In this document: positions 1-64,000 of the stretch, one piece after another | Position numbering within the stretch: position 1 is the first letter of the stretch | Layout: each line of letters begins with the position of its first letter | Sequence record: MW735835.1 | Source of the DNA: Pseudomonas phage pPa_SNUABM_DT01 | DNA length: 64,000 nt | Reading direction: 5' to 3' (one strand) | Notes under the pieces: generated by a model | The model's database searches: none | Told to the model about the DNA's origin: nothing | The model's input: only the letters and a program-made list of their open reading frames with translations | Position numbers and translations under genes: made by a program

Positions 1-1
1 A

Positions 2-532
2 AGCCTGACCGTCATCGAAGTGATGGGCAAGCCGTACCGCGCCCTGCTCGAGAAGGGCCTCACCCCTGAAGCACTGATCGGCAACGACATGTCCGGTCGT
101 CGTTTCAAGGAAGGCGAACTGCTCGAGAAGAAAGCCCTGCTCGAGTCCGTCTACACCCGCGAGATGAACCTGCGTAGCGTCAAGGTACAGGCCGAGATGG
201 CCGGTATCGTGCGCGATGCCATCAAGGTCGTCGTGGGCGAGTCCATGATCGAGAAGCAACTCGGCGAGAAGGCCGCCGATGCCAACGCTCGTCTGCTGCA
301 ACTCGTGGCGAAGATCACCCCGCAGAACTGCGATGCTCTCAACCTGCTGGTCGAGGAAATCATCTGCGACGTGTTCTACCCGGAAACCGACGCCATCACC
401 TTCATCCGCCTGATGAACCAGGCTGGTAAGGCCGTGGCCGAAGATACCGACCCGCGCGAGATCGCCCTGCTGGCGACCATCAAGTACGTCAACTACTGGC
501 TCTGCCGGCAGATGGGCTTGGTGTCCGCTTAA
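2..532 (+). CDS. hypothetical protein, 5' end outside window (frame open from position 2)
   Basis: Open frame with balanced, protein-like composition and GC-rich third positions; no stop upstream within the window. The antisense ORF 151..363 has biased composition. Confidence 0.55.
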   Translation, partial: SLTVIEVMGKPYRALLEKGLTPEALIGNDMSGRRFKEGELLEKKALLESVYTREMNLRSVKVQAEMAGIVRDAIKVVVGESMIEKQLGEKAADANARLLQLVAKITPQNCDALNLLVEEIICDVFYPETDAITFIRLMNQAGKAVAEDTDPREIALLATIKYVNYWLCRQMGLVSA

Positions 533-586
533 CTACGTCACCAGCCGGAGGGGTAAAACCCTCCGGCTATCATCAGGATTTTCGCA

Positions 587-1318
587 ATGAGCATTAAATC
601 GAGCCAGTTCATCCGAGACGCTGCCCGTGTCCACAAGGCCTGGGAGAAAACCTCTGAAGGGTCGATGGTGGCGCTGAAGCCGTTGAAGGTGTACATCCCT
701 GCTCGGTTCCCTCAGCGCGAGTTGGCCTTGTTCGAAGACGAGATCACCTTCGTCGGTATCTGTGCAGTCGTGTTGGAAGACAAGTACTACATGGCTTCAC
801 GGATCTGTGCTCCGATCCGCAGTGAACCCACGCTGGTCAACAACGTGGTGATTGATGATGTCGAGTACATCGAGATGCAGTACGAACCGGGCGACCGAGT
901 CATTTGCTCCGAAGACCTCGTCATGATCGACAACCTGCTGTATCGGATCTACGACGAGATCATCGCGAAAGGGCGCGTACCGTGGTACGTCTCTTACCGC
1001 GAACTGGGTGGCATCTTTGCTACCTCGTTGAAGCACGCTGGTGTCCGCGTGGGTAAAACCCCCACGGTGATGGAGATCATTGCCAGTGCTATTTGCCGTG
1101 ACTCTGAGGACCTCAGACGGTATTACCGTCAAACCGTGGAAACTTATGAGGATATCACGGCGAATCCGCCTACCATCATTCCGCTCCGTAACGTCAGCTA
1201 CGGTGCCACCAACACCATCGCAAAGCTAACCGGTTCTCGCTTCGACGAAGGTATGACCGCTGCAATCGTCAACCCCGGCGAGCGTGTCGAGAGAACCGAG
1301 CGGGTACTCCGAACGTAA
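587..1318 (+). CDS. hypothetical protein
   Basis: 243-aa ORF with protein-like composition and an ATG after a short intergenic gap. The antisense ORF 797..1132 is compositionally aberrant. Confidence 0.6.
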   Translation: MSIKSSQFIRDAARVHKAWEKTSEGSMVALKPLKVYIPARFPQRELALFEDEITFVGICAVVLEDKYYMASRICAPIRSEPTLVNNVVIDDVEYIEMQYEPGDRVICSEDLVMIDNLLYRIYDEIIAKGRVPWYVSYRELGGIFATSLKHAGVRVGKTPTVMEIIASAICRDSEDLRRYYRQTVETYEDITANPPTIIPLRNVSYGATNTIAKLTGSRFDEGMTAAIVNPGERVERTERVLRT

Positions 1319-1330
1319 AAGGATTCCGAC

Positions 1331-2116
1331 ATGGAACGAATCATTTATCAATGTAACGTGTTGAAGGGCATCAATAAGGTTGGGGACCTGAAGAAGCTCG
1401 ACAACGGTTACGTAGAAGTGCGCCTGGGGGCCATCGGGGCCTTCAACAGCGCAGGTTGGCTCTACCGTGAGGAAGAGGGCCGTCGTCTGCTCGAGGGTTC
1501 GGGCGGTCTGATGCGCATGATCAACCAGAACAACACCCTGCGTGGTGAGTGCGGCCATCCGCGCTTCCAGCCGGGCATGAGCCAACTGGCTTGGTTCACC
1601 CGTGTCAACGACATCTTCGAACCGAACACCTGCTTCCACATGCGCCGCCTGATGCTGGCGCCTGGCAAGGACGAGCAGGGTCGTCCGGTCACCGACGTGC
1701 TGGCTGAAGTCCGTGCCTCGGGTAAAGAAAGTGCTTGGTTCGACAAGCAGCTGGAGAACCGTGACGAGAACGTCTGCTTCTCCATCCGTTCCTTCACCGA
1801 AGACAAGGTCATCGGCGGCGTCAAGACCAAGCTGCTGAAAAAGATCGTGACCTGGGACACCGTCAACGAGCCTGGCATCGCCAACTCGTCCAAGTACGGT
1901 ACCCCGTCGCTCGAATCGGCCTCGTCCGACATCATCCTGCCGGAAGCCGAGCTGGAACACGCCTTCTTCGTCGACGCTCTGCGTACCGAAGCCAAAGCCC
2001 TGCCGGTCGGCGTGGGTGAAGGTGTCAGCTTCGAGAGCGGCAGCAACGTCATGTCCCTCATTGCTGAGATCGAGCGTCCTATCCGGGCCTTCGTTCCCAG
2101 TTCCTGGAGGTGGTAA
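1331..2116 (+). CDS. hypothetical protein (possibly virion or prohead associated)
   Basis: 261-aa ORF packed tightly after the previous gene and 1 nt before the next. The opposite-strand ORFs 1226..3448 and 1462..2268 are rich in R/V/D/H/S, typical of antisense artefacts. Confidence 0.6.
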   Translation: MERIIYQCNVLKGINKVGDLKKLDNGYVEVRLGAIGAFNSAGWLYREEEGRRLLEGSGGLMRMINQNNTLRGECGHPRFQPGMSQLAWFTRVNDIFEPNTCFHMRRLMLAPGKDEQGRPVTDVLAEVRASGKESAWFDKQLENRDENVCFSIRSFTEDKVIGGVKTKLLKKIVTWDTVNEPGIANSSKYGTPSLESASSDIILPEAELEHAFFVDALRTEAKALPVGVGEGVSFESGSNVMSLIAEIERPIRAFVPSSWRW

Positions 2117-3406
2117 ATGCAAGACTCCATCAACTCGGCGTTGGTGGGGGCTGCTGACCAGCTGGAGTCGGAGATTTCTCTGGCTCCAGCCCTTCCCGTT
2201 ATTTCTGAGTTGGCCGATATCGAGGACAGTCGTCTTCTCCTCGAAGGTTGCGTCGAACAGATGACCATGGCCGATGGTTCGGTCGTGGATGTACTGGAAG
2301 CTGAGCAGACCTACCGTGATTGGCGAGCGAACCACACCGACCTGGTGCCTGGTCACGCCGTTACTGGTGATGCGCTGGTGGATGAAATCCGCGCCACCAT
2401 GGAGATGCTGAACAATCCGTCGATGGAATCGGATCTGGTGCAGCAGCTCAAACGTACCTTCTTCTCTATGTCGACGGCCATGAAGACCTTCGGCAAGAAC
2501 CTGGTGGATATCAAGGCTGCGCTGGGCACCAAGAAGACCGCCATTGCTGCCAACCCGGTCCTGATTGGGTCGCCTGCTGCGTACGGGTTCCTGACCCGTG
2601 ACAACAAGGCAGTGGACATCGGCAGCACTTCGCTGGACGAGGACATCAAGTTCATCGATCTGGCCACCGAGCACTACCAGCGCATGTTCGACAAGTCGGC
2701 TGAGCTGGGTAAACGGTTCCGTGAAGCTTGCACCAGTGACAGCAACGAGAACATCCGTGAGGCCATCGACTTCTTCGATGACAACATGGTGGACCGCAGT
2801 CAGCTGGAAGACCTCACCAAGTTTCATCTGCTGGGTAACCGTACTGTCTACCTGGACAAGCATGGCTACCCGCAGTTCAAGAAGTCGGGCAATATCTGGA
2901 AAGCCGCCTTCGGTGAATCCGGTGGTCTGATGCCTGCATTGGCGAAGAAAAAGGTCCATGGCTTTGCTATCGGCGGTCCGCTGAAGGCAGTCTCGGTCCC
3001 GGGCATGAACGACGTGGCAGCGAAACGCCAGGTCAACGCAGCCATCAAAGCCAGTGGTGGGGAAACCGCAGTCGGCGAGTTCATGAGCACCTTGGACAAA
3101 GCCATCCTGCTGAACAACCGTGCTGTCAGGTTTGCACAAATGGCAGCATCGATGAGTGAGCGCGTGCAGCGCCTCTCGGCTGACATGGAAGACGCGTACG
3201 ACCATGTCAACGACGAAAAGGTACTGCATGAGAACCTCATCCGTATTCGGGAACTTCGGTCGCTGTACCGCACTGGTCGTCGGACTGTAGCGCAGTACAT
3301 GTTCCTGGGTAAAGCCATCGCCACCATGATGGAAGACCATGCGTCTTACGTTTACCGCAACATCACTCTTATCGCCAACGACGTCCTGAAGAAGGCATCG
3401 AAATAA
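2117..3406 (+). CDS. hypothetical protein
   Basis: 429-aa ORF with normal composition. Its start is adjacent to the stop of the upstream gene (TAA-ATG), suggesting an operon. Confidence 0.6.
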   Translation: MQDSINSALVGAADQLESEISLAPALPVISELADIEDSRLLLEGCVEQMTMADGSVVDVLEAEQTYRDWRANHTDLVPGHAVTGDALVDEIRATMEMLNNPSMESDLVQQLKRTFFSMSTAMKTFGKNLVDIKAALGTKKTAIAANPVLIGSPAAYGFLTRDNKAVDIGSTSLDEDIKFIDLATEHYQRMFDKSAELGKRFREACTSDSNENIREAIDFFDDNMVDRSQLEDLTKFHLLGNRTVYLDKHGYPQFKKSGNIWKAAFGESGGLMPALAKKKVHGFAIGGPLKAVSVPGMNDVAAKRQVNAAIKASGGETAVGEFMSTLDKAILLNNRAVRFAQMAASMSERVQRLSADMEDAYDHVNDEKVLHENLIRIRELRSLYRTGRRTVAQYMFLGKAIATMMEDHASYVYRNITLIANDVLKKASK

Positions 3407-3417
3407 GGAATTGCGCC

Positions 3418-4677
3418 ATGCGCCAAAACTCCATCCTGCAACACGCACTGAACGTGTCTGTTGAATCCCAGCAGGCCGATGCGGCCATTGAAGAGCTGGT
3501 CAGCGAACAAGCCATCGAAGGCATCATGCCGGCTCCCCAAGCGCTCGAAGAGATCGCTCAGGTAGAAGGCGACATCGAGACCCTCGACCAGGTCGAACAA
3601 ACCCTGGGTAGCGACGGCGTATCCCTCGAGTCCCTGGCCCACGCCCGCGGCATCATCGACGCCATCGGCCTGCGCTACGGCGCCACCAGCACCTACGCTT
3701 CCATGGAATCGGCCGACGACTACCGCCTGAACAAGGACGCGATCCTGGCCGATCTCCAGCAGTACCGCACCGGCCTGGAAAGCCACATCACCGCTTCGAT
3801 GGAAGGTTTCTTCCTGGCCGGTAACAGCCTGAAGAACATCGGTAAGAATATCGATGTGATGAAGAAGACCATCACCGTCCTCAAGTCCAGCGAAAACGAA
3901 AAGATCAAAGAGATCAAGTTCGGCACGCTGAAGCTCTTCCTGCGCATCGGCGGCGGTTTCCCGCAAGACCTGCCGCGTGCCATCAAGGAAGTGGGCCGGG
4001 GCCTGGAACTGGCCAACAAGCACTCCGATGACGTCCTGGGCGCTGCGCAACGTGCTGCCGAGATCGCCATCAAGACCGACTGGTCTGACCTGAACGCTGC
4101 CGACAAGGCCCGTGAGCAGATCAAGGGTATCAACCTGGACCTGGCCAAGATCTCCTCCGATCTGAACGGTTTCCCGATGTTCGGCAACCGTGCCTTCGGT
4201 GTGAAGATCAAAGGTGACGCCGGTGAGCTGGGCGAGTGGAACAAGAAGTACTCCTTCGGCGCTGGCACCCCCAACGCTGGCTTCCTGCGCACCACCATCA
4301 TGATGGTAGGTCTGGCCCTGAGCCTGACCTTCAGCCCGCTGGGCGGCATCCTGATCATCGTGGCTGCCGGTAACGCCGGTGGCGGCAAGCGCGAGATCCC
4401 GATCAAGGACTTCGCTGCTGGTCTGAGTGACTACGCCAAGTCCGCTGAGAAGGTGTACGCTCAGCGCGGCAACGCCATCAAGAAGAGCACTGTCCACAAG
4501 AAGCTCATGGGCGACCTGAAGAACGTCAAGGGCCTGCCCAAGGACGTCCGCAAGGCCATCGCTCGCGCTTCCAGCTTCGGCTGGAGCATCTCCAACGGCG
4601 TCTACGACGTTGTGGAGCACAGCGTCTACGCACTGGCTGCTGCCAGCGTGAAAGCTGCCTACAACACCGACGACTGA
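3418..4677 (+). CDS. hypothetical protein with a C-terminal hydrophobic segment
   Basis: 419-aa ORF with a purine-rich SD (aaggaattgcgccATG). It contains a hydrophobic stretch TTIMMVGLALSLTFSPLGGILIIVAAG and is followed by hairpin 4687-4714. Confidence 0.6.
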   Translation: MRQNSILQHALNVSVESQQADAAIEELVSEQAIEGIMPAPQALEEIAQVEGDIETLDQVEQTLGSDGVSLESLAHARGIIDAIGLRYGATSTYASMESADDYRLNKDAILADLQQYRTGLESHITASMEGFFLAGNSLKNIGKNIDVMKKTITVLKSSENEKIKEIKFGTLKLFLRIGGGFPQDLPRAIKEVGRGLELANKHSDDVLGAAQRAAEIAIKTDWSDLNAADKAREQIKGINLDLAKISSDLNGFPMFGNRAFGVKIKGDAGELGEWNKKYSFGAGTPNAGFLRTTIMMVGLALSLTFSPLGGILIIVAAGNAGGGKREIPIKDFAAGLSDYAKSAEKVYAQRGNAIKKSTVHKKLMGDLKNVKGLPKDVRKAIARASSFGWSISNGVYDVVEHSVYALAAASVKAAYNTDD

Positions 4678-4686
4678 TCGTCAACA

Positions 4687-4723
4687 TACAGGGAGGAGCC
4701 TAGGCTCCTCCCTGTATGCCGTG
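4687..4723 (+). terminator. GC-rich hairpin (acagggaggagcctaggctcctccctgt) followed by a TATGCCGTGT box
   Basis: Perfect 12-bp stem with a cctagg loop directly after the stop at 4677. The 3' side carries the conserved TATGCCGTGT motif rather than a U-tract, so it may be a processing or terminator element. Confidence 0.5.
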
Positions 4724-4744
4724 TGTTCGATTCGATTCCAATAT

Positions 4745-4770
4745 TTTTCAATGATACATGATACCAGTGA
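4745..4770 (+). promoter_or_regulatory. AT-rich promoter-like box tttttcaatgATACATGATAcCAGTGA (class A)
   Basis: A near-identical box recurs at 7720-7750, 22371-22396 and 25317-25344, always 40-60 nt upstream of a + strand start. It is AT-rich in a GC-rich genome. Confidence 0.55.
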
Positions 4771-4815
4771 CTAAGGAGAATAATCTCCCTTAACCATCTC
4801 CCTGGAGGAGTTATC

Positions 4816-4956
4816 ATGAAAGAGTTCCTGCTGCTTAGTGTAGGTGTTGGTCTGGGTTTCTGGCTCCGTGGTCGTTTCGACGCTGAGAAGAAGCTGAAGG
4901 AAGAGAACATCATCCTTCGCAACAAACTGAAACCCGAAGAAAACAAAGGCGAATAA
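4816..4956 (+). CDS. small single-pass membrane protein (46 aa)
   Basis: SD ggaggag 6 nt before the ATG. N-terminal hydrophobic helix LLLSVGVGLGFWL followed by a charged tail. Too short for the ORF track. Confidence 0.45.
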   Translation: MKEFLLLSVGVGLGFWLRGRFDAEKKLKEENIILRNKLKPEENKGE

Positions 4957-4958
4957 CC

Positions 4959-5096
4959 ATGGTCGGCTTTAACCCCTGGATCGACACCGCGATCATCTGC
5001 GCTCTCATGGCCATCTGCGCCCTCGGCTGGTATGCTGAGGTCAAGTGGAACAAGCGCAAGCAATCCCAACTGCGTGGCGCTACCCGCGTCGCGTAA
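4959..5096 (+). CDS. small membrane protein (45 aa)
   Basis: ATG 2 nt after the previous stop. Hydrophobic core IICALMAICALGW followed by a basic tail KWNKRKQSQLRG. Confidence 0.4.
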   Translation: MVGFNPWIDTAIICALMAICALGWYAEVKWNKRKQSQLRGATRVA

Positions 5097-5152
5097 CAAC
5101 CCCGCAACACAAACCCAACGCAATACCCTTTCCACTACTGGAGATACGTAAC

Positions 5153-5425
5153 ATGGCATTCCTCGAAACCCTGAAGCAACTCGGTCAAGTCGTCGTCGAA
5201 GGCGTCAAGAACCATCCCATCGCTGCCGCCGGCATCGGCGTAGGCACTGTCGCCACCATCGGTGGTGTCAGCTACTACCGCCATCGCAAAGGCAAGAAGC
5301 TGGCCGAAGCTGCCATGACCACCCTCGGTTATGACAAGAACAACCCGGCCCAGCCTCTGGCTGAACCCGCCGTCGCTGCTGCTGAAGCTGCCCCCGCTCC
5401 CACCGAGCCGGCGCCTCAGCAGTAA
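5153..5425 (+). CDS. small membrane protein (90 aa) with an Ala/Pro-rich C-terminus
   Basis: Internal ATG of track ORF 5045..5425 with SD ggagatacgtaacATG. Gly/Ala-rich TM segment AAAGIGVGTVATIGGV followed by basic residues and a PAPT low-complexity tail. Confidence 0.45.
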   Translation: MAFLETLKQLGQVVVEGVKNHPIAAAGIGVGTVATIGGVSYYRHRKGKKLAEAAMTTLGYDKNNPAQPLAEPAVAAAEAAPAPTEPAPQQ

Positions 5426-5437
5426 CGACCACCGAAA

Positions 5438-5466
5438 GAAAGGGCCTCCGGGCCCCTTCTTTTTTG
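5438..5466 (+). terminator. intrinsic terminator (GC hairpin gggcctccgggccc plus T-run)
   Basis: Stem-loop followed by ttcttttttg directly after the stop at 5425. Confidence 0.6.
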
Positions 5467-5497
5467 CCCTGAGAGATTCCATTCAAGGAATTCTCAG

Positions 5498-5520
5498 AGA
5501 TACATTATCAACGTGTATAT
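5498..5520 (+). promoter_or_regulatory. promoter-like box gATACATTATCAACGTGtATAT (class B)
   Basis: Nearly identical to 40835-40857 upstream of the putative shell gene. Located about 95 nt upstream of the ATG at 5613. Confidence 0.5.
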
Positions 5521-5612
5521 TGGAAGCAGTGCGTAAATAAAAACGCAACGCGCTGAAGATGTGCGACAACACGTGTTGATCGATCATTTCTACATCCCTA
5601 GGAGTTACACCA

Positions 5613-6092
5613 ATGAGTGAAGTTCTGAACAAAGTCAGCCAGGCCATGAAAGACGTCGCCGCTCAATTCGAGAGCGCTGTTGGTTTCGACGACGATGGCG
5701 CAGCTGTACTGCCCGAGACCTGGGTCAAGGACAACCTGGCACTGGCCTCCGGTAGCGAAGAGCTGAGCCTCGAGACCGTCAACCTGGTGCAGAACACCGA
5801 AGCCACCTTCGCCGGCGGCATCGCCCTGGGTCTGGGTAACTCCGGCCTCAAGCGCATGCAGGAAAAAGCCGACCTGGAACGCGTCTCCGCCTCCGTCGAC
5901 TTCGGCAGCAACACCATCCGCGCCTCCGTCGATCGCCAGATCATGGTCCGTGCACCGGGCTCCACCGAAGAGAAGCCGAAGCACGGCAACGTCTCCGTCA
6001 AGCTCGATTCCGGCGCTGCCGCGAAGAAAGGCGACCTGAAGCGCGTCGTTACCCACGTGAACGAAGCCTTCACCGCCGCCTTCAGCAAATAA
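5613..6092 (+). CDS. hypothetical protein
   Basis: 159-aa ORF with SD aggagttacaccaATG. The antisense ORFs 5598..6113 and 5663..6088 are Gly/Ala/Arg-biased. Confidence 0.65.
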   Translation: MSEVLNKVSQAMKDVAAQFESAVGFDDDGAAVLPETWVKDNLALASGSEELSLETVNLVQNTEATFAGGIALGLGNSGLKRMQEKADLERVSASVDFGSNTIRASVDRQIMVRAPGSTEEKPKHGNVSVKLDSGAAAKKGDLKRVVTHVNEAFTAAFSK

Positions 6093-6110
6093 GCTGATCG
6101 CCCCGGCCCG

Positions 6111-6139
6111 CATCCAGCCGCTCTCGTAGCGGCTGGATG
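6111..6139 (+). terminator. hairpin catccagccgctctcgtagcggctggatg followed by tttatgcc
   Basis: Perfect 12-bp inverted repeat 19 nt after the stop at 6092, with a short T-stretch and a TATGCC-like flank. Confidence 0.5.
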
Positions 6140-6182
6140 TTTATGCCCTTAATTTTTTCTCTGATACCAAGGACGCACCACC

Positions 6183-6728
6183 ATGGACAAGAAGCAATTC
6201 GTGAAGGATGAGCTGAAGACGCTCGGCGAAACACTGCTCGGCCTGGGTTACTACTTCCGTCTGATCATGACTGACGACATCGACAGCATGACCCTGATCC
6301 GCGAACGGGCCAAAGAAAAGGTCTCCCACGCCAGCAAGAAGGAATGGGGCCAGGAGTTCTACAACGGCCTGTGCATCGGCGACGCCCTTCAGGAACGTGT
6401 GGATGCGCTGGTGCGCCAGTACAAGCCCGAGGTACTGGCCCTCATCAAAGGCAGTCGTGAAGAGCTGGATCAGCTCGGCATCGAGGTCATCGAAGACAAG
6501 CAGCAGAAAGCCAACCTGCTGATCTTCTCCTGCTGCGGCATGGGCTTCTTCATCTCCGAACGTATTCACAAGCCTCGTGACCAGCGTGCTCGCCGTACCA
6601 CTATGGCGGATGTACGTCACCAGGCCCTTTCGACGCCTCCGGCCAAGCCGGCTGCGGCGCACAAAGACCAACCGGTGACTCGCAACAAACGTCGACAGTT
6701 TGTGACCATCCGTCGCATCGTCAATTGA
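6183..6728 (+). CDS. hypothetical protein
   Basis: 181-aa ORF with protein-like composition and a basic C-terminus. Confidence 0.6.
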   Translation: MDKKQFVKDELKTLGETLLGLGYYFRLIMTDDIDSMTLIRERAKEKVSHASKKEWGQEFYNGLCIGDALQERVDALVRQYKPEVLALIKGSREELDQLGIEVIEDKQQKANLLIFSCCGMGFFISERIHKPRDQRARRTTMADVRHQALSTPPAKPAAAHKDQPVTRNKRRQFVTIRRIVN

Positions 6729-6773
6729 TCCGCGAGTGGGGAGTGCGTTGACGCTCCCCTACTGAGGTGTCTT

Positions 6774-7289
6774 ATGAAAGCGCTCACCCCTATTGAAGGC
6801 GCCTTGATTGGAGCAATGCAGGCGGCTCGTCCGTACATCCAGCGCTCATTGCTCGAACAGCAAGTGTGGACGTACCAGTTTGGTGACGGTCCTACTTACC
6901 CCGAGGACTTCACGATCCTGGACAGTCTGGACAGCGATAACGACATCATTGAATTGCGCTTCACTCCGACCAACCGGCCGGATTATGAACTGCGCATCTG
7001 GGTGAAGTTCATCGAGGCTCCGACCAAGCAAGTGACCGACCACCTCGAAATCGATGTCAACCTGACGCATGGTGCTGTCTACATGGAAGGCGCTACTTGC
7101 GAGTGTCACTCCGAAGAGTACAACATCGTCCAGGACATCGGGACGGTCATCAATGTCATCGCGAACATGGACCTGTGCTTCAAGGTGCGCGCCGAAGCTG
7201 CGGCTGCCCTAGCACAAGTCGCCCAAGCCCAGACCGAACGAGAAGAACGCAAGGCGCGCTTCTCCGTCGTTGAAGGCACCAAGCATTAA
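6774..7289 (+). CDS. hypothetical protein
   Basis: 171-aa ORF with SD gaggtgtcttATG. Confidence 0.6.
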   Translation: MKALTPIEGALIGAMQAARPYIQRSLLEQQVWTYQFGDGPTYPEDFTILDSLDSDNDIIELRFTPTNRPDYELRIWVKFIEAPTKQVTDHLEIDVNLTHGAVYMEGATCECHSEEYNIVQDIGTVINVIANMDLCFKVRAEAAAALAQVAQAQTEREERKARFSVVEGTKH

Positions 7290-7301
7290 GGCCCAGCCAG
7301 C

Positions 7302-7670
7302 ATGGAACTTTTCGATTATTACGTCGAACCTGTGGTCAATGTAGAGACAGCCTTTAACCATGTGGCCTTAGAGGCCGCTATAAGGCTCATAGAGAGCGAT
7401 TCAGACGTTCACCCGTACAATCCCTCTCAACGCATTGATCTACGTGCTATGACGCACGTGGAGAGCATTAATGCCCTGCGTGAGCTGATCCATATGTCTG
7501 GCTTCGAACTGGACATCAACAAGATCCTCTGCGAGAACAACCGTTTAGAGACCCCGTACGAGCGCACCATCAAGAAGGCGTTCATGACGAATCACTACAT
7601 GGTCGAGTCCTCAAAAGGCTGGCTGGTCTTCGATACTCATGTGGACACTCACATTGAGGTCTACAAGTGA
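7302..7670 (+). CDS. hypothetical protein
   Basis: 122-aa ORF 12 nt after the previous stop. Confidence 0.55.
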   Translation: MELFDYYVEPVVNVETAFNHVALEAAIRLIESDSDVHPYNPSQRIDLRAMTHVESINALRELIHMSGFELDINKILCENNRLETPYERTIKKAFMTNHYMVESSKGWLVFDTHVDTHIEVYK

Positions 7671-7676
7671 ATACTG

Positions 7677-7710
7677 GGGAGAGCGCTTGCTCTCCCCGCT
7701 ATGCCGTGTC
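7677..7710 (+). terminator. hairpin ggggagagcgcttgctctcccc followed by a TATGCCGTGT box
   Basis: Starts 7 nt after the stop at 7670. Same architecture as 4687-4723. Confidence 0.5.
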
Positions 7711-7719
7711 GATTGAAAA

Positions 7720-7750
7720 GTTTTACAGCAATACATGATAGCAGTGAGTA
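7720..7750 (+). promoter_or_regulatory. promoter-like box ttttacagcaATACATGATAgCAGTGAgta (class A)
   Basis: Matches the 4745 box at 20 of 24 positions. Located 32 nt upstream of the SD/ATG of gene 7782. Confidence 0.55.
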
Positions 7751-7781
7751 ACCACCATCCTATCCATCCTGGAGATGTATC

Positions 7782-9419
7782 ATGAGTAAAGTTGCAAACG
7801 TAACCATCATCGAAGGCGCTGACAAGATGTTCAAGACCGGCAAGGTCGTCAACACCTTCAAGCTCCTGGAACAGTCCGCTGTGCTGCTGCACGAAGGCAA
7901 GCCCAGCGTGAACCTGCAAGACACCGAGACCCTGATCGTCCGCCGTGGACAGTACGGCGCCATCAATATCAGCATGCTGACCGGTGAAGGCGATGGCGAA
8001 CTGGGCATCAAGATCACTGCCGATGGCCAGGGCTTGGAAGACTGCCACGCAGATCGCACTGGCAACATCATCATGCGTTGGGCCTATTCCAAGATCAAGG
8101 AAGAAGGTCCGTCGCTGTCCGGTGGTGTCGACGATCGTCACGAGCTGGAAGAACAGCGTCGTGATCCGGCGGCCGTGGCCGCACGTGCTGCTCAATCGGG
8201 CGGGCCGGACAACCTGGCCGAAGCTGCGTTCATGGAGAAGATCATCGACATCGAGGCTCACCACAACTCCGACATCAAGACCTCCTTCAACCGCCACGGT
8301 GTGAAGGCAATCCTGACCTGGGCACATCGTCAAGACCTGGACGGCGCCTCGGCAATGGCGCACGAAGGCAAGCTGGTCGATGACACCATCGAAGTCCTGG
8401 CCCGCAATATCCGGGAATTCCCGGAATCTCCGCGTGATCTGCGTGTTGCCCTGAAGGCCGATCCTGCTGGCCTGGGGATCGACGTCGTGGTATTCGGTCG
8501 CACCACTGACCTGTACCGTGTCGACATCGTCAACAACGACCTGAACCTGGTTCATCGCAACTTCGCAGTCAGCAAGGACATGCCGATGGTGATCATCAGC
8601 GACGTTACCATCAACGGTACCGCGCCGGTGACCATGGCTCGTCTGCCGGTGAACGAAGTCACCAGCTTCAACCAGACCACTGCCGATGTGAAGTTCGACG
8701 CGCTGATCCTCAACGCTGACCTGGAGCACGTGATCGCCTACTTCGGTCCCGAGCAACTGGATAAGCTGGTAGGTTACGTGGTCACCGAGGTCTTCAAGGA
8801 CCCGACCGTGACCATGAAGTGGGTGGACAGCATCAACGTCCGTCTGGTCGACAATGCTGATGGCTACTTCCTGGTTGTGGAAGTGGTGCAGCAAGGTTCG
8901 ACTCCGTCGTACGTCGGCGAGCTGTACTCGGTCAACGAGAAGGGTATCCTGATCGAGGACCACAACGTGGCGTTCGCTCTGCACCCGGGCTGGACCATTC
9001 AACTGACTGGCTTCCGGGCTACCCCGGCCAGTGTGCTGATGGGTCGCAGCCATCGTCCTCGCCTGCATGCGGATCGTGACTTCGGTCGTGGCCGTGAGCT
9101 GGGGGATTACGAACGTCTGGGCCCGCTGTCTGGTGGTCAGGAGGAAGAAGAGCAGCGTCGTGAAGATCCGGTCCGTATCCCGAACCGCGAATGGATTCCG
9201 CAGATCAACCAGTTCGTCCACATCGAGGGCGAGCCGACTCTGTACTTCATCGCGGACTACGACCAACTGGAACATCGCTTCCTGCTCAAGCAAGCCGACA
9301 GCAGCCGCCGTGAACGCGACAGCCGTCTGGACAGCCGTTACCGTGACAACCGCAAGAACGCCGACGGCCTGATCCCGGTTGAACCGGGTCGTCTGCGCCC
9401 GTTCACCTTGTTCCACTAA
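7782..9419 (+). CDS. hypothetical protein (545 aa) with a charged RD/E-rich C-terminal region
   Basis: SD ggagatgtatcATG. Long ORF with balanced composition. The antisense ORF 7611..9575 is an artefact. The promoter box and terminators on both sides indicate a separately transcribed unit. Confidence 0.7.
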   Translation: MSKVANVTIIEGADKMFKTGKVVNTFKLLEQSAVLLHEGKPSVNLQDTETLIVRRGQYGAINISMLTGEGDGELGIKITADGQGLEDCHADRTGNIIMRWAYSKIKEEGPSLSGGVDDRHELEEQRRDPAAVAARAAQSGGPDNLAEAAFMEKIIDIEAHHNSDIKTSFNRHGVKAILTWAHRQDLDGASAMAHEGKLVDDTIEVLARNIREFPESPRDLRVALKADPAGLGIDVVVFGRTTDLYRVDIVNNDLNLVHRNFAVSKDMPMVIISDVTINGTAPVTMARLPVNEVTSFNQTTADVKFDALILNADLEHVIAYFGPEQLDKLVGYVVTEVFKDPTVTMKWVDSINVRLVDNADGYFLVVEVVQQGSTPSYVGELYSVNEKGILIEDHNVAFALHPGWTIQLTGFRATPASVLMGRSHRPRLHADRDFGRGRELGDYERLGPLSGGQEEEEQRREDPVRIPNREWIPQINQFVHIEGEPTLYFIADYDQLEHRFLLKQADSSRRERDSRLDSRYRDNRKNADGLIPVEPGRLRPFTLFH

Positions 9420-9434
9420 TCCTGGACAGACGGC

Positions 9435-9479
9435 ATACAGGGCGCCCATTGGGCGCCCTGTATCCGTTTCTTTTTTTTG
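9435..9479. terminator. bidirectional intrinsic terminator (atacagggcgcccattgggcgccctgtat plus T8 on +)
   Basis: Perfect 13-bp stem followed by a T-run on the + strand. It lies between the convergent genes 7782..9419 (+) and 9493..10359 (-). Confidence 0.7.
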
Positions 9480-9492
9480 TTTCCAGCAAGCC

Positions 9493-10359
9493 TTACAGCT
9501 TGATGAAGGTGCGGTTGAACTCCGCAACTTGCTCGGTGTAGCCCACGTTGTGCTTGGCCACGTCCGCTTCCACACCGGTCATGAAGGCCGGCTTCAGGTT
9601 CGGAGAGGTACCGGTCTTCGGCATCGCGTCCAGCAGTTGCTGAGCGAAGCGATCGACCGCGAGACCTACCTGCTGCATCCCGGTGAACGGGATGGACAGG
9701 ACAAGCTCCTCGCCATCGGCGGTCTTGTCACGACGGCCGGTGAAATCACCGGCAGTGGTCGGGTACATGTTGGTGATGAGCCACGCCGAGTTGACCTTGG
9801 TGAAGGACGGGTCCGGCTCGAAGGCGATGATGCTCATCGAGTAGATGTCCGGCAGCAGGTCGGTCGGGCGGTTGACGCGGGTAGCGATACCCGGCACCTT
9901 CGAATCCGGGTCCATGATCAGTTCGGTGATCCAGGATTCGAAGAACCGCTGAACCGGACGACCGTACTTCTCACGGATGGTCATCGAGGGGTCGGAACGC
10001 TGACGCGTCACGTTGCTCGGGGTCTGTTGCATTTCGCCAGCACCCGACACCGGCGCTTCGACGCTGTTCACAGTCAGGGTACGGTTGAAGCCGTCCCAGG
10101 TCTGTGCGTGCATCTCCACAATGCCCTTGAGGGCCTTGTAGTAGCTGTCCGGGTTGTCCAGGTATTGGAAACCACGCGGCGCTTGCAGAACCTTGATGAT
10201 CAGGTTGCGGCGTACGTAGTCGGTGTTGGCATGGAAGTAACGGAGGTCCGACTGGTAGGCGTTTTGACCGCCCAGTGCCAGGTTGACCATCGGCGAGTTG
10301 TTGTACTCGCCGTAACCCAGGCCGTTACCCAGGAGAGTGTCGCGATGACGGACGCCCAT
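9493..10359 (-). CDS. putative tail tube protein (288 aa)
   Basis: Minus-strand ORF with normal composition, immediately downstream of the 686-aa gene with a TAATG stop/start overlap. The size and sheath-then-tube order resemble myovirus and phiKZ gp29/gp30 arrangements. No motif confirmation. Confidence 0.35.
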   Translation of the reverse strand: MGVRHRDTLLGNGLGYGEYNNSPMVNLALGGQNAYQSDLRYFHANTDYVRRNLIIKVLQAPRGFQYLDNPDSYYKALKGIVEMHAQTWDGFNRTLTVNSVEAPVSGAGEMQQTPSNVTRQRSDPSMTIREKYGRPVQRFFESWITELIMDPDSKVPGIATRVNRPTDLLPDIYSMSIIAFEPDPSFTKVNSAWLITNMYPTTAGDFTGRRDKTADGEELVLSIPFTGMQQVGLAVDRFAQQLLDAMPKTGTSPNLKPAFMTGVEADVAKHNVGYTEQVAEFNRTFIKL

Positions 10360-12419
10360 TATGCAGTCTCCGCACCAGAGGTACGACGGCCGGCAACGAT
10401 GGTCAGAACTTCAACCGTCTTCATGCCGTCGAACAGGCCTTCGATGTCCGTGTGCCAGCTGTAGCCGCGCTGGGTGTCAGCCGCGGTGTAGTAGGAACTC
10501 GGGGTGATGTCGGCACGACCGTCGTAACGATCCTTGATCTGCCCTTCGATGAAGCGGTCCACGTTCACCGCGTACTCGTCCGCAGTCATGCGGCTGTCGC
10601 CAGTGAACATGCGCCAGGCCAGCTCACCGATACGGTTGAGGTGGCAGCAGATCGCCATCGGGAAGAACGAGTTGAGGACCGACGTGTTGTCGTGGTAGAC
10701 GGTCTGGATACCCGGGAAGAACACTTGACCGCGATGGTCGAAGGGTTCGGCCGAGGAGATACCAGCTTGCCAGTCGGTGTTGCGCGGCTTGACCGGACGG
10801 AACTTCGCGTTGTGGTTCACGAAGCGGGTCACGACGCGGTAGGTGCTGTTGTCCGGCGCGTAGCCGGCACGCATGCGCTCGCCACCCATGTAGGTAGCGA
10901 CCTTGACCGCGAAGTCCACGGTGAACGGCAGGATGCCGTCGTACGGGGAGTCCAGGTACTCACCAGCGTGCTTCATGACGACAGCACGGCAGGCGCCGGT
11001 GTTGTAGAATTCCGACTCCGGCACGAGGCTCAGCGCGTTACGCAGCATGGCACCGATGCTGGAATCTTCTTCCGGGGTGTTCAGGGGCTCGTTGACGTCC
11101 TGAGTGGAAGCCAGGACCCACGCGTCCGGACGGACCGCCATGACGTTGGCCATCAGCTTCTTGGTTTCGAGGCTGAAGCCGGTGTCGATGAAGGCCGACA
11201 TCGGGAAGCTGGCACGGTCAGCGTACGGCACGTCGCCTTCGCCGAACACGTTCAGCTCGTCCTGGACCGCTTGGTCGTAGTCCTCACGGGTCACGTCGCC
11301 GTCATCACCGCCTTGCAGCCAGTGAGTGGCGGTCTCGCCGAACAGAACACCGTTACCGGCCGGGCCTTCCACCTTGACGGTGTAGTACGGCACGCCGTTG
11401 ATGTTCACGCCACCAAACAGGTTGATGGTTTGCTCGGGGGTGACTTCGCCTTCGATCAGGCCGTACTCTTCTTCGGTCGCGAAGACCTGGTCGAGAACGG
11501 TCTGGACGTGCTGGCTGTAGACGTAGAACGTCTTCAGCGGACCGTAGCCGGAGAACACCTCGGGGTCGTTGTTCTCGAACGCCTTGAGGATGCGCTTGTC
11601 GTAGCTGTAGTTGATGTTGGTCTTCGGATCGACCACACCGGTCTTCAGCGAGAACTCGACGGACGGATCGCCGTTCAGGTTCATCAGCACCTGGCCGGTG
11701 CTGTTCTGGTTCGCGCGTTCCAGAATCGACAGGCGGTACAGGAAAGCACCTTGGCTTTCTACCAGCTCGGCGTTGGCCGGGGTGCTGGAGTTGGTGGTCG
11801 GGGCCACCAGACGCAGACCGAAGTTCTTGCCCTTCGAACCTTCGAAGCGAGCTTCGATGTCGAAGAACGGGTACATGGTCGAAGCCTTGCCGTCGTAGTT
11901 GGTCATCAGACCAGTGGTCGGGCTGGCGTTGCGCACGCCTTCTTCGCCACCGATTTCCTCGACGGCCCAGCGGATGCGGTTGCCGTCCAGCGGTTCACCG
12001 GTTTCCACCAGTTGACCGTCGGTACGCTTGAAGCTGCCATCCGGGTTACGCTCGTACTGAGCGATCTTGTCGTCGACGATGTCGCACCAGACGCGCAGGG
12101 TAGCGGTCTTGGCGCCGTTCGCTTTCATACGACGGACCAGGGACATGGCGCCGGTTTGCAGAACTTTCTGCAACATGGCAGCCTGGTGGCTCAGGAACGG
12201 GGAGCCTGCGCCGAAGGAATCGGCACCGTAGATGGTGTTGAAGCCTGCACCCGAAACCAGCAGAGCGGTATCGGACGGACCCCAAGAGGTGAACAGCGGG
12301 GTCCAGGGCAGGAAGATCGGCAGATTGACGATCTCCAGCGGCTGACCCTGACCGCTCACATCTTTGAAACCGAGCACCTCAGTGCGCGGCAAAGACGAAG
12401 CCATCGAAACAGACGACAT
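10359..12419 (-). CDS. putative tail sheath protein (686 aa)
   Basis: Real minus-strand ORF; the + strand ORF 10452..12494 is V/D/R/G/H-biased antisense. Start assigned to the ATG with SD gggagacattacaATG (MSSVSMASS...). Function inferred only from size and position relative to the 288-aa gene. Confidence 0.35.
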   Translation of the reverse strand: MSSVSMASSLPRTEVLGFKDVSGQGQPLEIVNLPIFLPWTPLFTSWGPSDTALLVSGAGFNTIYGADSFGAGSPFLSHQAAMLQKVLQTGAMSLVRRMKANGAKTATLRVWCDIVDDKIAQYERNPDGSFKRTDGQLVETGEPLDGNRIRWAVEEIGGEEGVRNASPTTGLMTNYDGKASTMYPFFDIEARFEGSKGKNFGLRLVAPTTNSSTPANAELVESQGAFLYRLSILERANQNSTGQVLMNLNGDPSVEFSLKTGVVDPKTNINYSYDKRILKAFENNDPEVFSGYGPLKTFYVYSQHVQTVLDQVFATEEEYGLIEGEVTPEQTINLFGGVNINGVPYYTVKVEGPAGNGVLFGETATHWLQGGDDGDVTREDYDQAVQDELNVFGEGDVPYADRASFPMSAFIDTGFSLETKKLMANVMAVRPDAWVLASTQDVNEPLNTPEEDSSIGAMLRNALSLVPESEFYNTGACRAVVMKHAGEYLDSPYDGILPFTVDFAVKVATYMGGERMRAGYAPDNSTYRVVTRFVNHNAKFRPVKPRNTDWQAGISSAEPFDHRGQVFFPGIQTVYHDNTSVLNSFFPMAICCHLNRIGELAWRMFTGDSRMTADEYAVNVDRFIEGQIKDRYDGRADITPSSYYTAADTQRGYSWHTDIEGLFDGMKTVEVLTIVAGRRTSGAETA

Positions 12420-12583
12420 TGTAATGTCTCCCATGGGAAAAAATTCAACTTCGCGCGTGAAGTTACGAATGGTATGGCCCTTGCCTACATTTGAAAACGT
12501 AGGATTCGGTACTCGATGTGTTCGATACCACCACCACATACTATTTTGTTATTTTTTACTGGGTGCAACGGAAGAGGTAGAAG

Positions 12584-13519
12584 ATGATTACCAGTCCCTG
12601 GAATTCCACGGCCTTGCGCCAGCACAAGCTGGACAAGATTCTCAGTGAAATCGCCATCGCAAAAGCCATGGGCGCACTGATCAATGATGGACCCCGAGTC
12701 CTGCTGGTCACCCCGCTCGCCGAGAAGGTTGACGCCTTCGTTCTTCCGATTACCTCGGTCGAATACGCCGAGCGCAAGCTGAACGACAACGGCGCCGTGT
12801 TCATGGACGGTCGTTCGTTCATGCGCAAAGAAAACCGTAGCGACTCCGGCTTCGTGGTGAACAACCAGATGCAGGCTGACTTCTTCAACCGCATCGGTGA
12901 ACTCACTGCACTGTGGATTGCACAGCCGATCATGCGCGAAGACTTCATGCGCACCGGCGATATTGCTGCCCAGGTGTACATCTCCTGGCTCAGCAGTGCC
13001 ATCACCAACAAACTCGGTGTGGACTTGGAAGTCGCGCGCGAGATCCAGATCATTACTGCTGTTTTCTTTGCCCAGCAGTTCCACAGCGCCGAAGATTCCG
13101 TCTCCGATCGCGGTAAAGAGAAGTTCGTCAAGCTGATCCAGCGCTGGACTCGCCACCCGATTCAGCTCATTCAGAGCATCGTGGAAAGCCTGCCTTACAT
13201 GGAGCTGCTGAGCGACTTCGTCAAGGCCCTGCAAGAGCATTTCTCCCAGAACACCCGCGTGACTCAGGTCAACACTGGTTATTTGGTAATGTCTCTGGGT
13301 CGCTCCTGGTTCGGCTATGGCGCTACCGAGATCGCTTCGGTTGCTCTGGAATACCCACCGGTGTTCCTGGCTCTGGTCGAAGCAGCTGCCAACGCGAAGG
13401 TGTGGCGCAAGACCCATCTGGGCAAGCTGGTGGAAAACCTGAACCAAAGCCGTGCGGCAGAATCGTTCGCCCGGTCCATGGAGATTCTCGCTGGCGAAGC
13501 CCGGGGCTCCAATCGTTAA
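12584..13519 (+). CDS. hypothetical protein
   Basis: 311-aa ORF with SD ggaagaggtagaagATG, divergent from the sheath-like gene across an AT-rich 165-bp region. Confidence 0.65.
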   Translation: MITSPWNSTALRQHKLDKILSEIAIAKAMGALINDGPRVLLVTPLAEKVDAFVLPITSVEYAERKLNDNGAVFMDGRSFMRKENRSDSGFVVNNQMQADFFNRIGELTALWIAQPIMREDFMRTGDIAAQVYISWLSSAITNKLGVDLEVAREIQIITAVFFAQQFHSAEDSVSDRGKEKFVKLIQRWTRHPIQLIQSIVESLPYMELLSDFVKALQEHFSQNTRVTQVNTGYLVMSLGRSWFGYGATEIASVALEYPPVFLALVEAAANAKVWRKTHLGKLVENLNQSRAAESFARSMEILAGEARGSNR

Positions 13520-13525
13520 TAGAAG

Positions 13526-16105
13526 GTGGACTTCATGACCTCCGATGACTTTCTGATCGACCACGCGTACAAACACGTGTGGTGTGCGCCGGAGCAGGAC
13601 CGGCAGCACATCCTGCGTCCTGCGCGCATCAGCCCTAAAGTCGGGGCTCGTGGAAGTACTGACGTGTTGTGGAACACGTTCAACCTGCCCACCGAAAAAG
13701 AACGCTACCATGTCTTCCAGTTCGGCAACATCGCTCAGAGCAACCTTGATCTGAAGCTGACGCGGAACACCTGGACGAGCGCCAGCTCCCAGATGGTGGA
13801 CAGCATGATGCTGGTGGACATCTACACCGAAAGGGGGTTGATGATTCCGCGTCGGTTGGCGTACTTCCTGATGACCAACGATGGCAACATCGTGATTGCT
13901 GTGGAACACCTGCCGAACATCGGTGACTTCGGTCGCGAAGATATCTACGTTCGTTTCTACAGCAACCAGTTCTTCGCTCGTTTGGACGTGCCCGATGACG
14001 AAGAAGGCATCGAGTACCATTACGGCAAACCGGCCAGCACGGGTCAGCTGAACGCCCTGACGTTCAAGCTGCGCGACCTGCGCCTGAAGTCCGGTTACAC
14101 CTTCGCCTTCGTCAATGGCTGGCGAGTGAACGAGATCAACAACGCAACGGTGGCCATTGGTGACCGGGTGGAGTTGGTCCGTGACAGTTCCGTGGTGCGT
14201 GTAGAAGAGTTCGAGGTCAAAGACCTGCCGGTGTTCCTCTCCGAGTTCGACGAGTGCCAGAAGTACTTGATCCATTCCAAGGTTCCGAACGATGACCAGA
14301 TCTGGTATCGCGACGACCAGGACCTGTTCCTGTACTACAAGAAGACGCCGTTTGTCCACAAGGGCATTTATTACCACAAGAACCAGGAAGACTCCATCCG
14401 CATGGTCACGCATCGGGACTACTCGATTCCGACCGCGTACGTCGACCGGTTCCTGACGCAGAACCCCAACTGGGCGGTGAACAGCCAGCTCACGGTTCAG
14501 CTCGTGGTACGGCGCTCCGGCATGGACAAGGAGCTGATGAGTGAGGCTCACCACATCAAAGAACTGTACAAGTTCGATGACGCGGATTGGCTGGCTGCCA
14601 TCATCGGTACTGAGGCCGTAGTGGACGTGTGGCGGATCGAAGAACTCGAGAAGTCCATGTACACCGCGCTGATGCGCGCCCCTGCCGGTACCATCACCCG
14701 CGAGATGGTCGAAGCCGCTTATGGTTACAACACCATCGCCCGGATCGTGGCGGACACCCCTCAAAAGGTGCCCGGTCCCAAGCAGTGGGTCGAACTCCCG
14801 TTTGGCCTGCGTGGCGAAAGCACCATCTACGAGTACGACTCCTCTGGCAAGTTGCTCGGTTGGTACGCCAACCAGAACGTGCAGTGGTACGTGCCTCGGT
14901 CGCTGCGTTGCAGCTACATCGAAGGCATTGTGGGCAAAGGCACGGACGTGCTCAGCACGGTCTACGCTGGCAACCACAAGCCTGCCGCTGGCCTGACCTA
15001 TCGTTGCTACATCACCGCCATCGAGAACGGTTACCCCACCGGTGACTGGATCGACGTGACCGGGGATGACACCAAATACGACCTCATCGATGGGGAAGTG
15101 GTGTGGAAGGTCAACCCGCTGTTGTTTTACACCGCAATCAAGATGGACGATTCCTTCTTGACCTACAACCTCGAACTCGATTACGCGGACGGGTTGCTGC
15201 GGTTCAGTCTGAACGTGAAGGAGCTGCGCATCAACGGCATCCTTTACACCGGGCTGGTGGAGATCCCGGCAGGGTTGCTGGAGATCTGGTTGAACGGTTG
15301 CCCGCTGATCGAGAAACTCGATTGGTACATGGAAGGCAAGGAAATCGTCATCGTCAACAAGCAGTACCGCAACCGGACTGGCACGTCGAATACCATCACC
15401 ATTCGCCACACCGGCTTCTGCAACCCGGACATGACCCGGGTGAAAGAGTCGGAGTACGGTTGGGTGGAGAACGGTCTCCTGAGCCGGAACAACCGCTGGA
15501 ACCTGCGGGACGACAAAGTGGTGCGTGTCATCGCTGATGGCCGTATCTGGAGCCGAGAAGAATTGAGCTGGGCAGAAGACCGCCCAGAAGTGGTCTTGCC
15601 GGGTGTGCGCAATGGTGCAGCTTATCAGGTCACCGAACCGCTCATCCCGCTGCGCGGCGTGACGTTCGAGGATGCCTACGAGATGCGCGATGTGGCGGAA
15701 GCCACGGACAAGCAGATCGAGGATTACATGACCGAGCGTCTGGGTGAAGTCCCACCGCAAGAGTTCAACCCGATTCCGTTCCGCCACACGCTGTACAGTC
15801 CCTTCGTGGGCAAGCTGATGCATGACCTGATCAGCGGGTACTTCGATCAAACCCCTCTGACCGATTACTACAGCGACGTGGATGTGCGTAAGTGGTGCGA
15901 ACCCTACGTCTGGTTGCTCAAGTACGAGCCGACCAAGCGTAACCTCGACGAGCGGTACGTCGTTGTGGATGCGCATGAGCGCGTAGAGCCGTTCCGGCTG
16001 CCGATTCACCAGTACAACTTCTTGGCCCGCGCCATCAAGGTGATGCTGGACGACAAGATCGACATCACGCACTCGATTCTGATCGACCACCTGCCCATTG
16101 AATAA
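13526..16105 (+). CDS. large hypothetical protein (859 aa), possibly virion structural
   Basis: Protein-like composition. The overlapping minus ORF 12485..16168 (1227 aa) is H/V/D/R/Q-rich antisense. SD aaggtggacttcATG. Confidence 0.7.
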   Translation: MDFMTSDDFLIDHAYKHVWCAPEQDRQHILRPARISPKVGARGSTDVLWNTFNLPTEKERYHVFQFGNIAQSNLDLKLTRNTWTSASSQMVDSMMLVDIYTERGLMIPRRLAYFLMTNDGNIVIAVEHLPNIGDFGREDIYVRFYSNQFFARLDVPDDEEGIEYHYGKPASTGQLNALTFKLRDLRLKSGYTFAFVNGWRVNEINNATVAIGDRVELVRDSSVVRVEEFEVKDLPVFLSEFDECQKYLIHSKVPNDDQIWYRDDQDLFLYYKKTPFVHKGIYYHKNQEDSIRMVTHRDYSIPTAYVDRFLTQNPNWAVNSQLTVQLVVRRSGMDKELMSEAHHIKELYKFDDADWLAAIIGTEAVVDVWRIEELEKSMYTALMRAPAGTITREMVEAAYGYNTIARIVADTPQKVPGPKQWVELPFGLRGESTIYEYDSSGKLLGWYANQNVQWYVPRSLRCSYIEGIVGKGTDVLSTVYAGNHKPAAGLTYRCYITAIENGYPTGDWIDVTGDDTKYDLIDGEVVWKVNPLLFYTAIKMDDSFLTYNLELDYADGLLRFSLNVKELRINGILYTGLVEIPAGLLEIWLNGCPLIEKLDWYMEGKEIVIVNKQYRNRTGTSNTITIRHTGFCNPDMTRVKESEYGWVENGLLSRNNRWNLRDDKVVRVIADGRIWSREELSWAEDRPEVVLPGVRNGAAYQVTEPLIPLRGVTFEDAYEMRDVAEATDKQIEDYMTERLGEVPPQEFNPIPFRHTLYSPFVGKLMHDLISGYFDQTPLTDYYSDVDVRKWCEPYVWLLKYEPTKRNLDERYVVVDAHERVEPFRLPIHQYNFLARAIKVMLDDKIDITHSILIDHLPIE

Positions 16106-16143
16106 CCTCAGGAGCACGGGGACAGTGTCCCCGTGATGAATAG

Positions 16144-17820
16144 ATGAGTACTGTCGACGATATCCCATTGGTGGGTGAGGTAAACCTCGAGCGAGGTTGG
16201 AAGATCTGGAACATGAAACAGATCTTCACCGGTCTGCCGGGTACTGGCAAGATCTGTCCCAACGTGGACGACCTGGTCATCGACCTCAAGACTGGCTGGT
16301 ACCTGGTGACCACCATCGACATTACCACCGGTAAGTGCACCATGATCCCGTGGACGCTGCCGATGGTCAGTCAGAACAACGTGGTCGTGGACCAACTGCT
16401 CGGCGTAGGCACCGGTGCTCAGTCCGAGACCTGGCGCGTCTACATCGACACCCGTCAGATGCCCTACTCGATGCAGATCGATGGCCGTCTGCACCTGTAC
16501 CGCAGCGATGCGGATCACTACAAGGTGTTCCTCGGCACTGACATCAGCGAGAACGGCACCCTGATCTCGGCGAGTTACTCGCCGTCGGGCGAATACCAGA
16601 ACGAGAACATCGGTCTGGAGCATGTTGGTGATGACAACATCAACAACTGGGCCATCTGGGCTCCGAAAGCAGGCAACACCAACCGCCGCCTGAACAACGG
16701 CGAAGTGGTCACGGTGGTGCTGTACAACGCTGTCGGCAATGCGCTGAGCCATTCGTCCATGCTGGTGGAAAACACCACGCTGGTACGCCGTACTGCGGCT
16801 GGCCTCAAGCACATCAAGTCCATCGGCATCAGTTCGCCGTACCTGTCGGAATCCGACCCGTCTCAACTGGTGGTCCCGATCAACGTGGACCTGCGTACCG
16901 TCACCCTGACCGGTGTCGTGCGCTACAACACCGGTGAAGAACTGGAAGTGCCGATCGTTCAAGACGGTACCGGCAAGATGTCCCTGCACGGCCTACGGTG
17001 GTATTCGCCGACCATTCAGTCGTACCCGCACAAGCTCACCCTGAGCTACCGTTTGAGCGAGGATGAGTTCTCTCTCGAGCACGGTGTGACCGAAGAAGGC
17101 TACATCACCGAACCGTTCACCATCAAGGCTGTAGCGGCAGAAGGCGCTTATAGTGTGCGGCTCTACGCCTTCCCGACCTGGAATTCTCCAGCGTCGCGTT
17201 ACGACCTGGATTTCTGGCTCTTCAATATCGACCGCGACCAGTACTACCGTGTACCGCGTTCGATCGTGGAAATCCCGGACAACGAAGTGGCCTTCGACGG
17301 CTCCGACTTCATCTCGCGTCAGCGTCTGAAGTTCGGCCTGCTCCTGAGCAACGTCGATCCGATTTTCCCGCAACACAAGTTCGTGCAGTCTGCTGAGATC
17401 GCTCTCAACAAGGCTGGCTCGGAAACCGGAGACAAGTGGCAGGTCAAGTGTGACCCGTCGCAAGAGAAGTTCTTCGGTGCGGGTGTGATTGCGAAGAACC
17501 GTTTCGTCAACGTCAACCTGTCGTACCTCGATCTGAAAGCGGGTGCAGCCGACCTCGATGCTTGGCTGAACAAGATCTACTACCCGCTCAACCATCTGTT
17601 CGACGACACCAGTGAAGTCCGTGCGCCGGAACCGACGCACTTCATCATTCACACCAAGACCCGCGAATATCCGTTTGCGGTGTCTCAGTGGAATCAGGAA
17701 TTCCCGATTCTCAACGATGTGACCATCGGCGAGACCATCTACCTGCGGTGGGTGCGGGAAACCTCCAGCGGCCAGCTTCAGCTGGGCGTGACTGGTCTGG
17801 CTATCGAACAGAGCAACTGA
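16144..17820 (+). CDS. hypothetical protein (558 aa)
   Basis: Balanced composition. The antisense ORFs 16108..16989 and 16993..17829 are artefacts. Lies directly upstream of the terminase gene. Confidence 0.65.
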   Translation: MSTVDDIPLVGEVNLERGWKIWNMKQIFTGLPGTGKICPNVDDLVIDLKTGWYLVTTIDITTGKCTMIPWTLPMVSQNNVVVDQLLGVGTGAQSETWRVYIDTRQMPYSMQIDGRLHLYRSDADHYKVFLGTDISENGTLISASYSPSGEYQNENIGLEHVGDDNINNWAIWAPKAGNTNRRLNNGEVVTVVLYNAVGNALSHSSMLVENTTLVRRTAAGLKHIKSIGISSPYLSESDPSQLVVPINVDLRTVTLTGVVRYNTGEELEVPIVQDGTGKMSLHGLRWYSPTIQSYPHKLTLSYRLSEDEFSLEHGVTEEGYITEPFTIKAVAAEGAYSVRLYAFPTWNSPASRYDLDFWLFNIDRDQYYRVPRSIVEIPDNEVAFDGSDFISRQRLKFGLLLSNVDPIFPQHKFVQSAEIALNKAGSETGDKWQVKCDPSQEKFFGAGVIAKNRFVNVNLSYLDLKAGAADLDAWLNKIYYPLNHLFDDTSEVRAPEPTHFIIHTKTREYPFAVSQWNQEFPILNDVTIGETIYLRWVRETSSGQLQLGVTGLAIEQSN

Positions 17821-17901
17821 TAGGGGCATGGGGCTGTCGGGGAAACCCGACAGTCCTGTGTGCCGTTCGACGCGATTTGACCAATCGCCTAGGGAAAGAC
17901 C

Positions 17902-20121
17902 ATGGAAACAATTCTCTTCAAGCGGGACTGGGACCGATACCCGACCGCGATTTGGGACCTCGAGACCAAGAACGAATCGTTCCTCGAATTCTCAGCCTTG
18001 CTGAAACACATGGGCGTCGAGAACCATCTCTTCATGCTTGCGCTCATGCAGCCAGACCTGCAAGGTGTCGACCCGTTCGACCCGTTCTTGACCGAAGAGC
18101 AAAAGCTCAAGATCAAGATCGAATGTACGTTCAACCCCTGGTACTTCATCCGTGAAGTGATGCGCGTACCACCAGCTGCGGGTGACACCCCGATGAAGCT
18201 GGAAGCCAACCGGGGCAACATCTCCTTGTGGTGGAGCTTCCTCAACCACATCGACTACTTCCTCGTGCAGATCCGTCAGACCGGTAAGTCGCTGAACTCT
18301 GACGGTATCTCCGTGTGGTACCAGGTCTTCGGTGCCCGTAACTCCCGTTCCAACTTGTTCACCAAGGGTGACTTGTTCAAGGAACACATTGCCCGTCTGA
18401 AGAAACTGCGGGGCTTGCTGCCCAAGTATCTGGTTAACATTGTCAAGAAGGACACGGACAACCAGAAAGAGTTCACCAACATGTCCCAGGGCAACCGCAT
18501 GGTGGTGTACATCCCGCAGAAAGACGAAGAAGCCGCCCGTAACCTGGGCCGGGGTCTGACTACCCCGCACAGCCACACTGACGAAATTGCATTCTTGAAG
18601 AACGTGCACATCTCGCTCGGTGTTATGCTGGCAGGTGGTGGTGCTGCTCGTGAAGAAGCGGCACGCAACGGCCTCCCGTACGGCAACATCTTCACCACTA
18701 CTGCTGGCGAACTGGACACCAAGGAAGGGGCTTACGCCTACGACCTGATGACCGGTGGGGCAGAGTGGAACGACAGCTTCTACGACTGTGCCAACAGCAC
18801 GGAACTGTACGAAGTCGTCCGTAAGCAATGCCGCAACAAAGACGCGATCCTCATCAACGGTACCTTCAACCACAAACAGCTCGGCAAGACCGATGCGTGG
18901 CTGCGGACCAAGATCGCTGAATCCCGTCAGACTGGTGACGAAGTCCGCCGTGACTACCTCAACGAATGGACCTCGGGTAACGCCCGAAACCCGCTGTCGA
19001 AAGATACCCTGCGGAAGATCCATGCGTCGGTAACCAAACCCACCTACCTCGAAATCGACAAGATGGATCACTACTCCATCCGTTGGTACATCCCGCAGTG
19101 GGAAGTCGAGGCTGGGATACCGAACCGTGAACTCACCATGGGCATGGATACATCCAACGCCGTGGGTCGAGACAACATCACTGGTGTGATCATTGACAAC
19201 AGTACCCTCGAGGTCGTGGGTGCGTGGACGGTCAACGACTCCAACCTCACTGTGTTTGCGATGTGGCTCGCCAAGATCCTCGTCCGCTTCCAGAAACTCA
19301 CGATGGTGCCCGAATCCAAGTCTACCTGGATCGGTATCCTCGACACCCTGTTGCTTACGCTGCCGACCCACAAGATCGATCCGTGCAAACGGATCTACTC
19401 GACCTTGGTGGATGCCAAGGACCAGTCGCCAGATGACCGTAGGCGTTACCACGAATACATCGGAGACCGGGACAACTACCGGTCGTACCGCAAGCACTTC
19501 GGTTTCCCCACCAACTCCCAGCTGCGTGAGATCATCTATGGTCCCGTGTTGCAGGAAGCGGCGAAGAAGACCGGTGCAGTGGTCCGCGATGCCAAACTTC
19601 AGGCAGAACTGTCGCGCCTCGTAGAGCGGAACGGTCGAATCGACCACGATGCCTCGGGTCACGACGACCACGTCATCAGTTGGTTGCTGTGCCACTGGTT
19701 CCTCACCTATGGCCGCAACCTCGAGCACTACGGCATTACCCTCAGTGAAGTGAAGCGTCGTGTATACGAAGCCGAACACAAGCTGTCCTGGGAAGAACAA
19801 CGCCGTTACGACCAGCAGCAAGACATCCGTGACGAGATCACTCAAATCGGTGAGCGCATCAGCCAAGAACGCAACACGTTCGAGCGGATCAAGCTTCAGC
19901 ACCGCTTGGAACTCTTGCTTCTGCAAGTCAGTGACGAGTTCGAAATGGAAGGGGCACAATCCCTAGACCAGATCAAGGAGAACAGTCGTGAGAAGTTGAA
20001 TATCGTCAACCGGAACTTCGGTCCGGGACGAGAACTCGAATTCGAACGACCGCTCAACTTGAACATGACGCAGCGTCGAGCCTATTCGATGCCGAGTCGC
20101 CAGAACGTGGTTGTTTGTTGA
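17902..20121 (+). CDS. terL: terminase large subunit (T4 gp17-like ATPase-nuclease)
   Basis: Walker A LVQIRQTGKSL (compare T4 SRQLGKT), Walker B HTDEIAFL (compare T4 DECAFI) and ATPase coupling motif FTTTAG (TTT). Acidic cluster DHDASGHDDHVISW in the C-terminal region. SD gggaaagaccATG. Confidence 0.75.
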   Translation: METILFKRDWDRYPTAIWDLETKNESFLEFSALLKHMGVENHLFMLALMQPDLQGVDPFDPFLTEEQKLKIKIECTFNPWYFIREVMRVPPAAGDTPMKLEANRGNISLWWSFLNHIDYFLVQIRQTGKSLNSDGISVWYQVFGARNSRSNLFTKGDLFKEHIARLKKLRGLLPKYLVNIVKKDTDNQKEFTNMSQGNRMVVYIPQKDEEAARNLGRGLTTPHSHTDEIAFLKNVHISLGVMLAGGGAAREEAARNGLPYGNIFTTTAGELDTKEGAYAYDLMTGGAEWNDSFYDCANSTELYEVVRKQCRNKDAILINGTFNHKQLGKTDAWLRTKIAESRQTGDEVRRDYLNEWTSGNARNPLSKDTLRKIHASVTKPTYLEIDKMDHYSIRWYIPQWEVEAGIPNRELTMGMDTSNAVGRDNITGVIIDNSTLEVVGAWTVNDSNLTVFAMWLAKILVRFQKLTMVPESKSTWIGILDTLLLTLPTHKIDPCKRIYSTLVDAKDQSPDDRRRYHEYIGDRDNYRSYRKHFGFPTNSQLREIIYGPVLQEAAKKTGAVVRDAKLQAELSRLVERNGRIDHDASGHDDHVISWLLCHWFLTYGRNLEHYGITLSEVKRRVYEAEHKLSWEEQRRYDQQQDIRDEITQIGERISQERNTFERIKLQHRLELLLLQVSDEFEMEGAQSLDQIKENSREKLNIVNRNFGPGRELEFERPLNLNMTQRRAYSMPSRQNVVVC

Positions 20122-20126
20122 TGCGG

Positions 20127-20160
20127 CATACAGGGCAGGCCACTTGGCCTGCCCTGTATG
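20127..20160. terminator. GC hairpin catacagggcaggccacttggcctgccctgtatg between convergent genes
   Basis: Perfect 14-bp stem. It lies between the terL stop (20121) and the stop of the minus gene 20164. No U-tract. Confidence 0.5.
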
Positions 20161-20163
20161 TTG

Positions 20164-21039
20164 TCAGTGCGTTTCCAGCCACACCAGCATGCGCAGGTGG
20201 TTGGCGATGGAGCGTGCTCGGGCGAACAGTGCACAGAGGATCTCGCTGTTGAGCGGGTTCTGCATTTCACGGTCAATGAACTGGATGATCCGATGGGGTT
20301 CTTCATCGGTTCTGGCCAACTCACGGAACGATTGCAGTTTGGAGATCTCGACATCCATGGGTGGAAACACTGCGTCGATCTGATCAGCTACTGCATCGAA
20401 GCGTGCGGCCCAATGGACCATCGACTTGGCTTTCTCCGCATCCAAGCGGATCGGGTAGGCCGATTGACCGTAGTCAGGGCGCTGAGGGACCTGGAAGGTC
20501 ACCAGAACGTCACCGCGGAACGGAGAGACCTTGACCAAGGGTGCCTTCTCGCGCATGCCCAGTAGGCACGGCCGGACTTCCGAGAGGATCTCAGCAGCCG
20601 TCTTAGGACGACGAGCGAGTTCGACATCCTTGTTGATGACGTCGAGGCGGTAGGTGGTCATCTGCGCCCAGCCCAGGAAGGCAAAGATCCGAGTCTGCAC
20701 CATGCCAATGATGACCTGGTACATCTTGACCTCGGCCTCCAGTGCTCGGAACACCGCATCACCCAAAGGCTCACCGCCCAGCATCAACCAGGCGGCTACT
20801 GGGGTCTCGAATGACTTGGCCTCCTTACGGTACTCAGCCCGATCCAACCACTCATCCGTGTAGTGGTACTCCGACCCAGGGCGATTCCATGGACCGCTGG
20901 TGATCTTCTGAGTGCCGTAGATCGACGGCAATTCAAAACTACCAAAGATACGACCGAACTTCGACTCGGATTCCATGGAAACTCCAGCAGTCTCCTCACC
21001 TGCATAATTGGCACGCAGATACGCTTCGACGGTGGTCAT
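20164..21039 (-). CDS. hypothetical protein (291 aa)
   Basis: Minus-strand ORF with normal composition. The overlapping + ORFs 20158..20565 and 20654..20863 are weaker. Confidence 0.6.
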   Translation of the reverse strand: MTTVEAYLRANYAGEETAGVSMESESKFGRIFGSFELPSIYGTQKITSGPWNRPGSEYHYTDEWLDRAEYRKEAKSFETPVAAWLMLGGEPLGDAVFRALEAEVKMYQVIIGMVQTRIFAFLGWAQMTTYRLDVINKDVELARRPKTAAEILSEVRPCLLGMREKAPLVKVSPFRGDVLVTFQVPQRPDYGQSAYPIRLDAEKAKSMVHWAARFDAVADQIDAVFPPMDVEISKLQSFRELARTDEEPHRIIQFIDREMQNPLNSEILCALFARARSIANHLRMLVWLETH

Positions 21040-21041
21040 TG

Positions 21042-22306
21042 TTAGCTTTTCCTGTAATAGCTCATGGTGATGGTCCGTGCCACGATGTACAGGATGACGC
21101 CTGTCCGGATCGAGTTCACGAGGTTGTCGTTCTTGGTCTTCACGGCCTTGCGGATGATCTTCTCGCCCACGGTGCGCATTTGCATGAGCAGGTCGTTGTT
21201 CGAACGCGAGGCCTTGTACAGGTTGCTCAGTTTCGACAACAGGGCGGGGATGTCATTGGTGCGGATGGTGTTGCGGTTAGCCGCAATGAAGTCGAACAGG
21301 TGCTCGAGCGTCAAGTCTACCAACTTGGCCACATCAGGATCGCCCTTGAGTTTGGACGACTTGCTGGTGATGTACTCCAGTGCCTGGACCATGTTGTGGA
21401 GCGGCAGTTTTGGCATGGTGGATGCCACGATCTCGACCAGCTCCTGCACAATGAAGCTGTTGCGGTCAACGATGATCTCGTCGAGGTAACGACGATAAGT
21501 GGCGTACATGGACTTCTTGTTCTTGACGACCACTTCACCGTCCATGTTCACCGTGGTGTTGCTGTTGGTGCGGATCAGTGCAGTGGGATCGCGACGAACG
21601 ATCTCGAACTCATCCCGGATGTTCTTCAGGTAGCCTTTGATTCGGCCCTGGATGTCGTTCACCATGTAGATGATGTCGTAGTCATCGTCGAACTTCTGGT
21701 ACGTCTTGTTCTTGGTGTGCGGGGACGCCGCTTCCACGGTGGCCTCGGCACGGTACTGAAGCAGCGCGCCCCAGCTACCCAGTTCCTTGAGCTTGTACTT
21801 CTTCGGCAGGCGGGCATAAGTCGCCACAGCGACCGCTTCGTCAGCCCGGTTGGGGAACCAGTAAGCCAAGATCGAGGTGATGAACTTGTATTCCAGGATC
21901 AGCAGGGTGTCGATGATCGCACTGTGCTTTTCCTTGTCGTTCAGGTGGGTGGAATTGAAGATCTTGTGGACGACCCAGAGGCACGACAGGTTCATCACGT
22001 CCGTGGAGACGTAACGGACCTTCTTGGGATCGGGCACCAAGGTCGACAGAGTGAGCAAGTCTTCCTGAAGCGACACATCATCGATGTCAAGCACGGTGGC
22101 GAACCACTCGTTCCGGTCAGCACGGGTGAAACGGACATCTTGAACGCCCATCAAGTGACCGCCGAAGAAGGCTACGTGATCGTCGTTCTTGTTGGCAAAG
22201 TTTTGCCGGTACGTCTGAAGACGTCTGATGAAGGTGCGGTCTGCGACGATGTGCGAACCTGCCTCGTCAAACAGCGACTTCACATTGGGGGCGGGGGTTG
22301 ACATAG
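21042..22306 (-). CDS. hypothetical protein (about 421 aa)
   Basis: Minus-strand ORF rich in K/N/I/Y (real protein). The + strand ORF 21039..22301 is V/D/G/H-biased. Start set at ATG 22304-22306 (MSTPAPNVK) rather than the upstream in-frame extension, which has junk-like composition. Confidence 0.6.
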
Positions 22307-22370
22307 CTGGTATCCTGTTGGAGACAGTAGCCTGAGTATCATAGCGATACGCGGCTCCATTCGAAATTTC

Positions 22371-22396
22371 TTCAACCATACATGATAACGGTGACT
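22371..22396 (+). promoter_or_regulatory. promoter-like box ttcaaccATACATGATAaCgGTGAct (class A)
   Basis: In the divergent intergenic region, 39 nt upstream of the ATG at 22435. Confidence 0.5.
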
Positions 22397-22434
22397 TAGC
22401 AACACTAACCAGTAATTGCCTTAGGAGTTTTACC

Positions 22435-23055
22435 ATGACCCTCGCTGCCCACCCGGTAATCAAGTTCCTCGCTAACAACGAAACCGAAGTGAACCTGCAC
22501 ATTGACCACGAAGCTCTGGAGACCATCATGAATCAGGAAGATAACCGCCCCATGGCCGATGACCTCTTCGCTCACATCCTGAGCCCTACCCGCATCGTGG
22601 CCAAAGGCGATACCATGGGCATCGGTGCCATCCAGGAAGTGGAAGGTACGCTGACCAGTCGGATCTTCTCGTTGCTGGAAGAGACCCGGGGCTGCAAGTT
22701 GCAAACGGAATTCCGTGAGCGTGCCTGGGATCATCCGGCCTACGAGCTGATTCATGACGAACTCAAGCAGGCTCTGCTGGCGGGTTCGCTGAACAGCAAG
22801 TTCGACCAGATCGAAACCACCGGCGCCGTCGTGGTCTACGACAAGCAGCGTAAGCTGGCGACCATCGGCCTGAACATGGTCGCCATGCGCAGCAACATCC
22901 GTGAGCAGGCATTCCTGATGGCTGACCACAAGAACGCGCGTATCATCGATCGCATCAACGGCGTCCCGGAAGCCAACTTCACCTTCGAGCCGAAGAAGAA
23001 GCCGGAACCGCATGTCGAGATGAGCACCACGTTCTACGTCACCTTCGAACTCTGA
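22435..23055 (+). CDS. hypothetical protein (206 aa)
   Basis: SD ggagttttaccATG. The minus ORF 22405..23079 is compositionally antisense-like. Confidence 0.65.
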   Translation: MTLAAHPVIKFLANNETEVNLHIDHEALETIMNQEDNRPMADDLFAHILSPTRIVAKGDTMGIGAIQEVEGTLTSRIFSLLEETRGCKLQTEFRERAWDHPAYELIHDELKQALLAGSLNSKFDQIETTGAVVVYDKQRKLATIGLNMVAMRSNIREQAFLMADHKNARIIDRINGVPEANFTFEPKKKPEPHVEMSTTFYVTFEL

Positions 23056-23159
23056 ACATATCCCCTTGATCCTTACCACAGCCCCAAACCGGCTGTGGCG
23101 CTCCCCCTTAGCCGTTTAACGGCCGGTGTGGTAAGGATCTTTTTTTGCGGACATCCATC

Positions 23160-23573
23160 ATGACACCCCTTGACGTTGCAATCCTTGATTTCAAGGAACT
23201 GGTGAAAGTACACCAAGAGCGGACGAACAATCCGAACCCTCCACCTTTGACCCATGAACTGAAGCGGAAGATCGGTGATACCTTGGACCGTATCGCTGAG
23301 TTTGCTGTGGGGTATCAGAAAGACAGCTTGGTCGGATTACCGATCCTGGAGACTGTGGAATCCATGCGCTGTGTCAGACGGGATATCTACGAGCGACTCC
23401 AGGAAGAAGGTATCGAGTACTCCCATGCTGTCTCCAATGGAACCATCGCATGTGTTCTGACGGACAAGGAGACCGGAGCATCCATGCACGTCTCACTGAG
23501 TGATCGATTCGATCATGAGTTGCTCCATCGACTGTCCTGGGAACGGAAGATGGAGTGGGTAAGTCTCCACTGA
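23160..23573 (+). CDS. hypothetical protein (137 aa)
   Basis: ATG (MTPLDVAIL...) inside track ORF 23145..23573. Confidence 0.5.
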   Translation: MTPLDVAILDFKELVKVHQERTNNPNPPPLTHELKRKIGDTLDRIAEFAVGYQKDSLVGLPILETVESMRCVRRDIYERLQEEGIEYSHAVSNGTIACVLTDKETGASMHVSLSDRFDHELLHRLSWERKMEWVSLH

Positions 23574-23588
23574 CAGACATAGAGCCTA

Positions 23589-23625
23589 GGGATCTCCCTA
23601 GGCTCTTTTCTTTTGAATGAAGGGG
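23589..23625 (+). terminator. intrinsic terminator (agagcctagggatctccctaggctct plus ttttctttt)
   Basis: Perfect stem with a T-run, 16 nt after the stop. Confidence 0.7.
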
Positions 23626-23973
23626 GTCTGTATAGTATGCAAGTCTTGCTCACTTACTCGGGAAGGAAAGAGAAGGGGGTAAGACTAATGACGAACGAAG
23701 TGAGGAATTAGTCTGGGGGATGAGATAGGAAGGGTATAGTCTGCCGTGTTGGTGGCTATCTGGAGGGAGAGGTTACTCGACCGGAGGAGAGACAACACAC
23801 GAGCCCTTCTAGTGAGGCGAAGCCTCACCTTATATAGATTTTGGGATGACGACCCAAGTGATATGGCAATTTTCGTAGAGAAAAACTTTTAGACCTCCGC
23901 CCCAGTCAGCGCAAGCTGACGTTTTTATTTTTGATGTCTGGATACTGTATAGCTTCGGCAATGGAGAAAACAC

Positions 23974-24459
23974 ATGAACCTGTTTGTATCGTTGGAGGAA
24001 GTGCTTTCTCCGATTGGTGAACCCAAAGCTCCGACTGTGGGCCTGCTGGTCCAAGACTGGGACGAGAACGTCACAGGTGTGGCGGAGCAAGTGGTCAACC
24101 TGGGCTATGGGGTCCAGCTGATCCCGGCGGGGGCGAAGTACTCCCCTGAAGGCATCGGTCACACCACCATGACCAAGAGCGCCAAAGAGAAGACACCCCA
24201 GTCGATCTCTGAACGCCGTGAGGACCATGGGGATGAAGGGGACAACGATGTCCCTGATCCTCGCAACTTCCCGCATCAGCCTCAAGTCCTGTTCTACTAC
24301 AAGGGCAAACCGGAAGATGCCGCAGAAGGAATCCCTGTCCTGGTCGCTGAGGATGGGAAAGTCAAAGTCAGCGTCGAAGGGCGCGTCAAGGAGTTGGCCG
24401 AGTACCTCGGCATGCTCGAGGAGAATGACAATGATCCAGGCGATCATGAATATCGTTGA
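23974..24459 (+). CDS. hypothetical acidic protein (161 aa)
   Basis: SD ggagaaaacacATG. The minus ORF 23830..24630 is an antisense artefact. Confidence 0.6.
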   Translation: MNLFVSLEEVLSPIGEPKAPTVGLLVQDWDENVTGVAEQVVNLGYGVQLIPAGAKYSPEGIGHTTMTKSAKEKTPQSISERREDHGDEGDNDVPDPRNFPHQPQVLFYYKGKPEDAAEGIPVLVAEDGKVKVSVEGRVKELAEYLGMLEENDNDPGDHEYR

Positions 24460-24760
24460 ATGGCTGTTGGTGTTGTTCGTTCTGTGGATGGCGGTGTACC
24501 CGTACATTGCGTATTTCCACAGTGAAAGGACCTTCAAGGGCATCCTAGTGGAGAATGGGGCGGGATACCTCATTGTCCTGGCCAGTAAGCTGCACAAGCA
24601 GTTCGTGGAGATCGTAGCGACGTTGGCCATTGTGGCCTTCTTGGCTGCGTGCTTCCCGAAGTTTGCTTACGCCGTGGCGATCTGGTTCTTCCAGGTGGCG
24701 GTCGTGTGCCACACTGCCCTCAAGGCAGGGCATGAACCGTACGTCACTGAGATCGGCTAG
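24431..24760 (+). CDS. putative membrane protein (109 aa, two or more TM helices)
   Basis: Internal start (MTMIQAIMN) of track ORF 24218..24760. Hydrophobic segments LLVLFVLWMAVYPYIAYF and LAIVAFLAACF. Overlaps the end of the previous gene. Confidence 0.5.
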   Translation: MIQAIMNIVEWLLVLFVLWMAVYPYIAYFHSERTFKGILVENGAGYLIVLASKLHKQFVEIVATLAIVAFLAACFPKFAYAVAIWFFQVAVVCHTALKAGHEPYVTEIG

Positions 24761-24768
24761 GAGCTGCC

Positions 24769-25260
24769 ATGGATAAGATCGTTCCCTTGAATCGTGCCAT
24801 CACCGCGATGTGCCGAGCCACTGCTGCGGTCCACCCGACCAATGTCACGTTGGCCTGGACCATCTACAAAGTGCCGGCGTTCTTCCTGGCTCAGCGTCAA
24901 GCAGATCAGGTGGCGTATGCATACCCGCTCACCTTGGCCCGTTTGATGTACTGGTTCGGCGATGCTCCGGTCAATGCGGCGCTGCATGCCCAGTGGCCTG
25001 AGACCATCAACCGTGACAAGCGCATGATCCTCGAGGCTTTGTTCAAACGTGTGATGATGCACGTGGATGAGATCCTCGACAGCGTCTCCCACCCAGCCGA
25101 TTGGCCCTCGTTGCCACCGGCCAGCACGGAATCGTTGGAGATCGCCCGTATCCTCCTTGCCTTCGAAGACTTCTTCACCAAGGCGATGGAGAGTGGGGAG
25201 ATCCCCGATACCGAGGAATGGTGGAAAGCCTTGACCGTCAAGGTCGAACCACAAGTCTAA
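24769..25260 (+). CDS. hypothetical protein (163 aa)
   Basis: SD ggagctgccATG. The antisense ORFs 24757..25263 and 24906..25241 were rejected on composition. Confidence 0.6.
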   Translation: MDKIVPLNRAITAMCRATAAVHPTNVTLAWTIYKVPAFFLAQRQADQVAYAYPLTLARLMYWFGDAPVNAALHAQWPETINRDKRMILEALFKRVMMHVDEILDSVSHPADWPSLPPASTESLEIARILLAFEDFFTKAMESGEIPDTEEWWKALTVKVEPQV

Positions 25261-25263
25261 CAT

Positions 25264-25297
25264 AGCGGAGGGCCTAGGCCCTCCGCTTATGCCGCCT
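25264..25297 (+). terminator. hairpin agcggagggcctaggccctccgct followed by a TATGCCGCC box
   Basis: Same hairpin-plus-TATGCC architecture as 4687 and 7677, followed at 25317 by the promoter box. Confidence 0.5.
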
Positions 25298-25316
25298 CAC
25301 CGAATTCTATTCGAAT

Positions 25317-25344
25317 ATTTTTCAGCAATACATAGTCACAGTGA
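25317..25344 (+). promoter_or_regulatory. promoter-like box tttttcagcaATACATaGTcACAGTGAgc (class A variant)
   Basis: Matches the 7720 box at 24 of 28 positions. Located 49 nt upstream of the ATG at 25393. Confidence 0.5.
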
Positions 25345-25392
25345 GCATGGATAAACCTGCTCGACAATTACCTGTTCTTAGGAGAACAAACA

Positions 25393-25761
25393 ATGCAACA
25401 CGCCAAAATGATGGACATCGCTCGTGCCGTTGTAGCCAATGGCTTCAAAGTCGTGGACGATCACAGCCCGAATGGGAGCCTGGAATCCCTAGCGGCAGTG
25501 GGCTATCACTACCGTGGCGAGCGTATGCACGTTGTTGCCCTGTACGAGAACACCCCGTACTTCAGCATCAACGAAGTGTACATCGACGAAGAAACCGGCA
25601 AGCCTCATCTGAGCCGGACCTCTGTCGGTGGCGTCATCAAACCCCAAGGCGATCTGGAAGCTGGCATCGAGCAATACAACGAAAGCCAGAAAGCCTATCG
25701 CTCCAACAATCCTGCGTACATCGGCGAAGTGTTCCGCGCCGAAGAAGGAGAAGCAGCATGA
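25393..25761 (+). CDS. hypothetical protein (122 aa)
   Basis: SD ggagaacaaacaATG, with normal composition. Confidence 0.6.
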   Translation: MQHAKMMDIARAVVANGFKVVDDHSPNGSLESLAAVGYHYRGERMHVVALYENTPYFSINEVYIDEETGKPHLSRTSVGGVIKPQGDLEAGIEQYNESQKAYRSNNPAYIGEVFRAEEGEAA

Positions 25762-25877
25762 AAGAATCCACCAAGAACGAACTGAAGTTCTTCGGTCGTG
25801 TCGCCGCCATGGCAGCCGTCTCTGCGGTTGTCGGTGCTGTAGTCGGCCACTGCGTGCGTAAAGCACTCAACGGCTAA
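25758..25877 (+). CDS. small membrane protein (39 aa)
   Basis: ATG overlaps the previous stop (ATGA). Hydrophobic core AAMAAVSAVVGAVVG. Confidence 0.4.
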   Translation: MKESTKNELKFFGRVAAMAAVSAVVGAVVGHCVRKALNG

Positions 25878-25933
25878 CCCAACCGGGGGAGGGCAACCTC
25901 CCCTATCCATCCATCCCATTCGGAGAAAACATC

Positions 25934-26065
25934 ATGGGACGTTTCCTGTTCGGCGTACTCTGCGGTCTCGGCCTCGCTGCTTACATCCAGAGCGAGAAAG
26001 AGAAAGCTGCAAAGAAAGCCACCGAAGAACCGGCCAAGCCGGCTGCTGAACCCGCTGCGTCGTAA
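25934..26065 (+). CDS. small membrane protein (43 aa)
   Basis: SD ggagaaaacatcATG. TM segment FLFGVLCGLGLAAYI followed by a Lys/Glu/Pro/Ala tail. Confidence 0.4.
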   Translation: MGRFLFGVLCGLGLAAYIQSEKEKAAKKATEEPAKPAAEPAAS

Positions 26066-26105
26066 GACGCAGCACCCATCCTCACTAGCACTGCAAGGAA
26101 AGATC

Positions 26106-26261
26106 ATGAGCACATTGGATAAAGTCGTTCTGGGTGTAGGCGGCACTATCATTGCCGGTTCCACCATCGCCCTTGCGGTGCTGTGGAAGAAACACGGCAC
26201 ATACACCAAAACCGTAGAAGGCGACAAGGTCACTCGTCGCTGGACCTTCAACGCTAAGTAA
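26106..26261 (+). CDS. small membrane protein (51 aa)
   Basis: SD aaggaaagatcATG. TM segment VVLGVGGTIIAGSTIALAVLW. Confidence 0.4.
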   Translation: MSTLDKVVLGVGGTIIAGSTIALAVLWKKHGTYTKTVEGDKVTRRWTFNAK

Positions 26262-26285
26262 TAACCCGATCTCTGGAGATCCACT

Positions 26286-26630
26286 ATGAACACCGCACTC
26301 GCTATCATCGACATCCTGCTGGCTGTTACCTCGGTCTTCGGCCTGCTGACCACCGCCGCGATGTACATCTTCTTCTGGAAGAAAGGCCAACTCACCGTGT
26401 CGGAAATCTACGACATGCTGATGATGTCCATCGTCCTCAGCTGCTTCAGCAAGAACTGGCTGACTGCTGTGAATTGGGCCTTAGCTGGTGTAGGCTTCGG
26501 CATCCTGTCGTACTACAACCACTTCTGGTTCATCAATGTCTCTGTCGTTGCCTGCGTCGGCTACCTGCTGATCGTCGGCTTCCTGTGGAAAGTCGTCCAC
26601 AACAAAAAGAAAGCTGCTCCGGCAGTCTGA
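26286..26630 (+). CDS. polytopic small membrane protein (114 aa)
   Basis: SD ggagatccactATG. Three hydrophobic helices, with a positive-inside KKKAAPAV end. Confidence 0.6.
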   Translation: MNTALAIIDILLAVTSVFGLLTTAAMYIFFWKKGQLTVSEIYDMLMMSIVLSCFSKNWLTAVNWALAGVGFGILSYYNHFWFINVSVVACVGYLLIVGFLWKVVHNKKKAAPAV

Positions 26631-26640
26631 CGGAATAAGA

Positions 26641-26686
26641 GCCGGGGCATGCGCCCCGGCTCTAGTCCTTCTTTTTTTCTTTTTTG
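26641..26686. terminator. bidirectional intrinsic terminator (gccggggcatgcgccccggc plus T-run)
   Basis: Stem followed by cttctttttttcttttttg. It lies between the + gene ending at 26630 and the minus gene ending at 26748. Confidence 0.7.
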
Positions 26687-26747
26687 CTCCAGTAAAGAAA
26701 TACGCAAGTGAGCCATACTCTGAGAGACTGGTTCCTGCTTCTTTCTG

Positions 26748-27575
26748 TTACCGGCGCGAGCCTACCACGTAACGGAGGAGTCGTCGGTGCTGGTCTTTGT
26801 TCGCCATCACGCCGGACTTTCTCCACTTCTCAGTGAAGAACTCCTTGTACATCTGGTTGGCATCGGCGTAGGTGTCGATGATCTCCCGGATGCGGCCCAG
26901 GGACGCACCACCACGGATCGCACCTTCATCCAATGGGATGACGGTCTTGTTGAAGATCCAGGCTTTGCAGGCCAGCGTCACCATCTCGCTGAACTTGTCC
27001 GCCCACAAGCCCGAGATGTTCGCGAGGTTCGGGTCGTGAGTGACCAAGCAGCGCAGGAAACTGATGCCCGGGACACGGTTCATGTTGGTGACCATCACGG
27101 TGTTGTCCGCCACCAGCGTGCAGTACGCGCTCTGCACTTGCGTCCAGGCAGCGTTGGATTGCATCACTCCAGCGGCTGCTTCCAGTACCATCGACCGGTC
27201 CTCGGAGATCACCCCCACGTTCCCCAACGTGTGTCCTTGGCCATAGCTGAGGCCATAGACCTCGGTGATGCTCCGGCCCTGGGTGAGTTCTTTTGGGATG
27301 CGGTAGATGTAGGTCCAGTTATCGACCCGTTCGCCGGGCACGTTGGTCAGCGGCAGGAAGACTTCGACACCCGAACAGAGGTTCATGTCTACCAGCACGC
27401 GGCCTTCGATGATCTGGCGGCGGATCACGGTATCGTTGCTGATACCGGTGGAGTAATCGCGAATCAGACCTTGTTTGGTCGGATCGTAACGAGTCGGCGA
27501 GAAGGCGTAACGAAGCACTTCTTGCGGAATCTCGAAGTTTCTGAGCCTGTCAAGGGCTACGGTGATAAGGTCCAT
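26748..27575 (-). CDS. hypothetical protein (about 275 aa)
   Basis: Minus ORF with protein-like composition; the + ORF 26787..27668 is antisense-like. Start chosen at MDLITVALDRL. Confidence 0.55.
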   Translation of the reverse strand: MDLITVALDRLRNFEIPQEVLRYAFSPTRYDPTKQGLIRDYSTGISNDTVIRRQIIEGRVLVDMNLCSGVEVFLPLTNVPGERVDNWTYIYRIPKELTQGRSITEVYGLSYGQGHTLGNVGVISEDRSMVLEAAAGVMQSNAAWTQVQSAYCTLVADNTVMVTNMNRVPGISFLRCLVTHDPNLANISGLWADKFSEMVTLACKAWIFNKTVIPLDEGAIRGGASLGRIREIIDTYADANQMYKEFFTEKWRKSGVMANKDQHRRLLRYVVGSRR

Positions 27576-27606
27576 TGTGAGTGCCTCAATGAAGACGAAG
27601 GTACAC

Positions 27607-28359
27607 ATGATGGGTGTCAACATAAGGAGCGCACTCGTGCAACAAGAAACGGCCCACCTCTGGGATAGCTTGCAGTACCGTCAGGAAATGCATGATCGAC
27701 TGTTCCACAGCGACATCTACAACCTGGCCAAGCCCCACCGCCTGACCCACTTGGTTCTGCATCAGGCCAAGTACGTGTCGCGCTACCACATGGCCCTCAA
27801 GGATGCCGATGCGTTCCGTAAGACCTACTCGGACAAGTCGGAAACCACCACGTTGCCCGAGGGCCACATCACTGAAGCCGTGAGGCGACTGACCATCGAC
27901 GGGGTGATCATCTGCCTGTCCACGTTGAACGTCTGCAACCGCAAGATGTCCGACCTGCTCGACAAGTACATGATCTGGGATCTGAACGAATGTGCTGATC
28001 AACTGATCGTCTCCATGGGCAAGATGGCCAAGACTGTGGAAGACATCGACCACATGGCGCAGATCCGTCCGCTGGGCACCATGGTCGAACTGACAAAGGT
28101 CATGACCCAGGCGTACATCAACCTGTGGACCTTCTCCAGTGACCGAGATGGCGTTAATCATTTGCTAGAAGCATGCTACCATCGGCTGAACGAGGTAGAG
28201 CGGAAGCACATCTTCGCCGATCAGCTCCAGACCGAGATGCTCGTCAGTATCAACGAACATCGCAAGCGCACCGGCCATCCGACCGTGACCCCATCTGCCG
28301 CCTACATGGACATCGCTGTATGGCGCAGTGGTAATGGCGGCGGTGCCGTCTCCGGCTAA
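27607..28359 (+). CDS. hypothetical protein (about 250 aa)
   Basis: SD gaaggtacacATGATG. Real composition; the minus ORF 27586..28161 was rejected. Confidence 0.55.
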   Translation: MMGVNIRSALVQQETAHLWDSLQYRQEMHDRLFHSDIYNLAKPHRLTHLVLHQAKYVSRYHMALKDADAFRKTYSDKSETTTLPEGHITEAVRRLTIDGVIICLSTLNVCNRKMSDLLDKYMIWDLNECADQLIVSMGKMAKTVEDIDHMAQIRPLGTMVELTKVMTQAYINLWTFSSDRDGVNHLLEACYHRLNEVERKHIFADQLQTEMLVSINEHRKRTGHPTVTPSAAYMDIAVWRSGNGGGAVSG

Positions 28360-28374
28360 TCGAACTTTCCACAA

Positions 28375-28398
28375 TGATACATTATCTTTGTGCACATA
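28375..28398 (+). promoter_or_regulatory. promoter-like box tgATACATTATCtttGTGcacatac (class B)
   Basis: Located 30 nt upstream of the SD/ATG of the tubulin gene and shares ATACATTATC with 5500, 40837, 50001 and 54912. Confidence 0.5.
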
Positions 28399-28427
28399 CT
28401 TCAACCACCTCCGTGAGGAAGCAACAC

Positions 28428-29420
28428 ATGAATCAGAACAACGGCCTCTCTACCCGCCCCGTCGGCAAGATCCGCATCTACGGTTGCGGTGGTGGTGGCG
28501 TGAACATCGGTAAGGAATACCTGGATCAGGGTCACAGTGGCGACATCGCCAACATCGAGGCCTGCTTCATCGATACCTCCGACGCCAACCTGGAAGACCG
28601 CCTGATCGACAAGACCTGGCTGTTCGACGACCTCGATGGCTCCGGCGCCGTTCGCCAGACCAACGTGGCCGCCATCCAGAAAGCAATTCCCGACATCATC
28701 CGCAAGTTCCCGGCGGCCGACGTCAACATCGTGATCTTCACCCTGGCCGGCGGCACCGGCTCGGTCGCAGGTCCGCTGCTACTGCAACAACTGCTGGCCG
28801 ACGGCCACATGGCGGTCGCCATCGTCATCGGTGCCAAGCACTCCGGCCGTAACGCCGAGAACACTCTGGCCACCGTCAAGACCCTGGACGCCATCCGTCA
28901 CGTCACCGGCAAGCCGGTCGTCATGCACCTGGGCATCAACTCCACCAACGCGCCGACCGATGACGGCGTGGACCGTGAAGCTCATCTGATGATCACCTCG
29001 CTGGCCATGCTGTGCTCCCGCCGTAACCATCGCCTGGACACCGCCGACCTGCGTTCGCTGTTCGACTTCACCAAGTCCACCAGCGCCCCGGCTCAGATGT
29101 GCCGTCTGCACGTGACCGACAACACCGAAGCCTTCAACAAGGTGATGAAGACCGGCCCGCTGGCCGCTGCGTACCTGCTGCGCCAGTCCACCGACCCGGT
29201 ACCGGATCTGTTCGTGCCTTACAGCACCTACGGCACCATGCCGGCCATCGCCCAGGCCAGTGGCAGCCTGTTCTTCGGCATCGAGAGCGGTTCGATGGTT
29301 GAACTGCACAAGCTGGTCGCTGACCTGCAAAAAGAAGTCGAAACCCAGAAGCGGGCGGCTACCCAAGCCACCAACTTCGTCGATGCTCCGCCGGCCGGCG
29401 GCAGCGTCCTGGTCTTCTGA
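28428..29420 (+). CDS. phuZ: tubulin/FtsZ-like GTPase, PhuZ-type phage spindle protein
   Basis: T1 loop IYGCGGGGVNIG (GGGGxxxG) and the tubulin signature TLAGGTGSVAGP (GGTGSG). SD gaggaagcaacacATG. At 330 aa its size fits PhuZ. Confidence 0.8.
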   Translation: MNQNNGLSTRPVGKIRIYGCGGGGVNIGKEYLDQGHSGDIANIEACFIDTSDANLEDRLIDKTWLFDDLDGSGAVRQTNVAAIQKAIPDIIRKFPAADVNIVIFTLAGGTGSVAGPLLLQQLLADGHMAVAIVIGAKHSGRNAENTLATVKTLDAIRHVTGKPVVMHLGINSTNAPTDDGVDREAHLMITSLAMLCSRRNHRLDTADLRSLFDFTKSTSAPAQMCRLHVTDNTEAFNKVMKTGPLAAAYLLRQSTDPVPDLFVPYSTYGTMPAIAQASGSLFFGIESGSMVELHKLVADLQKEVETQKRAATQATNFVDAPPAGGSVLVF

Positions 29421-29427
29421 CCCACAC

Positions 29428-29470
29428 GGACTGTGGAGCTAACCCCTCCACAGTCCTTATGCCGTGTTAC
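29428..29470 (+). terminator. hairpin ggactgtggagctaacccctccacagtcc followed by a TATGCCGTGTT box
   Basis: Begins 8 nt after the phuZ stop. Same TATGCC flank as other hairpins. Confidence 0.5.
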
Positions 29471-29487
29471 CGAGACAAGGAGATTCC

Positions 29488-29964
29488 ATGTCATCCACCC
29501 ATCCTGGCTACATCAGCGCTGCTCGCCTCGAAGACCTGCGCGACCTGTGCCAACCATCGCAGTTCAATACCACCGAAGAAGCCCACAGCGCCCTGCATAA
29601 CGGCATTATCGGTCTGCTCAAGAATACCGACAAACTCTGGGTCGATGCCCGGCGTTTGATCCCCGGTGACATGTTCATGAACGACGACGCCAGCGGTCGC
29701 GTGTTCATCGTCAAGGATCGTTTCTTCCATTACACCCACCATACCCGGCTGTCTCAGCGTATGGTGTTCGGTGAACCCCAAACCCCGCACGGGACCAACG
29801 TCCTGCAAGGCGAGTACCTCGAACTCTCCCTCAAGGACACTGTGCCCGGCGCATCGTTCTACGCATGCGTTCACACTGGTCTGATTTACAGCGCTGTCGC
29901 AGACAAAGACCCCTTCCCGGATTACAAGATCGGGAAGTCCGTTTACCTCATCACTAAGCCCTAA
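29488..29964 (+). CDS. hypothetical protein (158 aa)
   Basis: Strong SD aaggagattccATG. Track ORF 29464 trimmed to this start. Confidence 0.6.
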   Translation: MSSTHPGYISAARLEDLRDLCQPSQFNTTEEAHSALHNGIIGLLKNTDKLWVDARRLIPGDMFMNDDASGRVFIVKDRFFHYTHHTRLSQRMVFGEPQTPHGTNVLQGEYLELSLKDTVPGASFYACVHTGLIYSAVADKDPFPDYKIGKSVYLITKP

Positions 29965-29976
29965 CAGGAGACCATC

Positions 29977-30687
29977 ATGTCCCAGAAGAAAGAACTGATC
30001 TACGGTGCCGATGGCAAACCCATGTATGAACTGGTCGACACCACCCGTGCCAGTCAGTGCATGAAATGGGTCCCGGTCTACGGCGGCAAGCCGCTGCTCC
30101 GTGTGGGCTTCCTCTCCCCGGTACCGAAGCGTCACCTGACCGACGGCGAGTACATCCACGACAGTCGCCCGATCGCTTGGCCGGTCTACCATCCGTACTG
30201 GATCGTCCGCATGTCTGACGACGCCAACATGCTGATGGCCTACGTCGAGAAGCTGGAAGACGTCAAGGTCTACTGGCCGGAAGCGACCGAGATCACCGTC
30301 TTCGAAGAAGGCGCTGAGCGTTACGGCTTCAACGCCAACTTCCCCGAGCCTACCTGGCTGAAGGAAGTCTGGGCGCCGGAGTTCACCGTGGCTCCGCGTA
30401 AGATCGGCGTGTACCGTATCTTCGACGCCGACAACGATGTCCTGAACATCATCGGCTACAGCGACGACGTGGACTACGCCGTGCAGCTGAACAACCACAA
30501 GCTGGAGTACGGCAACCACGAGGACCAGGAGTTCCAGGCTGAATACCCGGGCTGGCAATACCTGACCATCGAGTTCTACCCGACGCCGACGCTGGAAGCG
30601 GCCAAGGCCAAGTACGACGAGCTGTACAAGTTCCACCACCAGGCCGGCAACGAAGAAGGCAACCTGCCGACCAATCTGTTGATCTGA
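29977..30687 (+). CDS. hypothetical protein (236 aa)
   Basis: SD aggagaccatcATG. The antisense ORF 29491..30639 was rejected. Confidence 0.65.
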   Translation: MSQKKELIYGADGKPMYELVDTTRASQCMKWVPVYGGKPLLRVGFLSPVPKRHLTDGEYIHDSRPIAWPVYHPYWIVRMSDDANMLMAYVEKLEDVKVYWPEATEITVFEEGAERYGFNANFPEPTWLKEVWAPEFTVAPRKIGVYRIFDADNDVLNIIGYSDDVDYAVQLNNHKLEYGNHEDQEFQAEYPGWQYLTIEFYPTPTLEAAKAKYDELYKFHHQAGNEEGNLPTNLLI

Positions 30688-30692
30688 CCGGC

Positions 30693-30986
30693 ATGAAACC
30701 GTTCACGTCAGATTTGTTGAGCGGTTTCGATGAGACCACCGAGCAGGCCCAGCTTGCTCGGTTCTCCAGGAAGCGACTGGTTCAGACGAGCCCGCCGTAT
30801 CCTTGTGTACTCGAAGCGCTTGACGCAGCCGAGGCAAATAACCACATGGACTTCTGCGATTACAGTTACGTTGATTCCCGTAATCGCGTGGTAGCCATCT
30901 TTGAATACAACGATGTGACGCCTGACAAGCCCGTTGGTAAAGGGCAAGAACGCGTCCTCATCCCGCACTACGAGAGAAAGCCATGA
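30693..30986 (+). CDS. hypothetical protein (97 aa)
   Basis: Tightly packed ORF in the same orientation. Confidence 0.5.
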   Translation: MKPFTSDLLSGFDETTEQAQLARFSRKRLVQTSPPYPCVLEALDAAEANNHMDFCDYSYVDSRNRVVAIFEYNDVTPDKPVGKGQERVLIPHYERKP

Positions 30987-31168
30987 TCAACCCGTATGGG
31001 AAACTGAACGATGAAGTCCTGGACCTTGCAGTCAAGATGAAGATCGAGCCCGACTTCTCCAACGTACGCCAACGGGTACGCAACGCATCGCTGGCCATGA
31101 AGGTCAAATACAAGCGTGCGATTATCGCCAACTCCATCGACAACCTGCTTGACGGCAACGATTTCTGA
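30983..31168 (+). CDS. hypothetical small protein (61 aa)
   Basis: ATGA overlap with the upstream gene. Confidence 0.45.
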   Translation: MINPYGKLNDEVLDLAVKMKIEPDFSNVRQRVRNASLAMKVKYKRAIIANSIDNLLDGNDF

Positions 31169-31178
31169 GGACAACCCC

Positions 31179-31382
31179 ATGTGCACCATCTTTGAATGTG
31201 AAAAGTGCGGCAACGTCGACTCCATCCATGCTACCCAGCAAACCAGCGTGGGTTACGAGTGCGGCCGTTGCAAGACCGGCGAATGGCATGGCCAGTTCCC
31301 CGAAGAGCGCTACGAGTTCGAGAAGCACGGCCCTGCGCTGAACAAGTCCAACCCCTCGGGTGACTACGCCAGTTTCAGTTGA
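31179..31382 (+). CDS. small Cys4 zinc-ribbon protein (67 aa)
   Basis: CEKCGN...CGRCKTG pairs of CxxC. ATG inside track ORF 31116..31382. Confidence 0.5.
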   Translation: MCTIFECEKCGNVDSIHATQQTSVGYECGRCKTGEWHGQFPEERYEFEKHGPALNKSNPSGDYASFS

Positions 31383-31390
31383 TCCATCAA

Positions 31391-31431
31391 AGAGAGCAGA
31401 GGAATTCCTCTGCTCTCTGGCTTTATTTTTT
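31391..31431 (+). terminator. intrinsic terminator (agagagcagaggaattcctctgctctct plus tttatttttt)
   Basis: Perfect 11-bp stem followed by a T-run. Confidence 0.7.
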
Positions 31432-31486
31432 CAGACGACCAACCGGTTATTATATACTGGGGTGACCTATTCTGTAGGGGGAGGAT

Positions 31487-31828
31487 ATGAATATCGAATT
31501 TAAGGGCCCTACGGCGCTCATCTTCGACGTTTCAGCCCTTACCGGTACCCTAGATATAGGTGGAATGATTCCGCCTCTTGCATGGCAGTTTGTGATCGAG
31601 CAAGACCTGATCGAAAAAGTCGGATTGACGATGGTGTCCACAACACCTCACTGTCCTTCGTTGGAGAATCAGTACAGCTTGATTCGCAAGTTGCAAGACC
31701 GGTACGAGCAGACGTTCGTTGATCAGCTTGATCAGCACTTGACAGCGCACCTGCGCTTGTTCGGGTTATCAATCGAGATGACATTGGATTACTTGGTCGT
31801 CTTTAAAGAGAACACACTTAGGAGTTAG
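31487..31828 (+). CDS. hypothetical protein (113 aa), first gene of the lower-GC island
   Basis: SD gggggaggatATG. Local GC is noticeably lower than the flanks. Confidence 0.5.
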   Translation: MNIEFKGPTALIFDVSALTGTLDIGGMIPPLAWQFVIEQDLIEKVGLTMVSTTPHCPSLENQYSLIRKLQDRYEQTFVDQLDQHLTAHLRLFGLSIEMTLDYLVVFKENTLRS

Positions 31829-31830
31829 CC

Positions 31831-32439
31831 GTGCAAAACATCGCAGTCCCCATTTCCGAGCTAGTCTCGTACCTTGATGAGACGCTCAGCCTGTGGCCTC
31901 GTGGCTACAACGTAGAGCCCACTGGCCCGGCGCGGAGTGATGTACTGGTACGAGCTGCTGCTGCGTTCGCCCAAGATTACATCCTGATGTCCATGCGTCA
32001 TTTGCGTCGGAAACCTGACCCGTTCCTGACCTTGCTGGATCATCTGGGTTACCCACTGCGCGCCATGTCGGAAGCTGAAACGGATGAGCTGTGCAATGAG
32101 GCGGATGACTTCTTCCTCAACATGACTCTGATGTTCGACCAATTCGTCGACGGTGTGGTTAAGGCTGTCGGGACCCGCAACGTGGAGTTCCGGCACATCG
32201 CGTTCACCGAAGACCTGATCATCGAGGTGAAAGAAGATGCCGCTGCCGAGCGGTACAAGCGCATGCTGATGAAAGTCAAGCGGTTGACCCCTCCGACCCG
32301 CGTGCAAGAGGTCGATGACCTCGGGCCGTATCAGGAATACATCGATTACGCGTTGGGTGAGGTGTTCAACAACATCCACAACCCGACGATTCATGATGAA
32401 GTCAAGCGCATGTTCACCGAGAGCCTCAACCGTCAGTAA
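31831..32439 (+). CDS. hypothetical protein (202 aa)
   Basis: SD aggagttagccGTG/ATG region. The antisense ORF 31861..32472 was rejected. Confidence 0.55.
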   Translation: MQNIAVPISELVSYLDETLSLWPRGYNVEPTGPARSDVLVRAAAAFAQDYILMSMRHLRRKPDPFLTLLDHLGYPLRAMSEAETDELCNEADDFFLNMTLMFDQFVDGVVKAVGTRNVEFRHIAFTEDLIIEVKEDAAAERYKRMLMKVKRLTPPTRVQEVDDLGPYQEYIDYALGEVFNNIHNPTIHDEVKRMFTESLNRQ

Positions 32440-32450
32440 GGTGTCGTCCC

Positions 32451-32894
32451 ATGGTGAGTTTCCTAGTGTCAACTGGCGAGATGGAGAGCATGATCATGGA
32501 CATGCTTTCCGATCAGTTTGGTGGTTGCTTCACAATGGAGGCGACCAACGTCATCGGCCGCCTGGTCGATACCTATAATCGGACGGAGTCAGCCGAACTG
32601 GTTGATGCCGTGATCGAGTCGATCAGGATGCCCTTGGTTGACTACTCCCCCGTGGATGTCATCGTGGACCACTTCCTGGCTCTCGTACAGAAGCCAGTGG
32701 ATCTTACGGTGTACGTGCCGAACCTGGAATACAGTGCCGCGAACGATACGATCGTGGTACGCCAGTTCAAGCGCCCGGTGCCTAACCCTACAACCCGAAT
32801 AAAGGAAGACTTCAACCATGCCCAACAGCAGGGTGACTTCTTTCCTGAAAGGCTACGGCGCGCTTACGAAGAGCTTGTATCCTCAGGCATATAA
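32451..32894 (+). CDS. hypothetical protein (147 aa)
   Basis: ORF with normal composition. Confidence 0.5.
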   Translation: MVSFLVSTGEMESMIMDMLSDQFGGCFTMEATNVIGRLVDTYNRTESAELVDAVIESIRMPLVDYSPVDVIVDHFLALVQKPVDLTVYVPNLEYSAANDTIVVRQFKRPVPNPTTRIKEDFNHAQQQGDFFPERLRRAYEELVSSGI

Positions 32895-33306
32895 GCCTTA
32901 TCACGTCGACCGTGTCACGGTGGGTCCAGCCCCTGACACGGTACGTTTCGTGTTGGTGGAAAGCCCGATGGAACACGAGACCTTTAAGGAGTATTACCGT
33001 CAACTGGGACGGATAGGGATCATGATCCCCATGGTCGAGATGATTAACTGCGCTCTCAGGCGCAGGAGTGTCCTCGACACGCGTGCTGGCCGTTCATGGA
33101 TCAACAGAACATCAGAGGAGCGCGTCGCGCTCTTCAAAGCAGAGATAGCTAACATCAACCTAGCCATGCAGTTAGGGTTCAACGGACTCTTGCGCAATGC
33201 CTGTGGGGATTGCCTTGTCATGGAGTACTGTGACGGCTTGATGGTTATAGAGGTGAGAAGAGTTGTCGACTGGAATAAGCTCAATCGCTTTGAAGTTACC
33301 GTATGA
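32818..33306 (+). CDS. hypothetical protein (162 aa)
   Basis: Overlaps the previous ORF by 77 nt in another frame; the start may be internal. Confidence 0.4.
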   Translation: MPNSRVTSFLKGYGALTKSLYPQAYKPYHVDRVTVGPAPDTVRFVLVESPMEHETFKEYYRQLGRIGIMIPMVEMINCALRRRSVLDTRAGRSWINRTSEERVALFKAEIANINLAMQLGFNGLLRNACGDCLVMEYCDGLMVIEVRRVVDWNKLNRFEVTV

Positions 33307-33518
33307 CGGGGCGTTCAATATGCTCGGCAGGAAGCTGGCCGATCAAATTGGCGCCTCGGCATTACTTTATGCCGCAATAGCGTATTTTGTCTTCGATGAG
33401 GCGTTCTACCTTGAGGACCTCTCGGAGAATTTTCCCGAGTTGCATGATGATTTGCTGTGGTGGTGTGATGACATCTATTCATCGTTTTACGCCACCTTCA
33501 AGAACCTTAGGACCTTTT

Positions 33519-34064
33519 ATGAAACTACCGATGATCCTGCCCAGGAACGCGCTCATTCGCCAATGTGCGGAAAGCGGTGGCGTCGGGCACAAAGACCGTT
33601 CCAGCTTCTCAGGGTCGTCTATTACGAACCCGATGAAGATGTCTACATTACGGCCTCGCGAGACCCGAGTGATCATCACCTTGGAAGCATCTGGCGAATT
33701 TCTGGGCAACGTCCTGAAAGTGTGCTCGGCAACAGGCATGAGCATCGAGGAATTGTTTTCCTACCTTTCCAACGCTCTCGACGCCTACCGCGCCGATCAA
33801 TTCCCACCGGCCCTGTTGATGAATGACCGCTTGCCACGAGCTGAGCAGGTCGACGTCCAGGCCACGCTTGGCAACCTGATCGAACAGTACACCGCAGAGA
33901 CGGAACAACTGGTGAAATTGATCGGTGTGCCACGCCTCGTGGAGGTACATGGAGATGATGATATTGCCGTTGTCGAAGTCAGCAAACCAGAACCTGAGCC
34001 CCTGCCAAGTCCCGATCGCATTGTGCATCCCCGTCGAAGGAGACTGGTTAAGCACGATCGATAG
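33519..34064 (+). CDS. hypothetical protein (C-terminal part of a possibly frameshifted gene)
   Basis: Frame B of the overlapping ORFs 33263..33826 and 33387..34064. Frame B has the GC-rich third positions downstream of about 33520, whereas frame A looks coding only upstream of that point. Confidence 0.4.
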   Translation: MKLPMILPRNALIRQCAESGGVGHKDRSSFSGSSITNPMKMSTLRPRETRVIITLEASGEFLGNVLKVCSATGMSIEELFSYLSNALDAYRADQFPPALLMNDRLPRAEQVDVQATLGNLIEQYTAETEQLVKLIGVPRLVEVHGDDDIAVVEVSKPEPEPLPSPDRIVHPRRRRLVKHDR

Positions 34065-34155
34065 AGAACTGCTCGTTGTCTGCGTTTCCTCGGCCCTAGC
34101 GGGTGTAATTAAGAACACCATTGCCGCTGAATATGGGCAAGCACTCAGTTATTGG

Positions 34156-34356
34156 ATGAGGAAGTCTACGAATCGTCGGCATTCCATGGCACGCTTGATG
34201 GTGCAGTTGGACGAAGCTTTCGAGCTGGTGCTGGCAGTGTTTGTAGGCATTGCAGATCAACTAAGTAGATACCGGTTCATCGAATCGCTAGTCACCGAGT
34301 TGGTGGCGTACGATGCGGCTGACGGATCATTGGTAGTGAGAATTTCCGATGGCTGA
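34156..34356 (+). CDS. hypothetical small protein (start uncertain)
   Basis: Tail of track ORF 33925..34356. First ATG after the upstream stop (34064); a non-ATG start further upstream is possible. Confidence 0.25.
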   Translation: MRKSTNRRHSMARLMVQLDEAFELVLAVFVGIADQLSRYRFIESLVTELVAYDAADGSLVVRISDG

Positions 34357-34705
34357 ATGTAACATCATCCTGGACGGCGTCGACATCCATCGACGCTTCC
34401 TGGACGACCTGTCAAGGGTCTTTGACCACCAGTACGATATCGATGAGGTCTACGCCTTATATCCCGACTGGTGCCGTCGTGGGCAGATTCACGTGGATGC
34501 CTACGCCCGGCCGCTGTACCCGGTTTTCCCCGGCTCCGCAAAAGAAGAGCAAGAAGAAGCCGAAGATAACTTCATAGCCTTGCGAAATGCTATGATCAAC
34601 CTGTACTGCGCGATTGATCGTGCAACTCCCGGATTGGACCGTCGCAGCGTCGTGCATGCTGGATTCTACCCGGGCGAAGAAGCACTGATCATCACCACCC
34701 GCTAA
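34349..34705 (+). CDS. hypothetical protein (118 aa)
   Basis: ATGA-type overlap with the previous ORF. Normal composition. Confidence 0.5.
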   Translation: MAECNIILDGVDIHRRFLDDLSRVFDHQYDIDEVYALYPDWCRRGQIHVDAYARPLYPVFPGSAKEEQEEAEDNFIALRNAMINLYCAIDRATPGLDRRSVVHAGFYPGEEALIITTR

Positions 34706-34713
34706 GGACATCC

Positions 34714-35010
34714 ATGATCATCATCAATACTTCAGAGGTCATCGCTGACCTAATACCTGAGGTATGTCACCACCTAGACCCGGATGCGCCGTTTTACGAC
34801 GAACTCCCTCTGGATGTTCGGAAGTACTTCAAGGCACTCATTCTAAAAGCCTTCAACGCTGCCAAGCAGGAAGACCTGTACTGCAACGTGAACTGGCTTT
34901 TGCGCATCCAGTGCGACCGATCGTTTATCGCCGTCGCCGACAGGCGGTGGGTAGACGTAGAAGTGGTTGACTCCGACGGGACCTTCGTTTTACTTATCGA
35001 GGAACGCTAA
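34714..35010 (+). CDS. hypothetical protein (98 aa)
   Basis: SD aaggacatccATG. Confidence 0.5.
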   Translation: MIIINTSEVIADLIPEVCHHLDPDAPFYDELPLDVRKYFKALILKAFNAAKQEDLYCNVNWLLRIQCDRSFIAVADRRWVDVEVVDSDGTFVLLIEER

Positions 35011-35012
35011 TC

Positions 35013-35420
35013 ATGATTTCTGAATACGTCGGTAAGACGGTGCGTTTCAACACGCTGGCGCCCAATGTCCTGGGCGCTAACCGTGACAACGTCATCGTCA
35101 AGGCCGTCCTCGACCTCGACACTGCGCGACTGCTCAGCGATGTGCGGTCCAAGCACGCTCAGGTCAAGCCTTACATCGCCAATCTGCCGGAAGCGGCTGG
35201 TTCGTACAGTTACGTCAAGCTGGTTCACGGCAACGGTCAGTCAGAAGTTCTGGGTGTGCCGTGGGTAGACAGCAGCACCATTGAAATCATCTCCGATCGG
35301 AAACTGGTCGTCACCATCGACAAGGTGAGCGACTCCACCGAACAACTCGTGCGTGAGGCGCTGTTGCAAAATGGTGTTTCGAACTTCAAGATCGACTACG
35401 CGGGCACCGTGGCCTCCTAA
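35013..35420 (+). CDS. hypothetical protein (135 aa)
   Basis: Starts 2 nt after the previous stop. Confidence 0.55.
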   Translation: MISEYVGKTVRFNTLAPNVLGANRDNVIVKAVLDLDTARLLSDVRSKHAQVKPYIANLPEAAGSYSYVKLVHGNGQSEVLGVPWVDSSTIEIISDRKLVVTIDKVSDSTEQLVREALLQNGVSNFKIDYAGTVAS

Positions 35421-35496
35421 GCCTCGCCGCCCTGATTACCGCCTCGACAGACGGGAGGGCTATGAAAACCAAGTCCTCCTTCCTTTTGATGACCGC

Positions 35497-35880
35497 TTCA
35501 TGTCCGGTTACGGCGATTTCCTTGACAAGGTCGATTCGATCGCCTGTCAGTACGAGGTCTCCGATGACGCTCGACACGGGATGTTCCAGCTCACCCAGTT
35601 GGCCGTCCATGTCGAGATCATGATAGAAGAGAAGAACGGGGAAACAGCCCTTGCTGATAACTTCATGGAAGACGTCTACAGCACCCTTGGTGATGTCGTG
35701 GGCGGAGCTTTCATGGATGCTGTGCTGGAGTTTCACAACGACAAGCCACCCCCGCGTGATCTGGATACCTTGAGGATGGTGCATGCTCAGTCTGAAGGCT
35801 TTGTCCTGATGGGCGTGACCCCTGTACGTGAAGAAGACACGATCATCTACACGTTCGTCAACTTGGGATTCAGTCAATAA
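35497..35880 (+). CDS. hypothetical acidic protein (start uncertain)
   Basis: First in-frame ATG of track ORF 35353..35880 after the upstream stop. A strong SD gggaggg lies at 35452 but precedes an out-of-frame ATG. Confidence 0.35.
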   Translation, partial: FMSGYGDFLDKVDSIACQYEVSDDARHGMFQLTQLAVHVEIMIEEKNGETALADNFMEDVYSTLGDVVGGAFMDAVLEFHNDKPPPRDLDTLRMVHAQSEGFVLMGVTPVREEDTIIYTFVNLGFSQ

Positions 35881-35884
35881 AAAC

Positions 35885-35931
35885 GGAGAGTAGCTCTATT
35901 ATGAGCTACTCTCCGATACTTTATTTTTTCT
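35885..35931 (+). terminator. intrinsic terminator (ggagagtagctctattatgagctactctcc plus ttattttttctttt)
   Basis: Perfect 12-bp stem followed by a T-run. The ATG at 35901 annotated in the ORF track sits inside the hairpin loop. Confidence 0.7.
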
Positions 35932-35954
35932 TTTGTTGGGACAAGGCACGAGCG

Positions 35955-38240
35955 ATGGAAAACCCATTTGTACTTCCAAAGGACGCCTACGTTCGCGATC
36001 TCGATCTGCTGAAAGGCTACTTCAACCAGAACACCCTCTTCCTGCACCGGATGACCGGTCAGCCAAAGGAAAAATGCCTGACCTTCCTCAAGAAGACCCT
36101 GTCTCGTGGCGGCGCATTCCCTCTGCGCGACCCGAACATGCTGGTCCTCAAGCAAGAGAGCCCGGGCAACCGCGTCAAAGACGAGATGACCCTGCTGTCG
36201 TACGTCAATACGGTCACCTCGACCAACCGTATCATGTCGCCGTCGATGGTTTGCTACGAAAACCCGAAGGTATTGAAGTCCCCTTCGGCCAAATTCGTGG
36301 AATCCGGCATCGCTGGGCGTAAGAAAGCCAAGAACGAGATGTTCGTGGCCAAAGTAAACGGTGATGAAGTCCTCGAAAAGATCAAGGACGCCGAGCAGAA
36401 CGCCAAAAAGATCGCGATCAACTCGCTGTCGGGCATGCACGGCTTCACCGGCAACATTCTCTACGTGAAATCGGGCCATTCCAGCCTGACTTCCATGTGC
36501 CGTTCGGCTACGGGCTACGGTAACGCCAACAACGAGAAGCTTTTGGCGGGCAGTCGACACTATCACTCGCCCAAGATAGCCATATCAAACATGCTGGCGC
36601 TGATTGATAGCCAACCGCACGACAAATTCCAGGCGGCGATGGATCATTGCGGCTTTGTGTACCCGACTGTTGAGCAAACCGCCGAGTGCATCAAGCGCAG
36701 CACCGACCTCTACTGGCGTAACGCTGGCAATTTCCAGAAGATCGTGGACTTCATTGTCCGTCTGACCCCGCTGGAACGCGCCATTGTCGTCTACACTGGC
36801 GATCTGTACCATATCGCCAAGTACAACGGTGACTATGTCCGTGGGTTCATGGACAAAATCATCAAGTACGACCCGAAAGCCGACCCGACAGTCGTGGACG
36901 ATGGCTACGCTGTACTTACCGGCAAGAAAATCGACGACGATACCAAGATGCTGGCAACCTACCTCAACGCGGAATACACCCGTGGCGAGAACTTCGACTC
37001 CTTGAAGGAGAAGGGCATGCACGATGTGCTTGCCATGGTAGCCAAAACCGCGTTCAACGTCCAGTCTGTAGTCCAGGAGTACTTCGTGTTCATCCGCACG
37101 ATGCTGACTCCGGTGCTGTTGGCGCCGACCGTGGCAAACATCAAGGGCATCCTGCGTCGTGTGGTGCTGGCTTCTGACACCGACTCGACCATCTTCACCA
37201 CGCAAGAGTGGGTGAGCTGGTACACTGGTAGCGACCATCGCACCAAAGAAGGTGACGGTATCTGGTACACCACGACCTACGTGGCTTGCCAGTGCATCGT
37301 GCACGTCCTGGCCCAATTGTCCGCCAACATGGGGGTGATCCAGGAAGACCTGCACCGCCTGACCATGAAGAACGAGTACGCCTTCCCGGTGTTCACCCTG
37401 ACCAACCGGGCCAAGCACTACTACGCCTTCATGAGCTGCCGTGAGGGCAACGTGTACAAGGACTACGACATGGAGATCAAGGGCGTGGCTCTGCGGTCTT
37501 CTACCGTACCTGTCGCAATCATCAAGCAGGCGAAAGCCATGATGAAGGAGGTCATGACCCGTGCCGACCAGAACCGTCAGTTCACGCTCGAAGAGCTGTA
37601 CCTGACTGTCTGGAAGCTGGAGCAGGACATCTACACCTCCATCAAGAAGGGTGAGCACCGTTACCTGAAGTCGGCACAGATTCAGGCCTTCTACAACAAC
37701 ATGAACAAAGACAACCCGTATCTGGAGAAGACGAACCTTCGTCACTATCACATCTGGGAAATGGTCTTTGCTCCGAAGTACGGTCACGTTGAAAACCCGC
37801 CCTACTCGGTCATTAAGGTTCCGCTGGCGATCAACAACAAGACCGACATGCAGAACTGGTTTGCCCACATGGAATCGGTCGATCCTGACTTCGCAGCGCG
37901 GATGAAGGACTACTGTGACAAGGCAGGCCGGACCGAGATTGGTACGCTGATGCTGCCTCTGTCGATCCTGGCAGGCGTGGGGATGCCCGATGAAGTGATG
38001 GCAGTGATCGACATCCGTCGACTCACCTACGAGATCCTGGAGTCGTTCTACATGATCCTGGAATCGTTGGGTGTGTTCCAGGTGGACAGCAAATACGTCC
38101 GCTTGATCAGTGACATCTATACACCGGAAGGCGAAGTCAACCTGCAACCGGAAGCAACCGATGCGAACAGCCTCATTGAAGAAGATGAGGACCTTCTGTA
38201 CGAGGAAGACGACGATGGAGAAGATTGGCTCGCCGACTGA
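35955..38240 (+). CDS. family-B DNA polymerase, palm/thumb fragment (motifs B and C only)
   Basis: Motif B KKIAINSLSGMHGF (KxxxNSxxG) and motif C VLASDTDSTIF (DTDS). No DxxSLYPS motif A and no exonuclease motifs, implying a split polymerase. Start moved to ATG 35955 (MENPFVLPK), downstream of the terminator hairpin. Confidence 0.65.
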   Translation: MENPFVLPKDAYVRDLDLLKGYFNQNTLFLHRMTGQPKEKCLTFLKKTLSRGGAFPLRDPNMLVLKQESPGNRVKDEMTLLSYVNTVTSTNRIMSPSMVCYENPKVLKSPSAKFVESGIAGRKKAKNEMFVAKVNGDEVLEKIKDAEQNAKKIAINSLSGMHGFTGNILYVKSGHSSLTSMCRSATGYGNANNEKLLAGSRHYHSPKIAISNMLALIDSQPHDKFQAAMDHCGFVYPTVEQTAECIKRSTDLYWRNAGNFQKIVDFIVRLTPLERAIVVYTGDLYHIAKYNGDYVRGFMDKIIKYDPKADPTVVDDGYAVLTGKKIDDDTKMLATYLNAEYTRGENFDSLKEKGMHDVLAMVAKTAFNVQSVVQEYFVFIRTMLTPVLLAPTVANIKGILRRVVLASDTDSTIFTTQEWVSWYTGSDHRTKEGDGIWYTTTYVACQCIVHVLAQLSANMGVIQEDLHRLTMKNEYAFPVFTLTNRAKHYYAFMSCREGNVYKDYDMEIKGVALRSSTVPVAIIKQAKAMMKEVMTRADQNRQFTLEELYLTVWKLEQDIYTSIKKGEHRYLKSAQIQAFYNNMNKDNPYLEKTNLRHYHIWEMVFAPKYGHVENPPYSVIKVPLAINNKTDMQNWFAHMESVDPDFAARMKDYCDKAGRTEIGTLMLPLSILAGVGMPDEVMAVIDIRRLTYEILESFYMILESLGVFQVDSKYVRLISDIYTPEGEVNLQPEATDANSLIEEDEDLLYEEDDDGEDWLAD

Positions 38241-38601
38241 GTGCAAGATCCTGCAATTCCCGGAAAGGAAGCCTGAACCCAAGCTGGTATCTGGTTATGG
38301 TGACCTGGTCGGTACGAGCATCACGGCTGCCATTGTGCAGCCGTCGCTTCACCAAACGGTGGCTGATTTCCTTGCTGCCATGATGAAGGAAGCGACAGCA
38401 CTCTCGGAGACCAGTGGGGTTCCTGTACTTCGTTTGATCGAAGATAGGATTCGTCGGGAAACGGGCATAAACAGCTACGTGAAGAAAGTTCTAGCGGACG
38501 CGATGAGGGAGTTAAGGAAAGCTGATGAAAATCAACGAACTCGACTTGCCGAGGCCTCTCGGTTGCACCAAGGTCCATGCGTTCCAGATCAAGACGCTTG
38601 A
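38215..38601 (+). CDS. hypothetical protein (start and extent uncertain)
   Basis: Internal ATG (MEKIGSPTE...) of track ORF 38110..38601. Overlaps the polymerase end and the next gene. Confidence 0.3.
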   Translation: MEKIGSPTECKILQFPERKPEPKLVSGYGDLVGTSITAAIVQPSLHQTVADFLAAMMKEATALSETSGVPVLRLIEDRIRRETGINSYVKKVLADAMRELRKADENQRTRLAEASRLHQGPCVPDQDA

Positions 38602-39109
38602 ACGCCTCGACTGGATGAACTGGGAAATGGGCGGGACTTCCTCGTCCTATACAGCGTACGGTCATCATCCGCTGCACACGGTTTCCATCCCCCACAGTCT
38701 CATGGAACTCTACAAGCCTGAGGAAGGCTGGTGGATAGTCCGGTGGCCCACGGGAATCGTGACCTTCCGCAGTGATGAATCCTTCAAGCGGGACTTCGAA
38801 CCAGGCAATGGAACGCTGTACTACACCTGGCTGGAGGGCATTTTCCAACGGGGATGGGAACATCCTGAAGGGCAGCGCCGTCACGCTGAGGAGCGGGCAG
38901 CTGAGAAAGAGCGCCAGCGCAAGCTGCACGAAGAATGGATGGCCAGACGTGCCACTGAGCCCAAGGTCCGTGATCTGGGGAACGGCTGCATTGTCAGGCG
39001 AGTTGACGTGGGATTGGTCGAGATGCCTAAAGGTATTCAAGTCCAACCCCTGTCTGAGCATGTTTCCATCCTTCCGCTGCTCAAGGCACTGACCAGGCCT
39101 AACTTCTAG
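38525..39109 (+). CDS. hypothetical protein (194 aa)
   Basis: SD aggaaagctgATG. Trp-rich protein-like sequence. Confidence 0.55.
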   Translation: MKINELDLPRPLGCTKVHAFQIKTLERLDWMNWEMGGTSSSYTAYGHHPLHTVSIPHSLMELYKPEEGWWIVRWPTGIVTFRSDESFKRDFEPGNGTLYYTWLEGIFQRGWEHPEGQRRHAEERAAEKERQRKLHEEWMARRATEPKVRDLGNGCIVRRVDVGLVEMPKGIQVQPLSEHVSILPLLKALTRPNF

Positions 39110-39118
39110 TGAGGCAGC

Positions 39119-39149
39119 ATAGAGAGCGGCCAGTGGCCGCTCTCTATGC
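39119..39149. terminator. hairpin catagagagcggccagtggccgctctctatg between convergent genes
   Basis: Perfect 13-bp stem between the + stop at 39109 and the minus stop at 39151. Has CATAGAG and TATGCC flanks. Confidence 0.5.
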
Positions 39150-39150
39150 C

Positions 39151-40278
39151 TTATGCTGGCTCGACGTTGCGATACAAGAACGGACGGATGTTCTTGTCGA
39201 TGTACTGCTTCACCCAAGCGGCCACGTCCGACGGGATCTGATTGACCAGGTACTTGCCGCTGTCTGCTTCGAGCAGGGCACGGCGAATCCGGTTCTTGTC
39301 CGCGTCGTTCTTCTGGTTATTGTTCAGCTGGTCGAACTTGAGCAGCATCGCAATAGCCGGCATCCGAGCAATGGTGAGCGCCCAGATAGCTTGGTTGGTG
39401 AAGGCAATGTCCGGCAGACGTACCGTCTGAAGCAGGTTATCCTGCCCAAACACCGGTACGTTCGCCAGCATCGTCGTGTAGGTGTAGGTTTCCCGGGAGA
39501 ACCGCGCAGCGATCTCTTTAAGGCCTGCCTCCAGCTTGGGGTAGAGGTCAGCCGTATAGAAAGGCATGTCACTGGGTTCCCGTACGTAACCTTCCCCGCC
39601 GATCAAGCTGTGCAGGGTGTTGAGCACCGCCACGTCCAGATGACTGGTCAGCATGTTTGGGATGATCACTTGGCTGATGAAGTGCGCCGTTGGGAGTTGG
39701 AATCCGTCCGGTGCCATCGAAGCCGTGGCCATCCGCCACAGATGGTACTGACACGCCAACAACGGGATGTTAATCTCCAGCACAGCAGTAGCGCCTGCGC
39801 CCAAACCCTTGAAGGTGTGCTCACCATCCAGTTCCAGAATACCGCACCCGGATATAGGATGAGACAATACCCTCACGGGGCTCATATTCCGCCAGTTGAA
39901 CCAGATGTCGATCGGAGAAATGGAGTCATCGGCAATGGCAATGACGATCTCGTTCACGCCTTTGCCGTAGAAATGGCTGTGGTTACGGACTCGTCCGTGG
40001 TGCGCGCCGGTGCACAACCCCATCTGGCCAGAGATGCGATCGACGATGCTGGAGACACGCAGGTAGTAGTCTGGAAGGTTGCCATCGAAACTGATGTCGA
40101 CCATGGCGAGGATCTTGAGCAGCAAGTGGTCGCTCTTGATGTACCCTGGGTTCACCCGGCGGTACTCTTTATAGCGGTCCACCTGATTGGCCATCAACTC
40201 GCGCTTTACATAGTCCAGGCCCATGGTGGCGATGTTAGTCTGCCGTAGCCTGGCCTCAGTGTTGAAGAGTGTGTACAT
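39151..40278 (-). CDS. hypothetical protein (375 aa)
   Basis: Minus ORF with balanced composition. The + ORF 39109..40248 is V/R/H/D-rich antisense. Confidence 0.65.
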   Translation of the reverse strand: MYTLFNTEARLRQTNIATMGLDYVKRELMANQVDRYKEYRRVNPGYIKSDHLLLKILAMVDISFDGNLPDYYLRVSSIVDRISGQMGLCTGAHHGRVRNHSHFYGKGVNEIVIAIADDSISPIDIWFNWRNMSPVRVLSHPISGCGILELDGEHTFKGLGAGATAVLEINIPLLACQYHLWRMATASMAPDGFQLPTAHFISQVIIPNMLTSHLDVAVLNTLHSLIGGEGYVREPSDMPFYTADLYPKLEAGLKEIAARFSRETYTYTTMLANVPVFGQDNLLQTVRLPDIAFTNQAIWALTIARMPAIAMLLKFDQLNNNQKNDADKNRIRRALLEADSGKYLVNQIPSDVAAWVKQYIDKNIRPFLYRNVEPA

Positions 40279-40341
40279 GGCGGGGTGTCCAGTGACGGTT
40301 AAAGTCTCAAAGGATAGCCGACGTTATAGAAGGAAATCACA

Positions 40342-40629
40342 ATGAATGCTGAAGAGCAGCGTAAAGTCATCACGCCCCTGATCCAGTCGGCGTACAACCT
40401 TACCTTCAATCCTGCGCTGCGTGGTGGGACTGAGCGTCAGGATGGTAAACAGTTGGAAGAAGGCATTACGCTCTTCCCCAACGGGATTGACGTTACCCTC
40501 AACGGGGCAACCCAGGCTATTCGCTGGGAGCTGGATGACCACAAGGTCATCAACGTCACCTACGTTCCCTTGGCCTACTTCAACCTGGCCTGGGAAGCCT
40601 TGTCCAAATACCTGAAGCACACCGAGTGA
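40342..40629 (+). CDS. hypothetical protein (95 aa)
   Basis: SD gaaggaaatcacaATG. Confidence 0.55.
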   Translation: MNAEEQRKVITPLIQSAYNLTFNPALRGGTERQDGKQLEEGITLFPNGIDVTLNGATQAIRWELDDHKVINVTYVPLAYFNLAWEALSKYLKHTE

Positions 40630-40830
40630 GAACTGAATCGTAAAAAATAACTCGATAGTGCATATGGTATAGGAGATCTGCTCCGGCCAGGGTTTAGCCT
40701 TGGCGAATGGGAGGGTATTTCCTTTTCTCGGACAGGCAGGGCGGTAAAACCACCAAACCCCGCCCGTAAATTTAAACGCACCGCCTGCATCATGTTGAGG
40801 CTAGGAATGTAAATTCCATTCGAAAAACTC

Positions 40831-40857
40831 ACGGGGATACATTATCAACGTGAATAT
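40831..40857 (+). promoter_or_regulatory. promoter-like box acggggATACATTATCAACGTGaATATcgg (class B)
   Basis: 21 of 22 identity with 5500-5521. Located 68 nt upstream of the putative shell gene within a 295-bp leader region. Confidence 0.55.
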
Positions 40858-40924
40858 CGGAGCCAAGCTTCAAGATGTTCACTAGGCCCTAGTAACATTC
40901 TTTTCCATCCCAAGGAGTAACACC

Positions 40925-42832
40925 ATGGCTGTAAACAACGACGAAACCCTCGACACCGGCGCCGGCAGCGAGCAACCCCGTCGCAACGAACCGCGCGGCG
41001 AACCGCGTGGTGAGCGTCGTGAGACCAACATGAACGCCGGTCTGCTGGACATCAACCGCCTCCTGGGCGCCCCGATGAGCCGCCGTATCTCCGGCGAAGT
41101 TCTGGTCAATGCCGTCAAGGCCATCAAGCACTGGTTCGCTCCCGAGCGTCAAGTAGCCGGCGGCGGTCTGATCGATCTGACCAAGATCCAGGTTCTGGGT
41201 CTGGAAGCCTCCGAGCACAACGTCTCGATCTCCAGCGCCATCCTGGCCTACCCGGTCGAAGAAAACGGCACCGTCAAGGTGCTGGTGCACTCCATCGCTC
41301 TGGCTCAGAGCCTGACCGACGACGTCGGTGTGCGTACCGCCGAGATCAACCACCGCAGCTACACCCTGCCGGTGATCCCCTCGGACTACATCACCGAGAG
41401 CTACCTGGCTCTGATCGACGAAATCGTCAAGAAGAACTTCGAGCAGTCCCGCAAGAACGTCGAAATCGTTCGTGCCGGCTGGCGTGTGGTTTCGCCGAAG
41501 GTCGACTTCAGCGAGCCGGAAAACACCGAAGTGCGTCAGGTCGTGTTCTTCGCGCAGGCTGCGCTGGCCGCCATCTACGGCGACCTGTACAACGAGAACC
41601 TGTACTTCTCGCTCGACTGGCTGACCAAGGCCTCCACCCTGGAGATCAACGTCGACCTGTCCGGCCGCGAAGTGTTCACCGCTGACGGCCTGCCGCGTCG
41701 TTCCGACCTGGCCGTGCAAGTCGCCGGTATCGTCCGCAAGGGCGACCAGAACATCCCGGTTCCGCTGGCCAACCTGGGCGGCTACGTCAACATCATGTAC
41801 ACCCCGCCGGCGCAAGAAGAGCGTTGGGCCCGCAACCAGCGCCGTGATCAGCCGTACTTCACTCCGGTGTACGTGATCAACCGCATGGACACCGGCACCA
41901 ACGGCATCACCCCGGAACTGCTCCTGCTGGCCATGGCCGGCGCCTCGGTCATCTCCAAGGACCAGGCCTGGGCGCAGGGCTTCCTGCCGGGCGACGTGCA
42001 GCGCGGTGAAGTGGACTACCGTGACGCCGGTCTGCTGAACATCCTCGGCCCGGATCAGGACAAGCAGCCTGTCGTGTTCGACAGCCGCTCGAGCCTGGAC
42101 ACCAACAAGTGGGCCCAGTACTTCTTCAGCCTGGTGGACGACAACCTGGCCTGGGCAATCGAGCTGGAAGAAGGCGGCGACAACAGCTGGATCACCAGCC
42201 TGCTGTCCGACGCTGCAACCGACGACAGCCCGAACAAGGACGCCATCCGCCGTCTGTACGACTACGCGGACCGTCTGACCAACGGCAACTTCACCCGTCG
42301 TGCCAAGGAGCTGGGCGTCGAAGTCCCGCTGCAAATGTCCGGTGCCCGTTACCTGACCGGTACCTGGATCGACGAGAACGGCAAGGAGCGCGACCTGCGC
42401 GACTGGGACCTGCTGCGCTGGATGGCTTCCAACCCGAGCGACGAGGGCGAATCCGCTCTGCGCTACCAGGACGTCATCGACCGCACTGACCTGGACGTGG
42501 AAATCCGCGTTTCCGAGCAGTTCGACCAACTGACCCAAGCCCTCGGCGCGAGCAACGTCAAGTTCGCCCGCTACGTGGACCTGGCCTTCATCAACCCGGC
42601 CTTCATCGAGGCCCTCGCCATGGCCGTTGCTGATTGCAAGATCAACATCGACCAGCGCTCTGCGCACTACACCTTCGGCAACCGTCGCCTGCGTGGTAAC
42701 ACCCGCATCCGCGACTTCGTCGGTGGTGACCTGACCCACGGCATGCTCTCGAGCCGCCGCATGGGCAACGACGGTCAGCGTGGTCTGCGTTCCGTAGTCG
42801 GCAACGGCTTCGGTTTCGGCAACACCTACTGA
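40925..42832 (+). CDS. chmA: putative chimallin (ChmA), major phage-nucleus shell protein
   Basis: 635 aa (about 70 kDa) with low-complexity N- and C-terminal extensions. Lies immediately upstream of the RNAP beta-prime N-terminal gene, as in phiKZ gp54/gp55. Strong SD aaggagtaacaccATG and its own promoter box. No motif-level confirmation is possible from sequence alone. Confidence 0.5.
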   Translation: MAVNNDETLDTGAGSEQPRRNEPRGEPRGERRETNMNAGLLDINRLLGAPMSRRISGEVLVNAVKAIKHWFAPERQVAGGGLIDLTKIQVLGLEASEHNVSISSAILAYPVEENGTVKVLVHSIALAQSLTDDVGVRTAEINHRSYTLPVIPSDYITESYLALIDEIVKKNFEQSRKNVEIVRAGWRVVSPKVDFSEPENTEVRQVVFFAQAALAAIYGDLYNENLYFSLDWLTKASTLEINVDLSGREVFTADGLPRRSDLAVQVAGIVRKGDQNIPVPLANLGGYVNIMYTPPAQEERWARNQRRDQPYFTPVYVINRMDTGTNGITPELLLLAMAGASVISKDQAWAQGFLPGDVQRGEVDYRDAGLLNILGPDQDKQPVVFDSRSSLDTNKWAQYFFSLVDDNLAWAIELEEGGDNSWITSLLSDAATDDSPNKDAIRRLYDYADRLTNGNFTRRAKELGVEVPLQMSGARYLTGTWIDENGKERDLRDWDLLRWMASNPSDEGESALRYQDVIDRTDLDVEIRVSEQFDQLTQALGASNVKFARYVDLAFINPAFIEALAMAVADCKINIDQRSAHYTFGNRRLRGNTRIRDFVGGDLTHGMLSSRRMGNDGQRGLRSVVGNGFGFGNTY

Positions 42833-42863
42833 TCGGCGCTGAGCGTCAGCAGTAAAGTAGCAA

Positions 42864-42901
42864 GGGGGAGCTAACGCTCCCCCGAGCTATTCCTTTTTAT
42901 T
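42864..42901 (+). terminator. intrinsic terminator (gggggagctaacgctccccc ... cctttttatttt)
   Basis: GC stem followed by a T-run after the stop at 42832. Confidence 0.6.
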
Positions 42902-42924
42902 TTCACCGGAGCACGGAAAGGCCA

Positions 42925-44388
42925 ATGAAAGAACGCAATGGCGTTTACTTGCGTGTGGTGAGTTACGACACCATGTTCATGCATCAGAGTCACCCTGCGA
43001 CCCTGATGAACGACTTCAACATCGATCTTGAGGCTGATCGTCTCAAGCTGAACAACCTCATTTATGCCTCTCTGGATGGCGACTCGCTGAACAACACGGC
43101 GAGCTGTGACTGTGGGCACATCACCGGCATGGACAACTATGGCATCCGCTGCCACGAGTGTCTGAGCCTGGTCATGCCCATCACCGAGAAACCACTGGAG
43201 ACTCTCCTGTGGATCAAGGTGCCGGCTGGCATCAACAAATTCATCAACCTGACGGTGTGGCGGATTCTGTCGAAGAACCTGACGCACTCGAACTTCAACA
43301 TCCTGGAGTACTTGTGTAACCCGCGTTACAACGCACCGAGTCCGTTAGCCGCGGACAAGATGCGCAAGTTGGAGCGCCTGGAAATCCCGCGTGGCTACAA
43401 CCACTTCGTTGACAACTACGAGGCCATCCTGGTCGCGTTGTTCAAAGCGGGGCTCATCGGTCCATCCGCTTCTGCCCGTAAGCGCCGCAAGATCATGCGC
43501 TTCTTGCAGGAGAACTTTGACCGGACGTTCTCGGAGTACCTGCCGTTCCCAACTCGGCTGGGCTTCATCAAGGAGAGCAGCAACAACCGTATCACGGCCG
43601 ACCCGAAGATGGTGGCTGCGGTCAACGCCGCGCACATCCTCATCGGTATCGACAACCGCGAGACGGTCGAGAACCAACCCAAGCTGTCCCAGGCCCAGAA
43701 AGAAGGACGCGTGGTCAACGCGCTCCAGAACTTCAACGATTACTACAAGACCTTCGAGTCCGAGGTGATCTTCAAGAAGCCTGGTATCGCTCGTAAGCTG
43801 ATTTACGGCACCCGGCCGTACTTCGGGTTCCGTGCGGTGATCACCTCCCGTCAGAAGCCTCACCGGCAAGATGGCATGGAGATGCCGTGGTCGGCAAGTA
43901 CACTGCTCTTTAAGGTGCACTTGCAGAACAAGCTGATCACCCAGGGCTACATCCCTAACGAGATGCAGGCCCTGATCTACGAGAACACGCTGCGCTGGCA
44001 CCCAGAGCTGGATCGGCTGTTCAAGGAGTTGCTGGCAGAAGCTCCCAACGGGACTATTCCCACCACCTTCGGTCGTAACCCGACCCTGACGCGTGGTTCG
44101 ATCGGCTACAACCAGATCGACACCATTAAGAGTGACCCAACGGACAACACCATCTCGATCAGCCCGCTGAACTTGATCGACAAGAACGCGGACTTCGACG
44201 GTGACGCGCTCTGGGGCGAGCTGCCGCTTGACCACAAGAACGCGAAGATCATGTCCCGCCTGGACCCGGTCACTGGCGTCATGGACCTCGACAAACCGTT
44301 TACCATCTCGCGAAATACGACGCTGCCGGCGCCGTTGATTGCGACGATGACGAATTGGCTCATCGAGGGCGATAAGGTATCCACATGA
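42925..44388 (+). CDS. multisubunit RNA polymerase beta-prime subunit, N-terminal fragment
   Basis: Catalytic motif NADFDGDALWG (NADFDGD). N-terminal Zn-finger-like CDCGH...CHEC. SD ggaaaggccaATG. The antisense ORF 43345..44235 was rejected. Confidence 0.8.
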   Translation: MKERNGVYLRVVSYDTMFMHQSHPATLMNDFNIDLEADRLKLNNLIYASLDGDSLNNTASCDCGHITGMDNYGIRCHECLSLVMPITEKPLETLLWIKVPAGINKFINLTVWRILSKNLTHSNFNILEYLCNPRYNAPSPLAADKMRKLERLEIPRGYNHFVDNYEAILVALFKAGLIGPSASARKRRKIMRFLQENFDRTFSEYLPFPTRLGFIKESSNNRITADPKMVAAVNAAHILIGIDNRETVENQPKLSQAQKEGRVVNALQNFNDYYKTFESEVIFKKPGIARKLIYGTRPYFGFRAVITSRQKPHRQDGMEMPWSASTLLFKVHLQNKLITQGYIPNEMQALIYENTLRWHPELDRLFKELLAEAPNGTIPTTFGRNPTLTRGSIGYNQIDTIKSDPTDNTISISPLNLIDKNADFDGDALWGELPLDHKNAKIMSRLDPVTGVMDLDKPFTISRNTTLPAPLIATMTNWLIEGDKVST

Positions 44389-44398
44389 GGAGTGAGTT

Positions 44399-45022
44399 AT
44401 GGCGATAGCTATCTACGCTGACGATCAGGAGTTCGGGGTCATGCACTACGGCCTCCCGCGATCCGAGGACCGGGCGGCTATCCGACAGCGTATGGAGAAC
44501 ACGGCTCGGTCATTTGGTTTGACCGGCAGTGACCTCTTCAGCAAGGCGATCAGCCGGTTCGAGTCGTTCGACTTCGATAAGGTGGAGCGCAAGCTCGATG
44601 CCTTGAAGCGGAAAGTCACCCACCTCTTCGACCGGGATGAAATCCGGCCGATGTGGAAGATCGGTCAGTTCCAACAGGCCGGTCCTGTCCAGCAGCGGTG
44701 GCTGATGGCAAACCCACGGGCTCAGAAGCTCTTCGAAGCGGACATGATGTATGGCTGGCGTGATACCTTCGTCAACCATCACAAAGGCCGCTACGGCGAG
44801 GAGAACCCGGACTACCGCGCCGTCATGGACGGTCTGGTGGTGTTCAACGAGGAAGGCGGGGCGGTATGCACGCAGTTCTTGACCGACCGTGATGCCGACA
44901 ACCGAGGCGTCCTCAACTTCTCGGACCAGACTCTGGTTCACGGAAGCATGTGGGCCAACTTCGGGGCATTCCTGGACGAAGGGCTGGACGATCCGGGCGA
45001 TCCGAACAACGGTTCGCTCTGA
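44399..45022 (+). CDS. hypothetical protein (207 aa)
   Basis: SD gaggagtgagttATG. Confidence 0.6.
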   Translation: MAIAIYADDQEFGVMHYGLPRSEDRAAIRQRMENTARSFGLTGSDLFSKAISRFESFDFDKVERKLDALKRKVTHLFDRDEIRPMWKIGQFQQAGPVQQRWLMANPRAQKLFEADMMYGWRDTFVNHHKGRYGEENPDYRAVMDGLVVFNEEGGAVCTQFLTDRDADNRGVLNFSDQTLVHGSMWANFGAFLDEGLDDPGDPNNGSL

Positions 45023-45032
45023 CCGACCTGCA

Positions 45033-45089
45033 CCGCACATATCTCAATGGTATGTGCGGTGTACCCCCTCACGGGTACCTTTCTTTTTT
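45033..45089 (+). terminator. tandem hairpins (ccgcacatatctcaatggtatgtgcgg and gtaccccctcacgggtac) plus T-run
   Basis: Two consecutive stem-loops followed by ctttcttttttcg. Confidence 0.6.
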
Positions 45090-45106
45090 CGTCCCGAGAT
45101 AATCCC

Positions 45107-45532
45107 ATGGCCCGTGTAGTCCCTGTTCTTGGCAGTGCCGGATTCGCCACTGACCTGACCATCAAGGCCGACGAAGCCTTGTCCAATTTCTACCTCTCCC
45201 AGCGGTCTCAGTCTGACCTGTACCGTGGCAGCATTGCCAGTCTGGGGGAGATCATCAGTGCCCACGGTAACAACCCTCCTGTCCTCGAATCCGAGACCCG
45301 GAAGGTGCTGCAAGGGTATTTTGAGCGCCAGTTTGAGGAAGTCACCCTCGATGTCAAGTCCGTAGTGAAAGGACCCAGTATTGATTTACAGATCTCTGTT
45401 ATCCTACGAGACGGAGACAAATCAATCGACATTGCCCACGTGGTTTCGTCCTCTGATTCCAAAATTCGCAGCATCATTGATCTGCAAAACGAAGGAAGGC
45501 CGTTCATCTCGGCCGACCTACTTTCGACCTAA
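45107..45532 (+). CDS. hypothetical protein (141 aa)
   Basis: ATG (MARVVPVLG) inside track ORF 45047..45532, downstream of the terminator. Confidence 0.55.
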   Translation: MARVVPVLGSAGFATDLTIKADEALSNFYLSQRSQSDLYRGSIASLGEIISAHGNNPPVLESETRKVLQGYFERQFEEVTLDVKSVVKGPSIDLQISVILRDGDKSIDIAHVVSSSDSKIRSIIDLQNEGRPFISADLLST

Positions 45533-45545
45533 GGAGTAACACCCG

Positions 45546-46391
45546 ATGTCCGAACATGAAGCCCGCCAAGACCAGCGCATTGCTGAACTGGAAGCCCGCC
45601 TGGAAACCGCCGAGAAAAGCCTGACCACCGCGAACAGCGTCATCCTCGGCCTGCAACGCAGCATCGTCGATATCACCGCTGACCACGTTCACCGCGTGTT
45701 CAACGACCCGGTGCTGGTCGACAGCCTGGCTCAGCGCTTCTTCATCGCCGCTGCCAACGCGATCGCCTTCAAGGCCAAGTCCTCCAAGCAGCGCACCCCG
45801 CAGCTGGTCGTGATCGAGCAGTACATCCCGGGCGCCATCCGCGCTACCCTGCAAGAAAACGGCGACGTCTTCATCGAAGAGCAGACCGAAGGCGGCGAGT
45901 GGAAGTCCGGCGAAGCACTGTCCGAGCAGATGCGCACCCCGGAAGTGCAGACTGCCTTCGGCAACCTGCTGATCTCCTACACCGCCGAAGTCGGCAAGCC
46001 CTACTTCATCACCGAGGACGTGTACCTCGAAGAGTTCCGCGCTCAGGCTTCCCAGCAAGCTCTGGCCGTGGTCAAGGGCGTGGAAGACACCGCCGCCAAG
46101 GCGCAAGTGCGCATCACCACCCGTCCGGCCCCGCTGGGCGACGCCCCGGTGAGCGAAGACGCCAGCAACGACCTGACCATGGACGTACCGTTCGACGCGG
46201 TCTTCCACATCAAGCAAGCTGACGGCTCCGTCGTGGAAACCCTGGCCAGCGCCGTGAAAGAAGGCGACGTCGCCATCGTTTCCCGCAACGAGCAGGTCAT
46301 CCAGGAAGTGATCATCGCTGCCGTGCCGGTCGTGGCCGAAGAAGCTCCGGTTGAAGCCGAAGCGCCTGCCGCCGAAGCTGCCGCGCAGTAA
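45546..46391 (+). CDS. hypothetical protein with an N-terminal coiled coil and an Ala/Glu/Pro-rich C-terminus
   Basis: SD aaggagtaacacccgATG. QRIAELEARLETAEKSL heptad-like. The antisense ORFs 45504..46217 and 46043..46399 were rejected. Confidence 0.65.
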   Translation: MSEHEARQDQRIAELEARLETAEKSLTTANSVILGLQRSIVDITADHVHRVFNDPVLVDSLAQRFFIAAANAIAFKAKSSKQRTPQLVVIEQYIPGAIRATLQENGDVFIEEQTEGGEWKSGEALSEQMRTPEVQTAFGNLLISYTAEVGKPYFITEDVYLEEFRAQASQQALAVVKGVEDTAAKAQVRITTRPAPLGDAPVSEDASNDLTMDVPFDAVFHIKQADGSVVETLASAVKEGDVAIVSRNEQVIQEVIIAAVPVVAEEAPVEAEAPAAEAAAQ

Positions 46392-46398
46392 GTCAGCA

Positions 46399-46428
46399 TA
46401 GAGGGAGGCTTCGGCCTCCCTCTTTTAT
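46399..46428 (+). terminator. hairpin agagggaggcttcggcctccctct plus ttttatgg
   Basis: Perfect 10-bp stem with a uucg-type loop and a short T-run. CATAGAG flank. Confidence 0.55.
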
Positions 46429-46440
46429 GGAGATAAGGTC

Positions 46441-47040
46441 ATGCAACTGACTCCCGATGATTTTGCCCGTCTGGAAGAGATGGATCGTGAAGCCAATGCC
46501 CGCCTGAGCGAGCGTGACTTTGTCGGTCGTCTGCTTCCGCACCTGATCCCGAACGAAGATGGCTCGGTGAGCAATCGCCGTGTAGACATCTATGTGGAAG
46601 CCGCTGGCCACGCTCAGCGCATGATCGACGTCTACGCTGACAACGATCCCACCAAGATCCTCTACACCGTTCCGCCGCTGATCAGCCCGACCCCGATGGT
46701 CATCCGTTCGGTCCAGGCCAACCCGGAAACCGACATCGGCGAACTGTCCGCCACGTTCGAGGCCCAGATCACCACCGCTCACCCGGGTGCTGTGATCGAA
46801 GCGTTCGTTCACCGCCTGATGGCGCTCAACTACAGCCCGGCTGACGCGATCTCCACCGTCTACAGCATGATGTGGGCGAAGATCTACCGTCGCTACAACA
46901 TCCCGCTGGAACGCCTGTTCGGCGAGAACGCCGCTGCCGTCGAGAAGCAGCTCGGCCTGGCTCCACAGGAAGAAGACGCCCAAGCGTCGAAAAGGACCGT
47001 ACTCAATGAGATTGCAGACGACGACATCGAACCGCTCTGA
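46441..47040 (+). CDS. hypothetical protein (199 aa)
   Basis: SD ggagataaggtcATG. Confidence 0.6.
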   Translation: MQLTPDDFARLEEMDREANARLSERDFVGRLLPHLIPNEDGSVSNRRVDIYVEAAGHAQRMIDVYADNDPTKILYTVPPLISPTPMVIRSVQANPETDIGELSATFEAQITTAHPGAVIEAFVHRLMALNYSPADAISTVYSMMWAKIYRRYNIPLERLFGENAAAVEKQLGLAPQEEDAQASKRTVLNEIADDDIEPL

Positions 47041-47047
47041 TTTGGTC

Positions 47048-48172
47048 ATGGCGTTCATCTCGGATATCCACCTGGCCCATCCGCGTACTTCCACGTACCA
47101 CATCATCCAGAACCTCCGCAAGGCGTTCCCGGACGATGAAGCCACGGGTAAGCTGGACATCCTGTTCTTCGCAGGCGACGTCTTTGACCGCCTAATGAAC
47201 CTGCCTCAGGATGAGGTGGACGCCATCCAAGAGTGGATTGGTGACGTTCTTCGCATCTGCGCCAAGCGTAACATCTTGGTGCGTGTTCTCGAAGGTACGC
47301 CCAGTCACGACTGGCGTCAGTCCAAACAGTTCGTCAACGTCAACAACACCCTGGATAAGCCAGCCAACCTGAAGTACGTCGATACCTTGAGTGTCGAAGT
47401 CATCAGTGAGCTGAACAACCTGAGTGTGTTGTACGTGCCGGACGAATGGAACGCTGACGCCAGCGTGACGCTCCAGCAAGCCAAGGAACTCCTGTCTATC
47501 CACGGGATGGAACAGGTGGACGTCGCTTGCATGCATGGCTCGTTCGATTACCAGCTTCCGATCGAATCGGTCAAGAACCACAACAGCGAAGCTTACTTGG
47601 CCATGGTGCGCCACTTCATCGGTATCGGTCACGTGCACATTCGCTCGGATCGGTCCATGCCAGCGTACAAGTCCATCATCCTGGCTCAGGGGTCGTTCGA
47701 TCGCCTGTCCCACGGTGAGGAAGCCGCCAAAGGACACTACAGGGCTTGCATCTCGTCTGTCGGTAACTACCACTGGTTTGTGGAGAACACCGGCGCACGG
47801 ATCTACAAGACCCTGGACTGCCGCGAGATGTCGGTGGATGAAACCATCGAGATGCTCGAGCATTACGAAGAGTACCCGGACGAGTCTTGCTTCCGTCTGG
47901 TGATCAAGCGCAACAGCACGGTGCAGCACGGCATGCGTGACTTGCGCAAGCGGTTCCCGCAGTTCAAGTTGACCACCCAGATGGATGACCTGAAAGCCCA
48001 GGAAGAAGTCAACCTGGTGCAGCCGCAGGTCAAGGCCGTCAAACCCATCAGCATCACGCCCACCAACATCGTGCATTTGGTCAGTGAGCGTTTGAAGCGG
48101 CGTTACGCCGAAGACGACCCTCGTGCCCAGAAGGTACTCAAGGTGTTGGTCAAGCATAAGGAGGCGTTATGA
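47048..48172 (+). CDS. SbcD/Mre11-type calcineurin-like metallophosphoesterase (recombination/repair nuclease)
   Basis: Motif I AFISDIHLAHP (D-x-H), motif II FFAGDVFDR (GDxxDR), motif III VLEGTPSHD (GNH[DE]-like) and downstream H-rich motifs (ACMHGSFDY, GIGHVH). Start chosen so that motif I sits at residues 4-9, as in SbcD; an upstream ATG at 47006 is also possible. Confidence 0.6.
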   Translation: MAFISDIHLAHPRTSTYHIIQNLRKAFPDDEATGKLDILFFAGDVFDRLMNLPQDEVDAIQEWIGDVLRICAKRNILVRVLEGTPSHDWRQSKQFVNVNNTLDKPANLKYVDTLSVEVISELNNLSVLYVPDEWNADASVTLQQAKELLSIHGMEQVDVACMHGSFDYQLPIESVKNHNSEAYLAMVRHFIGIGHVHIRSDRSMPAYKSIILAQGSFDRLSHGEEAAKGHYRACISSVGNYHWFVENTGARIYKTLDCREMSVDETIEMLEHYEEYPDESCFRLVIKRNSTVQHGMRDLRKRFPQFKLTTQMDDLKAQEEVNLVQPQVKAVKPISITPTNIVHLVSERLKRRYAEDDPRAQKVLKVLVKHKEAL

Positions 48173-49035
48173 GTGATCCACGGGCCATTGAGGCCGTCTC
48201 CAGCCGTGAGGTGGGGCAAATCCCCATCTCCATCGGTAGTAGTCTGGCCCTTGAGGGTGCGTTTGGCATCCTTGAGGATCACCCCAACCCGAACCCCATC
48301 ATCAACAATGTGGACGTCCTGTACGTCAACATCCGGACCCTGATCCGGAACATGGTGGGGGCCATCAACAGTGAGCAATTGACCTACGTCTTCCCCGAGG
48401 ACTTGGCCAATGCTTTGCTGAATGAGATCACGGTCCTGGAAGGGGCAGTGACTCGGGTGAGCAACGGCCGCGTCAAGGTCGTTCCTTATCTGTGCAACTA
48501 TCGGGGAATTCCCAAGAAGTTCCCGTACGCCATCCTGAAGAACGCTAACACCGAACGACAGAAAATGGCAGCGTTGAGGGAAGAGAACACGGTCATCGAG
48601 TTCCTCCACCTCTTGCAGCACCGTCCGGACATCCGGATCATCGAGACGGACATTGATCTTCAGCAGGATAACCGCAAGGTCCTGATGATGACCAGTTACG
48701 CCGTTGACTTGCTGCAACGCTACAAGTTCTCGTCCCTCACCCTGCTGGAGTCTCACACTGGCGCGGCGAAGCCGCCCGCTTTGTGGTACACCAAACTCAC
48801 CAATGGTAAGGAGTTGGAGCACATTCCGTTCGATCGGATGACGCTTCAGTTCTTTGGCGACAACGGCAACCTCTTTACCGGTTTTCCGATAAAGTTCCGC
48901 CGGGTGATGCTTGACATCGCCAAGAAAAACCGCTGGACAGCGCTGACGACCAAGGACTACATCATCCAATCCGTGAAGAAGGCTTACGAGCCGGAACTGG
49001 AGAAATTGGTGATGAATCTGTACGCGAAAGCCTGA
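48169..49035 (+). CDS. hypothetical protein (288 aa)
   Basis: ATGA overlap with the nuclease gene. Not coiled-coil or Rad50-like. Confidence 0.6.
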   Translation: MSDPRAIEAVSSREVGQIPISIGSSLALEGAFGILEDHPNPNPIINNVDVLYVNIRTLIRNMVGAINSEQLTYVFPEDLANALLNEITVLEGAVTRVSNGRVKVVPYLCNYRGIPKKFPYAILKNANTERQKMAALREENTVIEFLHLLQHRPDIRIIETDIDLQQDNRKVLMMTSYAVDLLQRYKFSSLTLLESHTGAAKPPALWYTKLTNGKELEHIPFDRMTLQFFGDNGNLFTGFPIKFRRVMLDIAKKNRWTALTTKDYIIQSVKKAYEPELEKLVMNLYAKA

Positions 49036-49116
49036 GGGGAATCCCGCGGGTAAAAAAGAAACTCTAGGTCCTATTGTTTGGACAAAAGCGATCACATCTG
49101 TTTCGGAGATCAGTAA

Positions 49117-49890
49117 ATGAGTGAACAGAACCAGCGTCCGGAAACCATTCTGGACGATCCCAGTCTGGCCCTCAAAGCAAAGCGCCAGGACGGCATGGAG
49201 GGTGATCCCACTCTGCGCCCGGCCTATTACGAGAACAACCCGCGTCTGGTCGTGAAGACCAAGGTGCCCAACGACAAGAACAACGGCAAGATCGAGGCAG
49301 CGCTGTCCAACCGCGCTTTCTACTCCGTGCTGCGTGCTCTGGAAATGGTCGCCGAGTCCTCCAGTCCGATCGTGGTCTTCCTGGACAACAAAGGTCACCG
49401 CTTCGTCGACAAGAAGCGCGACCCGAACCCGTCCATCATGAGCTGCATCAAGCTCGAGAAGAACAACGAAGGCGTGATTTCGATCTGTATCAGTGCCGGT
49501 AAGAACCGTCCGCTGATCGAGTTCCCGTTCCTCGACTGCACCTATCACCAGTTCCGCGATGGCAACGGCAGCATGCCGGTGAGCACCGCGTCCAAGCTGT
49601 ACTGCCTGGGCTGGATCGACGTGATGCGCGAATACCTGCCTGCGGTCATCGAGAAGCACTACGCCAAGCCGGCGTGGATGGCTCGTCGTGAACAAGGCGG
49701 TGGCGGTAACAACAACTGGGGCAACCGCGGTGGTAACAGCGGTGGCGGCGGCAACTGGAACAACGGCGGCAATCGTGGCGGACAGCAGTCCGGCGGTGGC
49801 GGTGGTTGGGGCGGTGGTGGCGGTCAGCAACAGTCTGCAAGTGTGTCCGGCGGAAGTGATTTCAACTTCGACGACGACGTGCCTCTCTAA
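49117..49890 (+). CDS. SSB-like protein with a Gly/Asn-rich linker and an acidic SSB C-tail mimic
   Basis: C-terminus GGGGNNNWGNRGGNSGGGG...GGGGQQQSASVSGGSDFNFDDDVPL closely parallels the bacterial SSB tail (...GG...MDFDDDIPF). SD ggagatcagtaaATG. Confidence 0.5.
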   Translation: MSEQNQRPETILDDPSLALKAKRQDGMEGDPTLRPAYYENNPRLVVKTKVPNDKNNGKIEAALSNRAFYSVLRALEMVAESSSPIVVFLDNKGHRFVDKKRDPNPSIMSCIKLEKNNEGVISICISAGKNRPLIEFPFLDCTYHQFRDGNGSMPVSTASKLYCLGWIDVMREYLPAVIEKHYAKPAWMARREQGGGGNNNWGNRGGNSGGGGNWNNGGNRGGQQSGGGGGWGGGGGQQQSASVSGGSDFNFDDDVPL

Positions 49891-49996
49891 GGACTAATCC
49901 CATCATCGAGTAGATGAATCGTCACAGGGTCGGACTCGACCCTGTGACGACCTTATACCCTGTTGACGGGAGGATTTCTGCTGAAGCGTTTTATAG

Positions 49997-50020
49997 CGAT
50001 ACATTATATCCTTGAATACC
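49997..50020 (+). promoter_or_regulatory. promoter-like box cgATACATTATatccttgaatacc (class B)
   Basis: Located 25 nt upstream of the ATG at 50045. Confidence 0.45.
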
Positions 50021-50044
50021 AGTAACCATTGAGGTTGTTAGACG

Positions 50045-51607
50045 ATGCAGATTCATATCCATGAACTGTCGGGCAAGGGCATCACGATGCTCCGACTCGA
50101 GCACAAGGGTGAGCAGTTGCTGCTATCTGCGGGCAGCTATCACTCGGCGGCTATCATCAATCGCGAAGTGCTGTTCAAGGAGACCAACGAATTTCTGAAG
50201 TCCCTTCCGGACGAAGACCAGGATCGACTGTGGAGCATCTACCAGCGTGTGGATGACTACCTGTCGTCTGAAGAGATTCGTTCGTCCTTCTTTATCCGCG
50301 CCGAAGTGGAGCGGGTGGTCAAGGAGCTGTACCAGATCATCGGGTACCCGCAGCTTCGTGCGTTCATCGACAAGATTCGTCCGGACATCCCGGGCGACGT
50401 GAGTGAGAAGTTCGAGGAATTCAACGAACGTGGCCGGAACTACCGGAGCCGTACCTACATCAAGCCGGATTACCTGGACTTGGTGGCAATGGCCTTGGGC
50501 CTGCGTTTCATGGTGCCGGTCTGGGGCATGTACATCCAGAACGTCTCGTCCATCAACGGCAACGGCTACAAGGAATCCGAAGCGGTCAAGCTCATCGAGC
50601 TGGCTGGCGTGGATAAATGGCCGCCGTACATCCGGATGAACGAGTACATCGAAGCGAGCGTGGAGAAAGAAGTCAGCATGACCATGGTCATGGCCGGCCT
50701 CTCCTCCGAGGAAGTCCCGCGGCACCTGATGGCGATGGCCTTGGTCCGCAAGATTTCCATCGGCCCGCTGAGCACCACTCAGGAACGCGACAGCTTGGCG
50801 CGCATCCTGTTCAACTACGTTACGGGCACCCACCTGCGTATGGATGGGCGGTTTGCGAGTGTGACTGGCATCGTCCAGGCCAAACGCCACCGCAATCTGG
50901 ACAAAGGTGACGAGGACAACTCCTCGGTGCTGGACGACTACAACCAGACGACTGAGATCACCGAGGGTGATCGTCAGATGATCGAGGTCTTCAGTGAGAA
51001 TGTCGCGGTGATTGTGAACCGTGCAGCTCCTGACTTGGACCTGGCCCGGGTGCAGCAGTGCATCTCGGTCTGCTCACGGCACGAGGCCCGTCCGGTCGAA
51101 GCGTTCCAGAAAGCCATCGTGTTCTGGGTTCTGCGTTCCATCTCGCCGGAAGCGCGTGAGCTGCTGCTCAAGCGTACCCATTTCCGCCTGATGGGCATTG
51201 CGCAAGCAATCCTGGATCACTGGGGTTTCCACGAACTGGCCATCCTGGTCTCGGCGGAGGAGTACATCCACGAGGACGGTGAAGCTTTCATTCCGATGGA
51301 GACCCGTAACAAAATCACCCGTCAGCAAGCCGAGATTCTCGACAAGCAGTATCCGTACTACCGTCAGGAATCGAAGCGTCAAGACCCCGGCAAACGCGGC
51401 AACGTCGCGGTAATCGCCATCGACCAAGTCGTCGATTGGATGAGCGGCCGGGCTTGGAAGCCACATGCACCGCGCGACATCATCGAGAAGATCCCGTTGC
51501 TTTCTCAGACCGGGTACCTGTACATCTCTGGTGATATTCGCCGTCAACTAGCCGACATGATCATTCGTGTCAACAACAACCTGGGGAGCCAACATGCAAC
51601 TGCTTGA
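50045..51607 (+). CDS. hypothetical protein (520 aa)
   Basis: Balanced composition. The antisense ORFs 50123..50890 and 51074..51547 were rejected. Confidence 0.65.
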   Translation: MQIHIHELSGKGITMLRLEHKGEQLLLSAGSYHSAAIINREVLFKETNEFLKSLPDEDQDRLWSIYQRVDDYLSSEEIRSSFFIRAEVERVVKELYQIIGYPQLRAFIDKIRPDIPGDVSEKFEEFNERGRNYRSRTYIKPDYLDLVAMALGLRFMVPVWGMYIQNVSSINGNGYKESEAVKLIELAGVDKWPPYIRMNEYIEASVEKEVSMTMVMAGLSSEEVPRHLMAMALVRKISIGPLSTTQERDSLARILFNYVTGTHLRMDGRFASVTGIVQAKRHRNLDKGDEDNSSVLDDYNQTTEITEGDRQMIEVFSENVAVIVNRAAPDLDLARVQQCISVCSRHEARPVEAFQKAIVFWVLRSISPEARELLLKRTHFRLMGIAQAILDHWGFHELAILVSAEEYIHEDGEAFIPMETRNKITRQQAEILDKQYPYYRQESKRQDPGKRGNVAVIAIDQVVDWMSGRAWKPHAPRDIIEKIPLLSQTGYLYISGDIRRQLADMIIRVNNNLGSQHATA

Positions 51608-53096
51608 GATCGTATTCCGTGAGCGTCAGGGATACCGCGACATGCCGATTCGTCCGTTTGGTAGCGATGCTACTCCGGACTTGATCCGTATGCTCGACCA
51701 TGACACTCGTGGTGGCTCTGACATCGCGCCTGCTGCCCTTAGCCGCGTAGCTGGCCGTATCATCCGTCCATTGGCCAACACCCAAGGCCAGGCAATCATT
51801 GCCAACGGCTGGGGTGAGAAGCGCTTCATGTTCATCATGACCGTCCTGGTTCGTAAGACCACGACCGCGGTGTCGACGCTGGAAATCTCCGGCTACACCG
51901 ACCACGTAGGTGCTCACCAAGGCCTGCGTGGCATCTCGCTGGACGAAGACATGGCGATGTACTTCAACTCGATCACCGAGCTGAACCAGAGCTACATGGA
52001 CACCCCCACCGGTGGCGGCTGGCGCACCCAGATCGCTTCCTCCAACCACCTCATCACCCCGCAGACTCTGCCGGACTTCAGTCGTGACCGCCTCTCCCCG
52101 GGCACCATGACCATGCGCCCCGAGGACGTGTTCCACAACAACCCGAAGAACGTGGTGCAGAATGCGTTCCAGCGCCGTGCCTCGCAAGAGAACTGGCTGG
52201 ACATGCGCCATGGCTTCACGGGCAATGCCCTGCGGATGTCGAACCGCCTGAACGACAGCTCGACTCGCTTCCTGCACCGCTCCCTGCGAGCGCTGGCAAC
52301 GGCGAACGAAGGCGAAGTGTTCGGCCAAGATGGTCAATTCGACCGCGACACCAGCAAGATCCTCAAGGATGCCCGCAGTCAGGTCCGTGAAAAGACCCTC
52401 AGCGGTATTCCGGCTCTGGCCGAATTGGCCCGCGACACCAACATCCTCGACCAAGGTTTCATCACCTATGGCGAGCTGGTCGCAATGAACCCGGACTACC
52501 AGTGGAACGACGTCAAGATCTACTTCGCTACGCCGGAGATGACTCGTGACCACCGTAACCTGACCGGCTGGGGCGGCAAGGATAACACCACCATCGCCGC
52601 CAACCAGATCGCCCGGGCCCTGCCGACCTTCATGGCGTTCCACCACATCGGCTACGTCGAGTTCCATGCTGACAACATGTCGGCAATGGGTGAGCCGGTC
52701 GTGGTCATGCCGCAAGTCCTGCCGATGCTGGGCAAGCGTGTGACCGAACGGTCGCTGATGGCGTTCGAAGAGCGCCTGATCACCGAGATGTTCGTGGACA
52801 TGCTGCCGTGGGAGAACTGCATGTTCGACCTGGAGGTGAAGGCTGGCCTGAACAACGACATCGACATCTGGATTCAGCTCGAAGGCGAAGACCCGGGCGA
52901 GTTCAAGTTCCCGGTGTTCTGTGACTCCCTGGTAGCCCCGATCATCGTGGACGACCAGCGCACCATCGAAAGCATGAGCGAAACCATCAGCGGCATCGTT
53001 GACAGCCTGGGTAGCACTTATCGTGGCGACGACGACACCGGCTTCGAAGAAGGTCCGAGCATTCTCGATTCCACTGGCAACAAATTCAAGTTCTAA
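51594..53096 (+). CDS. hypothetical protein (500 aa)
   Basis: SD ggggagccaacATG. Overlaps the previous stop by 14 nt. The antisense ORF 51570..53900 (776 aa) was rejected. Confidence 0.65.
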   Translation: MQLLEIVFRERQGYRDMPIRPFGSDATPDLIRMLDHDTRGGSDIAPAALSRVAGRIIRPLANTQGQAIIANGWGEKRFMFIMTVLVRKTTTAVSTLEISGYTDHVGAHQGLRGISLDEDMAMYFNSITELNQSYMDTPTGGGWRTQIASSNHLITPQTLPDFSRDRLSPGTMTMRPEDVFHNNPKNVVQNAFQRRASQENWLDMRHGFTGNALRMSNRLNDSSTRFLHRSLRALATANEGEVFGQDGQFDRDTSKILKDARSQVREKTLSGIPALAELARDTNILDQGFITYGELVAMNPDYQWNDVKIYFATPEMTRDHRNLTGWGGKDNTTIAANQIARALPTFMAFHHIGYVEFHADNMSAMGEPVVVMPQVLPMLGKRVTERSLMAFEERLITEMFVDMLPWENCMFDLEVKAGLNNDIDIWIQLEGEDPGEFKFPVFCDSLVAPIIVDDQRTIESMSETISGIVDSLGSTYRGDDDTGFEEGPSILDSTGNKFKF

Positions 53097-53105
53097 GGAG
53101 TAAGC

Positions 53106-54491
53106 ATGGATCTCCCCGAGTTCAACCAACGGGTGCTGAATAGCATCGGCATCGTCGATGAGACCGGCAAGGGTCACCTGAGCCGTGTCATCGGCCCTGG
53201 CCAGCTGAGCCCGCTCACCATCGGCGGTAAACGTGTGGTGCTGCCCACCAGCGAGCACATGCGCGAAGGTGGCGACAACATCATCATCTTCCACCCGCTG
53301 TCGGAGAACATCACCCGCAGCGAATCCGACATGATCAAGTCCATGCGTGACCAGATCATGTACCGCCTGACCCTGGTTGCCGTCGATCTGATCGACAACC
53401 TGGGCCGGGTGGCCGCCACTGACAGCCTGCACGCCAAGCTGGACAAGGAATCGCAGAAGTACCTCAAGCTGGTCTCCGGCATGGACGTACGCACCTACGA
53501 GTTCCTCAAGAAGCTGATCCTGCGTATCGGCCCGCAGCCCGAGAAGCGTCTGATCTCCATCAGCCTGCGTAAGGGCAAGAACGCCGACGGCGTGCTGCGC
53601 TCTGCCCAGTTCAAGTTCCCGGTCCTCCAGGAAATGCTGGCGAACGAGCAGGAAGTCCTGGGCCTGAAATACCCGTCGAAGAAAGCCCGCAACACCCTCA
53701 TCGCCCTGTTCGAGATCGTGTTGGGCAACGAGGAGCAGCGCGCTCAGTACGACTACGGCAGCAAGAACATGACGGCACCGTACTTCGATGCGCTGATGAT
53801 GGGCTTCCACCGCATCGCCACGCACCTGAACGACGTGACCCGACGCCACCGGAAGTTGCTGGGCAAAGCCGTCAATGCCGAAGGTGAAACCCAATCGCAC
53901 GATCTGGCTGACGACCTGCTGTTCGACCTGACCTGGGAAGAAGGTATGGACCAGCTCGCTGAGCTGCGCCGTATCGTTCCGCCGCAGGAAGGTAACGAAG
54001 GTGCCATCATCGTTGCTGAACCCGGTCAGCTGGACAAGGAGAAGGTGACCCAGCGTGCCGCTGCTCGCCTGGCTCCTGCTGCACGTGCATCCAGTGAAAC
54101 GAAGAAGGAAGAAGTGGTCGACGTACCGTGGGACACCGACGACAACCAGGGTGCCCGTAGCCCGCGCCGCGAGGAAACTCGCCGTGATGCTCCGGCCCCG
54201 GCCCGTAGCGGTAAGTCGCTCGATGACTTCCTGTATGGCGACCAGCGTCGTGATGACCGCCGTGACAGCCGTGACGATCGTCGCTGGGGTCGTGATGACC
54301 GCAGTCAGGCACGTTGGGGCCGTGACAGCCGCGATGACCGCGGTGGTCGTCGTTTCGACCTGGGTCTGAGCGATGACCGCGGTGGCGATAGCCGTTGGTC
54401 CAGCATGGACTTCCGCCGTGAAGAGCGTGGCAGTGGTTCGGGTCGCCGTCCCTTCGGGTCTGGTAACCAGGACAACCGCCGTCGCTACTAA
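53106..54491 (+). CDS. hypothetical protein with an RD/RGG-rich low-complexity C-terminal tail (possible nucleic-acid binding)
   Basis: SD aaggagtaagcATG. The C-terminal 110 aa consist of imperfect RDDR/RWGRD/RGG repeats (DQRRDDRRDSRDDRRWGRDDRSQARWGRDSRDDRGGRRFD...). Confidence 0.65.
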   Translation: MDLPEFNQRVLNSIGIVDETGKGHLSRVIGPGQLSPLTIGGKRVVLPTSEHMREGGDNIIIFHPLSENITRSESDMIKSMRDQIMYRLTLVAVDLIDNLGRVAATDSLHAKLDKESQKYLKLVSGMDVRTYEFLKKLILRIGPQPEKRLISISLRKGKNADGVLRSAQFKFPVLQEMLANEQEVLGLKYPSKKARNTLIALFEIVLGNEEQRAQYDYGSKNMTAPYFDALMMGFHRIATHLNDVTRRHRKLLGKAVNAEGETQSHDLADDLLFDLTWEEGMDQLAELRRIVPPQEGNEGAIIVAEPGQLDKEKVTQRAAARLAPAARASSETKKEEVVDVPWDTDDNQGARSPRREETRRDAPAPARSGKSLDDFLYGDQRRDDRRDSRDDRRWGRDDRSQARWGRDSRDDRGGRRFDLGLSDDRGGDSRWSSMDFRREERGSGSGRRPFGSGNQDNRRRY

Positions 54492-54504
54492 CGGTCGGAC
54501 GGCA

Positions 54505-54540
54505 TAGAGGAGAGGGGCGACCCCTCTCCTCTTTCTTTGC
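54505..54540. terminator. bidirectional intrinsic terminator (agaggagaggggcgacccctctcctct plus tttctttg)
   Basis: Perfect 12-bp stem between the convergent genes 53106..54491 (+) and 54541..54879 (-). Confidence 0.7.
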
Positions 54541-54879
54541 CTAGATTCGCCCCGGCGTAAGACGGTACAGGTTCTTCAGGTTATCGACCACTCCTGGGTC
54601 GGGAACCATGATCTGTTTGAAATCCATTGTCATCTGGGTAGGACAATCGAAATTGTTGACGACCATGAAGATCAGCAAGTTTTCTATCGGGTACCCCAAT
54701 TCGATCATCAAGGAAGCGAAGTTGTACTCGAACTTGTGAACCACGCCCGGATCAAGGGCTGCCGGTACGCAGTTCGCTTTTAAGTAGGCTTCGTGAGCAT
54801 GCACAAAGCTAAGGAAGTCCGGCGAATGAAACATCGTATCGCCGCTGGCTACCATGAGTGAGTTCAATGCAGCAGTCAT
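54541..54879 (-). CDS. hypothetical small protein (112 aa)
   Basis: Minus ORF with normal composition. Confidence 0.55.
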   Translation of the reverse strand: MTAALNSLMVASGDTMFHSPDFLSFVHAHEAYLKANCVPAALDPGVVHKFEYNFASLMIELGYPIENLLIFMVVNNFDCPTQMTMDFKQIMVPDPGVVDNLKNLYRLTPGRI

Positions 54880-54900
54880 GCTCAGTCCTCGTTTGAATTT

Positions 54901-54926
54901 TCTTCAGAAATACATTATCTAGTTGG
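54901..54926 (+). promoter_or_regulatory. promoter-like box ttcttcagaaATACATTATCtagttgg (class B)
   Basis: Shares ttcttcagaa plus the AT box with 62491-62512. Located 38 nt upstream of the ATG at 54964. Confidence 0.5.
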
Positions 54927-54963
54927 CAAGCCAATGCTCACCTGTAGTGTAAGGGAGTCACCG

Positions 54964-57189
54964 ATGACAAGTAACCAGTCTGTCCAGGAGCAACTGGCTC
55001 AGTACTATGCTCAGTCCGCCCGTAATCCGGTGGAACTGCATCCTGAGTTGATGTCGCTCTATGGGCTCAACCCGTTTATCCGGCACATCTCCGCATCCCG
55101 TGCGGCTATGTTCACCGGCAACCTGGCACAAATGGTGGTAATCAAGGAGCCCACCAGGAAGCACATCATGACCCTGATGGAGCGTCCGTTTGCCGATACG
55201 ACGTTCTCGATTGAATTCGAGGACAACGTGCAGATCCTTAAAATCATCCCGCGCTTCGGCCACACCGCCGGTGCCAACCGTATCCGGCATTCGCCGCAGA
55301 CGGCCATCATTTACGAGAACCAGCGCACCAACGAGATCGGGGTGACGATGCTGACGGACTACCACGTCACGCACCAGCACTTCGGCACCGAGTTCAAGCG
55401 CAATCGTGACGTGATGGACCTGATGCGCGAGAAGGCGTACTTCAAGGCTGGTACCAAGCTGGCCCACAGTCCGCTGATTGACCAGTATGGCAACTACATG
55501 TACGGCCGCGAGACGAACGTGCTCATGGCGTCTGACGTGGCAGGGACTGAGGACGGTGTGAAGGCCCGTCGGGGATACCTGGAGAAGTTGGCCCCCACAG
55601 GATTTGAGACTCGTGTCTTCGAATTCGGGCGTGAGTTCTTCCCGACCAACCAATCCACAGTCCCCGGCATCTATAAGGTCATGCCTGACCTGGGCGAGAA
55701 GGTAAGCAGCACTGGCTTGCTGGTAGCGCTGCGCCGGTATGACCCGATCAGTGGCGTGGCCAACATGACCACCGAGGCGCTGCAACAGCCGGACTACATC
55801 TTCGACCGGAAGCGGTTCGTCCAACACATCGATGCTGAAGTGGTGGACATCAAGGTCGAACGCAACACCTCGATCAACATCCCGCCGTTGCCGGTGGGCA
55901 TGGAAGATCAGCTGCTCAAGTACTACAACGCCGACACCGAGTTCTACAAGAAGATCGTGGACTTCTGGTGGGAAAAGCGTAAAGAAGCGCGCAAGCGTGG
56001 GTACGAAGAGCTGCCGATGGAGCCGGAGTTCAACCATCTGGTGTTCGAAGCCATCGGCCGGGTTGGTCCTGACCATCTGCGGTCGGACCATGGGTTCAAC
56101 CGGAAGGTCGATGAAGCCGTCTCGGGCGGTAAAGTCGACAAGGTCTACCGCGGCGTGAAGCTGGACGCATGGCGCGTGGAGATCACCTTCAAGTACCTGT
56201 CCATCCCGAACAAGGGCTATAAGATCACCGACATCAACGGCAACAAGTCCGTCGTGGTCGAGGTGGTCGATGACGAAGACATGCCGGTCGACGAGAACGG
56301 AATCGTCGCTGACATCGTCGTAGACCCGAACTCCCGTTGGAACCGGGTAACACCAGCATCCCCGATCGAAATGGTGATCTCGGGTGCCGGGCGTGACCTG
56401 GGCAAGCGCCTCCAGCATGCCTTCGGGTTCCCCATGAACGATCAGTTGAAGGAGGATGAAGTAAACGACGTCGTCTATTCTCCCGAGAACCGTGATCTCG
56501 TGGAGTATTGGTTCGACGAGCTGATGGAGTTCTACAAGGTAGTCGCTCCGTACCAGTACGACGACCTCTCGGACCCCGAGTACCACCGCTTCAACCCGGA
56601 GTACAAGCACACGCAAGTGGCCGCAGTCATGCTGGATCACCTGCTGGGCATCGACCTCACCATGCCGACCGATAACCCGGTCCACATGCCGGATGTCATC
56701 CGCGCCATTCAGGAGCGCTGGCCTCCGTTCATCACCCCTGTCCGCTTCCGCGGCCGGGACGGCAAGATGAAGGTGTCCCGTGAGCCGATGCTGATTGCTC
56801 CGTCCTACTACATCAACCTGGAGAAGACCGCAGAAGACTCGTGGATGGCTGCATCGTCCGCGAAGTGCAACGTGTTCGGTACCACTGCGCGTCTGTCCAA
56901 CAACGACAAGTACGACTCTCCCGGTCGTCAGTCGTCCATTCGTGTCGGTGAGTCCGAGATTCGCTCGGAGTCCGCTGTCTGTGGTGGTGAAGCCACTGCC
57001 GATCAGAAGGACGCCTCCAACAACCCGATTGCGCACAAGTTCGTGCTCCGTCGGCTGTTGACCCACCCGACCCCGACCAACATCGAGGAGGTTCTCGATC
57101 GGAAGGTGGTTCCGGTAGGCGGGCATAGACCGTTGGCCTACATGCGCAACATGTTCGAATGCTCGGGCAAACAACTCACCAACGAATAA
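54964..57189 (+). CDS. multisubunit RNA polymerase beta subunit, C-terminal half
   Basis: DINGNKSVVVEVVDDEDMPVDENGIVADIVVDPNSRWNRV aligns with bacterial beta [38 protein letters not shown]. Downstream RVGESEIRSE parallels the conserved RFGEMEVWALE region. SD aagggagtcaccgATG. The 1482-aa antisense ORF 54958..59406 was rejected. Confidence 0.7.
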   Translation: MTSNQSVQEQLAQYYAQSARNPVELHPELMSLYGLNPFIRHISASRAAMFTGNLAQMVVIKEPTRKHIMTLMERPFADTTFSIEFEDNVQILKIIPRFGHTAGANRIRHSPQTAIIYENQRTNEIGVTMLTDYHVTHQHFGTEFKRNRDVMDLMREKAYFKAGTKLAHSPLIDQYGNYMYGRETNVLMASDVAGTEDGVKARRGYLEKLAPTGFETRVFEFGREFFPTNQSTVPGIYKVMPDLGEKVSSTGLLVALRRYDPISGVANMTTEALQQPDYIFDRKRFVQHIDAEVVDIKVERNTSINIPPLPVGMEDQLLKYYNADTEFYKKIVDFWWEKRKEARKRGYEELPMEPEFNHLVFEAIGRVGPDHLRSDHGFNRKVDEAVSGGKVDKVYRGVKLDAWRVEITFKYLSIPNKGYKITDINGNKSVVVEVVDDEDMPVDENGIVADIVVDPNSRWNRVTPASPIEMVISGAGRDLGKRLQHAFGFPMNDQLKEDEVNDVVYSPENRDLVEYWFDELMEFYKVVAPYQYDDLSDPEYHRFNPEYKHTQVAAVMLDHLLGIDLTMPTDNPVHMPDVIRAIQERWPPFITPVRFRGRDGKMKVSREPMLIAPSYYINLEKTAEDSWMAASSAKCNVFGTTARLSNNDKYDSPGRQSSIRVGESEIRSESAVCGGEATADQKDASNNPIAHKFVLRRLLTHPTPTNIEEVLDRKVVPVGGHRPLAYMRNMFECSGKQLTNE

Positions 57190-57201
57190 GCGGAGTAAGC
57201 A

Positions 57202-59304
57202 ATGCGTCGAATCAAAGCACGTGAGTTCATGAACCGCGACGTAATCGCGGAGTGGCCGCTGCCCGATGAGAAGTTGATTATCGAGTTCGACGACGGGGTT
57301 CTTGAGACCACCACTCGCCGTACCACGACGAGCTGGTTTTGCTGGGAGCTGCACCGGCAGTTCCCCCGCACCCCGCTGAACATCAACCACCACATCGGCA
57401 ATGGGTTCCCCAGCGCTGACATGATCCCCAAGACGCTGTCCAACATCGTCCGGGATCTGCACTACACGTACTTCACGCCAGGCAGCGAACTGGCAAACCA
57501 CGATCTGTGCTACGACCGGGAGGATGTGTGGCGCGTGGTGAAGGACGTCGGTAACGAGATCTACAACGTCCTGTCGGTCAATCTGGAAGAGTGGCATGTC
57601 CACATCAACGCCTTCCACCTGCTCGAGCTGTACGACTACCCGCCGTTGGTGGCGATTCGTGCGACGCTCAAGGATAACCAGCTCTCCATCTCCAACGCGA
57701 TGGACCGGACCTCTGAAGTCCTGATGAAGGACCCAGCGATCCTGCACAACCCCATCGTACGGGGGCTGCGTTCCAAGCAGATCAAGATGGGTCAGTTCTT
57801 GCAGATCATCCTCTGCTTGGGCTACCGGACCGACCTGGACCAGGTAATCTTCCGCAAGGCCATCACGGTCGGCTTCTTCGAGGGCCTGACCAAGATGCAC
57901 GACATCATGATCGAGTCGTGCTCGGCCAAGAAAGCGCTCATGTTCACCAAGAAGCCGCTGCGGATCGTCGAGTACTTCAACCGGAAGATGCAGCTGTCCA
58001 CCACCGTGGTCGACAAGCTCATCTGGAACGACTGTGGTTCGGACGTGTACGCCGAGATCCCGGTCGACACCCACCTCTGGTCCCACCTCGACGGCAAGTT
58101 CTACCTCGATGAGTCCACCCGCAAGTTGACTGCTATCCATGCGGACAACAAAGAGCAGCAGAAAGCGCTCAAGGGTAAGACCATCAAGATGCGCTCGGCC
58201 ATGTTCTGCCGTTACCGTGGTCGTGGTGAAGTTTGCCACGTCTGCTTCGGCGAGCTGGCTTGGTCCATCCCGCGGGAAACCAGCCTGGGTCACGTCTGTG
58301 CTACCGAACTCTGCCGGGAAGGTTCCCAGCGGACGCTGTCTGTGAAACACTTGGACGGCTCGTCGGTAGTGGAGGAAATCGTCATTGCGGAGGAACACCT
58401 GCCGTACATTGACGTCTGTGCCTCGGACCCAGCAGTGAACGACAACGGGGATGTGGAGGTGATGTCTGCCGCCACCGAAGAACTCCTGGGTGAAGCTGTC
58501 CCGGAAACCGCCCGTGAATCCTCGCTGCTGAAGTTCAACCCACGGCTGAAGAAGATGAAGCCGGTCATGATCCTGCCTGCCGCCCCGGACAAGAACACCG
58601 AGAACGCAGCGGGCCTGGCCGCCATCAACAGCGACACCGTCATCGAGCGCTTGAACATCCACCGGTTCACTTCGTTCCGCGAAGTTCAGATCCGTGTGAC
58701 CAACCTGCGCGAAGAAACCACCGATGCGTTCATCCCGGTCAGCCAGGGTGCACGGTTGGGTTCGCTGTCCCGCGTCATGCTGCACTACATCAAGGACCAC
58801 GGCTACACCGTTGACGAAGATGGCAACTATTGCATCGACCTCAGCGAGTGGGACTTCGGTGCTCCGGCGTTCTCCCTGCCGCGCCGCCATGCCAGTACGC
58901 TGGACTTCATGGCTGCGGTAGAGGCATTCATCCGCTCCCCGGCGAAGAAGTCGGAACGCAACGGCTTCAACGGCCGCATGCTGACCAGCTACGACGACCC
59001 GGTAGCAGCATTGCTGGACTTCAGTGATCTGGTGAACTCGCAACTGCGGGTATCCATCAGCCACCTCGAAGTGATCCTGCTGTCGCTGTCCCGTCCGGCG
59101 GATGACCCTGACGACTACCGTCTGCCGGACTTTGACCGGCCGATGAAGTTCGAAGAGCACCGGACCCTGATGCAGTATCGTTCGGCTGGCCAGCAACTGG
59201 CCTACGAGCGGCAGCCTGACATGATCGAAGATCCGGACAGCTACCTGATCACCAAGCGTCCGGCGGGTCTCCTGGACCCGTTCGTGTTCCCGGAAGTTAT
59301 CTGA
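57202..59304 (+). CDS. putative RNA polymerase beta-prime subunit, C-terminal fragment
   Basis: Immediately follows the beta fragment. Cys cluster CRYRGRGEVCHVCFGE...HVCATELC resembles the beta-prime second Zn site. Segment GQFLQIILCLGYRTDLDQV weakly resembles the bridge-helix region (..GYLTRRLVDV). No NADFDGD, as expected for a C-terminal piece. Confidence 0.4.
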   Translation: MRRIKAREFMNRDVIAEWPLPDEKLIIEFDDGVLETTTRRTTTSWFCWELHRQFPRTPLNINHHIGNGFPSADMIPKTLSNIVRDLHYTYFTPGSELANHDLCYDREDVWRVVKDVGNEIYNVLSVNLEEWHVHINAFHLLELYDYPPLVAIRATLKDNQLSISNAMDRTSEVLMKDPAILHNPIVRGLRSKQIKMGQFLQIILCLGYRTDLDQVIFRKAITVGFFEGLTKMHDIMIESCSAKKALMFTKKPLRIVEYFNRKMQLSTTVVDKLIWNDCGSDVYAEIPVDTHLWSHLDGKFYLDESTRKLTAIHADNKEQQKALKGKTIKMRSAMFCRYRGRGEVCHVCFGELAWSIPRETSLGHVCATELCREGSQRTLSVKHLDGSSVVEEIVIAEEHLPYIDVCASDPAVNDNGDVEVMSAATEELLGEAVPETARESSLLKFNPRLKKMKPVMILPAAPDKNTENAAGLAAINSDTVIERLNIHRFTSFREVQIRVTNLREETTDAFIPVSQGARLGSLSRVMLHYIKDHGYTVDEDGNYCIDLSEWDFGAPAFSLPRRHASTLDFMAAVEAFIRSPAKKSERNGFNGRMLTSYDDPVAALLDFSDLVNSQLRVSISHLEVILLSLSRPADDPDDYRLPDFDRPMKFEEHRTLMQYRSAGQQLAYERQPDMIEDPDSYLITKRPAGLLDPFVFPEVI

Positions 59305-59310
59305 CCATTC

Positions 59311-59340
59311 GAGGGGCCTTCGGGCCCCTCTTTTATTTTG
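59311..59340 (+). terminator. intrinsic terminator (gaggggccttcgggcccctc plus ttttattttg)
   Basis: Perfect GC stem with a uucg loop and a T-run, 6 nt after the stop. Confidence 0.75.
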
Positions 59341-59353
59341 CATGGAGGGCCTC

Positions 59354-59638
59354 ATGGGCCAACTGCGTATCAAAGAAGCTACCCTGTCCATGGAAGTCGG
59401 CGCCAAAGGCCACTTCTGCGTGGACAGTCTGTTCAGCGACCGTGAGATCGACGTGATCGATCAACTGTCCGTCCGGCTGGATGAGAAAGAAATCCAGGCC
59501 GACAACCCCAAGTTCGACATCACGATCAAGGACAACCACATCCACTACGTCCTGAAGGAAGGCCAGAATTCCTGGAACGACACCATCTCCTTCACTGCGT
59601 ATTTCGATCAGCCGGTGAATTGGCACCCGCATCGCTGA
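59354..59638 (+). CDS. hypothetical small protein (94 aa)
   Basis: SD ggagggcctcATG. Confidence 0.5.
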   Translation: MGQLRIKEATLSMEVGAKGHFCVDSLFSDREIDVIDQLSVRLDEKEIQADNPKFDITIKDNHIHYVLKEGQNSWNDTISFTAYFDQPVNWHPHR

Positions 59639-59750
59639 GTGGGTATCATGGACGTCTTCGGACGTCCATGGACTTCTATGGACTTAGTTTTTTATCATCT
59701 TTTCGAGGTTTGTTATGTAACAGTCGTATGCCGCCAGTTAGGGATACCAG

Positions 59751-61304
59751 ATGAAAATTGATGTCTATAGCCACGCACTCAAGGTTACTGGCGTAACCAC
59801 AGAGCGTGACCTTCAGGCGATGTTGCAGTTCTGCCGACCCCTAATCGAGATGGGCTACGAGAAGAGGGGGAAGCGGTTTATCCCCAAGGGACTGCGAACA
59901 TTCGCCGCTGCTACGAAGAACCGACAGGAGTTCAGTTTCCACCGAAACCAGCTCCAGCAACTGAAAAGACACCTGTTCCAGAACTGCGGTTACGCAGAAC
60001 ACCTGGTCCCCATCACGCACCACCTTGTCGAAGACATCAAAGTCGAGAAAGTCAAGTTCGACGTCCGTCACATGCACCCGCCTCGTGAACGACAAGTGGG
60101 CATTATTCAGTACGTGCTTGATGATCAAGACCCCAAGTGGGACCCGATCATCAAGATGGTCACCTTGCAGACCGGCGGGGGTAAAACCTTCGTTGCGCAA
60201 TTCTGCATGAATGAGTTGGGTGTCCGCACCGTCATTCATTTCAAAGGTGGCTACGTGGAGCGCTGGAAGAACGACTTGGAGGAAACCTTCAAGTTCAAGC
60301 GCGGGGAGTTCCTGATCGTTCGGGGCTCCAAGGACCTGATCGCTCTCCAGCAGATGGCACTGGATGGCGACATCAAGGCCCAGGTGATCATCATCACCTC
60401 CGCCACCATGCGTGACTACATCAAGAACTACGAGGAATCCAACGGCAACAGCAAGATCTACCCGATCAAGCCGATTGACTTCTACCCGAAACTGGGTGTG
60501 GGTTTCCGTACCACTGACGAACTGCACCAAGAGTTCCACAACAACTACCGCATCGACCTGTACACGCACATCCCAAAAGCGCTCGGTCTGTCTGCCACGA
60601 TGACCAGCTCGGATGCGTTCAAGAACCGGATGTACGACATCGGCTACCCTGTCATGCAGCGTCACGACGGCGGTGGGTACAACGTCTACATCGGTGTGAC
60701 AGCTATCCTCTACCACATGGACCCCGAGGTCCGTATCCGCTACATGGGTGGTCAGGGTTACTCGCACACCACGTTCGAAGAATCCATCATGCGGCACAAG
60801 GGCCTGCTGAAGAACTATCTGCGCATGATTGACCACGCGATTTACAATCGCTACGTCTCGGTGCGTGAGGAAGGTCAGAAGGCACTGGTGTTCTTCGCCC
60901 GGGTGGACCTGTGCACGCTCATGGTGGAACGTCTCAAGAAGATGTACCCTGAGCTGAACGTCGTGCGGTACGTGGGTTCTGAAGGCGACTCGTACGAAGA
61001 ACTGCTGGAAGCGGATATCGGTGTCACCACCATCGGCTCTGGCGGTACGGCGATTGACATCAAGAACCTGCGGTGCTCGTTCATGACTACCGCGATTGAC
61101 TCCCGTCAATCCAACGAACAAGTGCTTGGTCGGACCCGTCCCCTCAAGGACTGGCCTGATATCACGCCTGAGTTCATTTACTTCGGCTGCCTCGAGATCG
61201 AGCAGCACTGTAAGTACCATCGCAACAAGATCGAGTTCTTCAAGGGCAAGGTCCTGTCGCACATGGAGGTCATGTCCAAGTACGTGCTCCAGCTGCAAGG
61301 TTGA
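59751..61304 (+). CDS. SF2 DExH-box helicase
   Basis: Motif I LQTGGGKTFVA (GxGKT), motif II TTDELHQ (DExH), motif III ITSAT (SAT) and motif VI QVLGRTRP (QxxGRxxR). The antisense ORF 59841..61343 was rejected. Confidence 0.7.
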   Translation: MKIDVYSHALKVTGVTTERDLQAMLQFCRPLIEMGYEKRGKRFIPKGLRTFAAATKNRQEFSFHRNQLQQLKRHLFQNCGYAEHLVPITHHLVEDIKVEKVKFDVRHMHPPRERQVGIIQYVLDDQDPKWDPIIKMVTLQTGGGKTFVAQFCMNELGVRTVIHFKGGYVERWKNDLEETFKFKRGEFLIVRGSKDLIALQQMALDGDIKAQVIIITSATMRDYIKNYEESNGNSKIYPIKPIDFYPKLGVGFRTTDELHQEFHNNYRIDLYTHIPKALGLSATMTSSDAFKNRMYDIGYPVMQRHDGGGYNVYIGVTAILYHMDPEVRIRYMGGQGYSHTTFEESIMRHKGLLKNYLRMIDHAIYNRYVSVREEGQKALVFFARVDLCTLMVERLKKMYPELNVVRYVGSEGDSYEELLEADIGVTTIGSGGTAIDIKNLRCSFMTTAIDSRQSNEQVLGRTRPLKDWPDITPEFIYFGCLEIEQHCKYHRNKIEFFKGKVLSHMEVMSKYVLQLQG

Positions 61305-61307
61305 GTG

Positions 61308-61342
61308 GGAGGGCTTCGGCCCTCCTCTTATGCCGCGTGTCA
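61308..61342 (+). promoter_or_regulatory. hairpin gggagggcttcggccctcc followed by a TATGCCGCGTGT box
   Basis: Same hairpin plus TATGCC architecture. The box overlaps an ATG (61331) that opens the downstream frame. Confidence 0.4.
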
Positions 61343-61395
61343 ATGAAAACCAACTCTACCCATTATCTGAATACCTCATCGCTAAGGAGTTAGCC

Positions 61396-62430
61396 GTGCT
61401 CGAGAAACATGAAAACGAAGTCTACCATCAGATGATGATCCTTGCTCAGGGTAGCGGTCAACATCACGCCCTGAGCGCTTACCCTCATCTGCAAGCTCTG
61501 TTCTTCGAGCAGGCTTCCAACATGCAGAACCTGACCAACATGTTCTTCCAGCGACATCGCGAAGAACTGTTCTACGGGTTGACTCCCTGGGCTATGCTCT
61601 ACAAGTTGCAGACGGGTCGTGATATCAAGTTGCCTACCCCAGCCATCGTGAAATATTTGGCCGATTCCAATCGGGTTGAGGTGTCACCGATCCCCATCAA
61701 GGAAATTGCCAGGTATGCCAAGAGCTATCGCCTGGACAAACTCCCTGCATCCATGCGTGAAAGTGAGCGCTGGGGACATTCGTTCAAGAAAGATACTGTC
61801 ACGGTGGACATCTCGCTGGCTGACCAGAGCGCCACCATTAGCTGGGATAACAACGACATGTACCTTAACATGCCCGACTTCGGCGCTAGTCGTGCAGAGG
61901 TGCATTGTCCGCTGTTCCATGCACCATACACCATCCATCTCGAACACAGCTTCTTGAACTCGGTCCTGTATGACCCTCTGGTCGACATGTTGATCGGCGA
62001 CGAGGCTATCACCCTGGACTTCGAATCGAAGTACCTACTCATGGACCATTACTTCGGCACCCGCCAAGAGCCGAAGGAACTGCCTACCGAACACCCGTTC
62101 GTCCAACTGCGCCATCTGCTCAACACCAGCTCCTATGGTAAAGCAGGTAAGAGCACCATCCGCCTGAAGGTGAACAACGACTACTCTATCGCGATCAGCG
62201 CTACCCGCGATTGGAACTTCCACGAGAGCCTGGTCGTCAAGATCGATTCCGCCTATCGCCATTACGAGAAAGACGGCGAGATGAAGGAAGACAGCATCTG
62301 GAACTCCACGTGGGAGAAGAACCCGTTGTTCGTCCGCGACATCATCGCCAACCTGCCTCGCATGATCGATGAAGCGTTGGCTGAACACGAACGGCAACTG
62401 GCCGGCACTGACGGTTACGTGGCGAAATAA
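61396..62430 (+). CDS. hypothetical protein (about 344 aa)
   Basis: GTG start 7 nt after a strong SD (gctaaggagttagccGTG). The in-frame ATG at 61331 with no SD is the alternative. Antisense ORFs 61684..61947, 61725..62042 and 62035..62397 were rejected. Confidence 0.55.
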   Translation: MLEKHENEVYHQMMILAQGSGQHHALSAYPHLQALFFEQASNMQNLTNMFFQRHREELFYGLTPWAMLYKLQTGRDIKLPTPAIVKYLADSNRVEVSPIPIKEIARYAKSYRLDKLPASMRESERWGHSFKKDTVTVDISLADQSATISWDNNDMYLNMPDFGASRAEVHCPLFHAPYTIHLEHSFLNSVLYDPLVDMLIGDEAITLDFESKYLLMDHYFGTRQEPKELPTEHPFVQLRHLLNTSSYGKAGKSTIRLKVNNDYSIAISATRDWNFHESLVVKIDSAYRHYEKDGEMKEDSIWNSTWEKNPLFVRDIIANLPRMIDEALAEHERQLAGTDGYVAK

Positions 62431-62432
62431 AT

Positions 62433-62460
62433 AGAGGGGCCTAGGCCCCTCTTTTCTTTT
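62433..62460 (+). terminator. intrinsic terminator (agaggggcctaggcccctct plus tttctttt)
   Basis: Perfect stem with a cctagg loop and a T-run, directly after the stop. Confidence 0.75.
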
Positions 62461-62490
62461 GTTTCGGATGGTTTAATTCCGGAGTAAACT

Positions 62491-62512
62491 TTCTTCAGAA
62501 TTTCATGATACC
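62491..62512 (+). promoter_or_regulatory. promoter-like box ttcttcagaatTtCATGATAcc (class A/B hybrid)
   Basis: Shares ttcttcagaa with 54901. A second, weaker box ctACATTAaactactgag lies at 62611-62628. Upstream of the ATG at 62653. Confidence 0.4.
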
Positions 62513-62652
62513 ATCGAAAGCGTTCTTTGGTTTTTTCACGGTGCAGCCATTGATTTTCTTCCCGTTGATTTACGGTGCGGGTATTATGCTTTATTGAACC
62601 GTTTTATAGCCCTACATTAAACTACTGAGAATCCAATCACCTAGGAGCTATC

Positions 62653-63246
62653 ATGGATATTGCGGAACTGCGTAATCAGATCGTCACAGCCTTCGAAGAG
62701 AAGTGGTCGATCAACGATAAAGCGCACCAACAGAATCACTTCGAGGCTGTGTTCCAATGCGGCCTGAAAATCAATGAACGGCTGAACTGTGGGTTCGATC
62801 CCAAGTTGATCCTGTTCGCTGCCTACTTCCACGATCTGTTTGCGTGGAGTCGGGTGAACCACCATGAACTGTCATTCCACTGGATGATGACCACCGATCA
62901 CAAGGTGATTACGGATAACCTCGATCCGATGGAAAACCAGTTGGTAGCCTGGGCGTGCCATCAACACCGGGCATCGTTCAAGGGTAACTTCAAGTACATC
63001 TTCTGCGAGCTGATTAACTCAGCAGATCGGGAGTTCCCGGGCAATGTGGCGATGATGCTGGAGCGGGCGGTGCTCTATCGTCAGAAGAACTTCCCCATGA
63101 TGTCGGTGGAGCAAGGTTTCGAAGATGCTGTCAAGCATCTGAAGGAGAAGTTCGGCCATGGCGGATATGCCCGTTACCCGGACATGTATCTGAAATGTTT
63201 CGCTGAGGAGTTGGAAGCTCAGCGCGACCACATCATGGCGTTGTAA
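62653..63246 (+). CDS. HD-domain phosphohydrolase-like protein
   Basis: H...HD signature (NHFEAV ... AAYFHDLFAW) plus downstream His/Asp residues. SD aggagctatcATG. Confidence 0.45.
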   Translation: MDIAELRNQIVTAFEEKWSINDKAHQQNHFEAVFQCGLKINERLNCGFDPKLILFAAYFHDLFAWSRVNHHELSFHWMMTTDHKVITDNLDPMENQLVAWACHQHRASFKGNFKYIFCELINSADREFPGNVAMMLERAVLYRQKNFPMMSVEQGFEDAVKHLKEKFGHGGYARYPDMYLKCFAEELEAQRDHIMAL

Positions 63247-63313
63247 GTAGGGACGGGAGAGCGATGCTCTCCCGTATGTCCGTCTCACCGTTCTATTCAA
63301 TGTGGAGGTTCGT

Positions 63314-63547
63314 ATGAACATGCTGTACAAAAACATCAATGCGAACTTCCGCATTGTACTGGACTTCGGCATGGAGTTTGACCATGCCAAGATCATCGTT
63401 GCGAGGTTGGCCGGTCGGGTCATCCTCAACATGATCCATGATGGCCCTGATCACGTGAAGATCGAGTTCACGGAGAATGGGTTGAAGAACCGTAAGCGTT
63501 TCACCAAGGTCATGGCCAAAGGTAACGCTCTCGATCTGGCGGTTTGA
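63314..63547 (+). CDS. hypothetical small protein (77 aa)
   Basis: SD ggaggttcgtATG inside track ORF 63302..63547. Confidence 0.5.
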   Translation: MNMLYKNINANFRIVLDFGMEFDHAKIIVARLAGRVILNMIHDGPDHVKIEFTENGLKNRKRFTKVMAKGNALDLAV

Positions 63548-63562
63548 CGAACATGCAGAATA

Positions 63563-63600
63563 GAGGAGAGCCCGAAGGCTCTCCTCTTTCTTTTTTCTTT
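63563..63600. terminator. bidirectional intrinsic terminator (agaggagagcccgaaggctctcctct plus tttcttttttcttttg)
   Basis: Perfect 11-bp stem followed by a long T-run, between convergent genes. Confidence 0.75.
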
Positions 63601-63603
63601 TGC

Positions 63604-64000
63604 TTACTTGCCGTAGTAAGCGAGCAGGTTCTGACGAGCCTTCTCGTTGGCCAGATCTTTCAGGCTGGCGTTCCAGTCGATGGTGCGCAGGGCGCGCTCA
63701 CGCTTGGCCGGATCAGCAGTGGAGATCAGGATGGAGGTCAGGCTGTTGAAGTTGCGCAGGCCCTTCGGAGTGATGGTCATCTGACCCACGCCGGTGTAGA
63801 CCTTCTTGGGCGACATGATGCCGTTGCTGTTCTTGAAGAAGAACGTCAACAGCTCGGTCCAACCCTGGACGAAGTCTTCGCCATCCAGACGCAGCACACG
63901 GTTGATGCAGCGATCCAGCAGGGTCTGGTAAGGCGCAGCTTTCACCACGTCATCACCAGCTTCCTTACGGCCGTCTTCGTAGGCTTTCAGGTCTTCGGTC
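63604..64000 (-). CDS. hypothetical protein, 5' end beyond the window
   Basis: Minus frame stays open to the window edge (no stop upstream of the GTG/ATG at 63948). Protein-like composition. Confidence 0.5.
   Translation of the reverse strand, partial: TEDLKAYEDGRKEAGDDVVKAAPYQTLLDRCINRVLRLDGEDFVQGWTELLTFFFKNSNGIMSPKKVYTGVGQMTITPKGLRNFNSLTSILISTADPAKRERALRTIDWNASLKDLANEKARQNLLAYYGK

Follow-up and report, generated by a model that had tools for sequence, protein, structure and literature searches.

Downstream of the gene at 3418-4677, in a window of 64,000 nucleotides of Pseudomonas phage pPa_SNUABM_DT01 (MW735835.1), lies a composite intergenic cassette which possesses, from 5′ to 3′, a GC hairpin beginning 8 nt past the stop codon, a flank containing TATGCCG, a spacer (TTCGATTCGATTCCAATATTTTTCAATG), and a promoter-like box, here called box A. 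Two further cassettes share this layout of GC hairpin, TATGCCG(T/C)(G/C)T(G/C), a spacer of 20-29 nt, and ATACAT(G/A)(A/G)T-N5-TGA (Table 1). A preliminary description of this DNA had placed the three-part unit at 4687-4770, 7677-7750, and 25264-25344; it is borne out, with limits of 4685-4770, 7671-7747, and 25261-25344. The spacer of cassette 2 has GATTG/TGAA and not the GATTC/GAAT that was ascribed to every unit. All three hairpins begin 1-8 nt past a stop codon, the terminator region of cassette 2 starting 1 nt past that of gene 7302-7670, and that of cassette 3 immediately past that of gene 24769-25260. Their folding energies range from -20.7 to -30.7 kcal/mol; across the hairpins evaluated, the values are -18.6 to -32.5 kcal/mol, with z-scores of -2.6 to -7.7. 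In cassette 2 the flank (TATGCCGTGTC) occupies 7700-7710, and the candidate early promoter is located 51 nt upstream of the ATG of gene 7782-9419.

According to PHROG matches, the window, which has a GC content of 57%, encodes chimallin (the protein of the nuclear shell), two RNA polymerase beta-like subunits, a terminase, a DNA polymerase, and a helicase. A tblastn comparison with GenBank phages reveals 23-34% amino acid identity to phiKZ-like phages of Pseudomonas, Xanthomonas, Ralstonia, and Burkholderia; no near DNA match for the window was found among the GenBank phages searched. When the gene calls were compared by local tblastn with the initial 150 kb of the phiKZ genome, 23 genes of the window proved to be collinear with phiKZ gp25-gp75, a set which includes gp25 (terminase), gp29/30 (the tail sheath operon), gp39 (PhuZ), gp50, gp52, gp54 (chimallin), gp55, and gp65-gp75, the last of these being the helicase. 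Relatives in IMG/VR comprise 17-20 contigs of 250-277 kb, which show 69-84% identity in chimallin and tail sheath. On the strength of the PHROG matches, the collinearity with phiKZ, and these relatives, the window is placed, as judged from its sequence, in a clade of nucleus-forming jumbo phages (phiKZ-like, chimallivirus). The cassette region and its neighbor gene gave no match in near-identity DNA and protein searches of GenBank phages, peptide patterns from the gene upstream of cassette 1 revealed no detectable relative in IMG/VR, and neither an Rfam nor a tRNA scan gave a match in the window.

Table 1. Predicted transcription signals in the window; all terminator and promoter assignments are putative.
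Feature	Position	Strand	Remarks
Cassette 1, terminator hairpin	4685-4718	+	Perfect 16-bp stem with CATA/TATG base; -30.7 kcal/mol, z -6.2
Cassette 1, terminator 3′ flank TATGCCGTGTG	4715-4725	+	Counterpart of phiKZ TTATKYYGT; predicted RNA 3′ end
Cassette 1, upstream part of early promoter, TTCGATTCGATTCC...TTTTTCAATG	4726-4753	+	Equals the GATTC spacer of the preliminary description
Cassette 1, box A ATACATGATACCAGTGA, core ATACATGAT-N5-TG(A)	4754-4770	+	Predicted start at or near GTGA
Cassette 2, terminator, hairpin + TATGCCGTGTC	7671-7710	+	9-bp core at 7676-7697; ATA/TAT extension to 7671-7702
Cassette 2, early promoter, upstream element + ATACATGATAGCAGTGA	7711-7747	+	Box at 7731-7747
Cassette 3, terminator, hairpin + TATGCCGCCTC	25261-25298	+	11-bp hairpin at 25264-25287; flank at 25288-25298
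Cassette 3, early promoter, ACCGAATTCTATTCGAATATTTTTCAGCA + ATACATAGTCACAGTGA	25299-25344	+	Box at 25328-25344
Terminator alone, hairpin + CTTATGCCGTGTT	29428-29468	+	3′ of the PhuZ homologue (28428-29420)
Terminator alone, hairpin + CTTATGCCGCGTGT	61302-61340	+	3′ of the gp75-like helicase
Bidirectional terminator, convergent junction	9428-9469	-	Minus: hairpin + TATGCCGTCTG after the tail-sheath/gp30 operon; plus: hairpin + TATCCGTTTCTTTTTTTT
Bidirectional terminator	20127-20160	both	Terminase (+) / gene 20164-20976 (-); TATGTTGT on plus, TATGCCGC on minus
Bidirectional terminator, convergent junction	39117-39159	both	After the gp52-like gene (-); minus flank TATGCTGCC, plus flank CTTATGCTGG
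Bidirectional terminator	54506-54532	both	Plus: T-tract after the gp70 homologue; minus: ATGCCGTCC
Looser cassette copy, hairpin + CCTTATACCCTG, then box A (49999-50014)	49919-50014	+	Upstream of the gp68 homologue
Box A, no adjacent terminator	40837-40852	+	Counterpart of phiKZ early promoter P028; 88 nt upstream of the chimallin ATG
Box A behind T-tract terminator (5434-5463)	5500-5515	+	Intergenic
Box A alone	22378-22393	+	Divergent intergenic region
Box A alone	28377-28392	+	Upstream of the PhuZ homologue
Box A alone	54910-54925	+	Upstream of the nvRNAP gp71-73 homologue

The heptamer TATKYYG is by itself not enriched in the window, with 35 copies against 30.6 in shuffled sequences. Perfect hairpins with stems of 7 bp or more carry 17 of these copies at their 3′ base, an arrangement for which the shuffles give 0.1. 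An unbiased count of the 6-mers flanking strong hairpins in the window places TATGCC at the top (eight observed, 0.07 expected; 122-fold), and it is likewise the leading 6-mer of hairpin flanks in phiKZ and in the relatives. The combined element is always found 3′ of a stop codon. Complementary CATA is present on the 5′ side of the hairpins of the window and of most orthologues, and the TATG consequently forms the bottom of the stem. The two additional sites previously listed as hairpin plus TATGCC, at 29428-29470 and 61308-61342, are both correct. Two boxes had been described as TATGCC only: that at 39147 proves to be the base of a bidirectional hairpin (39117-39149), whereas the one cited as 59736, which is TATGCCG at 59727-59733, indeed has no GC hairpin. 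About a dozen other putative terminators of the window have T-tracts, for instance those at 5434-5470, 23581-23615, and 62433-62465.

In phiKZ, 61 intrinsic terminators were identified by ONT-cappable-seq (Putzeys et al. 2024, Microlife 5:uqae002, PMC10914365), the motif of which, 5′-BCCYCCCCHWWDGGGRRGGBYTTATKYYGT-3′, consists of a hairpin and then a TTAT region (PMC10914365). A similar motif, motif A, is reported for phage 201phi2-1, eight terminators of which were functional in an in vivo terminator trap (PMC11512511); the phiKZ-type and 201phi2-1 elements are both classed as intrinsic terminators (PMC10914365, PMC11512511). The elements of the window share with those of phiKZ a GC-rich stem-loop right after the stop codon, the sequence (T)TATKYYGT 0-4 nt past the stem, and a 5′ CATA(A) complement which renders the whole quasi-palindromic and bidirectional at convergent genes. 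Loops of CTAG or TTCG are frequent, and an early promoter often comes next. The cassette flanks GTATGCCGTG, CTATGCCGTG, and TTATGCCGCC fit TTATKYYGT, the last ending in C rather than T; window flanks of the form (C)TTATGCCGT match it, and CTTATGCCGTGTT, at 29456, does so base for base. Hairpin-linked TATKYYG is found 25 times in 150 kb of phiKZ, against 1.3 in shuffles. When the published 3′-end coordinates are placed on the phiKZ genome, the RNA 3′ ends of 20 of the 26 hairpin terminators lie -1 to +2 nt from the G of TATK.

That TATG is the initiating motif of phiKZ late promoters was rightly stated in the preliminary description: these promoters have TATG with G as +1, and are read on the non-template strand by GP123 of the nvRNAP (PMC4666361, PMC12809450). 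From this a second role was proposed, in which the upstream RNA is terminated or processed at the hairpin and the adjoining TATG serves as a late or middle (nvRNAP) initiator, giving each cassette two promoter classes. The geometry at co-directional sites would suit such a role, as 27-65 nt, which include a ribosome-binding site, separate TATG from the ATG downstream, and the G of TATG is well placed as a start (e.g., 29461, relative to the ATG at 29488). Moreover, the phiKZ late starts P049 and P075 lie 8-13 nt past terminator hairpins, and a TATG (AATAGTATGTGG) is present, too, in the candidate late promoter that precedes the tail sheath gene. We nevertheless regard this second promoter as improbable. 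None of the 118 phiKZ start sites examined (P008-P126) is at a hairpin-adjacent TTATG, where it is 3′ ends, not starts, that map; P049 and P075 use a second TATG, 8-13 nt beyond the terminator stem, with several other starts located 20-40 nt past it. The TATG of the window is usually paired within the stem, its conserved context is TATGCCGT and not the TAGTATGTGG of the tail-sheath leader, and the genes which follow the three cassettes already have a box A. Every relative retains AATAGTATGTGGTGG, which is probably the late promoter of the tail sheath gene in this clade; A/T-rich sequence precedes it, and the sequence that follows it differs from that in the cassettes. A search for the late-promoter consensus (TAGTATG, WWWNWRTATGYRR) gave one or two matches, no more than chance.

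Decisive for the interpretation are the copies on the minus strand, which the preliminary description had not recorded (9431-9437, 20124-20130, 54500-54506, and others): because these sit at convergent gene ends, a terminator is favored over a promoter. Approximately half of the 17 hairpin-associated sites in the window are at convergent gene ends or antisense, where there is no gene to drive. The convergent junctions with the motif on the strand of the upstream gene are 9428-9469, 20127-20160 and 39117-39159 (both strands), 54506-54532, 26638-26663, and 63557-63591. Compared with a phiKZ late promoter, the cassette has the same four bases, and in phiKZ the promoter's +1 G corresponds within 2 nt to the terminator 3′-end site, but the cassette TATG comes after a GC hairpin, is often paired in it, is followed by CCGT, and occurs at convergent ends as well.

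Box A (ATACATNRT-N5-TG) is present in nine copies in the window, against 0.12 expected. All nine are intergenic, on the plus strand, and 46-113 nt upstream of a start codon, and copies precede the homologues of chimallin (gp54), gp68, gp71-73, and PhuZ (gp39). In phiKZ, the virion RNA polymerase transcribes from the early promoters (Ceyssens et al. 2014; Wicke et al. 2021), the sequences of which are given in Table S3 of the Putzeys et al. supplement. They read ...AAAAATTTGAGATCTATATTAC-N5-TG, and the window box reads TTTC(A/T)...ATACAT(G/T)AT-N5-TG. Common to both are an AT-rich upstream stretch and a TAYATKAY core separated by 5 nt from the TG at the start; the core-to-TG spacing is the same, while the identity of the core sequence is only partial, being ATACAT(G/T)AT in the window and TATATTAC in phiKZ. 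The upstream stretch also differs, in that the window has a clade-specific ATTCGA(TTCGA), whereas phiKZ has a plain A/T run. The phiKZ promoters, too, are found before chimallin and gp68, and P028 and P034 are at positions orthologous to the chimallin and gp68 boxes of the window. In the relatives, ATTCGA(TTCGA)-N-TTTCAAYRATACAT...GTGA is invariant at cassette 1 and chimallin alike, and therefore what had been considered a spacer is the upstream half of the promoter. Box A is thus predicted to behave as a promoter of the phiKZ early class.

Composites of the same kind, with both RNA ends mapped, are found in phiKZ: T011 (3′ end 23552) precedes P012 (early start 23599), T015 (29374) precedes P017 (29413), and T031 (57939) precedes P034 (57998) upstream of gp68. 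T057 (120629) is followed in the sequence by an early-type box. The distance from 3′ end to start in phiKZ, 39-59 nt, matches the approximately 45 nt predicted for the window cassettes, and the looser cassette at 49919-50014 is the positional orthologue of T031/P034. Among phiKZ-like phages there is nothing unusual in a promoter that comes directly after a terminator, and RNA sequencing has already mapped this arrangement in phiKZ.

We conclude that the cassette is very probably a factor-independent terminator of the phiKZ type (hairpin + TATGCCGT) placed directly before an early promoter. A GC-rich RNA hairpin would form just past the stop codon, its base extended by CAUA/UAUG pairs, with the flank (U)UAUGCCGU coming next. 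By analogy with phiKZ, the phage RNA polymerase would release the upstream transcript within this flank, either on the G or a few nucleotides beyond it. The putative early-class promoter, composed of an ATTCGA...TTTC element and the core TACATKAT-N5-TG and located some 10-20 nt downstream, would be read by the virion RNA polymerase, and transcription of the next gene would start approximately 45 nt past the predicted 3′ end. Read-through from upstream would presumably be kept out of the early gene by the terminator. The sequences themselves demonstrate the layout, its excess over chance, its conservation with covarying stems, and a one-to-one match to elements mapped by experiment in phiKZ; for the window phage we infer both the RNA ends and the polymerase acting at each signal. 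Of the earlier proposal that termination is coupled to re-initiation from two promoter classes, the joining of a stop signal to a start signal stands, with one class of promoter (box A).

The cassette combines two separable modules and is not a single obligate unit, because terminator and promoter also occur apart elsewhere in the window. Terminators without a box A are found at 29428, 61302, and 63253, as well as at the convergent junctions; box A is without a terminator at 22378, 28377, and 54910, and lies behind a T-tract terminator at 5500. The virion RNA polymerase of N4-type phages reads hairpin promoters which have a conserved short stem, a 3-nt loop, and a fixed distance from the start. 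The cassettes do not fit this type: their stems are 7-16 bp in length and unrelated between copies, and the window contains hairpins without a promoter and promoters without a hairpin.

The likeness to phiKZ has its limits. As the K and YY of the phiKZ flank are fixed as G and CC in the clade of the window, its flank lacks U-richness: U occupies 4 of 10 positions in UAUGCCGUGU and 7 of 10 in a typical phiKZ flank (UUUAUGUUGU). The polarity of the stem is also inverted. The 5′ arm is purine-rich in the window clade (AGAGGGAGG) and pyrimidine-rich in phiKZ (GCCCTCCC), and the stems of the window do not fit the phiKZ pattern CCYCCCC...GGGRRGG. Covariance models were built from phiKZ terminators (R1, six sequences; R2, 32 sequences) and the window was searched with filters off. 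Neither retrieved the window elements, the one weak match being at 23572-23613 on the minus strand (E 1.9 and 0.38). Since the phiKZ-trained models fail and the stem polarity is inverted, the correspondence is one of grammar and not of alignable sequence; together with the flank that is not U-rich, these findings mean that phiKZ-type membership holds for architecture and flank motif, not for sequence homology. By comparison with a canonical bacterial intrinsic terminator, the cassettes share the gene-end hairpin but lack the U-tract: none of the three has at least five U in eight after the stem, and a generic intrinsic-terminator scan did not call them. A purely canonical hairpin and U-tract mechanism would therefore be weak at these sites.

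Conservation in the relatives is congruent with this grammar. The orthologue of cassette 1 is kept in about 11 IMG/VR relatives, and an alignment of 12 sequences reveals compensatory double changes in six of the 12 stem pairs. Invariant in this alignment are T.TATGC.G, ATTC.A, TTTCAA, ATACAT, and TGA; TATG does not vary in the orthologues, although simple pairing would permit it to covary. The terminator of the tail sheath operon (9428-9469) is kept in 20 relatives with different stems, the hairpin at the terminase junction (20127-20160) is conserved, and the gp52 terminator (39117-39159) has an orthologue with covarying stems in 17 of 17 relatives. Across 17-20 relatives these three elements have unrelated stems and TATG(C/T)(C/T)GT flanks. 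Xanthomonas phage Xoo-sp14 (57.5% GC) possesses the same GGCATA-hairpin-(C)TATGYY grammar as the window. As the relatives and Xoo-sp14 share it, the grammar extends across the family irrespective of GC content. Scanning IMG/VR with TATGCCG-N15-45-ATACATNAT proved too unspecific, the matches listed being mostly from unrelated contigs.

These data also bear on whether the cassettes are a mobile or recombination-spread repeat (REP/MITE-like), or palindromes bound by protein at the DNA level, with no role in transcription. The units do recur, and they hold palindromes, several of them centered on CCTAGG. This explanation is nonetheless hardly credible, and we reject it because the stems are wholly different between copies. 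They covary between orthologues, only the flank and the promoter motifs are common, and the units are fixed at orthologous gene boundaries in the relatives. There are no target-site duplications and no copies inside genes.

Another explanation is that the hairpin + TATGCCGU is a site of processing or stabilization: transcripts would extend past the hairpin and then be cleaved in the flank by a nuclease, the resulting 3′ end being shielded by the stem-loop. The mapping of 3′ ends in phiKZ cannot by itself separate termination from processing, the flank is not U-rich in the window clade, and a sequence-specific flank would suit recognition by a nuclease. We still judge processing to be quite improbable. 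The phiKZ-type and 201phi2-1 elements are classed as intrinsic terminators, with the trap results for the eight from 201phi2-1 cited above, and a position at every operon end, convergent ones included, combined with bidirectional symmetry is typical of terminators.

Taking the elements as terminators, we considered whether they form two classes, TATGCCGT for the nvRNAP and late genes and T-tracts for the vRNAP and early genes. Of the units in the window, the six with virion genes all have a TATGCCGT terminator, and several early ones end in T-tracts. A strict division was rejected, as the homologues of PhuZ, the helicase, and gp67 also end in TATGCCGT; the chimallin terminator of the relatives is a hybrid of CTATGYC and TTTTATTTT. 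In view of these exceptions and of the hybrid, the two classes grade into each other. A weaker version may hold, with TATGCCGT ends for virion-gene units, T-tracts for several early ones, and PhuZ and the helicase as exceptions.

The flank TATG(Y)(Y)G(T) could conceivably be more than a weak U-tract. We put forward, tentatively, that a single four-base word marks both the start and the stop of the polymerase. The motif survives the loss of U-richness in the GC-rich window clade and in Xoo-sp14, and the phiKZ 3′ ends fall within 2 nt of the late-promoter +1 G, both of which fit this idea. GP123 is a core subunit and hence present during elongation (PMC4666361, PMC12809450). Since TATGYYGT is kept where U-richness is lost, TATG is invariant, and the phiKZ 3′ ends are found on the +1 G, a possible common cause is the pocket of GP123 which binds non-template TATG; that this pocket pauses the elongating enzyme at terminators is speculative, and we would not presume it to be the likelier case. 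The persistence of the same flank from a phage of 37% GC to phages of 57% GC suggests that the non-canonical polymerases require particular bases, and not a U-tract, for termination.

The analysis provides a working grammar for the transcription units of a whole clade of nucleus-forming jumbo phages, represented by approximately 20 IMG/VR genomes of 250-277 kb. Operons in this clade would end in GGCATA-hairpin-TATGCCGT or in a hairpin and T-tract, and early promoters would be recognizable as ATTCGA...TTTCAAYRATACATKAT-N5-TG. Ends of the GGCATA-hairpin-TATGCCGT type escape the standard terminator finders.

In phiKZ (NC_004629, nucleotides 1-150000), 20 of 26 hairpin terminators have a published RNA 3′ end lying -1 to +2 nt from the TATK G, which is the same nucleotide as the +1 of the late promoter (TATG). 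The only TATGCCG copy in the window which could be a real start signal is the one lacking a GC hairpin, upstream of the likely start of the helicase gene.

The window phage and phiKZ share CTAG or TTCG as the loop of many terminators. The stems are of opposite polarity: throughout the window those of this clade of related jumbo phages carry a purine-rich 5′ arm (AGAGGGAGG...), whereas the 5′ arm in phiKZ is GCCCTCCC... Codon-position GC (window 38241-39150) favors a plus-strand gene over a longer minus-strand ORF, and on that reading the adjacent hairpin is a convergent, bidirectional terminator.

The small hairpin in the leader of the predicted early transcript of cassette 1 (terminator hairpin, TATGCCG flank and early-promoter box) has arms which covary among relatives (GGTAGA/TCTACC and GGAAGA/TCTTCC), and is probably an mRNA 5′-end stem-loop. 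The chimallin 5′ leader contains the palindrome GTTCACTAGGCC(C)TAGTAAC, kept in 15 relatives and flanked by the early promoter on one side and the ribosome-binding site on the other. The tail sheath gene is preceded by a leader of approximately 120 nt, nearly invariant across the clade, with three small hairpins, one of which includes the ribosome-binding region; at its start AATAGTATGTGGTGG, which includes TATG, is a candidate late promoter. Elsewhere, a purine-rich 400-nt stretch without a convincing gene possesses one TAGTATG and several hairpins, of which two are followed by TTATA/T-tract flanks; a non-coding RNA gene or a signal cluster may lie here.

Coordinates of features in the window and in Xanthomonas phage Xoo-sp14 (MT939492)
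Feature	Coordinates	Position
Hairpin GGAGA-ATAA-TCTCC	4775-4788	immediately 3′ of predicted cassette 1 early transcript start
Tail sheath leader	12420-12546 (minus)	
Purine-rich stretch	23574-23973	
Minus-strand ORF	38321-39217	
Plus-strand gene (favored reading)	38525-39109	
Bidirectional terminator hairpin (on the plus-strand reading)	39117-39149	
Chimallin-leader palindrome	~40884-40903	
Purine-rich 5′ arm stems (examples)	46400-46423, 54506-54532, 63557-63591	
TATGCCG without GC hairpin	59727-59733	17 nt 5′ of likely helicase start (59751)
Xoo-sp14 GGCATA-hairpin-(C)TATGYY sites	1577-1602, 14593-14616, 15902-15925, 34561-34582, 36197-36222	

The GGCATA-hairpin-(C)TATGYY terminator grammar of the window is common to Xoo-sp14, a cultured GC-rich chimallivirus, which could serve as an experimental stand-in for the clade.

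Follow-up and report, generated by a model that had tools for sequence, protein, structure and literature searches.

A PhuZ-family tubulin gene in Pseudomonas phage pPa_SNUABM_DT01, with an early-promoter-like element and a conserved downstream hairpin

PhuZ is the tubulin by which nucleus-forming giant phages position their "phage nucleus." Its acidic C-terminal knuckle docks onto a basic H3-H5 patch of the neighboring subunit; knuckle and patch were reportedly first described by Kraemer et al. in 2012. For PhuZ of phage 201phi2-1 (gp59; PDB 3R4V, 3RB8, 3J5V), the knuckle is reported to be critical for assembly (PMC7950403), and residues D187 and D190 have a catalytic role (bioRxiv 10.1101/311498). 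PhuZ is not a core protein: about 66% of chimallin phages have it, and it is non-essential. Its roles differ by phage, with a three-stranded spindle on the one hand and a five-stranded filament in RAY on the other. Regarding expression, jumbo phages that encode RNA polymerases each have their own AT-rich motif of ∼10 nt near position -10 of early operons, and the core of phiKZ late promoters is T-3ATG+1 (PMC7598289). The -10, -20, and -30 regions are conserved in jumbo-phage early promoters (PMC11512511).

The DNA that we analyzed, a window of 64,000 nt, originates from Pseudomonas phage pPa_SNUABM_DT01 (MW735835.1), hereafter DT01. It contains a gene deposited as "hypothetical protein PA10_00128," a label that makes no mention of tubulin. 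In a protein database search, the 330-aa product was 100% identical to the deposited PA10_00128 over 100% of its length. The gene and its translation signal are as follows:

28428..29420, + strand: coding sequence of the PhuZ-family tubulin (PA10_00128), 330 aa plus stop, from profile, sequence, and structural comparisons
28415..28421, + strand: ribosome-binding site GAGGAAG, 6 nt before the ATG at 28428, read from the sequence

The original prediction had placed the ORF at 28375-29420. Its strand and its end at 29420 hold, and the start has to be moved from 28374/28375 to 28428 on account of the ribosome-binding site, the deposited protein, and the N-termini of homologues. The N-terminus from 28428 lines up with homologues of 324 to 347 aa, mostly 327 to 330 aa, and a similar version of the (A)GGA-rich ribosome-binding site is kept in relatives. 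We rejected a longer ORF of 348 aa starting at 28374, because its first 18 codons lie inside the promoter element described below and have no counterpart among homologues. The coding sequence has a GC3 of 0.83 and a codon-usage log-likelihood score of 182. A megablast search with positions 27500-30700 against a phage collection without the DT01 record gave no match, and neither Rfam nor tRNA scans had a hit anywhere in the window.

The call of a PhuZ-type tubulin was borne out by profile, sequence, and fold evidence. The protein matched Pfam Tubulin (PF00091) with 42.3 bits against a cutoff of 33 (E 1.3e-10), and a PHROG profile search identified phrog_4733, "tubulin PhuZ," at 5.4e-73 over aa 13-320. 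Among sequences of the PDB, PhuZ of Escherichia phage Goslar scored best (7.6e-29), followed by 201phi2-1 and phiKZ PhuZ (∼4e-24), whereas TubZ reached 1.6e-4 and FtsZ 7e-4 or worse. We then compared the AlphaFold model (pLDDT, 90.1; pTM, 0.89) with the PDB by Foldseek. The top five matches were all PhuZ structures (E 1e-28 to 2e-23; TM, 0.75 to 0.88), and the first match after them was TubZ, at 3.6e-12. An NCBIfam search of the protein returned solely a far sub-threshold FtsZ match (equivalog TIGR00065, 23.9 bits versus a cutoff of 295.2). By sequence and by fold, the protein is far closer to PhuZ of Goslar, 201phi2-1, and phiKZ than to TubZ. We conclude that gene 28428-29420 is an ordinary, formerly unlabeled PhuZ-family tubulin, an assignment that is strongly supported and that leaves the current understanding of phage tubulins unchanged.

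The elements of the protein that bear on GTP binding, catalysis, and assembly are encoded at these positions:

28482..28511, + strand: T1 or G-box GTP-binding loop GCGGGGVNIG (aa 19-28), from homologue conservation
28740..28775, + strand: T4 tubulin signature loop TLAGGTGSVAGP (aa 105-116), from homologue conservation
29034..29048, + strand: T7 loop and start of H8, LDTAD, from alignment to 201phi2-1 PhuZ
29292..29417, + strand: C-terminal helix H11 (aa 289-311) and flexible tail (aa 312-330, ending in NFVDAPPAGGSVLVF), from AlphaFold secondary structure and pLDDT

Both tubulin GTP-binding signatures named in the original prediction are thus present, as the T1 and T4 loops. Across 45 homologues, G21, G22, and N26 of T1 are invariant, as are G108, G109, and G111 of T4, and G24 is nearly so; N145 is likewise invariant across homologues. 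D204 and D207 align onto the catalytic D187 and D190 of 201phi2-1 PhuZ, and neither varies among 54 sequences. We checked for an absence of the tubulin fold or of GTPase residues and found the Tubulin profile above its cutoff and the residues intact. We rejected the reading of the protein as an inactive pseudo-tubulin, given the conservation of every catalytic residue. In the AlphaFold model, helix H6 appears to be absent, with a loop (aa 171-178) joining S6 (164-170) to H7 (179-195), and the tail after H11 is modeled with low confidence.

DT01 PhuZ shares with its 201phi2-1 counterpart a tubulin/FtsZ fold without H6, the long H11, a tail, the T1 and T4 loops, and the catalytic pair. Both come from chimallin phages of Pseudomonas and are of similar size (315 aa in 201phi2-1, 330 aa in DT01), with a Foldseek TM of 0.81 to 0.87 at an identity of about 26 to 28%. 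They differ in an N-terminal extension of ∼12 aa in DT01, in the residue corresponding to K36 of 201phi2-1 PhuZ, which is Ala in DT01, and in the promoter motif. Goslar PhuZ (PDB 9PM9), the best solved relative in sequence, is also the best fold match (E 1.1e-28; TM, 0.85), and phiKZ gp39 (TubZ/PhuZ; PDB 3ZBP, 3ZBQ) aligns with a TM of 0.84 to 0.88. These two proteins have the domain order and the hydrophobic C-terminal end of DT01 PhuZ at 25 to 29% identity but carry insertions after S3 that are missing in DT01. The closest relatives from cultured phages are the tubulins of Xanthomonas phages RTH11 and LucasX and of Ralstonia phage RP31 (31 to 36% identity), whose loci show the same synteny of a divergent DUF7484 gene, a small gene, and the tubulin gene. 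In a published tree, LucasX groups with DT01 (PMC9009655). The tails of these three tubulins are more acidic than that of DT01, and the ATACATKAT promoter core of DT01 is absent from their loci.

Upstream of the gene, the original prediction had noted an AT-rich promoter box, which proved to be part of a longer element:

28358..28392, + strand: extended early-promoter-like element aaTCGAAcTTTCCaCAatg-ATACATTAT-ctttGTG, with the core ATACATTAT at 28377-28385, from motif recurrence and conservation in relatives

The box is real: it lies in a region of 43% GC (28360-28427; about 57% for the window), recurs in nine strong copies, and is kept in relatives. The element overlaps the preceding gene at its stop codon and contains the ATG at 28374. 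The core motif ATACATKAT has 8 copies in the window, on the + strand only, versus 0.29 expected, and a weight-matrix scan with the ∼35-nt element retrieved 9 sites of at least 43.6 bits over a background of at most 5 bits, the PhuZ site scoring 44.7 bits. All nine sites are intergenic, on the + strand, and 46 to 113 nt before the start codon of a + strand gene; copies precede the chimallin gene (40837) and the non-virion RNA polymerase genes gp160/161 (54910). Eight related metagenomic loci, whose PhuZ proteins are only 58 to 80% identical, retain the box ahead of PhuZ. Two of these loci, L016 and L017, keep it though they do not have the upstream gene, and there it is the sole conserved element of the divergent intergenic region. 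The consensus of the element is TCGAAnTTTCnnCAnnn-ATACATKAT-nnnnGTG. Like the DT01 element, the early promoters that the virion RNA polymerase uses in phiKZ and 201phi2-1 have an AT-rich core of ∼10 nt and conserved -20/-30 regions, stand upstream of early operons, and are phage specific, the ATACATKAT core of DT01 contrasting with TATATTAC-like cores in phiKZ intergenic regions. The box is most likely an early promoter of the virion RNA polymerase.

Downstream of the gene, we found a structured element followed by a conserved tail:

29428..29456, + strand: conserved hairpin (11-bp stem, 7-nt loop), from folding energy and covariation
29457..29470, + strand: conserved 3' tail of the hairpin, TTATGCCGTGTTAC, which contains TATG, from motif recurrence and relatives

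The hairpin that had been predicted at 29428 is a genuine structure (-23 kcal/mol; z-score, -3.7) and its conservation includes compensatory changes: across 9 loci, pairing is kept in 99% of the cells, and both sides have changed in 4 of the 11 pairs. Its tail belongs to a family with the consensus (T)TATGCCGYNTCACC. TATGCCGY has 10 copies versus 2.5 expected, mostly beside intergenic hairpins, and the tail is kept in relatives. A scan of 27000-31000 for canonical terminators gave 0 sites, the hairpin continuing into UUAUGCCGUGUU with no U-tract, whereas a canonical hairpin plus U-tract terminator follows phiKZ gp39. A sigma-70 scan of the same interval gave 1 promoter-like site versus 1.3 expected, which is not above chance. 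The lack of sigma-70 and terminator signals above chance fits a phage that is independent of host RNA polymerase signals. The covariation of the stem is directly observed, and the hairpin may act on the PhuZ transcript as a terminator. No hairpin was found separating the upstream gene (27637-28359) from PhuZ, so PhuZ may also sit on longer read-through transcripts. Of the claim that PhuZ is monocistronic and bounded by box and hairpin, the box and the hairpin themselves stand, and expression as a single gene can only be presumed.

We considered whether the box is not a promoter, binding instead a phage regulator or a replication or packaging factor, and the hairpin with its TATGCCG tail not a terminator, acting instead as an RNA-stability or processing element or as part of the next gene's promoter. 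The hairpin without a U-tract would suit such roles, as would the TATG in its tail, which is the phiKZ late-promoter core, and phiKZ hairpins are also followed by TTATG. However, the box always points toward the gene that it precedes, at 46 to 113 nt and in intergenic DNA, it stands before chimallin and the non-virion RNA polymerase, homologues of known early genes, as published for early promoters of such phages (PMC7598289), and L016 and L017 conserve nothing else in this divergent intergenic region. Hairpins are found at gene ends, including between convergent genes, which is the usual position of terminators. We therefore regard these alternative roles as unlikely.

We infer the filament function by analogy with characterized PhuZ proteins, and DT01 PhuZ very probably works and is expressed along the following lines. 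The injected virion RNA polymerase would read the AT-rich early promoter at 28358-92, with a start probably near 28390-28395, and the transcript would end at, or be stabilized by, the conserved hairpin at 29428-56, whose TATG-containing tail may restart transcription of downstream genes. The protein would bind GTP via its T1 and T4 loops and polymerize head to tail, D204 and D207 in T7 of one subunit completing the GTPase site of the next, while H11, the long helix, would act with the C-terminal tail as a clamp on the neighboring subunit. The dynamic filaments would position or rotate the phage nucleus and bring capsids to it. Since PhuZ roles vary between phages, centring specifically is not guaranteed for DT01.

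The acidic C-terminal knuckle, proposed as a check on the assignment, is largely absent or degenerate in DT01. Its tail, FVDAPPAGGSVLVF, has 1 acidic residue, an Asp, within the last 16 aa, versus 6 in 201phi2-1 PhuZ (IIDADDNVDEDGMVV) and 4 in phiKZ gp39, the family median being 3; uncultivated relatives of DT01 mostly keep 2 to 5. Across the family, the net charge of the tail ranges from -6 to +3, and its only constant is the terminal hydrophobic G-[LVI]-[LVI]-[FLW], VLVF in DT01. The neutral tail is shared with the two closest relatives, P0002 and P0003. With the knuckle cut to one Asp, the tail-to-body contact may differ from that of 201phi2-1. In a charge-covariation test, positions 74 and 81 in T3/H3 are basic in clades with acidic tails and Ala in DT01, which we take as a hint only because the test is confounded by phylogeny. 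The low acidity of this tail and the breadth of tail charges in the family offer a modest, useful caution against taking the knuckle as a defining feature of PhuZ.

A stronger version of this argument holds that the protein is a true PhuZ whose filament architecture or tail contact departs from the 201phi2-1/phiKZ paradigm because a neutral Pro/Gly-rich tail replaced the acidic knuckle, so that its role could shift toward rotation or capsid trafficking over centring, or weaken. The tail composition and the Ala residues at 74 and 81 would agree with this, as would the variation of PhuZ architecture among phages, exemplified by RAY. Nevertheless, the charge correlation is phylogenetically confounded, helix H11 and the hydrophobic terminus are retained along with the length of the tail, no catalytic residue is lost, and we judge such a departure decidedly improbable. 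A rather doubtful, though somewhat less remote, proposal combines the protein and transcription signals: the knuckle would have been lost from DT01 and from the two uncultivated phages closest to it, filaments would be held by the neutral Pro/Gly-rich tail and the hydrophobic terminus, the PhuZ cassette would form an early transcription unit of its own, and the TATGCCG hairpin tail would double as a late-type TATG restart promoter for downstream genes. If so, the electrostatic clamp between knuckle and basic patch, a supposed hallmark of PhuZ, would be dispensable and evolutionarily labile.

The original prediction also placed the PhuZ gene next to a candidate for the nuclear shell gene and held that PhuZ defines the lifestyle of the phage. 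Neither point held up. The shell gene lies 11.5 kb downstream:

40925..42832, + strand: gene of chimallin, the nuclear shell protein (phrog_4795, 2e-63; Pfam PF25677, 1.9e-33), with the same promoter core at 40837-40845

PhuZ, being non-core and non-essential, does not define the lifestyle, which is defined by chimallin together with two multisubunit RNA polymerases. RNA polymerase subunit genes lie at 42925 and 54964 in the window, which also encodes a phiKZ-type DNA polymerase, tail sheath, and terminase, and virion and non-virion polymerase sets have been reported for this phage (PMC8541153). Judged from its gene content, DT01 is a jumbo phage of the chimallin-encoding, nucleus-forming type, and the presence of both PhuZ and chimallin places it among the nucleus-forming Chimalliviridae, a point missing from the paper that described the phage. 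The identification of PA10_00128 as PhuZ corrects the record of a phage published as a therapeutic candidate. A TubZ-type DNA-segregation motor (type III partition, with a TubR adaptor and a centromere) in place of a nucleus-positioning spindle is extremely improbable: it could draw on a weak Pfam TubZ_C_2 match (PF22334, E 8e-5), on TubZ structures being the next-best fold matches behind PhuZ, and on the first naming of the phiKZ protein as TubZ (PMC3678025), but the TubZ_C_2 match is under the gathering cutoff (23.4 bits versus 27), PhuZ matches ∼20 orders of magnitude better than TubZ, the flanking genes have no Pfam or NCBIfam match and hence no TubR-like winged-helix gene was detected among them, and the chimallin-encoding genome belongs to a lytic phage.

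Uncultivated DT01-like jumbo phages from compost and other metagenomes (P0002-P0033, L010-L017) encode PhuZ proteins 51 to 80% identical to that of DT01, with the same gene order from terminase to DNA polymerase and the same promoter box and TATGCCG-tailed hairpin around PhuZ. The promoter consensus and the hairpin family with its TATGCCGYNTCACC tail provide a testable set of transcription signals for this poorly studied, compost-abundant clade. A weak Pfam match to Acb2/Tad1 in the gene after the DNA polymerase of one relative (L012) was not reproduced in the corresponding ORFs of the window. DT01 differs from these uncultivated relatives by an extra gene of 158 aa (29488-29964), located between PhuZ and a conserved gene of 236 aa.

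We examined the 330-amino-acid product of the gene at 28428-29420, which shows 100% identity across its entire length with the protein deposited as PA10_00128 in the 265,520-bp DT01 genome under the GenBank product name "hypothetical protein." The original prediction of a PhuZ-type tubulin cited two tubulin motifs, GCGGGGVNIG (residues 19 to 28) and TLAGGTGSVAGP (residues 105 to 116), and we confirmed that they correspond to the T1 (G-box) loop and the T4 (tubulin signature) loop, respectively. The protein scored 42.3 bits against Pfam Tubulin (cutoff, 33) and matched PHROG 4733, "tubulin PhuZ," at 5.4e-73 with near-complete coverage. In a PDB sequence search, the best matches were Goslar PhuZ (7.6e-29) and then 201phi2-1 PhuZ and phiKZ gp39 (~4e-24), with TubZ and FtsZ at 1e-4 or worse; the FtsZ equivalog model was not reached (23.9 bits versus a cutoff of 295). 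Modelled by AlphaFold from 45 homologues (pLDDT 90.1, pTM 0.89), the protein contained no helix between S6 and H7 and therefore lacked H6, as in PhuZ, and it showed a long C-terminal helix at residues 289 to 311 followed by a flexible tail. The five best Foldseek matches in the PDB were all PhuZ structures (TM 0.75 to 0.88, E values of 1e-28 to 2e-23), and the next was TubZ (3.6e-12). D204 and D207, which correspond to D187 and D190 of 201phi2-1 PhuZ, aspartates with a catalytic role (bioRxiv 10.1101/311498), were both invariant in a 54-sequence alignment; G21, G22, N26, G108, G109, G111, and N145 were also invariant, and G24 nearly so. Since the fold match is accompanied by conserved nucleotide-binding and catalytic residues, neither the tubulin fold nor the GTPase residues are missing, and the PhuZ-type assignment is strongly backed by the Pfam, PHROG, and PDB matches, the fold, and the invariant residues.

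DT01 PhuZ is a new member, unlabelled until now, of a well-known family. Its closest cultured relatives are in the Xanthomonas phages RTH11 and LucasX (35 to 36% identity) and the Ralstonia phage RP31 (31%), in which, as in DT01, the tubulin gene is arranged with a small gene and a divergent DUF7484 gene; the PhuZ proteins of Goslar, phiKZ, and 201phi2-1 are 25 to 29% identical. PhuZ proteins with 51 to 80% identity are encoded, in the same locus structure, by a large clade of uncultivated phages found mostly in compost metagenomes; transduction of genomic islands has been reported for one DT01-like phage from compost. The paper describing DT01 reported virion and non-virion multisubunit RNA polymerases but mentions no tubulin, PhuZ, shell, or nucleus, and the phage was not recognised there as nucleus-forming (PMC8541153).

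The first ATG of the open reading frame, at 28374, gives 348 amino acids, and the original prediction listed the stretch 28375-29420. The true start is instead 28428, since it is preceded at 6 nt by a ribosome-binding site (GAGGAAG), the homologues' N termini (MSQGLSTRPVG) align with MNQNNGLSTRPVG of DT01 PhuZ, gene calls on four metagenomic contigs with an identical protein use the same start, and the ATG at 28374 falls inside a regulatory element also found upstream of eight other genes. The homologues are 324 to 347 residues long, mostly 327 to 330.

We then considered the C-terminal tail, which the original prediction singled out for a check and which in 201phi2-1 PhuZ forms an acidic knuckle that docks on a basic patch of the neighbouring subunit. 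The 201phi2-1 protein ends in IIDADDNVDEDGMVV, with six acidic residues, whereas DT01 PhuZ ends in FVDAPPAGGSVLVF, with only one, D319, aligned to D303. Because of this single acidic residue, we do not regard the knuckle, taken as a defining feature of PhuZ, as present in DT01, which lowers confidence in a 201phi2-1-like tail contact and leaves that in family membership unaffected. The non-acidic tail is the sole mildly unusual feature of DT01 PhuZ. Beyond DT01, this neutral, Pro/Gly-rich tail is shared by P0002 and P0003 alone, its two closest relatives (80% and 77% identity), and net tail charge ranges from -6 to +3 across the family, the constant part being a terminal hydrophobic G-[LVI]-[LVI]-[FLW]. 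Some uncultivated homologues (P0037 and P0038) carry poly-lysine tails (KKKKKGPVLD), of charge opposite to that of the 201phi2-1 knuckle. Columns that track tail acidity by charge include T3/H3 positions 74 and 81, which are Lys in acidic-tail clades and Ala in DT01; this pattern is what co-evolution of the knuckle with the basic patch would produce, but it is confounded by phylogeny.

PhuZ is preceded by a 68-nt spacer that has a GC content of 43%, versus ~57% for the window, and contains the core ATACATTAT at 28377-28385, an instance of the motif ATACATKAT. This motif occurs eight times in the window (0.29 expected), always on the + strand and 46 to 113 nt upstream of a + strand gene start. 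Aligned sites define a longer element of ~35 nt, TCGAAnTTTCnnCAnnn-ATACATKAT-nnnnGTG, and a weight-matrix scan of the window located the following sites:

4754, 5500, 7731, 22378, 25328, 28377, 40837, 49999, and 54910, + strand, nine strong sites (43.6 to 54.3 bits)
62501 and 62612, two weaker sites (one at 23.9 and one at 16.5 bits)

All remaining positions on both strands scored at most 5.1 bits. The strong site at 25328, the ninth, falls between genes as well (intergenic region 25261-25392) and is ~65 nt from the gene that starts at 25393. Every copy is intergenic and points the same way as the gene that follows it, and these following genes include chimallin (40925) and those of the non-virion RNA polymerase beta-C and beta'-C subunits (54964-59304); by gene count, we infer that gp160 and gp161 of the DT01 paper (beta-C and beta'-C) are the genes at 54964 and 57202. 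In eight metagenomic loci with 58 to 80% identical PhuZ, the box was retained with its spacing to the ATG unchanged, and the core was exact in seven, with one mismatch in L010. Two of the loci (L016 and L017) lack the 240-aa gene, so that PhuZ directly follows the divergent DUF7484 gene, and yet they retain the box. The recurrence in the window and the conservation in these loci bear out the prediction that the box is PhuZ's own promoter. Each jumbo phage encoding RNA polymerases has its own conserved ~10-nt AT-rich motif, which is centred near -10 of its early operons and which the virion RNA polymerase reads (PMC7598289), and the -20 and -30 regions are conserved too (PMC11512511). The PhuZ promoter is most likely of the early class, and we infer this class and timing together with a start site at ~28390-28395; the element probably represents the consensus of the early promoters used by the DT01 virion RNA polymerase. 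The DT01 regulatory elements fit classes known for such phages.

The hairpin predicted at 29428 was found at 29428-29456, with an 11-bp stem, a 7-nt loop, and a folding energy of -23 kcal/mol (z-score, -3.7); none of 200 shuffles folded as well. Across nine loci, 99% of cells were paired, with changes on both sides in 4 of 11 pairs, and only 38 to 55% were paired in registers slid by 1 to 3 columns. This retention of pairing despite two-sided changes, lower in the slid registers, shows that the structure is under selection. The hairpin is no canonical intrinsic terminator, since its stem is followed by UUAUGCCGUGUU and a terminator scan of 27000-31000 gave no hit. At least 11 hairpins between genes of the window, including convergent ones, make up the family to which it belongs; they carry the tail (T)TATGCCGYNTCACC in place of a U-tract:

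4685-4718, 6110-6140, 7675-7698, 25264-25287, 29428-29456, 61307-61326, and 63253-63275, tailed hairpins
9435-9463, 20122-20163, and 54506-54532, - strand, tailed hairpins
39117-39149, both strands, tailed hairpin

A second class does have U-tracts (e.g., at 59311, 62433, 63562, 23581, and 26638). Hairpins of phiKZ are likewise followed by TTATG, and the late promoter of phiKZ, which the non-virion RNA polymerase reads, has TATG as its core (T-3ATG+1; PMC7598289). Thus, the tailed hairpins in the window may couple a terminator with a restart signal, and that of PhuZ may be a terminator, such a terminator-plus-restart module, or an RNA-stability element. Since no hairpin separates the upstream gene from PhuZ, longer transcripts may also cover PhuZ, and its description as monocistronic, plausible for the early transcript, is tentative.

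The immediate neighbours of PhuZ are as follows:

26748-27575, - strand, divergent DUF7484 / phrog_3179 gene
27637-28359, 240-aa gene upstream of PhuZ, no family match
29488-29964, 158-aa gene directly 3' of PhuZ, no family match
29977-30687, 236-aa gene, no family match

The shell gene had been placed next to PhuZ; chimallin instead lies 11.5 kb downstream, at 40925-42832 (phrog_4795, 2e-63; Pfam PF25677, 1.9e-33). Since the window also encodes RNA polymerase subunits, a phiKZ-type DNA polymerase, a tail sheath, and a terminase, the element is a chimallivirus. It is chimallin and the core genome that define this lifestyle, and not PhuZ as had originally been proposed, because PhuZ is described in the literature as non-essential and non-core, present in ~66% of chimallin phages and missing from one whole clade.

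A scan of the whole window found no tRNA or Rfam families. Most DT01-like relatives lack the 158-aa gene at this position and have the conserved 236-aa gene directly after PhuZ, and L015 has two other small genes in its place; 29488-29964 looks like a variable insertion slot 3' of the PhuZ hairpin. The synteny of a divergently transcribed DUF7484 gene just upstream of tubulin spans L006, L009, L011, and L013 to L017, reaching from DT01-like to Xanthomonas (RTH11) and Ralstonia (RP31) jumbo phages. Finally, a codon-usage gene caller left gaps at 23056-23973, 31383-31830, and 32895-34348; on the identical metagenomic contig, L001, genes have been called at ~23160-23573 (137 aa) and at 31487-31828 (113 aa).

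Follow-up and report, generated by a model that had tools for sequence, protein, structure and literature searches.

In the 64,000-nt stretch of the Pseudomonas phage pPa_SNUABM_DT01 (DT01) genome analysed here (MW735835.1; hereafter the window), the plus-strand ORF at 40925..42832 encodes a protein of 635 aa with a pI of 5.0 and a calculated mass of 70.7 kDa, which agrees with the ChmA-like size of about 70 kDa that a first-pass annotation had assigned to it. We designate this gene chmA (chimallin, nuclear shell protein). Upstream of it lie a divergent family-B DNA polymerase gene equivalent to phiKZ gp50 (35901..38240, plus strand; PF20286, 4e-218, and phiKZ annotation), a divergently transcribed homologue of phiKZ gp52 (39151..40278, minus strand; phrog_3938, 5e-67; BLASTP to PHIKZ052, 2e-26) and a 95-aa accessory ORF (40342..40629, plus strand; phrog_34139, 1e-35). 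The accessory ORF separates the gp52-like gene from the chmA leader, and is missing from that spot in the relatives L001-L005. Downstream, at 42925..44388 on the plus strand, is the gene for the N-terminal subunit of the non-virion RNA polymerase (RNAP) beta-prime, the phiKZ gp55 orthologue (QTH80348.1; phrog_2987, 2e-133). As had been proposed, its 487-aa product carries the NADFDGD motif (residues 421-427, 44185-44205), and it matches PHIKZ055 (PDB 7ogp_A) at 1.3e-72. Between chmA and this gene we read from the sequence a terminator-like hairpin, GGGGGAGC-TAAC-GCTCCCCC, with a T-rich tract after it (42864..42903, plus strand), which a simple terminator scan missed.

The likeness to the gp54-gp55 arrangement of phiKZ holds more widely than first suggested, since the full gp50-gp52-gp54-gp55 order is reproduced; within the single block that was compared, from the DNA polymerase to the gp55-like gene (for the full core genome, see Prichard et al., 2023), the order DNA polymerase, gp52-like gene, chmA, gp55-like gene is the same in phiKZ, 201phi2-1 and Xoo-sp14. 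The PhuZ tubulin gene placed 12 kb upstream by the first-pass annotation is indeed there, 12.5 kb from chmA (28428..29420, plus strand; phrog_4733, 5e-73 to 6e-73); 28428 is its likely start, and the longest ORF begins at 28374. PhuZ is an accessory feature, found in about two thirds of the Chimalliviridae (PMC10299810). Split multisubunit RNAPs are a trait of the Chimalliviridae; here a further RNAP beta gene lies at 54934..57189, the source paper of the phage reports seven RNAP subunit genes, and many further PHROGs in the window are common to phiKZ-like phages. DT01 is a singleton-genus member of the Chimalliviridae.

The GC content of the window is 56.8%. That the background is GC-rich beside the reference phages is correct (57% for the DT01 genome versus 37-45% for phiKZ and 201phi2-1), but it is not unusual for chimalliviruses, as the Xoo-sp14 locus (57.5%) and Noxifer (53.5%) are similar and published values span 27-59%. 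Long antisense ORFs are a recurrent feature of the window, for example 54958..59391 (minus strand) over the plus-strand RNAP beta gene. One such ORF, 40889..42739 (minus strand, 616 aa), overlaps chmA; it has no family support and was rejected as a GC-rich artefact.

The 635-aa protein is a chimallin

The product of 40925..42832 is an orthologue of ChmA/chimallin. In the protein collection its exact match is QTH80347.1 of pPa_SNUABM_DT01, and it matches Pfam PF25677 (Chimallin_Phikzvirus) with 115.9 bits (E 1.9e-33) against a curated cutoff of 27 bits, residues 88-599 covering positions 82-598 of the 627-position profile. The match to phrog_4795 ('nuclear shell protein', 2e-63) is nearly full length (residues 30-632), and phmmer against the PDB retrieved 8fne (7.8e-23) and 7sqq (4.2e-18), that is, phiPA3 PhuN and 201phi2-1 chimallin. 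The AlphaFold (AF2) model (pLDDT 74, pTM 0.75) has a confident core, residues 54-585, and disordered tails, residues 1-53 and 586-635. In the Foldseek search of the PDB, ranks 1-9 were exclusively chimallin/PhuN (7sqs, 7sqv and 8fne among them), with E values of 1e-30 to 1e-26 and TM scores of 0.78-0.84 normalised to the target; rmsd was 4.1-4.9 Å for ranks 2 and 4-8, comprising single-protomer and tetramer entries. No non-chimallin structure was significant in this search (rank 10, E 0.036), the weak matches including GNATs. The sequence and structure comparisons proposed with the first-pass annotation thus all came out positive for chimallin. Sequence identity to experimentally studied chimallins is 16-25% in all cases, and no second chimallin homologue is present within the 64-kb window.

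The protein begins with MAVNNDETLDTGAGSEQPRRNEPRGEPRGERRE and ends with GNGFGFGNTY. Low-complexity extensions at both ends had been taken for lattice-lacing tails, and this interpretation is probable for the C-terminal one only. The N-tail (residues 1-40, 40925..41044, plus strand), which includes EPRGEPRGERRE, is of low complexity, variable within the clade and modelled with pLDDT <50; the EPRGEPRG stretch falls here rather than in the N-terminal segment (NTS), and aligns to residues 1-47 of the 201phi2-1 N-tail, which truncation data showed to be dispensable for assembly (PMC9365700). The following segment, LDINRLLGAPMSRR (residues 41-54, 41045..41086, plus strand), aligns to the 201phi2-1 NTS (48-61); across 36 clade members R53 never varies, and D42, N44, R45, L46, L47 and G48 hardly do. 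By this alignment, LDINRLLGAPMSRR is the predicted equivalent of the NTS that laces the lattice within tetramers. The C-terminal tail (42683..42829, plus strand), where pLDDT falls below 50 from residue 586 onward, comprises a CTS1 equivalent (587-616), a linker and a CTS2 equivalent (624-635, VVGNGFGFGNTY) with a conserved aromatic residue at its end, as mapped on 201phi2-1 (CTS1 590-611, CTS2 622-631; PMC9365700). In the same 36 clade members R588, R590, G591, N592, N627, G628 and G630 are conserved. All three equivalents, NTS, CTS1 and CTS2, align to 201phi2-1, are conserved in the clade, are predicted to be disordered and have low confidence in the model.

The chmA leader contains conserved promoter-like and structured elements

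The leader is exactly 295 bp long (40630-40924, from the end of the preceding ORF), as the first-pass annotation had it. In an alignment of 15 relatives its nucleotide identity (77-86%) was comparable with that of the chmA coding sequence (74-86%), and the fold of the full leader gave z = -3.0. The ribosome-binding site AAGGAG (40912..40917, plus strand), 7 nt before the ATG, is conserved in the relatives.

At the distal end, a promoter-like block consisting of GTAAAAAATAAC, 11 nt and TATGGTATAGGAG (40640..40675, plus strand) is invariant in the 15 leaders and is common to Xoo-sp14 and L024. The tail-sheath gene has another exact copy upstream of it (12548-12559, minus strand), where the spacing from GTAAAAAATAAC to TATG is 7 nt versus 11 nt at chmA; with up to two mismatches allowed, all five matches in the window are intergenic. 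Three consecutive hairpins, H1-H3, form the RNAalifold consensus at 40672..40727 (plus strand). In H1 (40672-40684) GGAG pairs with CUCC, and in H3 (40709-40727) GGGAGGG pairs with CCUUUUC. H2 (40686-40704) had 88.9% of cells paired, versus 39-53% when slid, and all six of its pairs show compensatory changes, a covariation score that none of 500 shuffles reached. H2 and H3 include G-U pairs, which are valid on the plus strand only and so point to that strand.

Further downstream, an AT-rich box, AATTCCATTC, 13-15 nt and ATACATTATCAACGTGAAT (40812..40855, plus strand), is conserved in 15/15 leaders. It contains ATACATTATC (40837-40846), which occurs four times in the window without a mismatch. 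If one mismatch is tolerated the number rises to seven, versus 1.1 expected, and none of 100 shuffles reached seven. Plus-strand copies lie 15-113 nt upstream of PhuZ (28377-28386, near its start), chmA, the RNAP beta gene, phrog_3209 and phrog_9746. The box noted at first pass is thus borne out by its excess over expectation, while its description there as the strongest copy has no objective ranking behind it. Early promoters of the phiKZ type are defined by an AT-rich motif, about 10 nt long, highly conserved and centred near -10, that recurs upstream of early operons. The proximal box fits the review description of early promoters and is a putative early promoter, which the virion RNAP would read. 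Between this box and the ribosome-binding site is the palindrome GTTCACTAGGCCCTAGTAA (40877..40895, plus strand), unique in the window and nearly invariant in the 15 leaders, which may serve as an operator or form a hairpin in the 5'UTR.

The leader core common to the DT01 clade and Xoo-sp14 reads GTAAAAAAT[A/T]AC, 10-11 nt, TAT[T/G]GTATAGG and a hairpin. Ahead of chmA in LucasX, Noxifer, pEa_SNUABM_54, phiKZ and 201phi2-1, looser counterparts were recognised by eye.

Discussion

DT01 ChmA belongs to the same Pfam/PHROG family as 201phi2-1 gp105, phiKZ gp54, phiPA3 PhuN gp53 and Goslar gp189, and shares with known chimallins the two-domain fold (TM about 0.8), the order N-tail, NTS, CTS1, CTS2, the terminal aromatic residue and the genomic slot between gp52-like and gp55-like genes. 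It is 635 aa long, versus 626-631 aa for phiKZ gp54 and 201phi2-1 gp105. Unlike known chimallins, it has an insertion of about eight residues (IRDFVGGD) in CTS1 and a Gly/Phe-rich GNGFGFGNTY motif in CTS2, and its N-tail is Arg/Glu/Pro-rich rather than Gln-rich. In Xoo-sp14, a phage of a different host genus (Xanthomonas) with a 232-kb genome, the order DNA polymerase, minus-strand gene, chmA, RNAP beta-prime is the same, with 38% identity to DT01 for the DNA polymerase and 25% for the chimallin, which is among the closest in deposited phages (top by identity and coverage, not by E value).

The leaders can be compared in the same way. That of phiKZ gp54 is 311 bp long, versus 295 bp in DT01, and an early primary and a middle secondary transcription start site have been mapped for this gene (Wicke et al., 2020, PMC8244752), whereas the DT01 start sites are predictions. 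Both leaders have a distal A-rich motif (AAAAAATAAC in DT01 versus an A-repeat plus TACT in phiKZ), a TAT(G/A)-type element and a hairpin, then a proximal AT-rich box of about 10 nt (ATACATTATC versus TTTATATTAC) and a palindrome just before the ribosome-binding site, that of phiKZ (CTAAGTACTTAG) being at the matching relative position. Given the analogous middle-promoter motif of phiKZ, we read the distal DT01 block as a putative middle/late-type promoter, which the non-virion RNAP would use, together with its start site. The Xoo-sp14 and DT01 leaders share GTAAAAAATTAC, 10 nt, CCTATTGTATAGG, a hairpin and GTAATTTGATTTAAAC, whereas the proximal part is not alignable.

Considering all of this as one, it is highly probable that the ORF is the chmA of a Chimalliviridae phage, with a role in the shell lattice. 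DT01 ChmA probably forms a nuclear shell. By homology, its core would comprise an N-terminal alpha/beta domain (55-226) and a GNAT-like C-terminal domain (227-578); such cores would tile into a square lattice held together by flexible peptides docked on neighbouring subunits, with the NTS (41-54) working within tetramers and CTS1 (587-616) and CTS2 (624-635) between them. The shell would surround the replicating phage DNA and keep host nucleases out, and PhuZ would position or rotate it. The gene most likely constitutes a monocistronic unit: injected virion RNAP would read the early-type promoter at 40812-40855, the distal A-rich block at 40640-40675 would give a transcript beginning with three stem-loops, and the unit would end at the terminator-like hairpin (42864-42903).

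Whether the leader acts as a deeply conserved regulatory module, made up of a distal promoter, a transcript start with three stem-loops and a 5'UTR palindrome, is a proposal that we put forward tentatively. Rather unlikely is the idea that its distal part (40640-40780) is a separate gene for a small structured RNA, or a platform for binding at the DNA level. The very strong conservation and the covarying hairpin would suit it, as would the U-rich terminal arm of H3 followed by a conserved GTAAATTTAAAC block, the persistence of the core blocks in Xoo-sp14 despite a chimallin identity of 25%, and a leader with no match in Rfam. However, there is no canonical terminator between the distal region and the proximal promoter, the block immediately precedes chmA in the same orientation in 15/15 clade leaders and two Xoo-sp14-type contigs, and the two mapped start sites of phiKZ gp54 have matching motif classes. 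It is improbable that the conserved blocks serve the minus-strand gp52-like gene instead of chmA: the region is indeed a divergent spacer between the two in relatives L001-L005, but where the 95-aa plus-strand ORF was inserted in DT01, on the gp52-like side, the blocks stayed with chmA, the G-U pairs of H2 and H3 point to the plus strand, and a separate conserved element, AAGTCTCAAAGGATAG (about 40300-40316), adjoins the minus-strand gene.

As for the protein, it is marginally less probable still that the chimallin fold was recruited elsewhere, for instance as a virion or scaffold protein, with no nuclear shell in the DT01 lineage. The low identity to characterised chimallins, a 2021 description of the phage that never mentions a nucleus and the annotation of gp52, the neighbouring homologue, as 'structural head protein' in phiKZ all lean that way. 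Against this, the protein is the sole chimallin homologue in the window and stands at the orthologous position, its NTS, CTS1 and CTS2 show the conservation and disorder that assembly demands, the gene is accompanied by PhuZ, split RNAP genes and further core genes, and the Goslar chimallin, equally divergent from that of 201phi2-1, forms the same lattice. That the 616-aa antisense ORF is the real gene and the plus-strand ORF spurious is hardly conceivable, as the family, structure and homologue evidence all falls on the plus-strand product and long antisense ORFs recur in the window.

The identification of a chimallin in DT01 is in itself already known and ordinary: the phage was listed as chimallin-encoding by Prichard et al. 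(2023, Table S1), and Xoo-sp14 and Noxifer are known examples of GC-rich chimalliviruses, so little of this is new. The database entry QTH80347.1 still carries the label 'hypothetical protein', and the main result is only an annotation correction for a phage that specialists have counted as a chimallivirus since 2023. What we add is the conservation of the 295-bp leader and its elements.

Chimallin is the most abundant non-virion phage protein. If the leader is a regulatory module as tentatively proposed, it could stabilise chmA mRNA, control its translation or time a switch between the virion and the non-virion RNAP. The metagenomic relatives of the DT01 clade number at least 44, and compost and soil are the source of many of them. 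A large phage satellite in P. fluorescens was recently reported to have a DT01-like phage, JPTI55, as its helper. Whether relatives of this clade assemble a ChmA shell bears directly on how the DNA of that satellite gets to the capsid. The conserved leader, for its part, supplies concrete elements in which to test how chmA might be switched on early and then kept expressed.

Identity of the chimallin gene

The first-pass annotation had proposed that the plus-strand ORF at 40925..42832, which encodes a protein of 635 aa (70.7 kDa) and has the ribosome-binding site AAGGAG 7 nt before its ATG, specifies chimallin (ChmA), the phage nuclear-shell protein. Family, sequence and structure comparisons all bear this out. 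The product matched the Pfam family Chimallin_Phikzvirus (PF25677; 115.9 bits against a cutoff of 27, E = 1.9e-33, residues 88-599) and PHROG 4795, 'nuclear shell protein' (2e-63, residues 30-632), and a phmmer search of PDB sequences returned phiPA3 PhuN (8fne, 7.8e-23) and 201phi2-1 chimallin (7sqq/8igg, 4.2e-18) as its sole matches. An AlphaFold2 model built from 36 homologues had a mean pLDDT of 74.4 and a pTM of 0.75, with a confident core (about residues 54-585) and ends (1-53 and 586-635) below 50 pLDDT. When this model was compared with the PDB by Foldseek, all nine significant matches were chimallin/PhuN entries from 201phi2-1, Goslar and phiPA3, with E values of 1.4e-30 to 1.6e-26, target-normalised TM scores of 0.78-0.84 and an rmsd of about 4-5 Å to protomer and tetramer entries; the match ranked tenth had an E value of 0.036. 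Because the family, PDB-sequence and Foldseek matches are all to chimallin, similarity to this protein is clearly detectable, where its absence had been named as an outcome that would refute the proposal. The best matches among deposited phages are merely 24-25% identical (Xoo-sp14, LucasX and RTH11), and at least 44 metagenomic relatives, several of them compost-derived, share 45-91% identity. DT01 chmA is thus a true, though divergent, orthologue of ChmA. A clade profile search found no second chimallin copy in the window. A 616-aa antisense ORF overlapping chmA was without support as a gene, and antisense ORFs are recurrent in the GC-rich DNA of the window.

In 201phi2-1 chimallin, the N-tail (residues 1-47) is dispensable, and the segments NTS (48-61), CTS1 (590-611) and CTS2 (622-631) are required for assembly and dock on adjacent protomers (PMC9365700). 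Alignment with the chimallins of 201phi2-1, phiKZ and Xoo-sp14 placed the DT01 N-tail at residues 1-40 (containing EPRGEPRGERRE), the NTS at 41-54 (LDINRLLGAPMSRR), the N-terminal domain at 55-226, the C-terminal domain at 227-578, CTS1 at 587-616 (with about eight additional residues) and CTS2 at 624-635 (VVGNGFGFGNTY). The N-tail varies across the 36 clade members compared, in which D42, N44, R45, L46, L47, G48 and R53 of the NTS, R588, R590, G591 and N592 of CTS1, and N627, G628 and G630 of CTS2 are invariant or nearly so; an aromatic residue stands at the C-terminal end of all the chimallins aligned. Both terminal sequences that had been likened to lattice-lacing segments are present in the ORF. 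Given its alignment to the 201phi2-1 CTS and its conservation in the clade, the C-terminal motif is predicted to be a genuine lacing segment, whereas the N-terminal low-complexity stretch belongs to the dispensable tail and not to the NTS.

The DT01 chimallin exactly matches QTH80347.1 ('hypothetical protein PA10_00147'), encoded by the 265,520-bp pPa_SNUABM_DT01 genome, and the adjacent gene product is QTH80348.1. The 2021 description of the phage named its RNAP subunits and never mentioned a shell, PhuZ or a nucleus. However, Table S2 of Prichard et al. (2023) lists DT01 as a singleton genus inside the chimallivirus subfamily cluster; its prior status as chimallin-encoding is taken here from Tables S1 and S2 of that study, not from a per-gene listing. 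As DT01 is already counted in the Chimalliviridae, the chimallin interpretation is correct, yet already in the literature. When the region was searched by megablast, the phage collection, from which the DT01 record is apparently absent, gave no match. The window is GC-rich (56.8%), as had been remarked, but this is not exceptional for a chimallivirus: the Xoo-sp14 locus has 57.5%, Noxifer 53.5%, and the published range is 27-59%.

Gene neighbourhood

The expected gp54-gp55 arrangement of phiKZ was recovered. The next gene after chmA (42925..44388) is a gp55 orthologue (phrog_2987, 2e-133; PDB 7ogp_A, PHIKZ055, 1.3e-72) with NADFDGD at residues 421-427. The genes upstream of chmA include a divergent family-B DNA polymerase (PF20286, 4e-218), at best 38% identical to those of deposited phages, and a minus-strand gp52 homologue (BLASTP 2e-26). 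The order is that of phiKZ, namely gp50 (polymerase), gp52 (minus strand), gp53, gp54 and gp55, and the 295-bp gap between the preceding ORF and chmA has its counterpart in a 311-bp gap ahead of gp54. A similar arrangement occurs in 201phi2-1 and Xoo-sp14 and, according to gene tables, in five metagenomic relatives. The PhuZ tubulin, placed about 12 kb upstream in the first-pass annotation, is found 12.5 kb upstream (phrog_4733, 6e-73).

A 95-aa ORF (40342..40629; phrog_34139, 1e-35) separates the gp52-like gene from the chmA leader. Its absence from the equivalent spot in all five metagenomic relatives compared marks it as a lineage-specific insertion where phiKZ has gp53. The gp55-like RNAP gene, uninterrupted in DT01, is interrupted in some relatives: in the relative L002 (8009-10182) it consists of 429-aa and 64-aa parts separated by about 690 bp, in LucasX and KpGz_1 it yields two tblastn pieces each, and in phiKZ (locus 7952-10790) gp55 is followed by the HNH endonuclease gp56 and then gp56.1. 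These splits are consistent with a mobile intron/endonuclease confined to some lineages.

Conservation and structure of the chmA leader

The alignment covered fifteen distinct leaders from relatives with 47-91% chimallin identity. Nucleotide identity at aligned positions was equal or higher in the leader (77-86%) than in the chmA coding sequence (74-86%). The conserved elements begin with a two-part distal block, GTAAAAAATAAC (40640-40651) and TAT(G/T)GTATAGGAG (40663-40675), both invariant, followed by the hairpins H1 (40672-40684), H2 (40686-40704) and H3 (40709-40727), a GTAAATTTAAAC block, a proximal box (40812-40855) of AATTCCATTC, about 13-15 nt and (A)TACATTATCAACGTGAAT, a palindrome GTTCACTAGG(C)CCTAGTAA (40877-40895) that occurs once in the window, and finally the ribosome-binding site. 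An extra hairpin, GGGCGG-N15-CCGCCC (40739-40765), between H3 and the GTAAATTTAAAC block is exclusive to DT01 and its 91%-identical relative L018.

Hairpin H2 covaries: all six scored pairs carried compensatory changes, 88.9% of its cells were paired against 39-53% in slid controls, and none of 500 shuffles reached its covariation score. The true 7-bp H2 stem of DT01 was under-counted because its row was off by one column in this alignment. G-U pairs indicate that the leader folds as plus-strand RNA, and the folding z-score of the DT01 leader RNA was -3.0. Searches found no Rfam family in 40200-41000 and, by blastn of the leader against the phage collection, nothing beyond one chance match.

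The phiKZ leader has the same layout, including the palindrome ahead of the ribosome-binding site. Despite only 25% chimallin identity, Xoo-sp14 and a related contig carry matching elements 5' of chmA, in the order GTAAAAAATTAC, 10 nt, CCTATTGTATAGG, a UUCG hairpin and GTAATTTGATTTAAAC. Looser versions were seen by eye in LucasX, Noxifer, pEa_SNUABM_54 and 201phi2-1, and a relaxed pattern scan recovered only some of them.

Promoter-like boxes and terminator-like hairpins

The box ATACATTATC, with up to one mismatch, occurs seven times in the window against 1.1 expected. Five plus-strand copies lie 15-113 nt 5' of plus-strand genes with family support (phrog_9746, PhuZ, ChmA, phrog_3209 and the RNAP beta subunit). 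The chmA copy matches the core exactly and has an extended 45-nt pattern in common with the copy at 5500. An AT-rich box is therefore present in the chmA leader as first described, but its rank as the strongest copy cannot be established. The distal element GTAAAAAATAAC has a second exact copy at 12548-12559 (minus strand), just 5' of the tail-sheath gene and followed by ...ATAGTATGTGG; with up to two mismatches, its five matches in the window are all intergenic. This suggests a common middle/late promoter element at the two genes. A scan found no sigma-70 promoter, and none is expected since the phage employs its own polymerases.

The longest PhuZ ORF starts at 28374. Because the ATACATTATC box overlaps its first codons and the ATG at 28428 is preceded by the ribosome-binding site GAGGAA, PhuZ is more likely 330 aa, with predicted expression from the same box as chmA. 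Another box, at 54910, lies ahead of the plus-strand RNAP beta subunit gene (54934-57189; phrog_3295, 1.5e-176); the longest ORF there (54958-59391, minus strand, 1477 aa) is an antisense artefact, PHROG supporting the plus-strand gene. Likewise, PHROG supports 5613..6092 (plus strand), and 5598..6113 (minus strand) is unsupported.

A hairpin with a T-tract (42864-42903) 3' of chmA probably ends the chmA unit as a predicted terminator; a simple terminator scan missed it because the T-run begins 6 nt past the stem. Elsewhere in the window, the heptamer CGGCATA occurs ten times (minus strand at 4721, 7706, 25294, 29464, 33374, 59733 and 61335; plus strand at 9431, 20124 and 54500), six copies being intergenic by our gene calls, and most have a GC-rich hairpin and T-run directly 3'. 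These copies look like a phage-specific intrinsic-terminator family with a conserved stem base.

Discussion

In phiKZ, gp54 has a primary TSS with an early motif and a secondary TSS with a middle motif, the latter consisting of an A-repeat and TACT and lying about 22 nt before the start (PMC8244752). By analogy, DT01 chmA would be driven by tandem early and middle/late promoters, and the 5' stem-loop leader probably stabilises the long chmA transcript. Alternatively, the distal leader may encode a separate small RNA or serve as a platform for protein binding. Within the searchable literature, the comparative anatomy of this leader, as deduced from nucleotide sequence, appears to be our sole addition to the published record.

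In P. fluorescens SBW25, a satellite genomic island is reported to be transduced by a helper, the DT01-like jumbo phage JPTI55 (275,808 bp); the terms chimallin, nucleus and PhuZ do not occur in the preprint (bioRxiv 10.1101/2024.08.29.610337). The compost metagenome relatives of DT01 (loci L001, L018, L019, L021 and L023) carry a chmA gene in the orthologous position. Should JPTI55 have one too, its satellite would have to cope with a phage nucleus.
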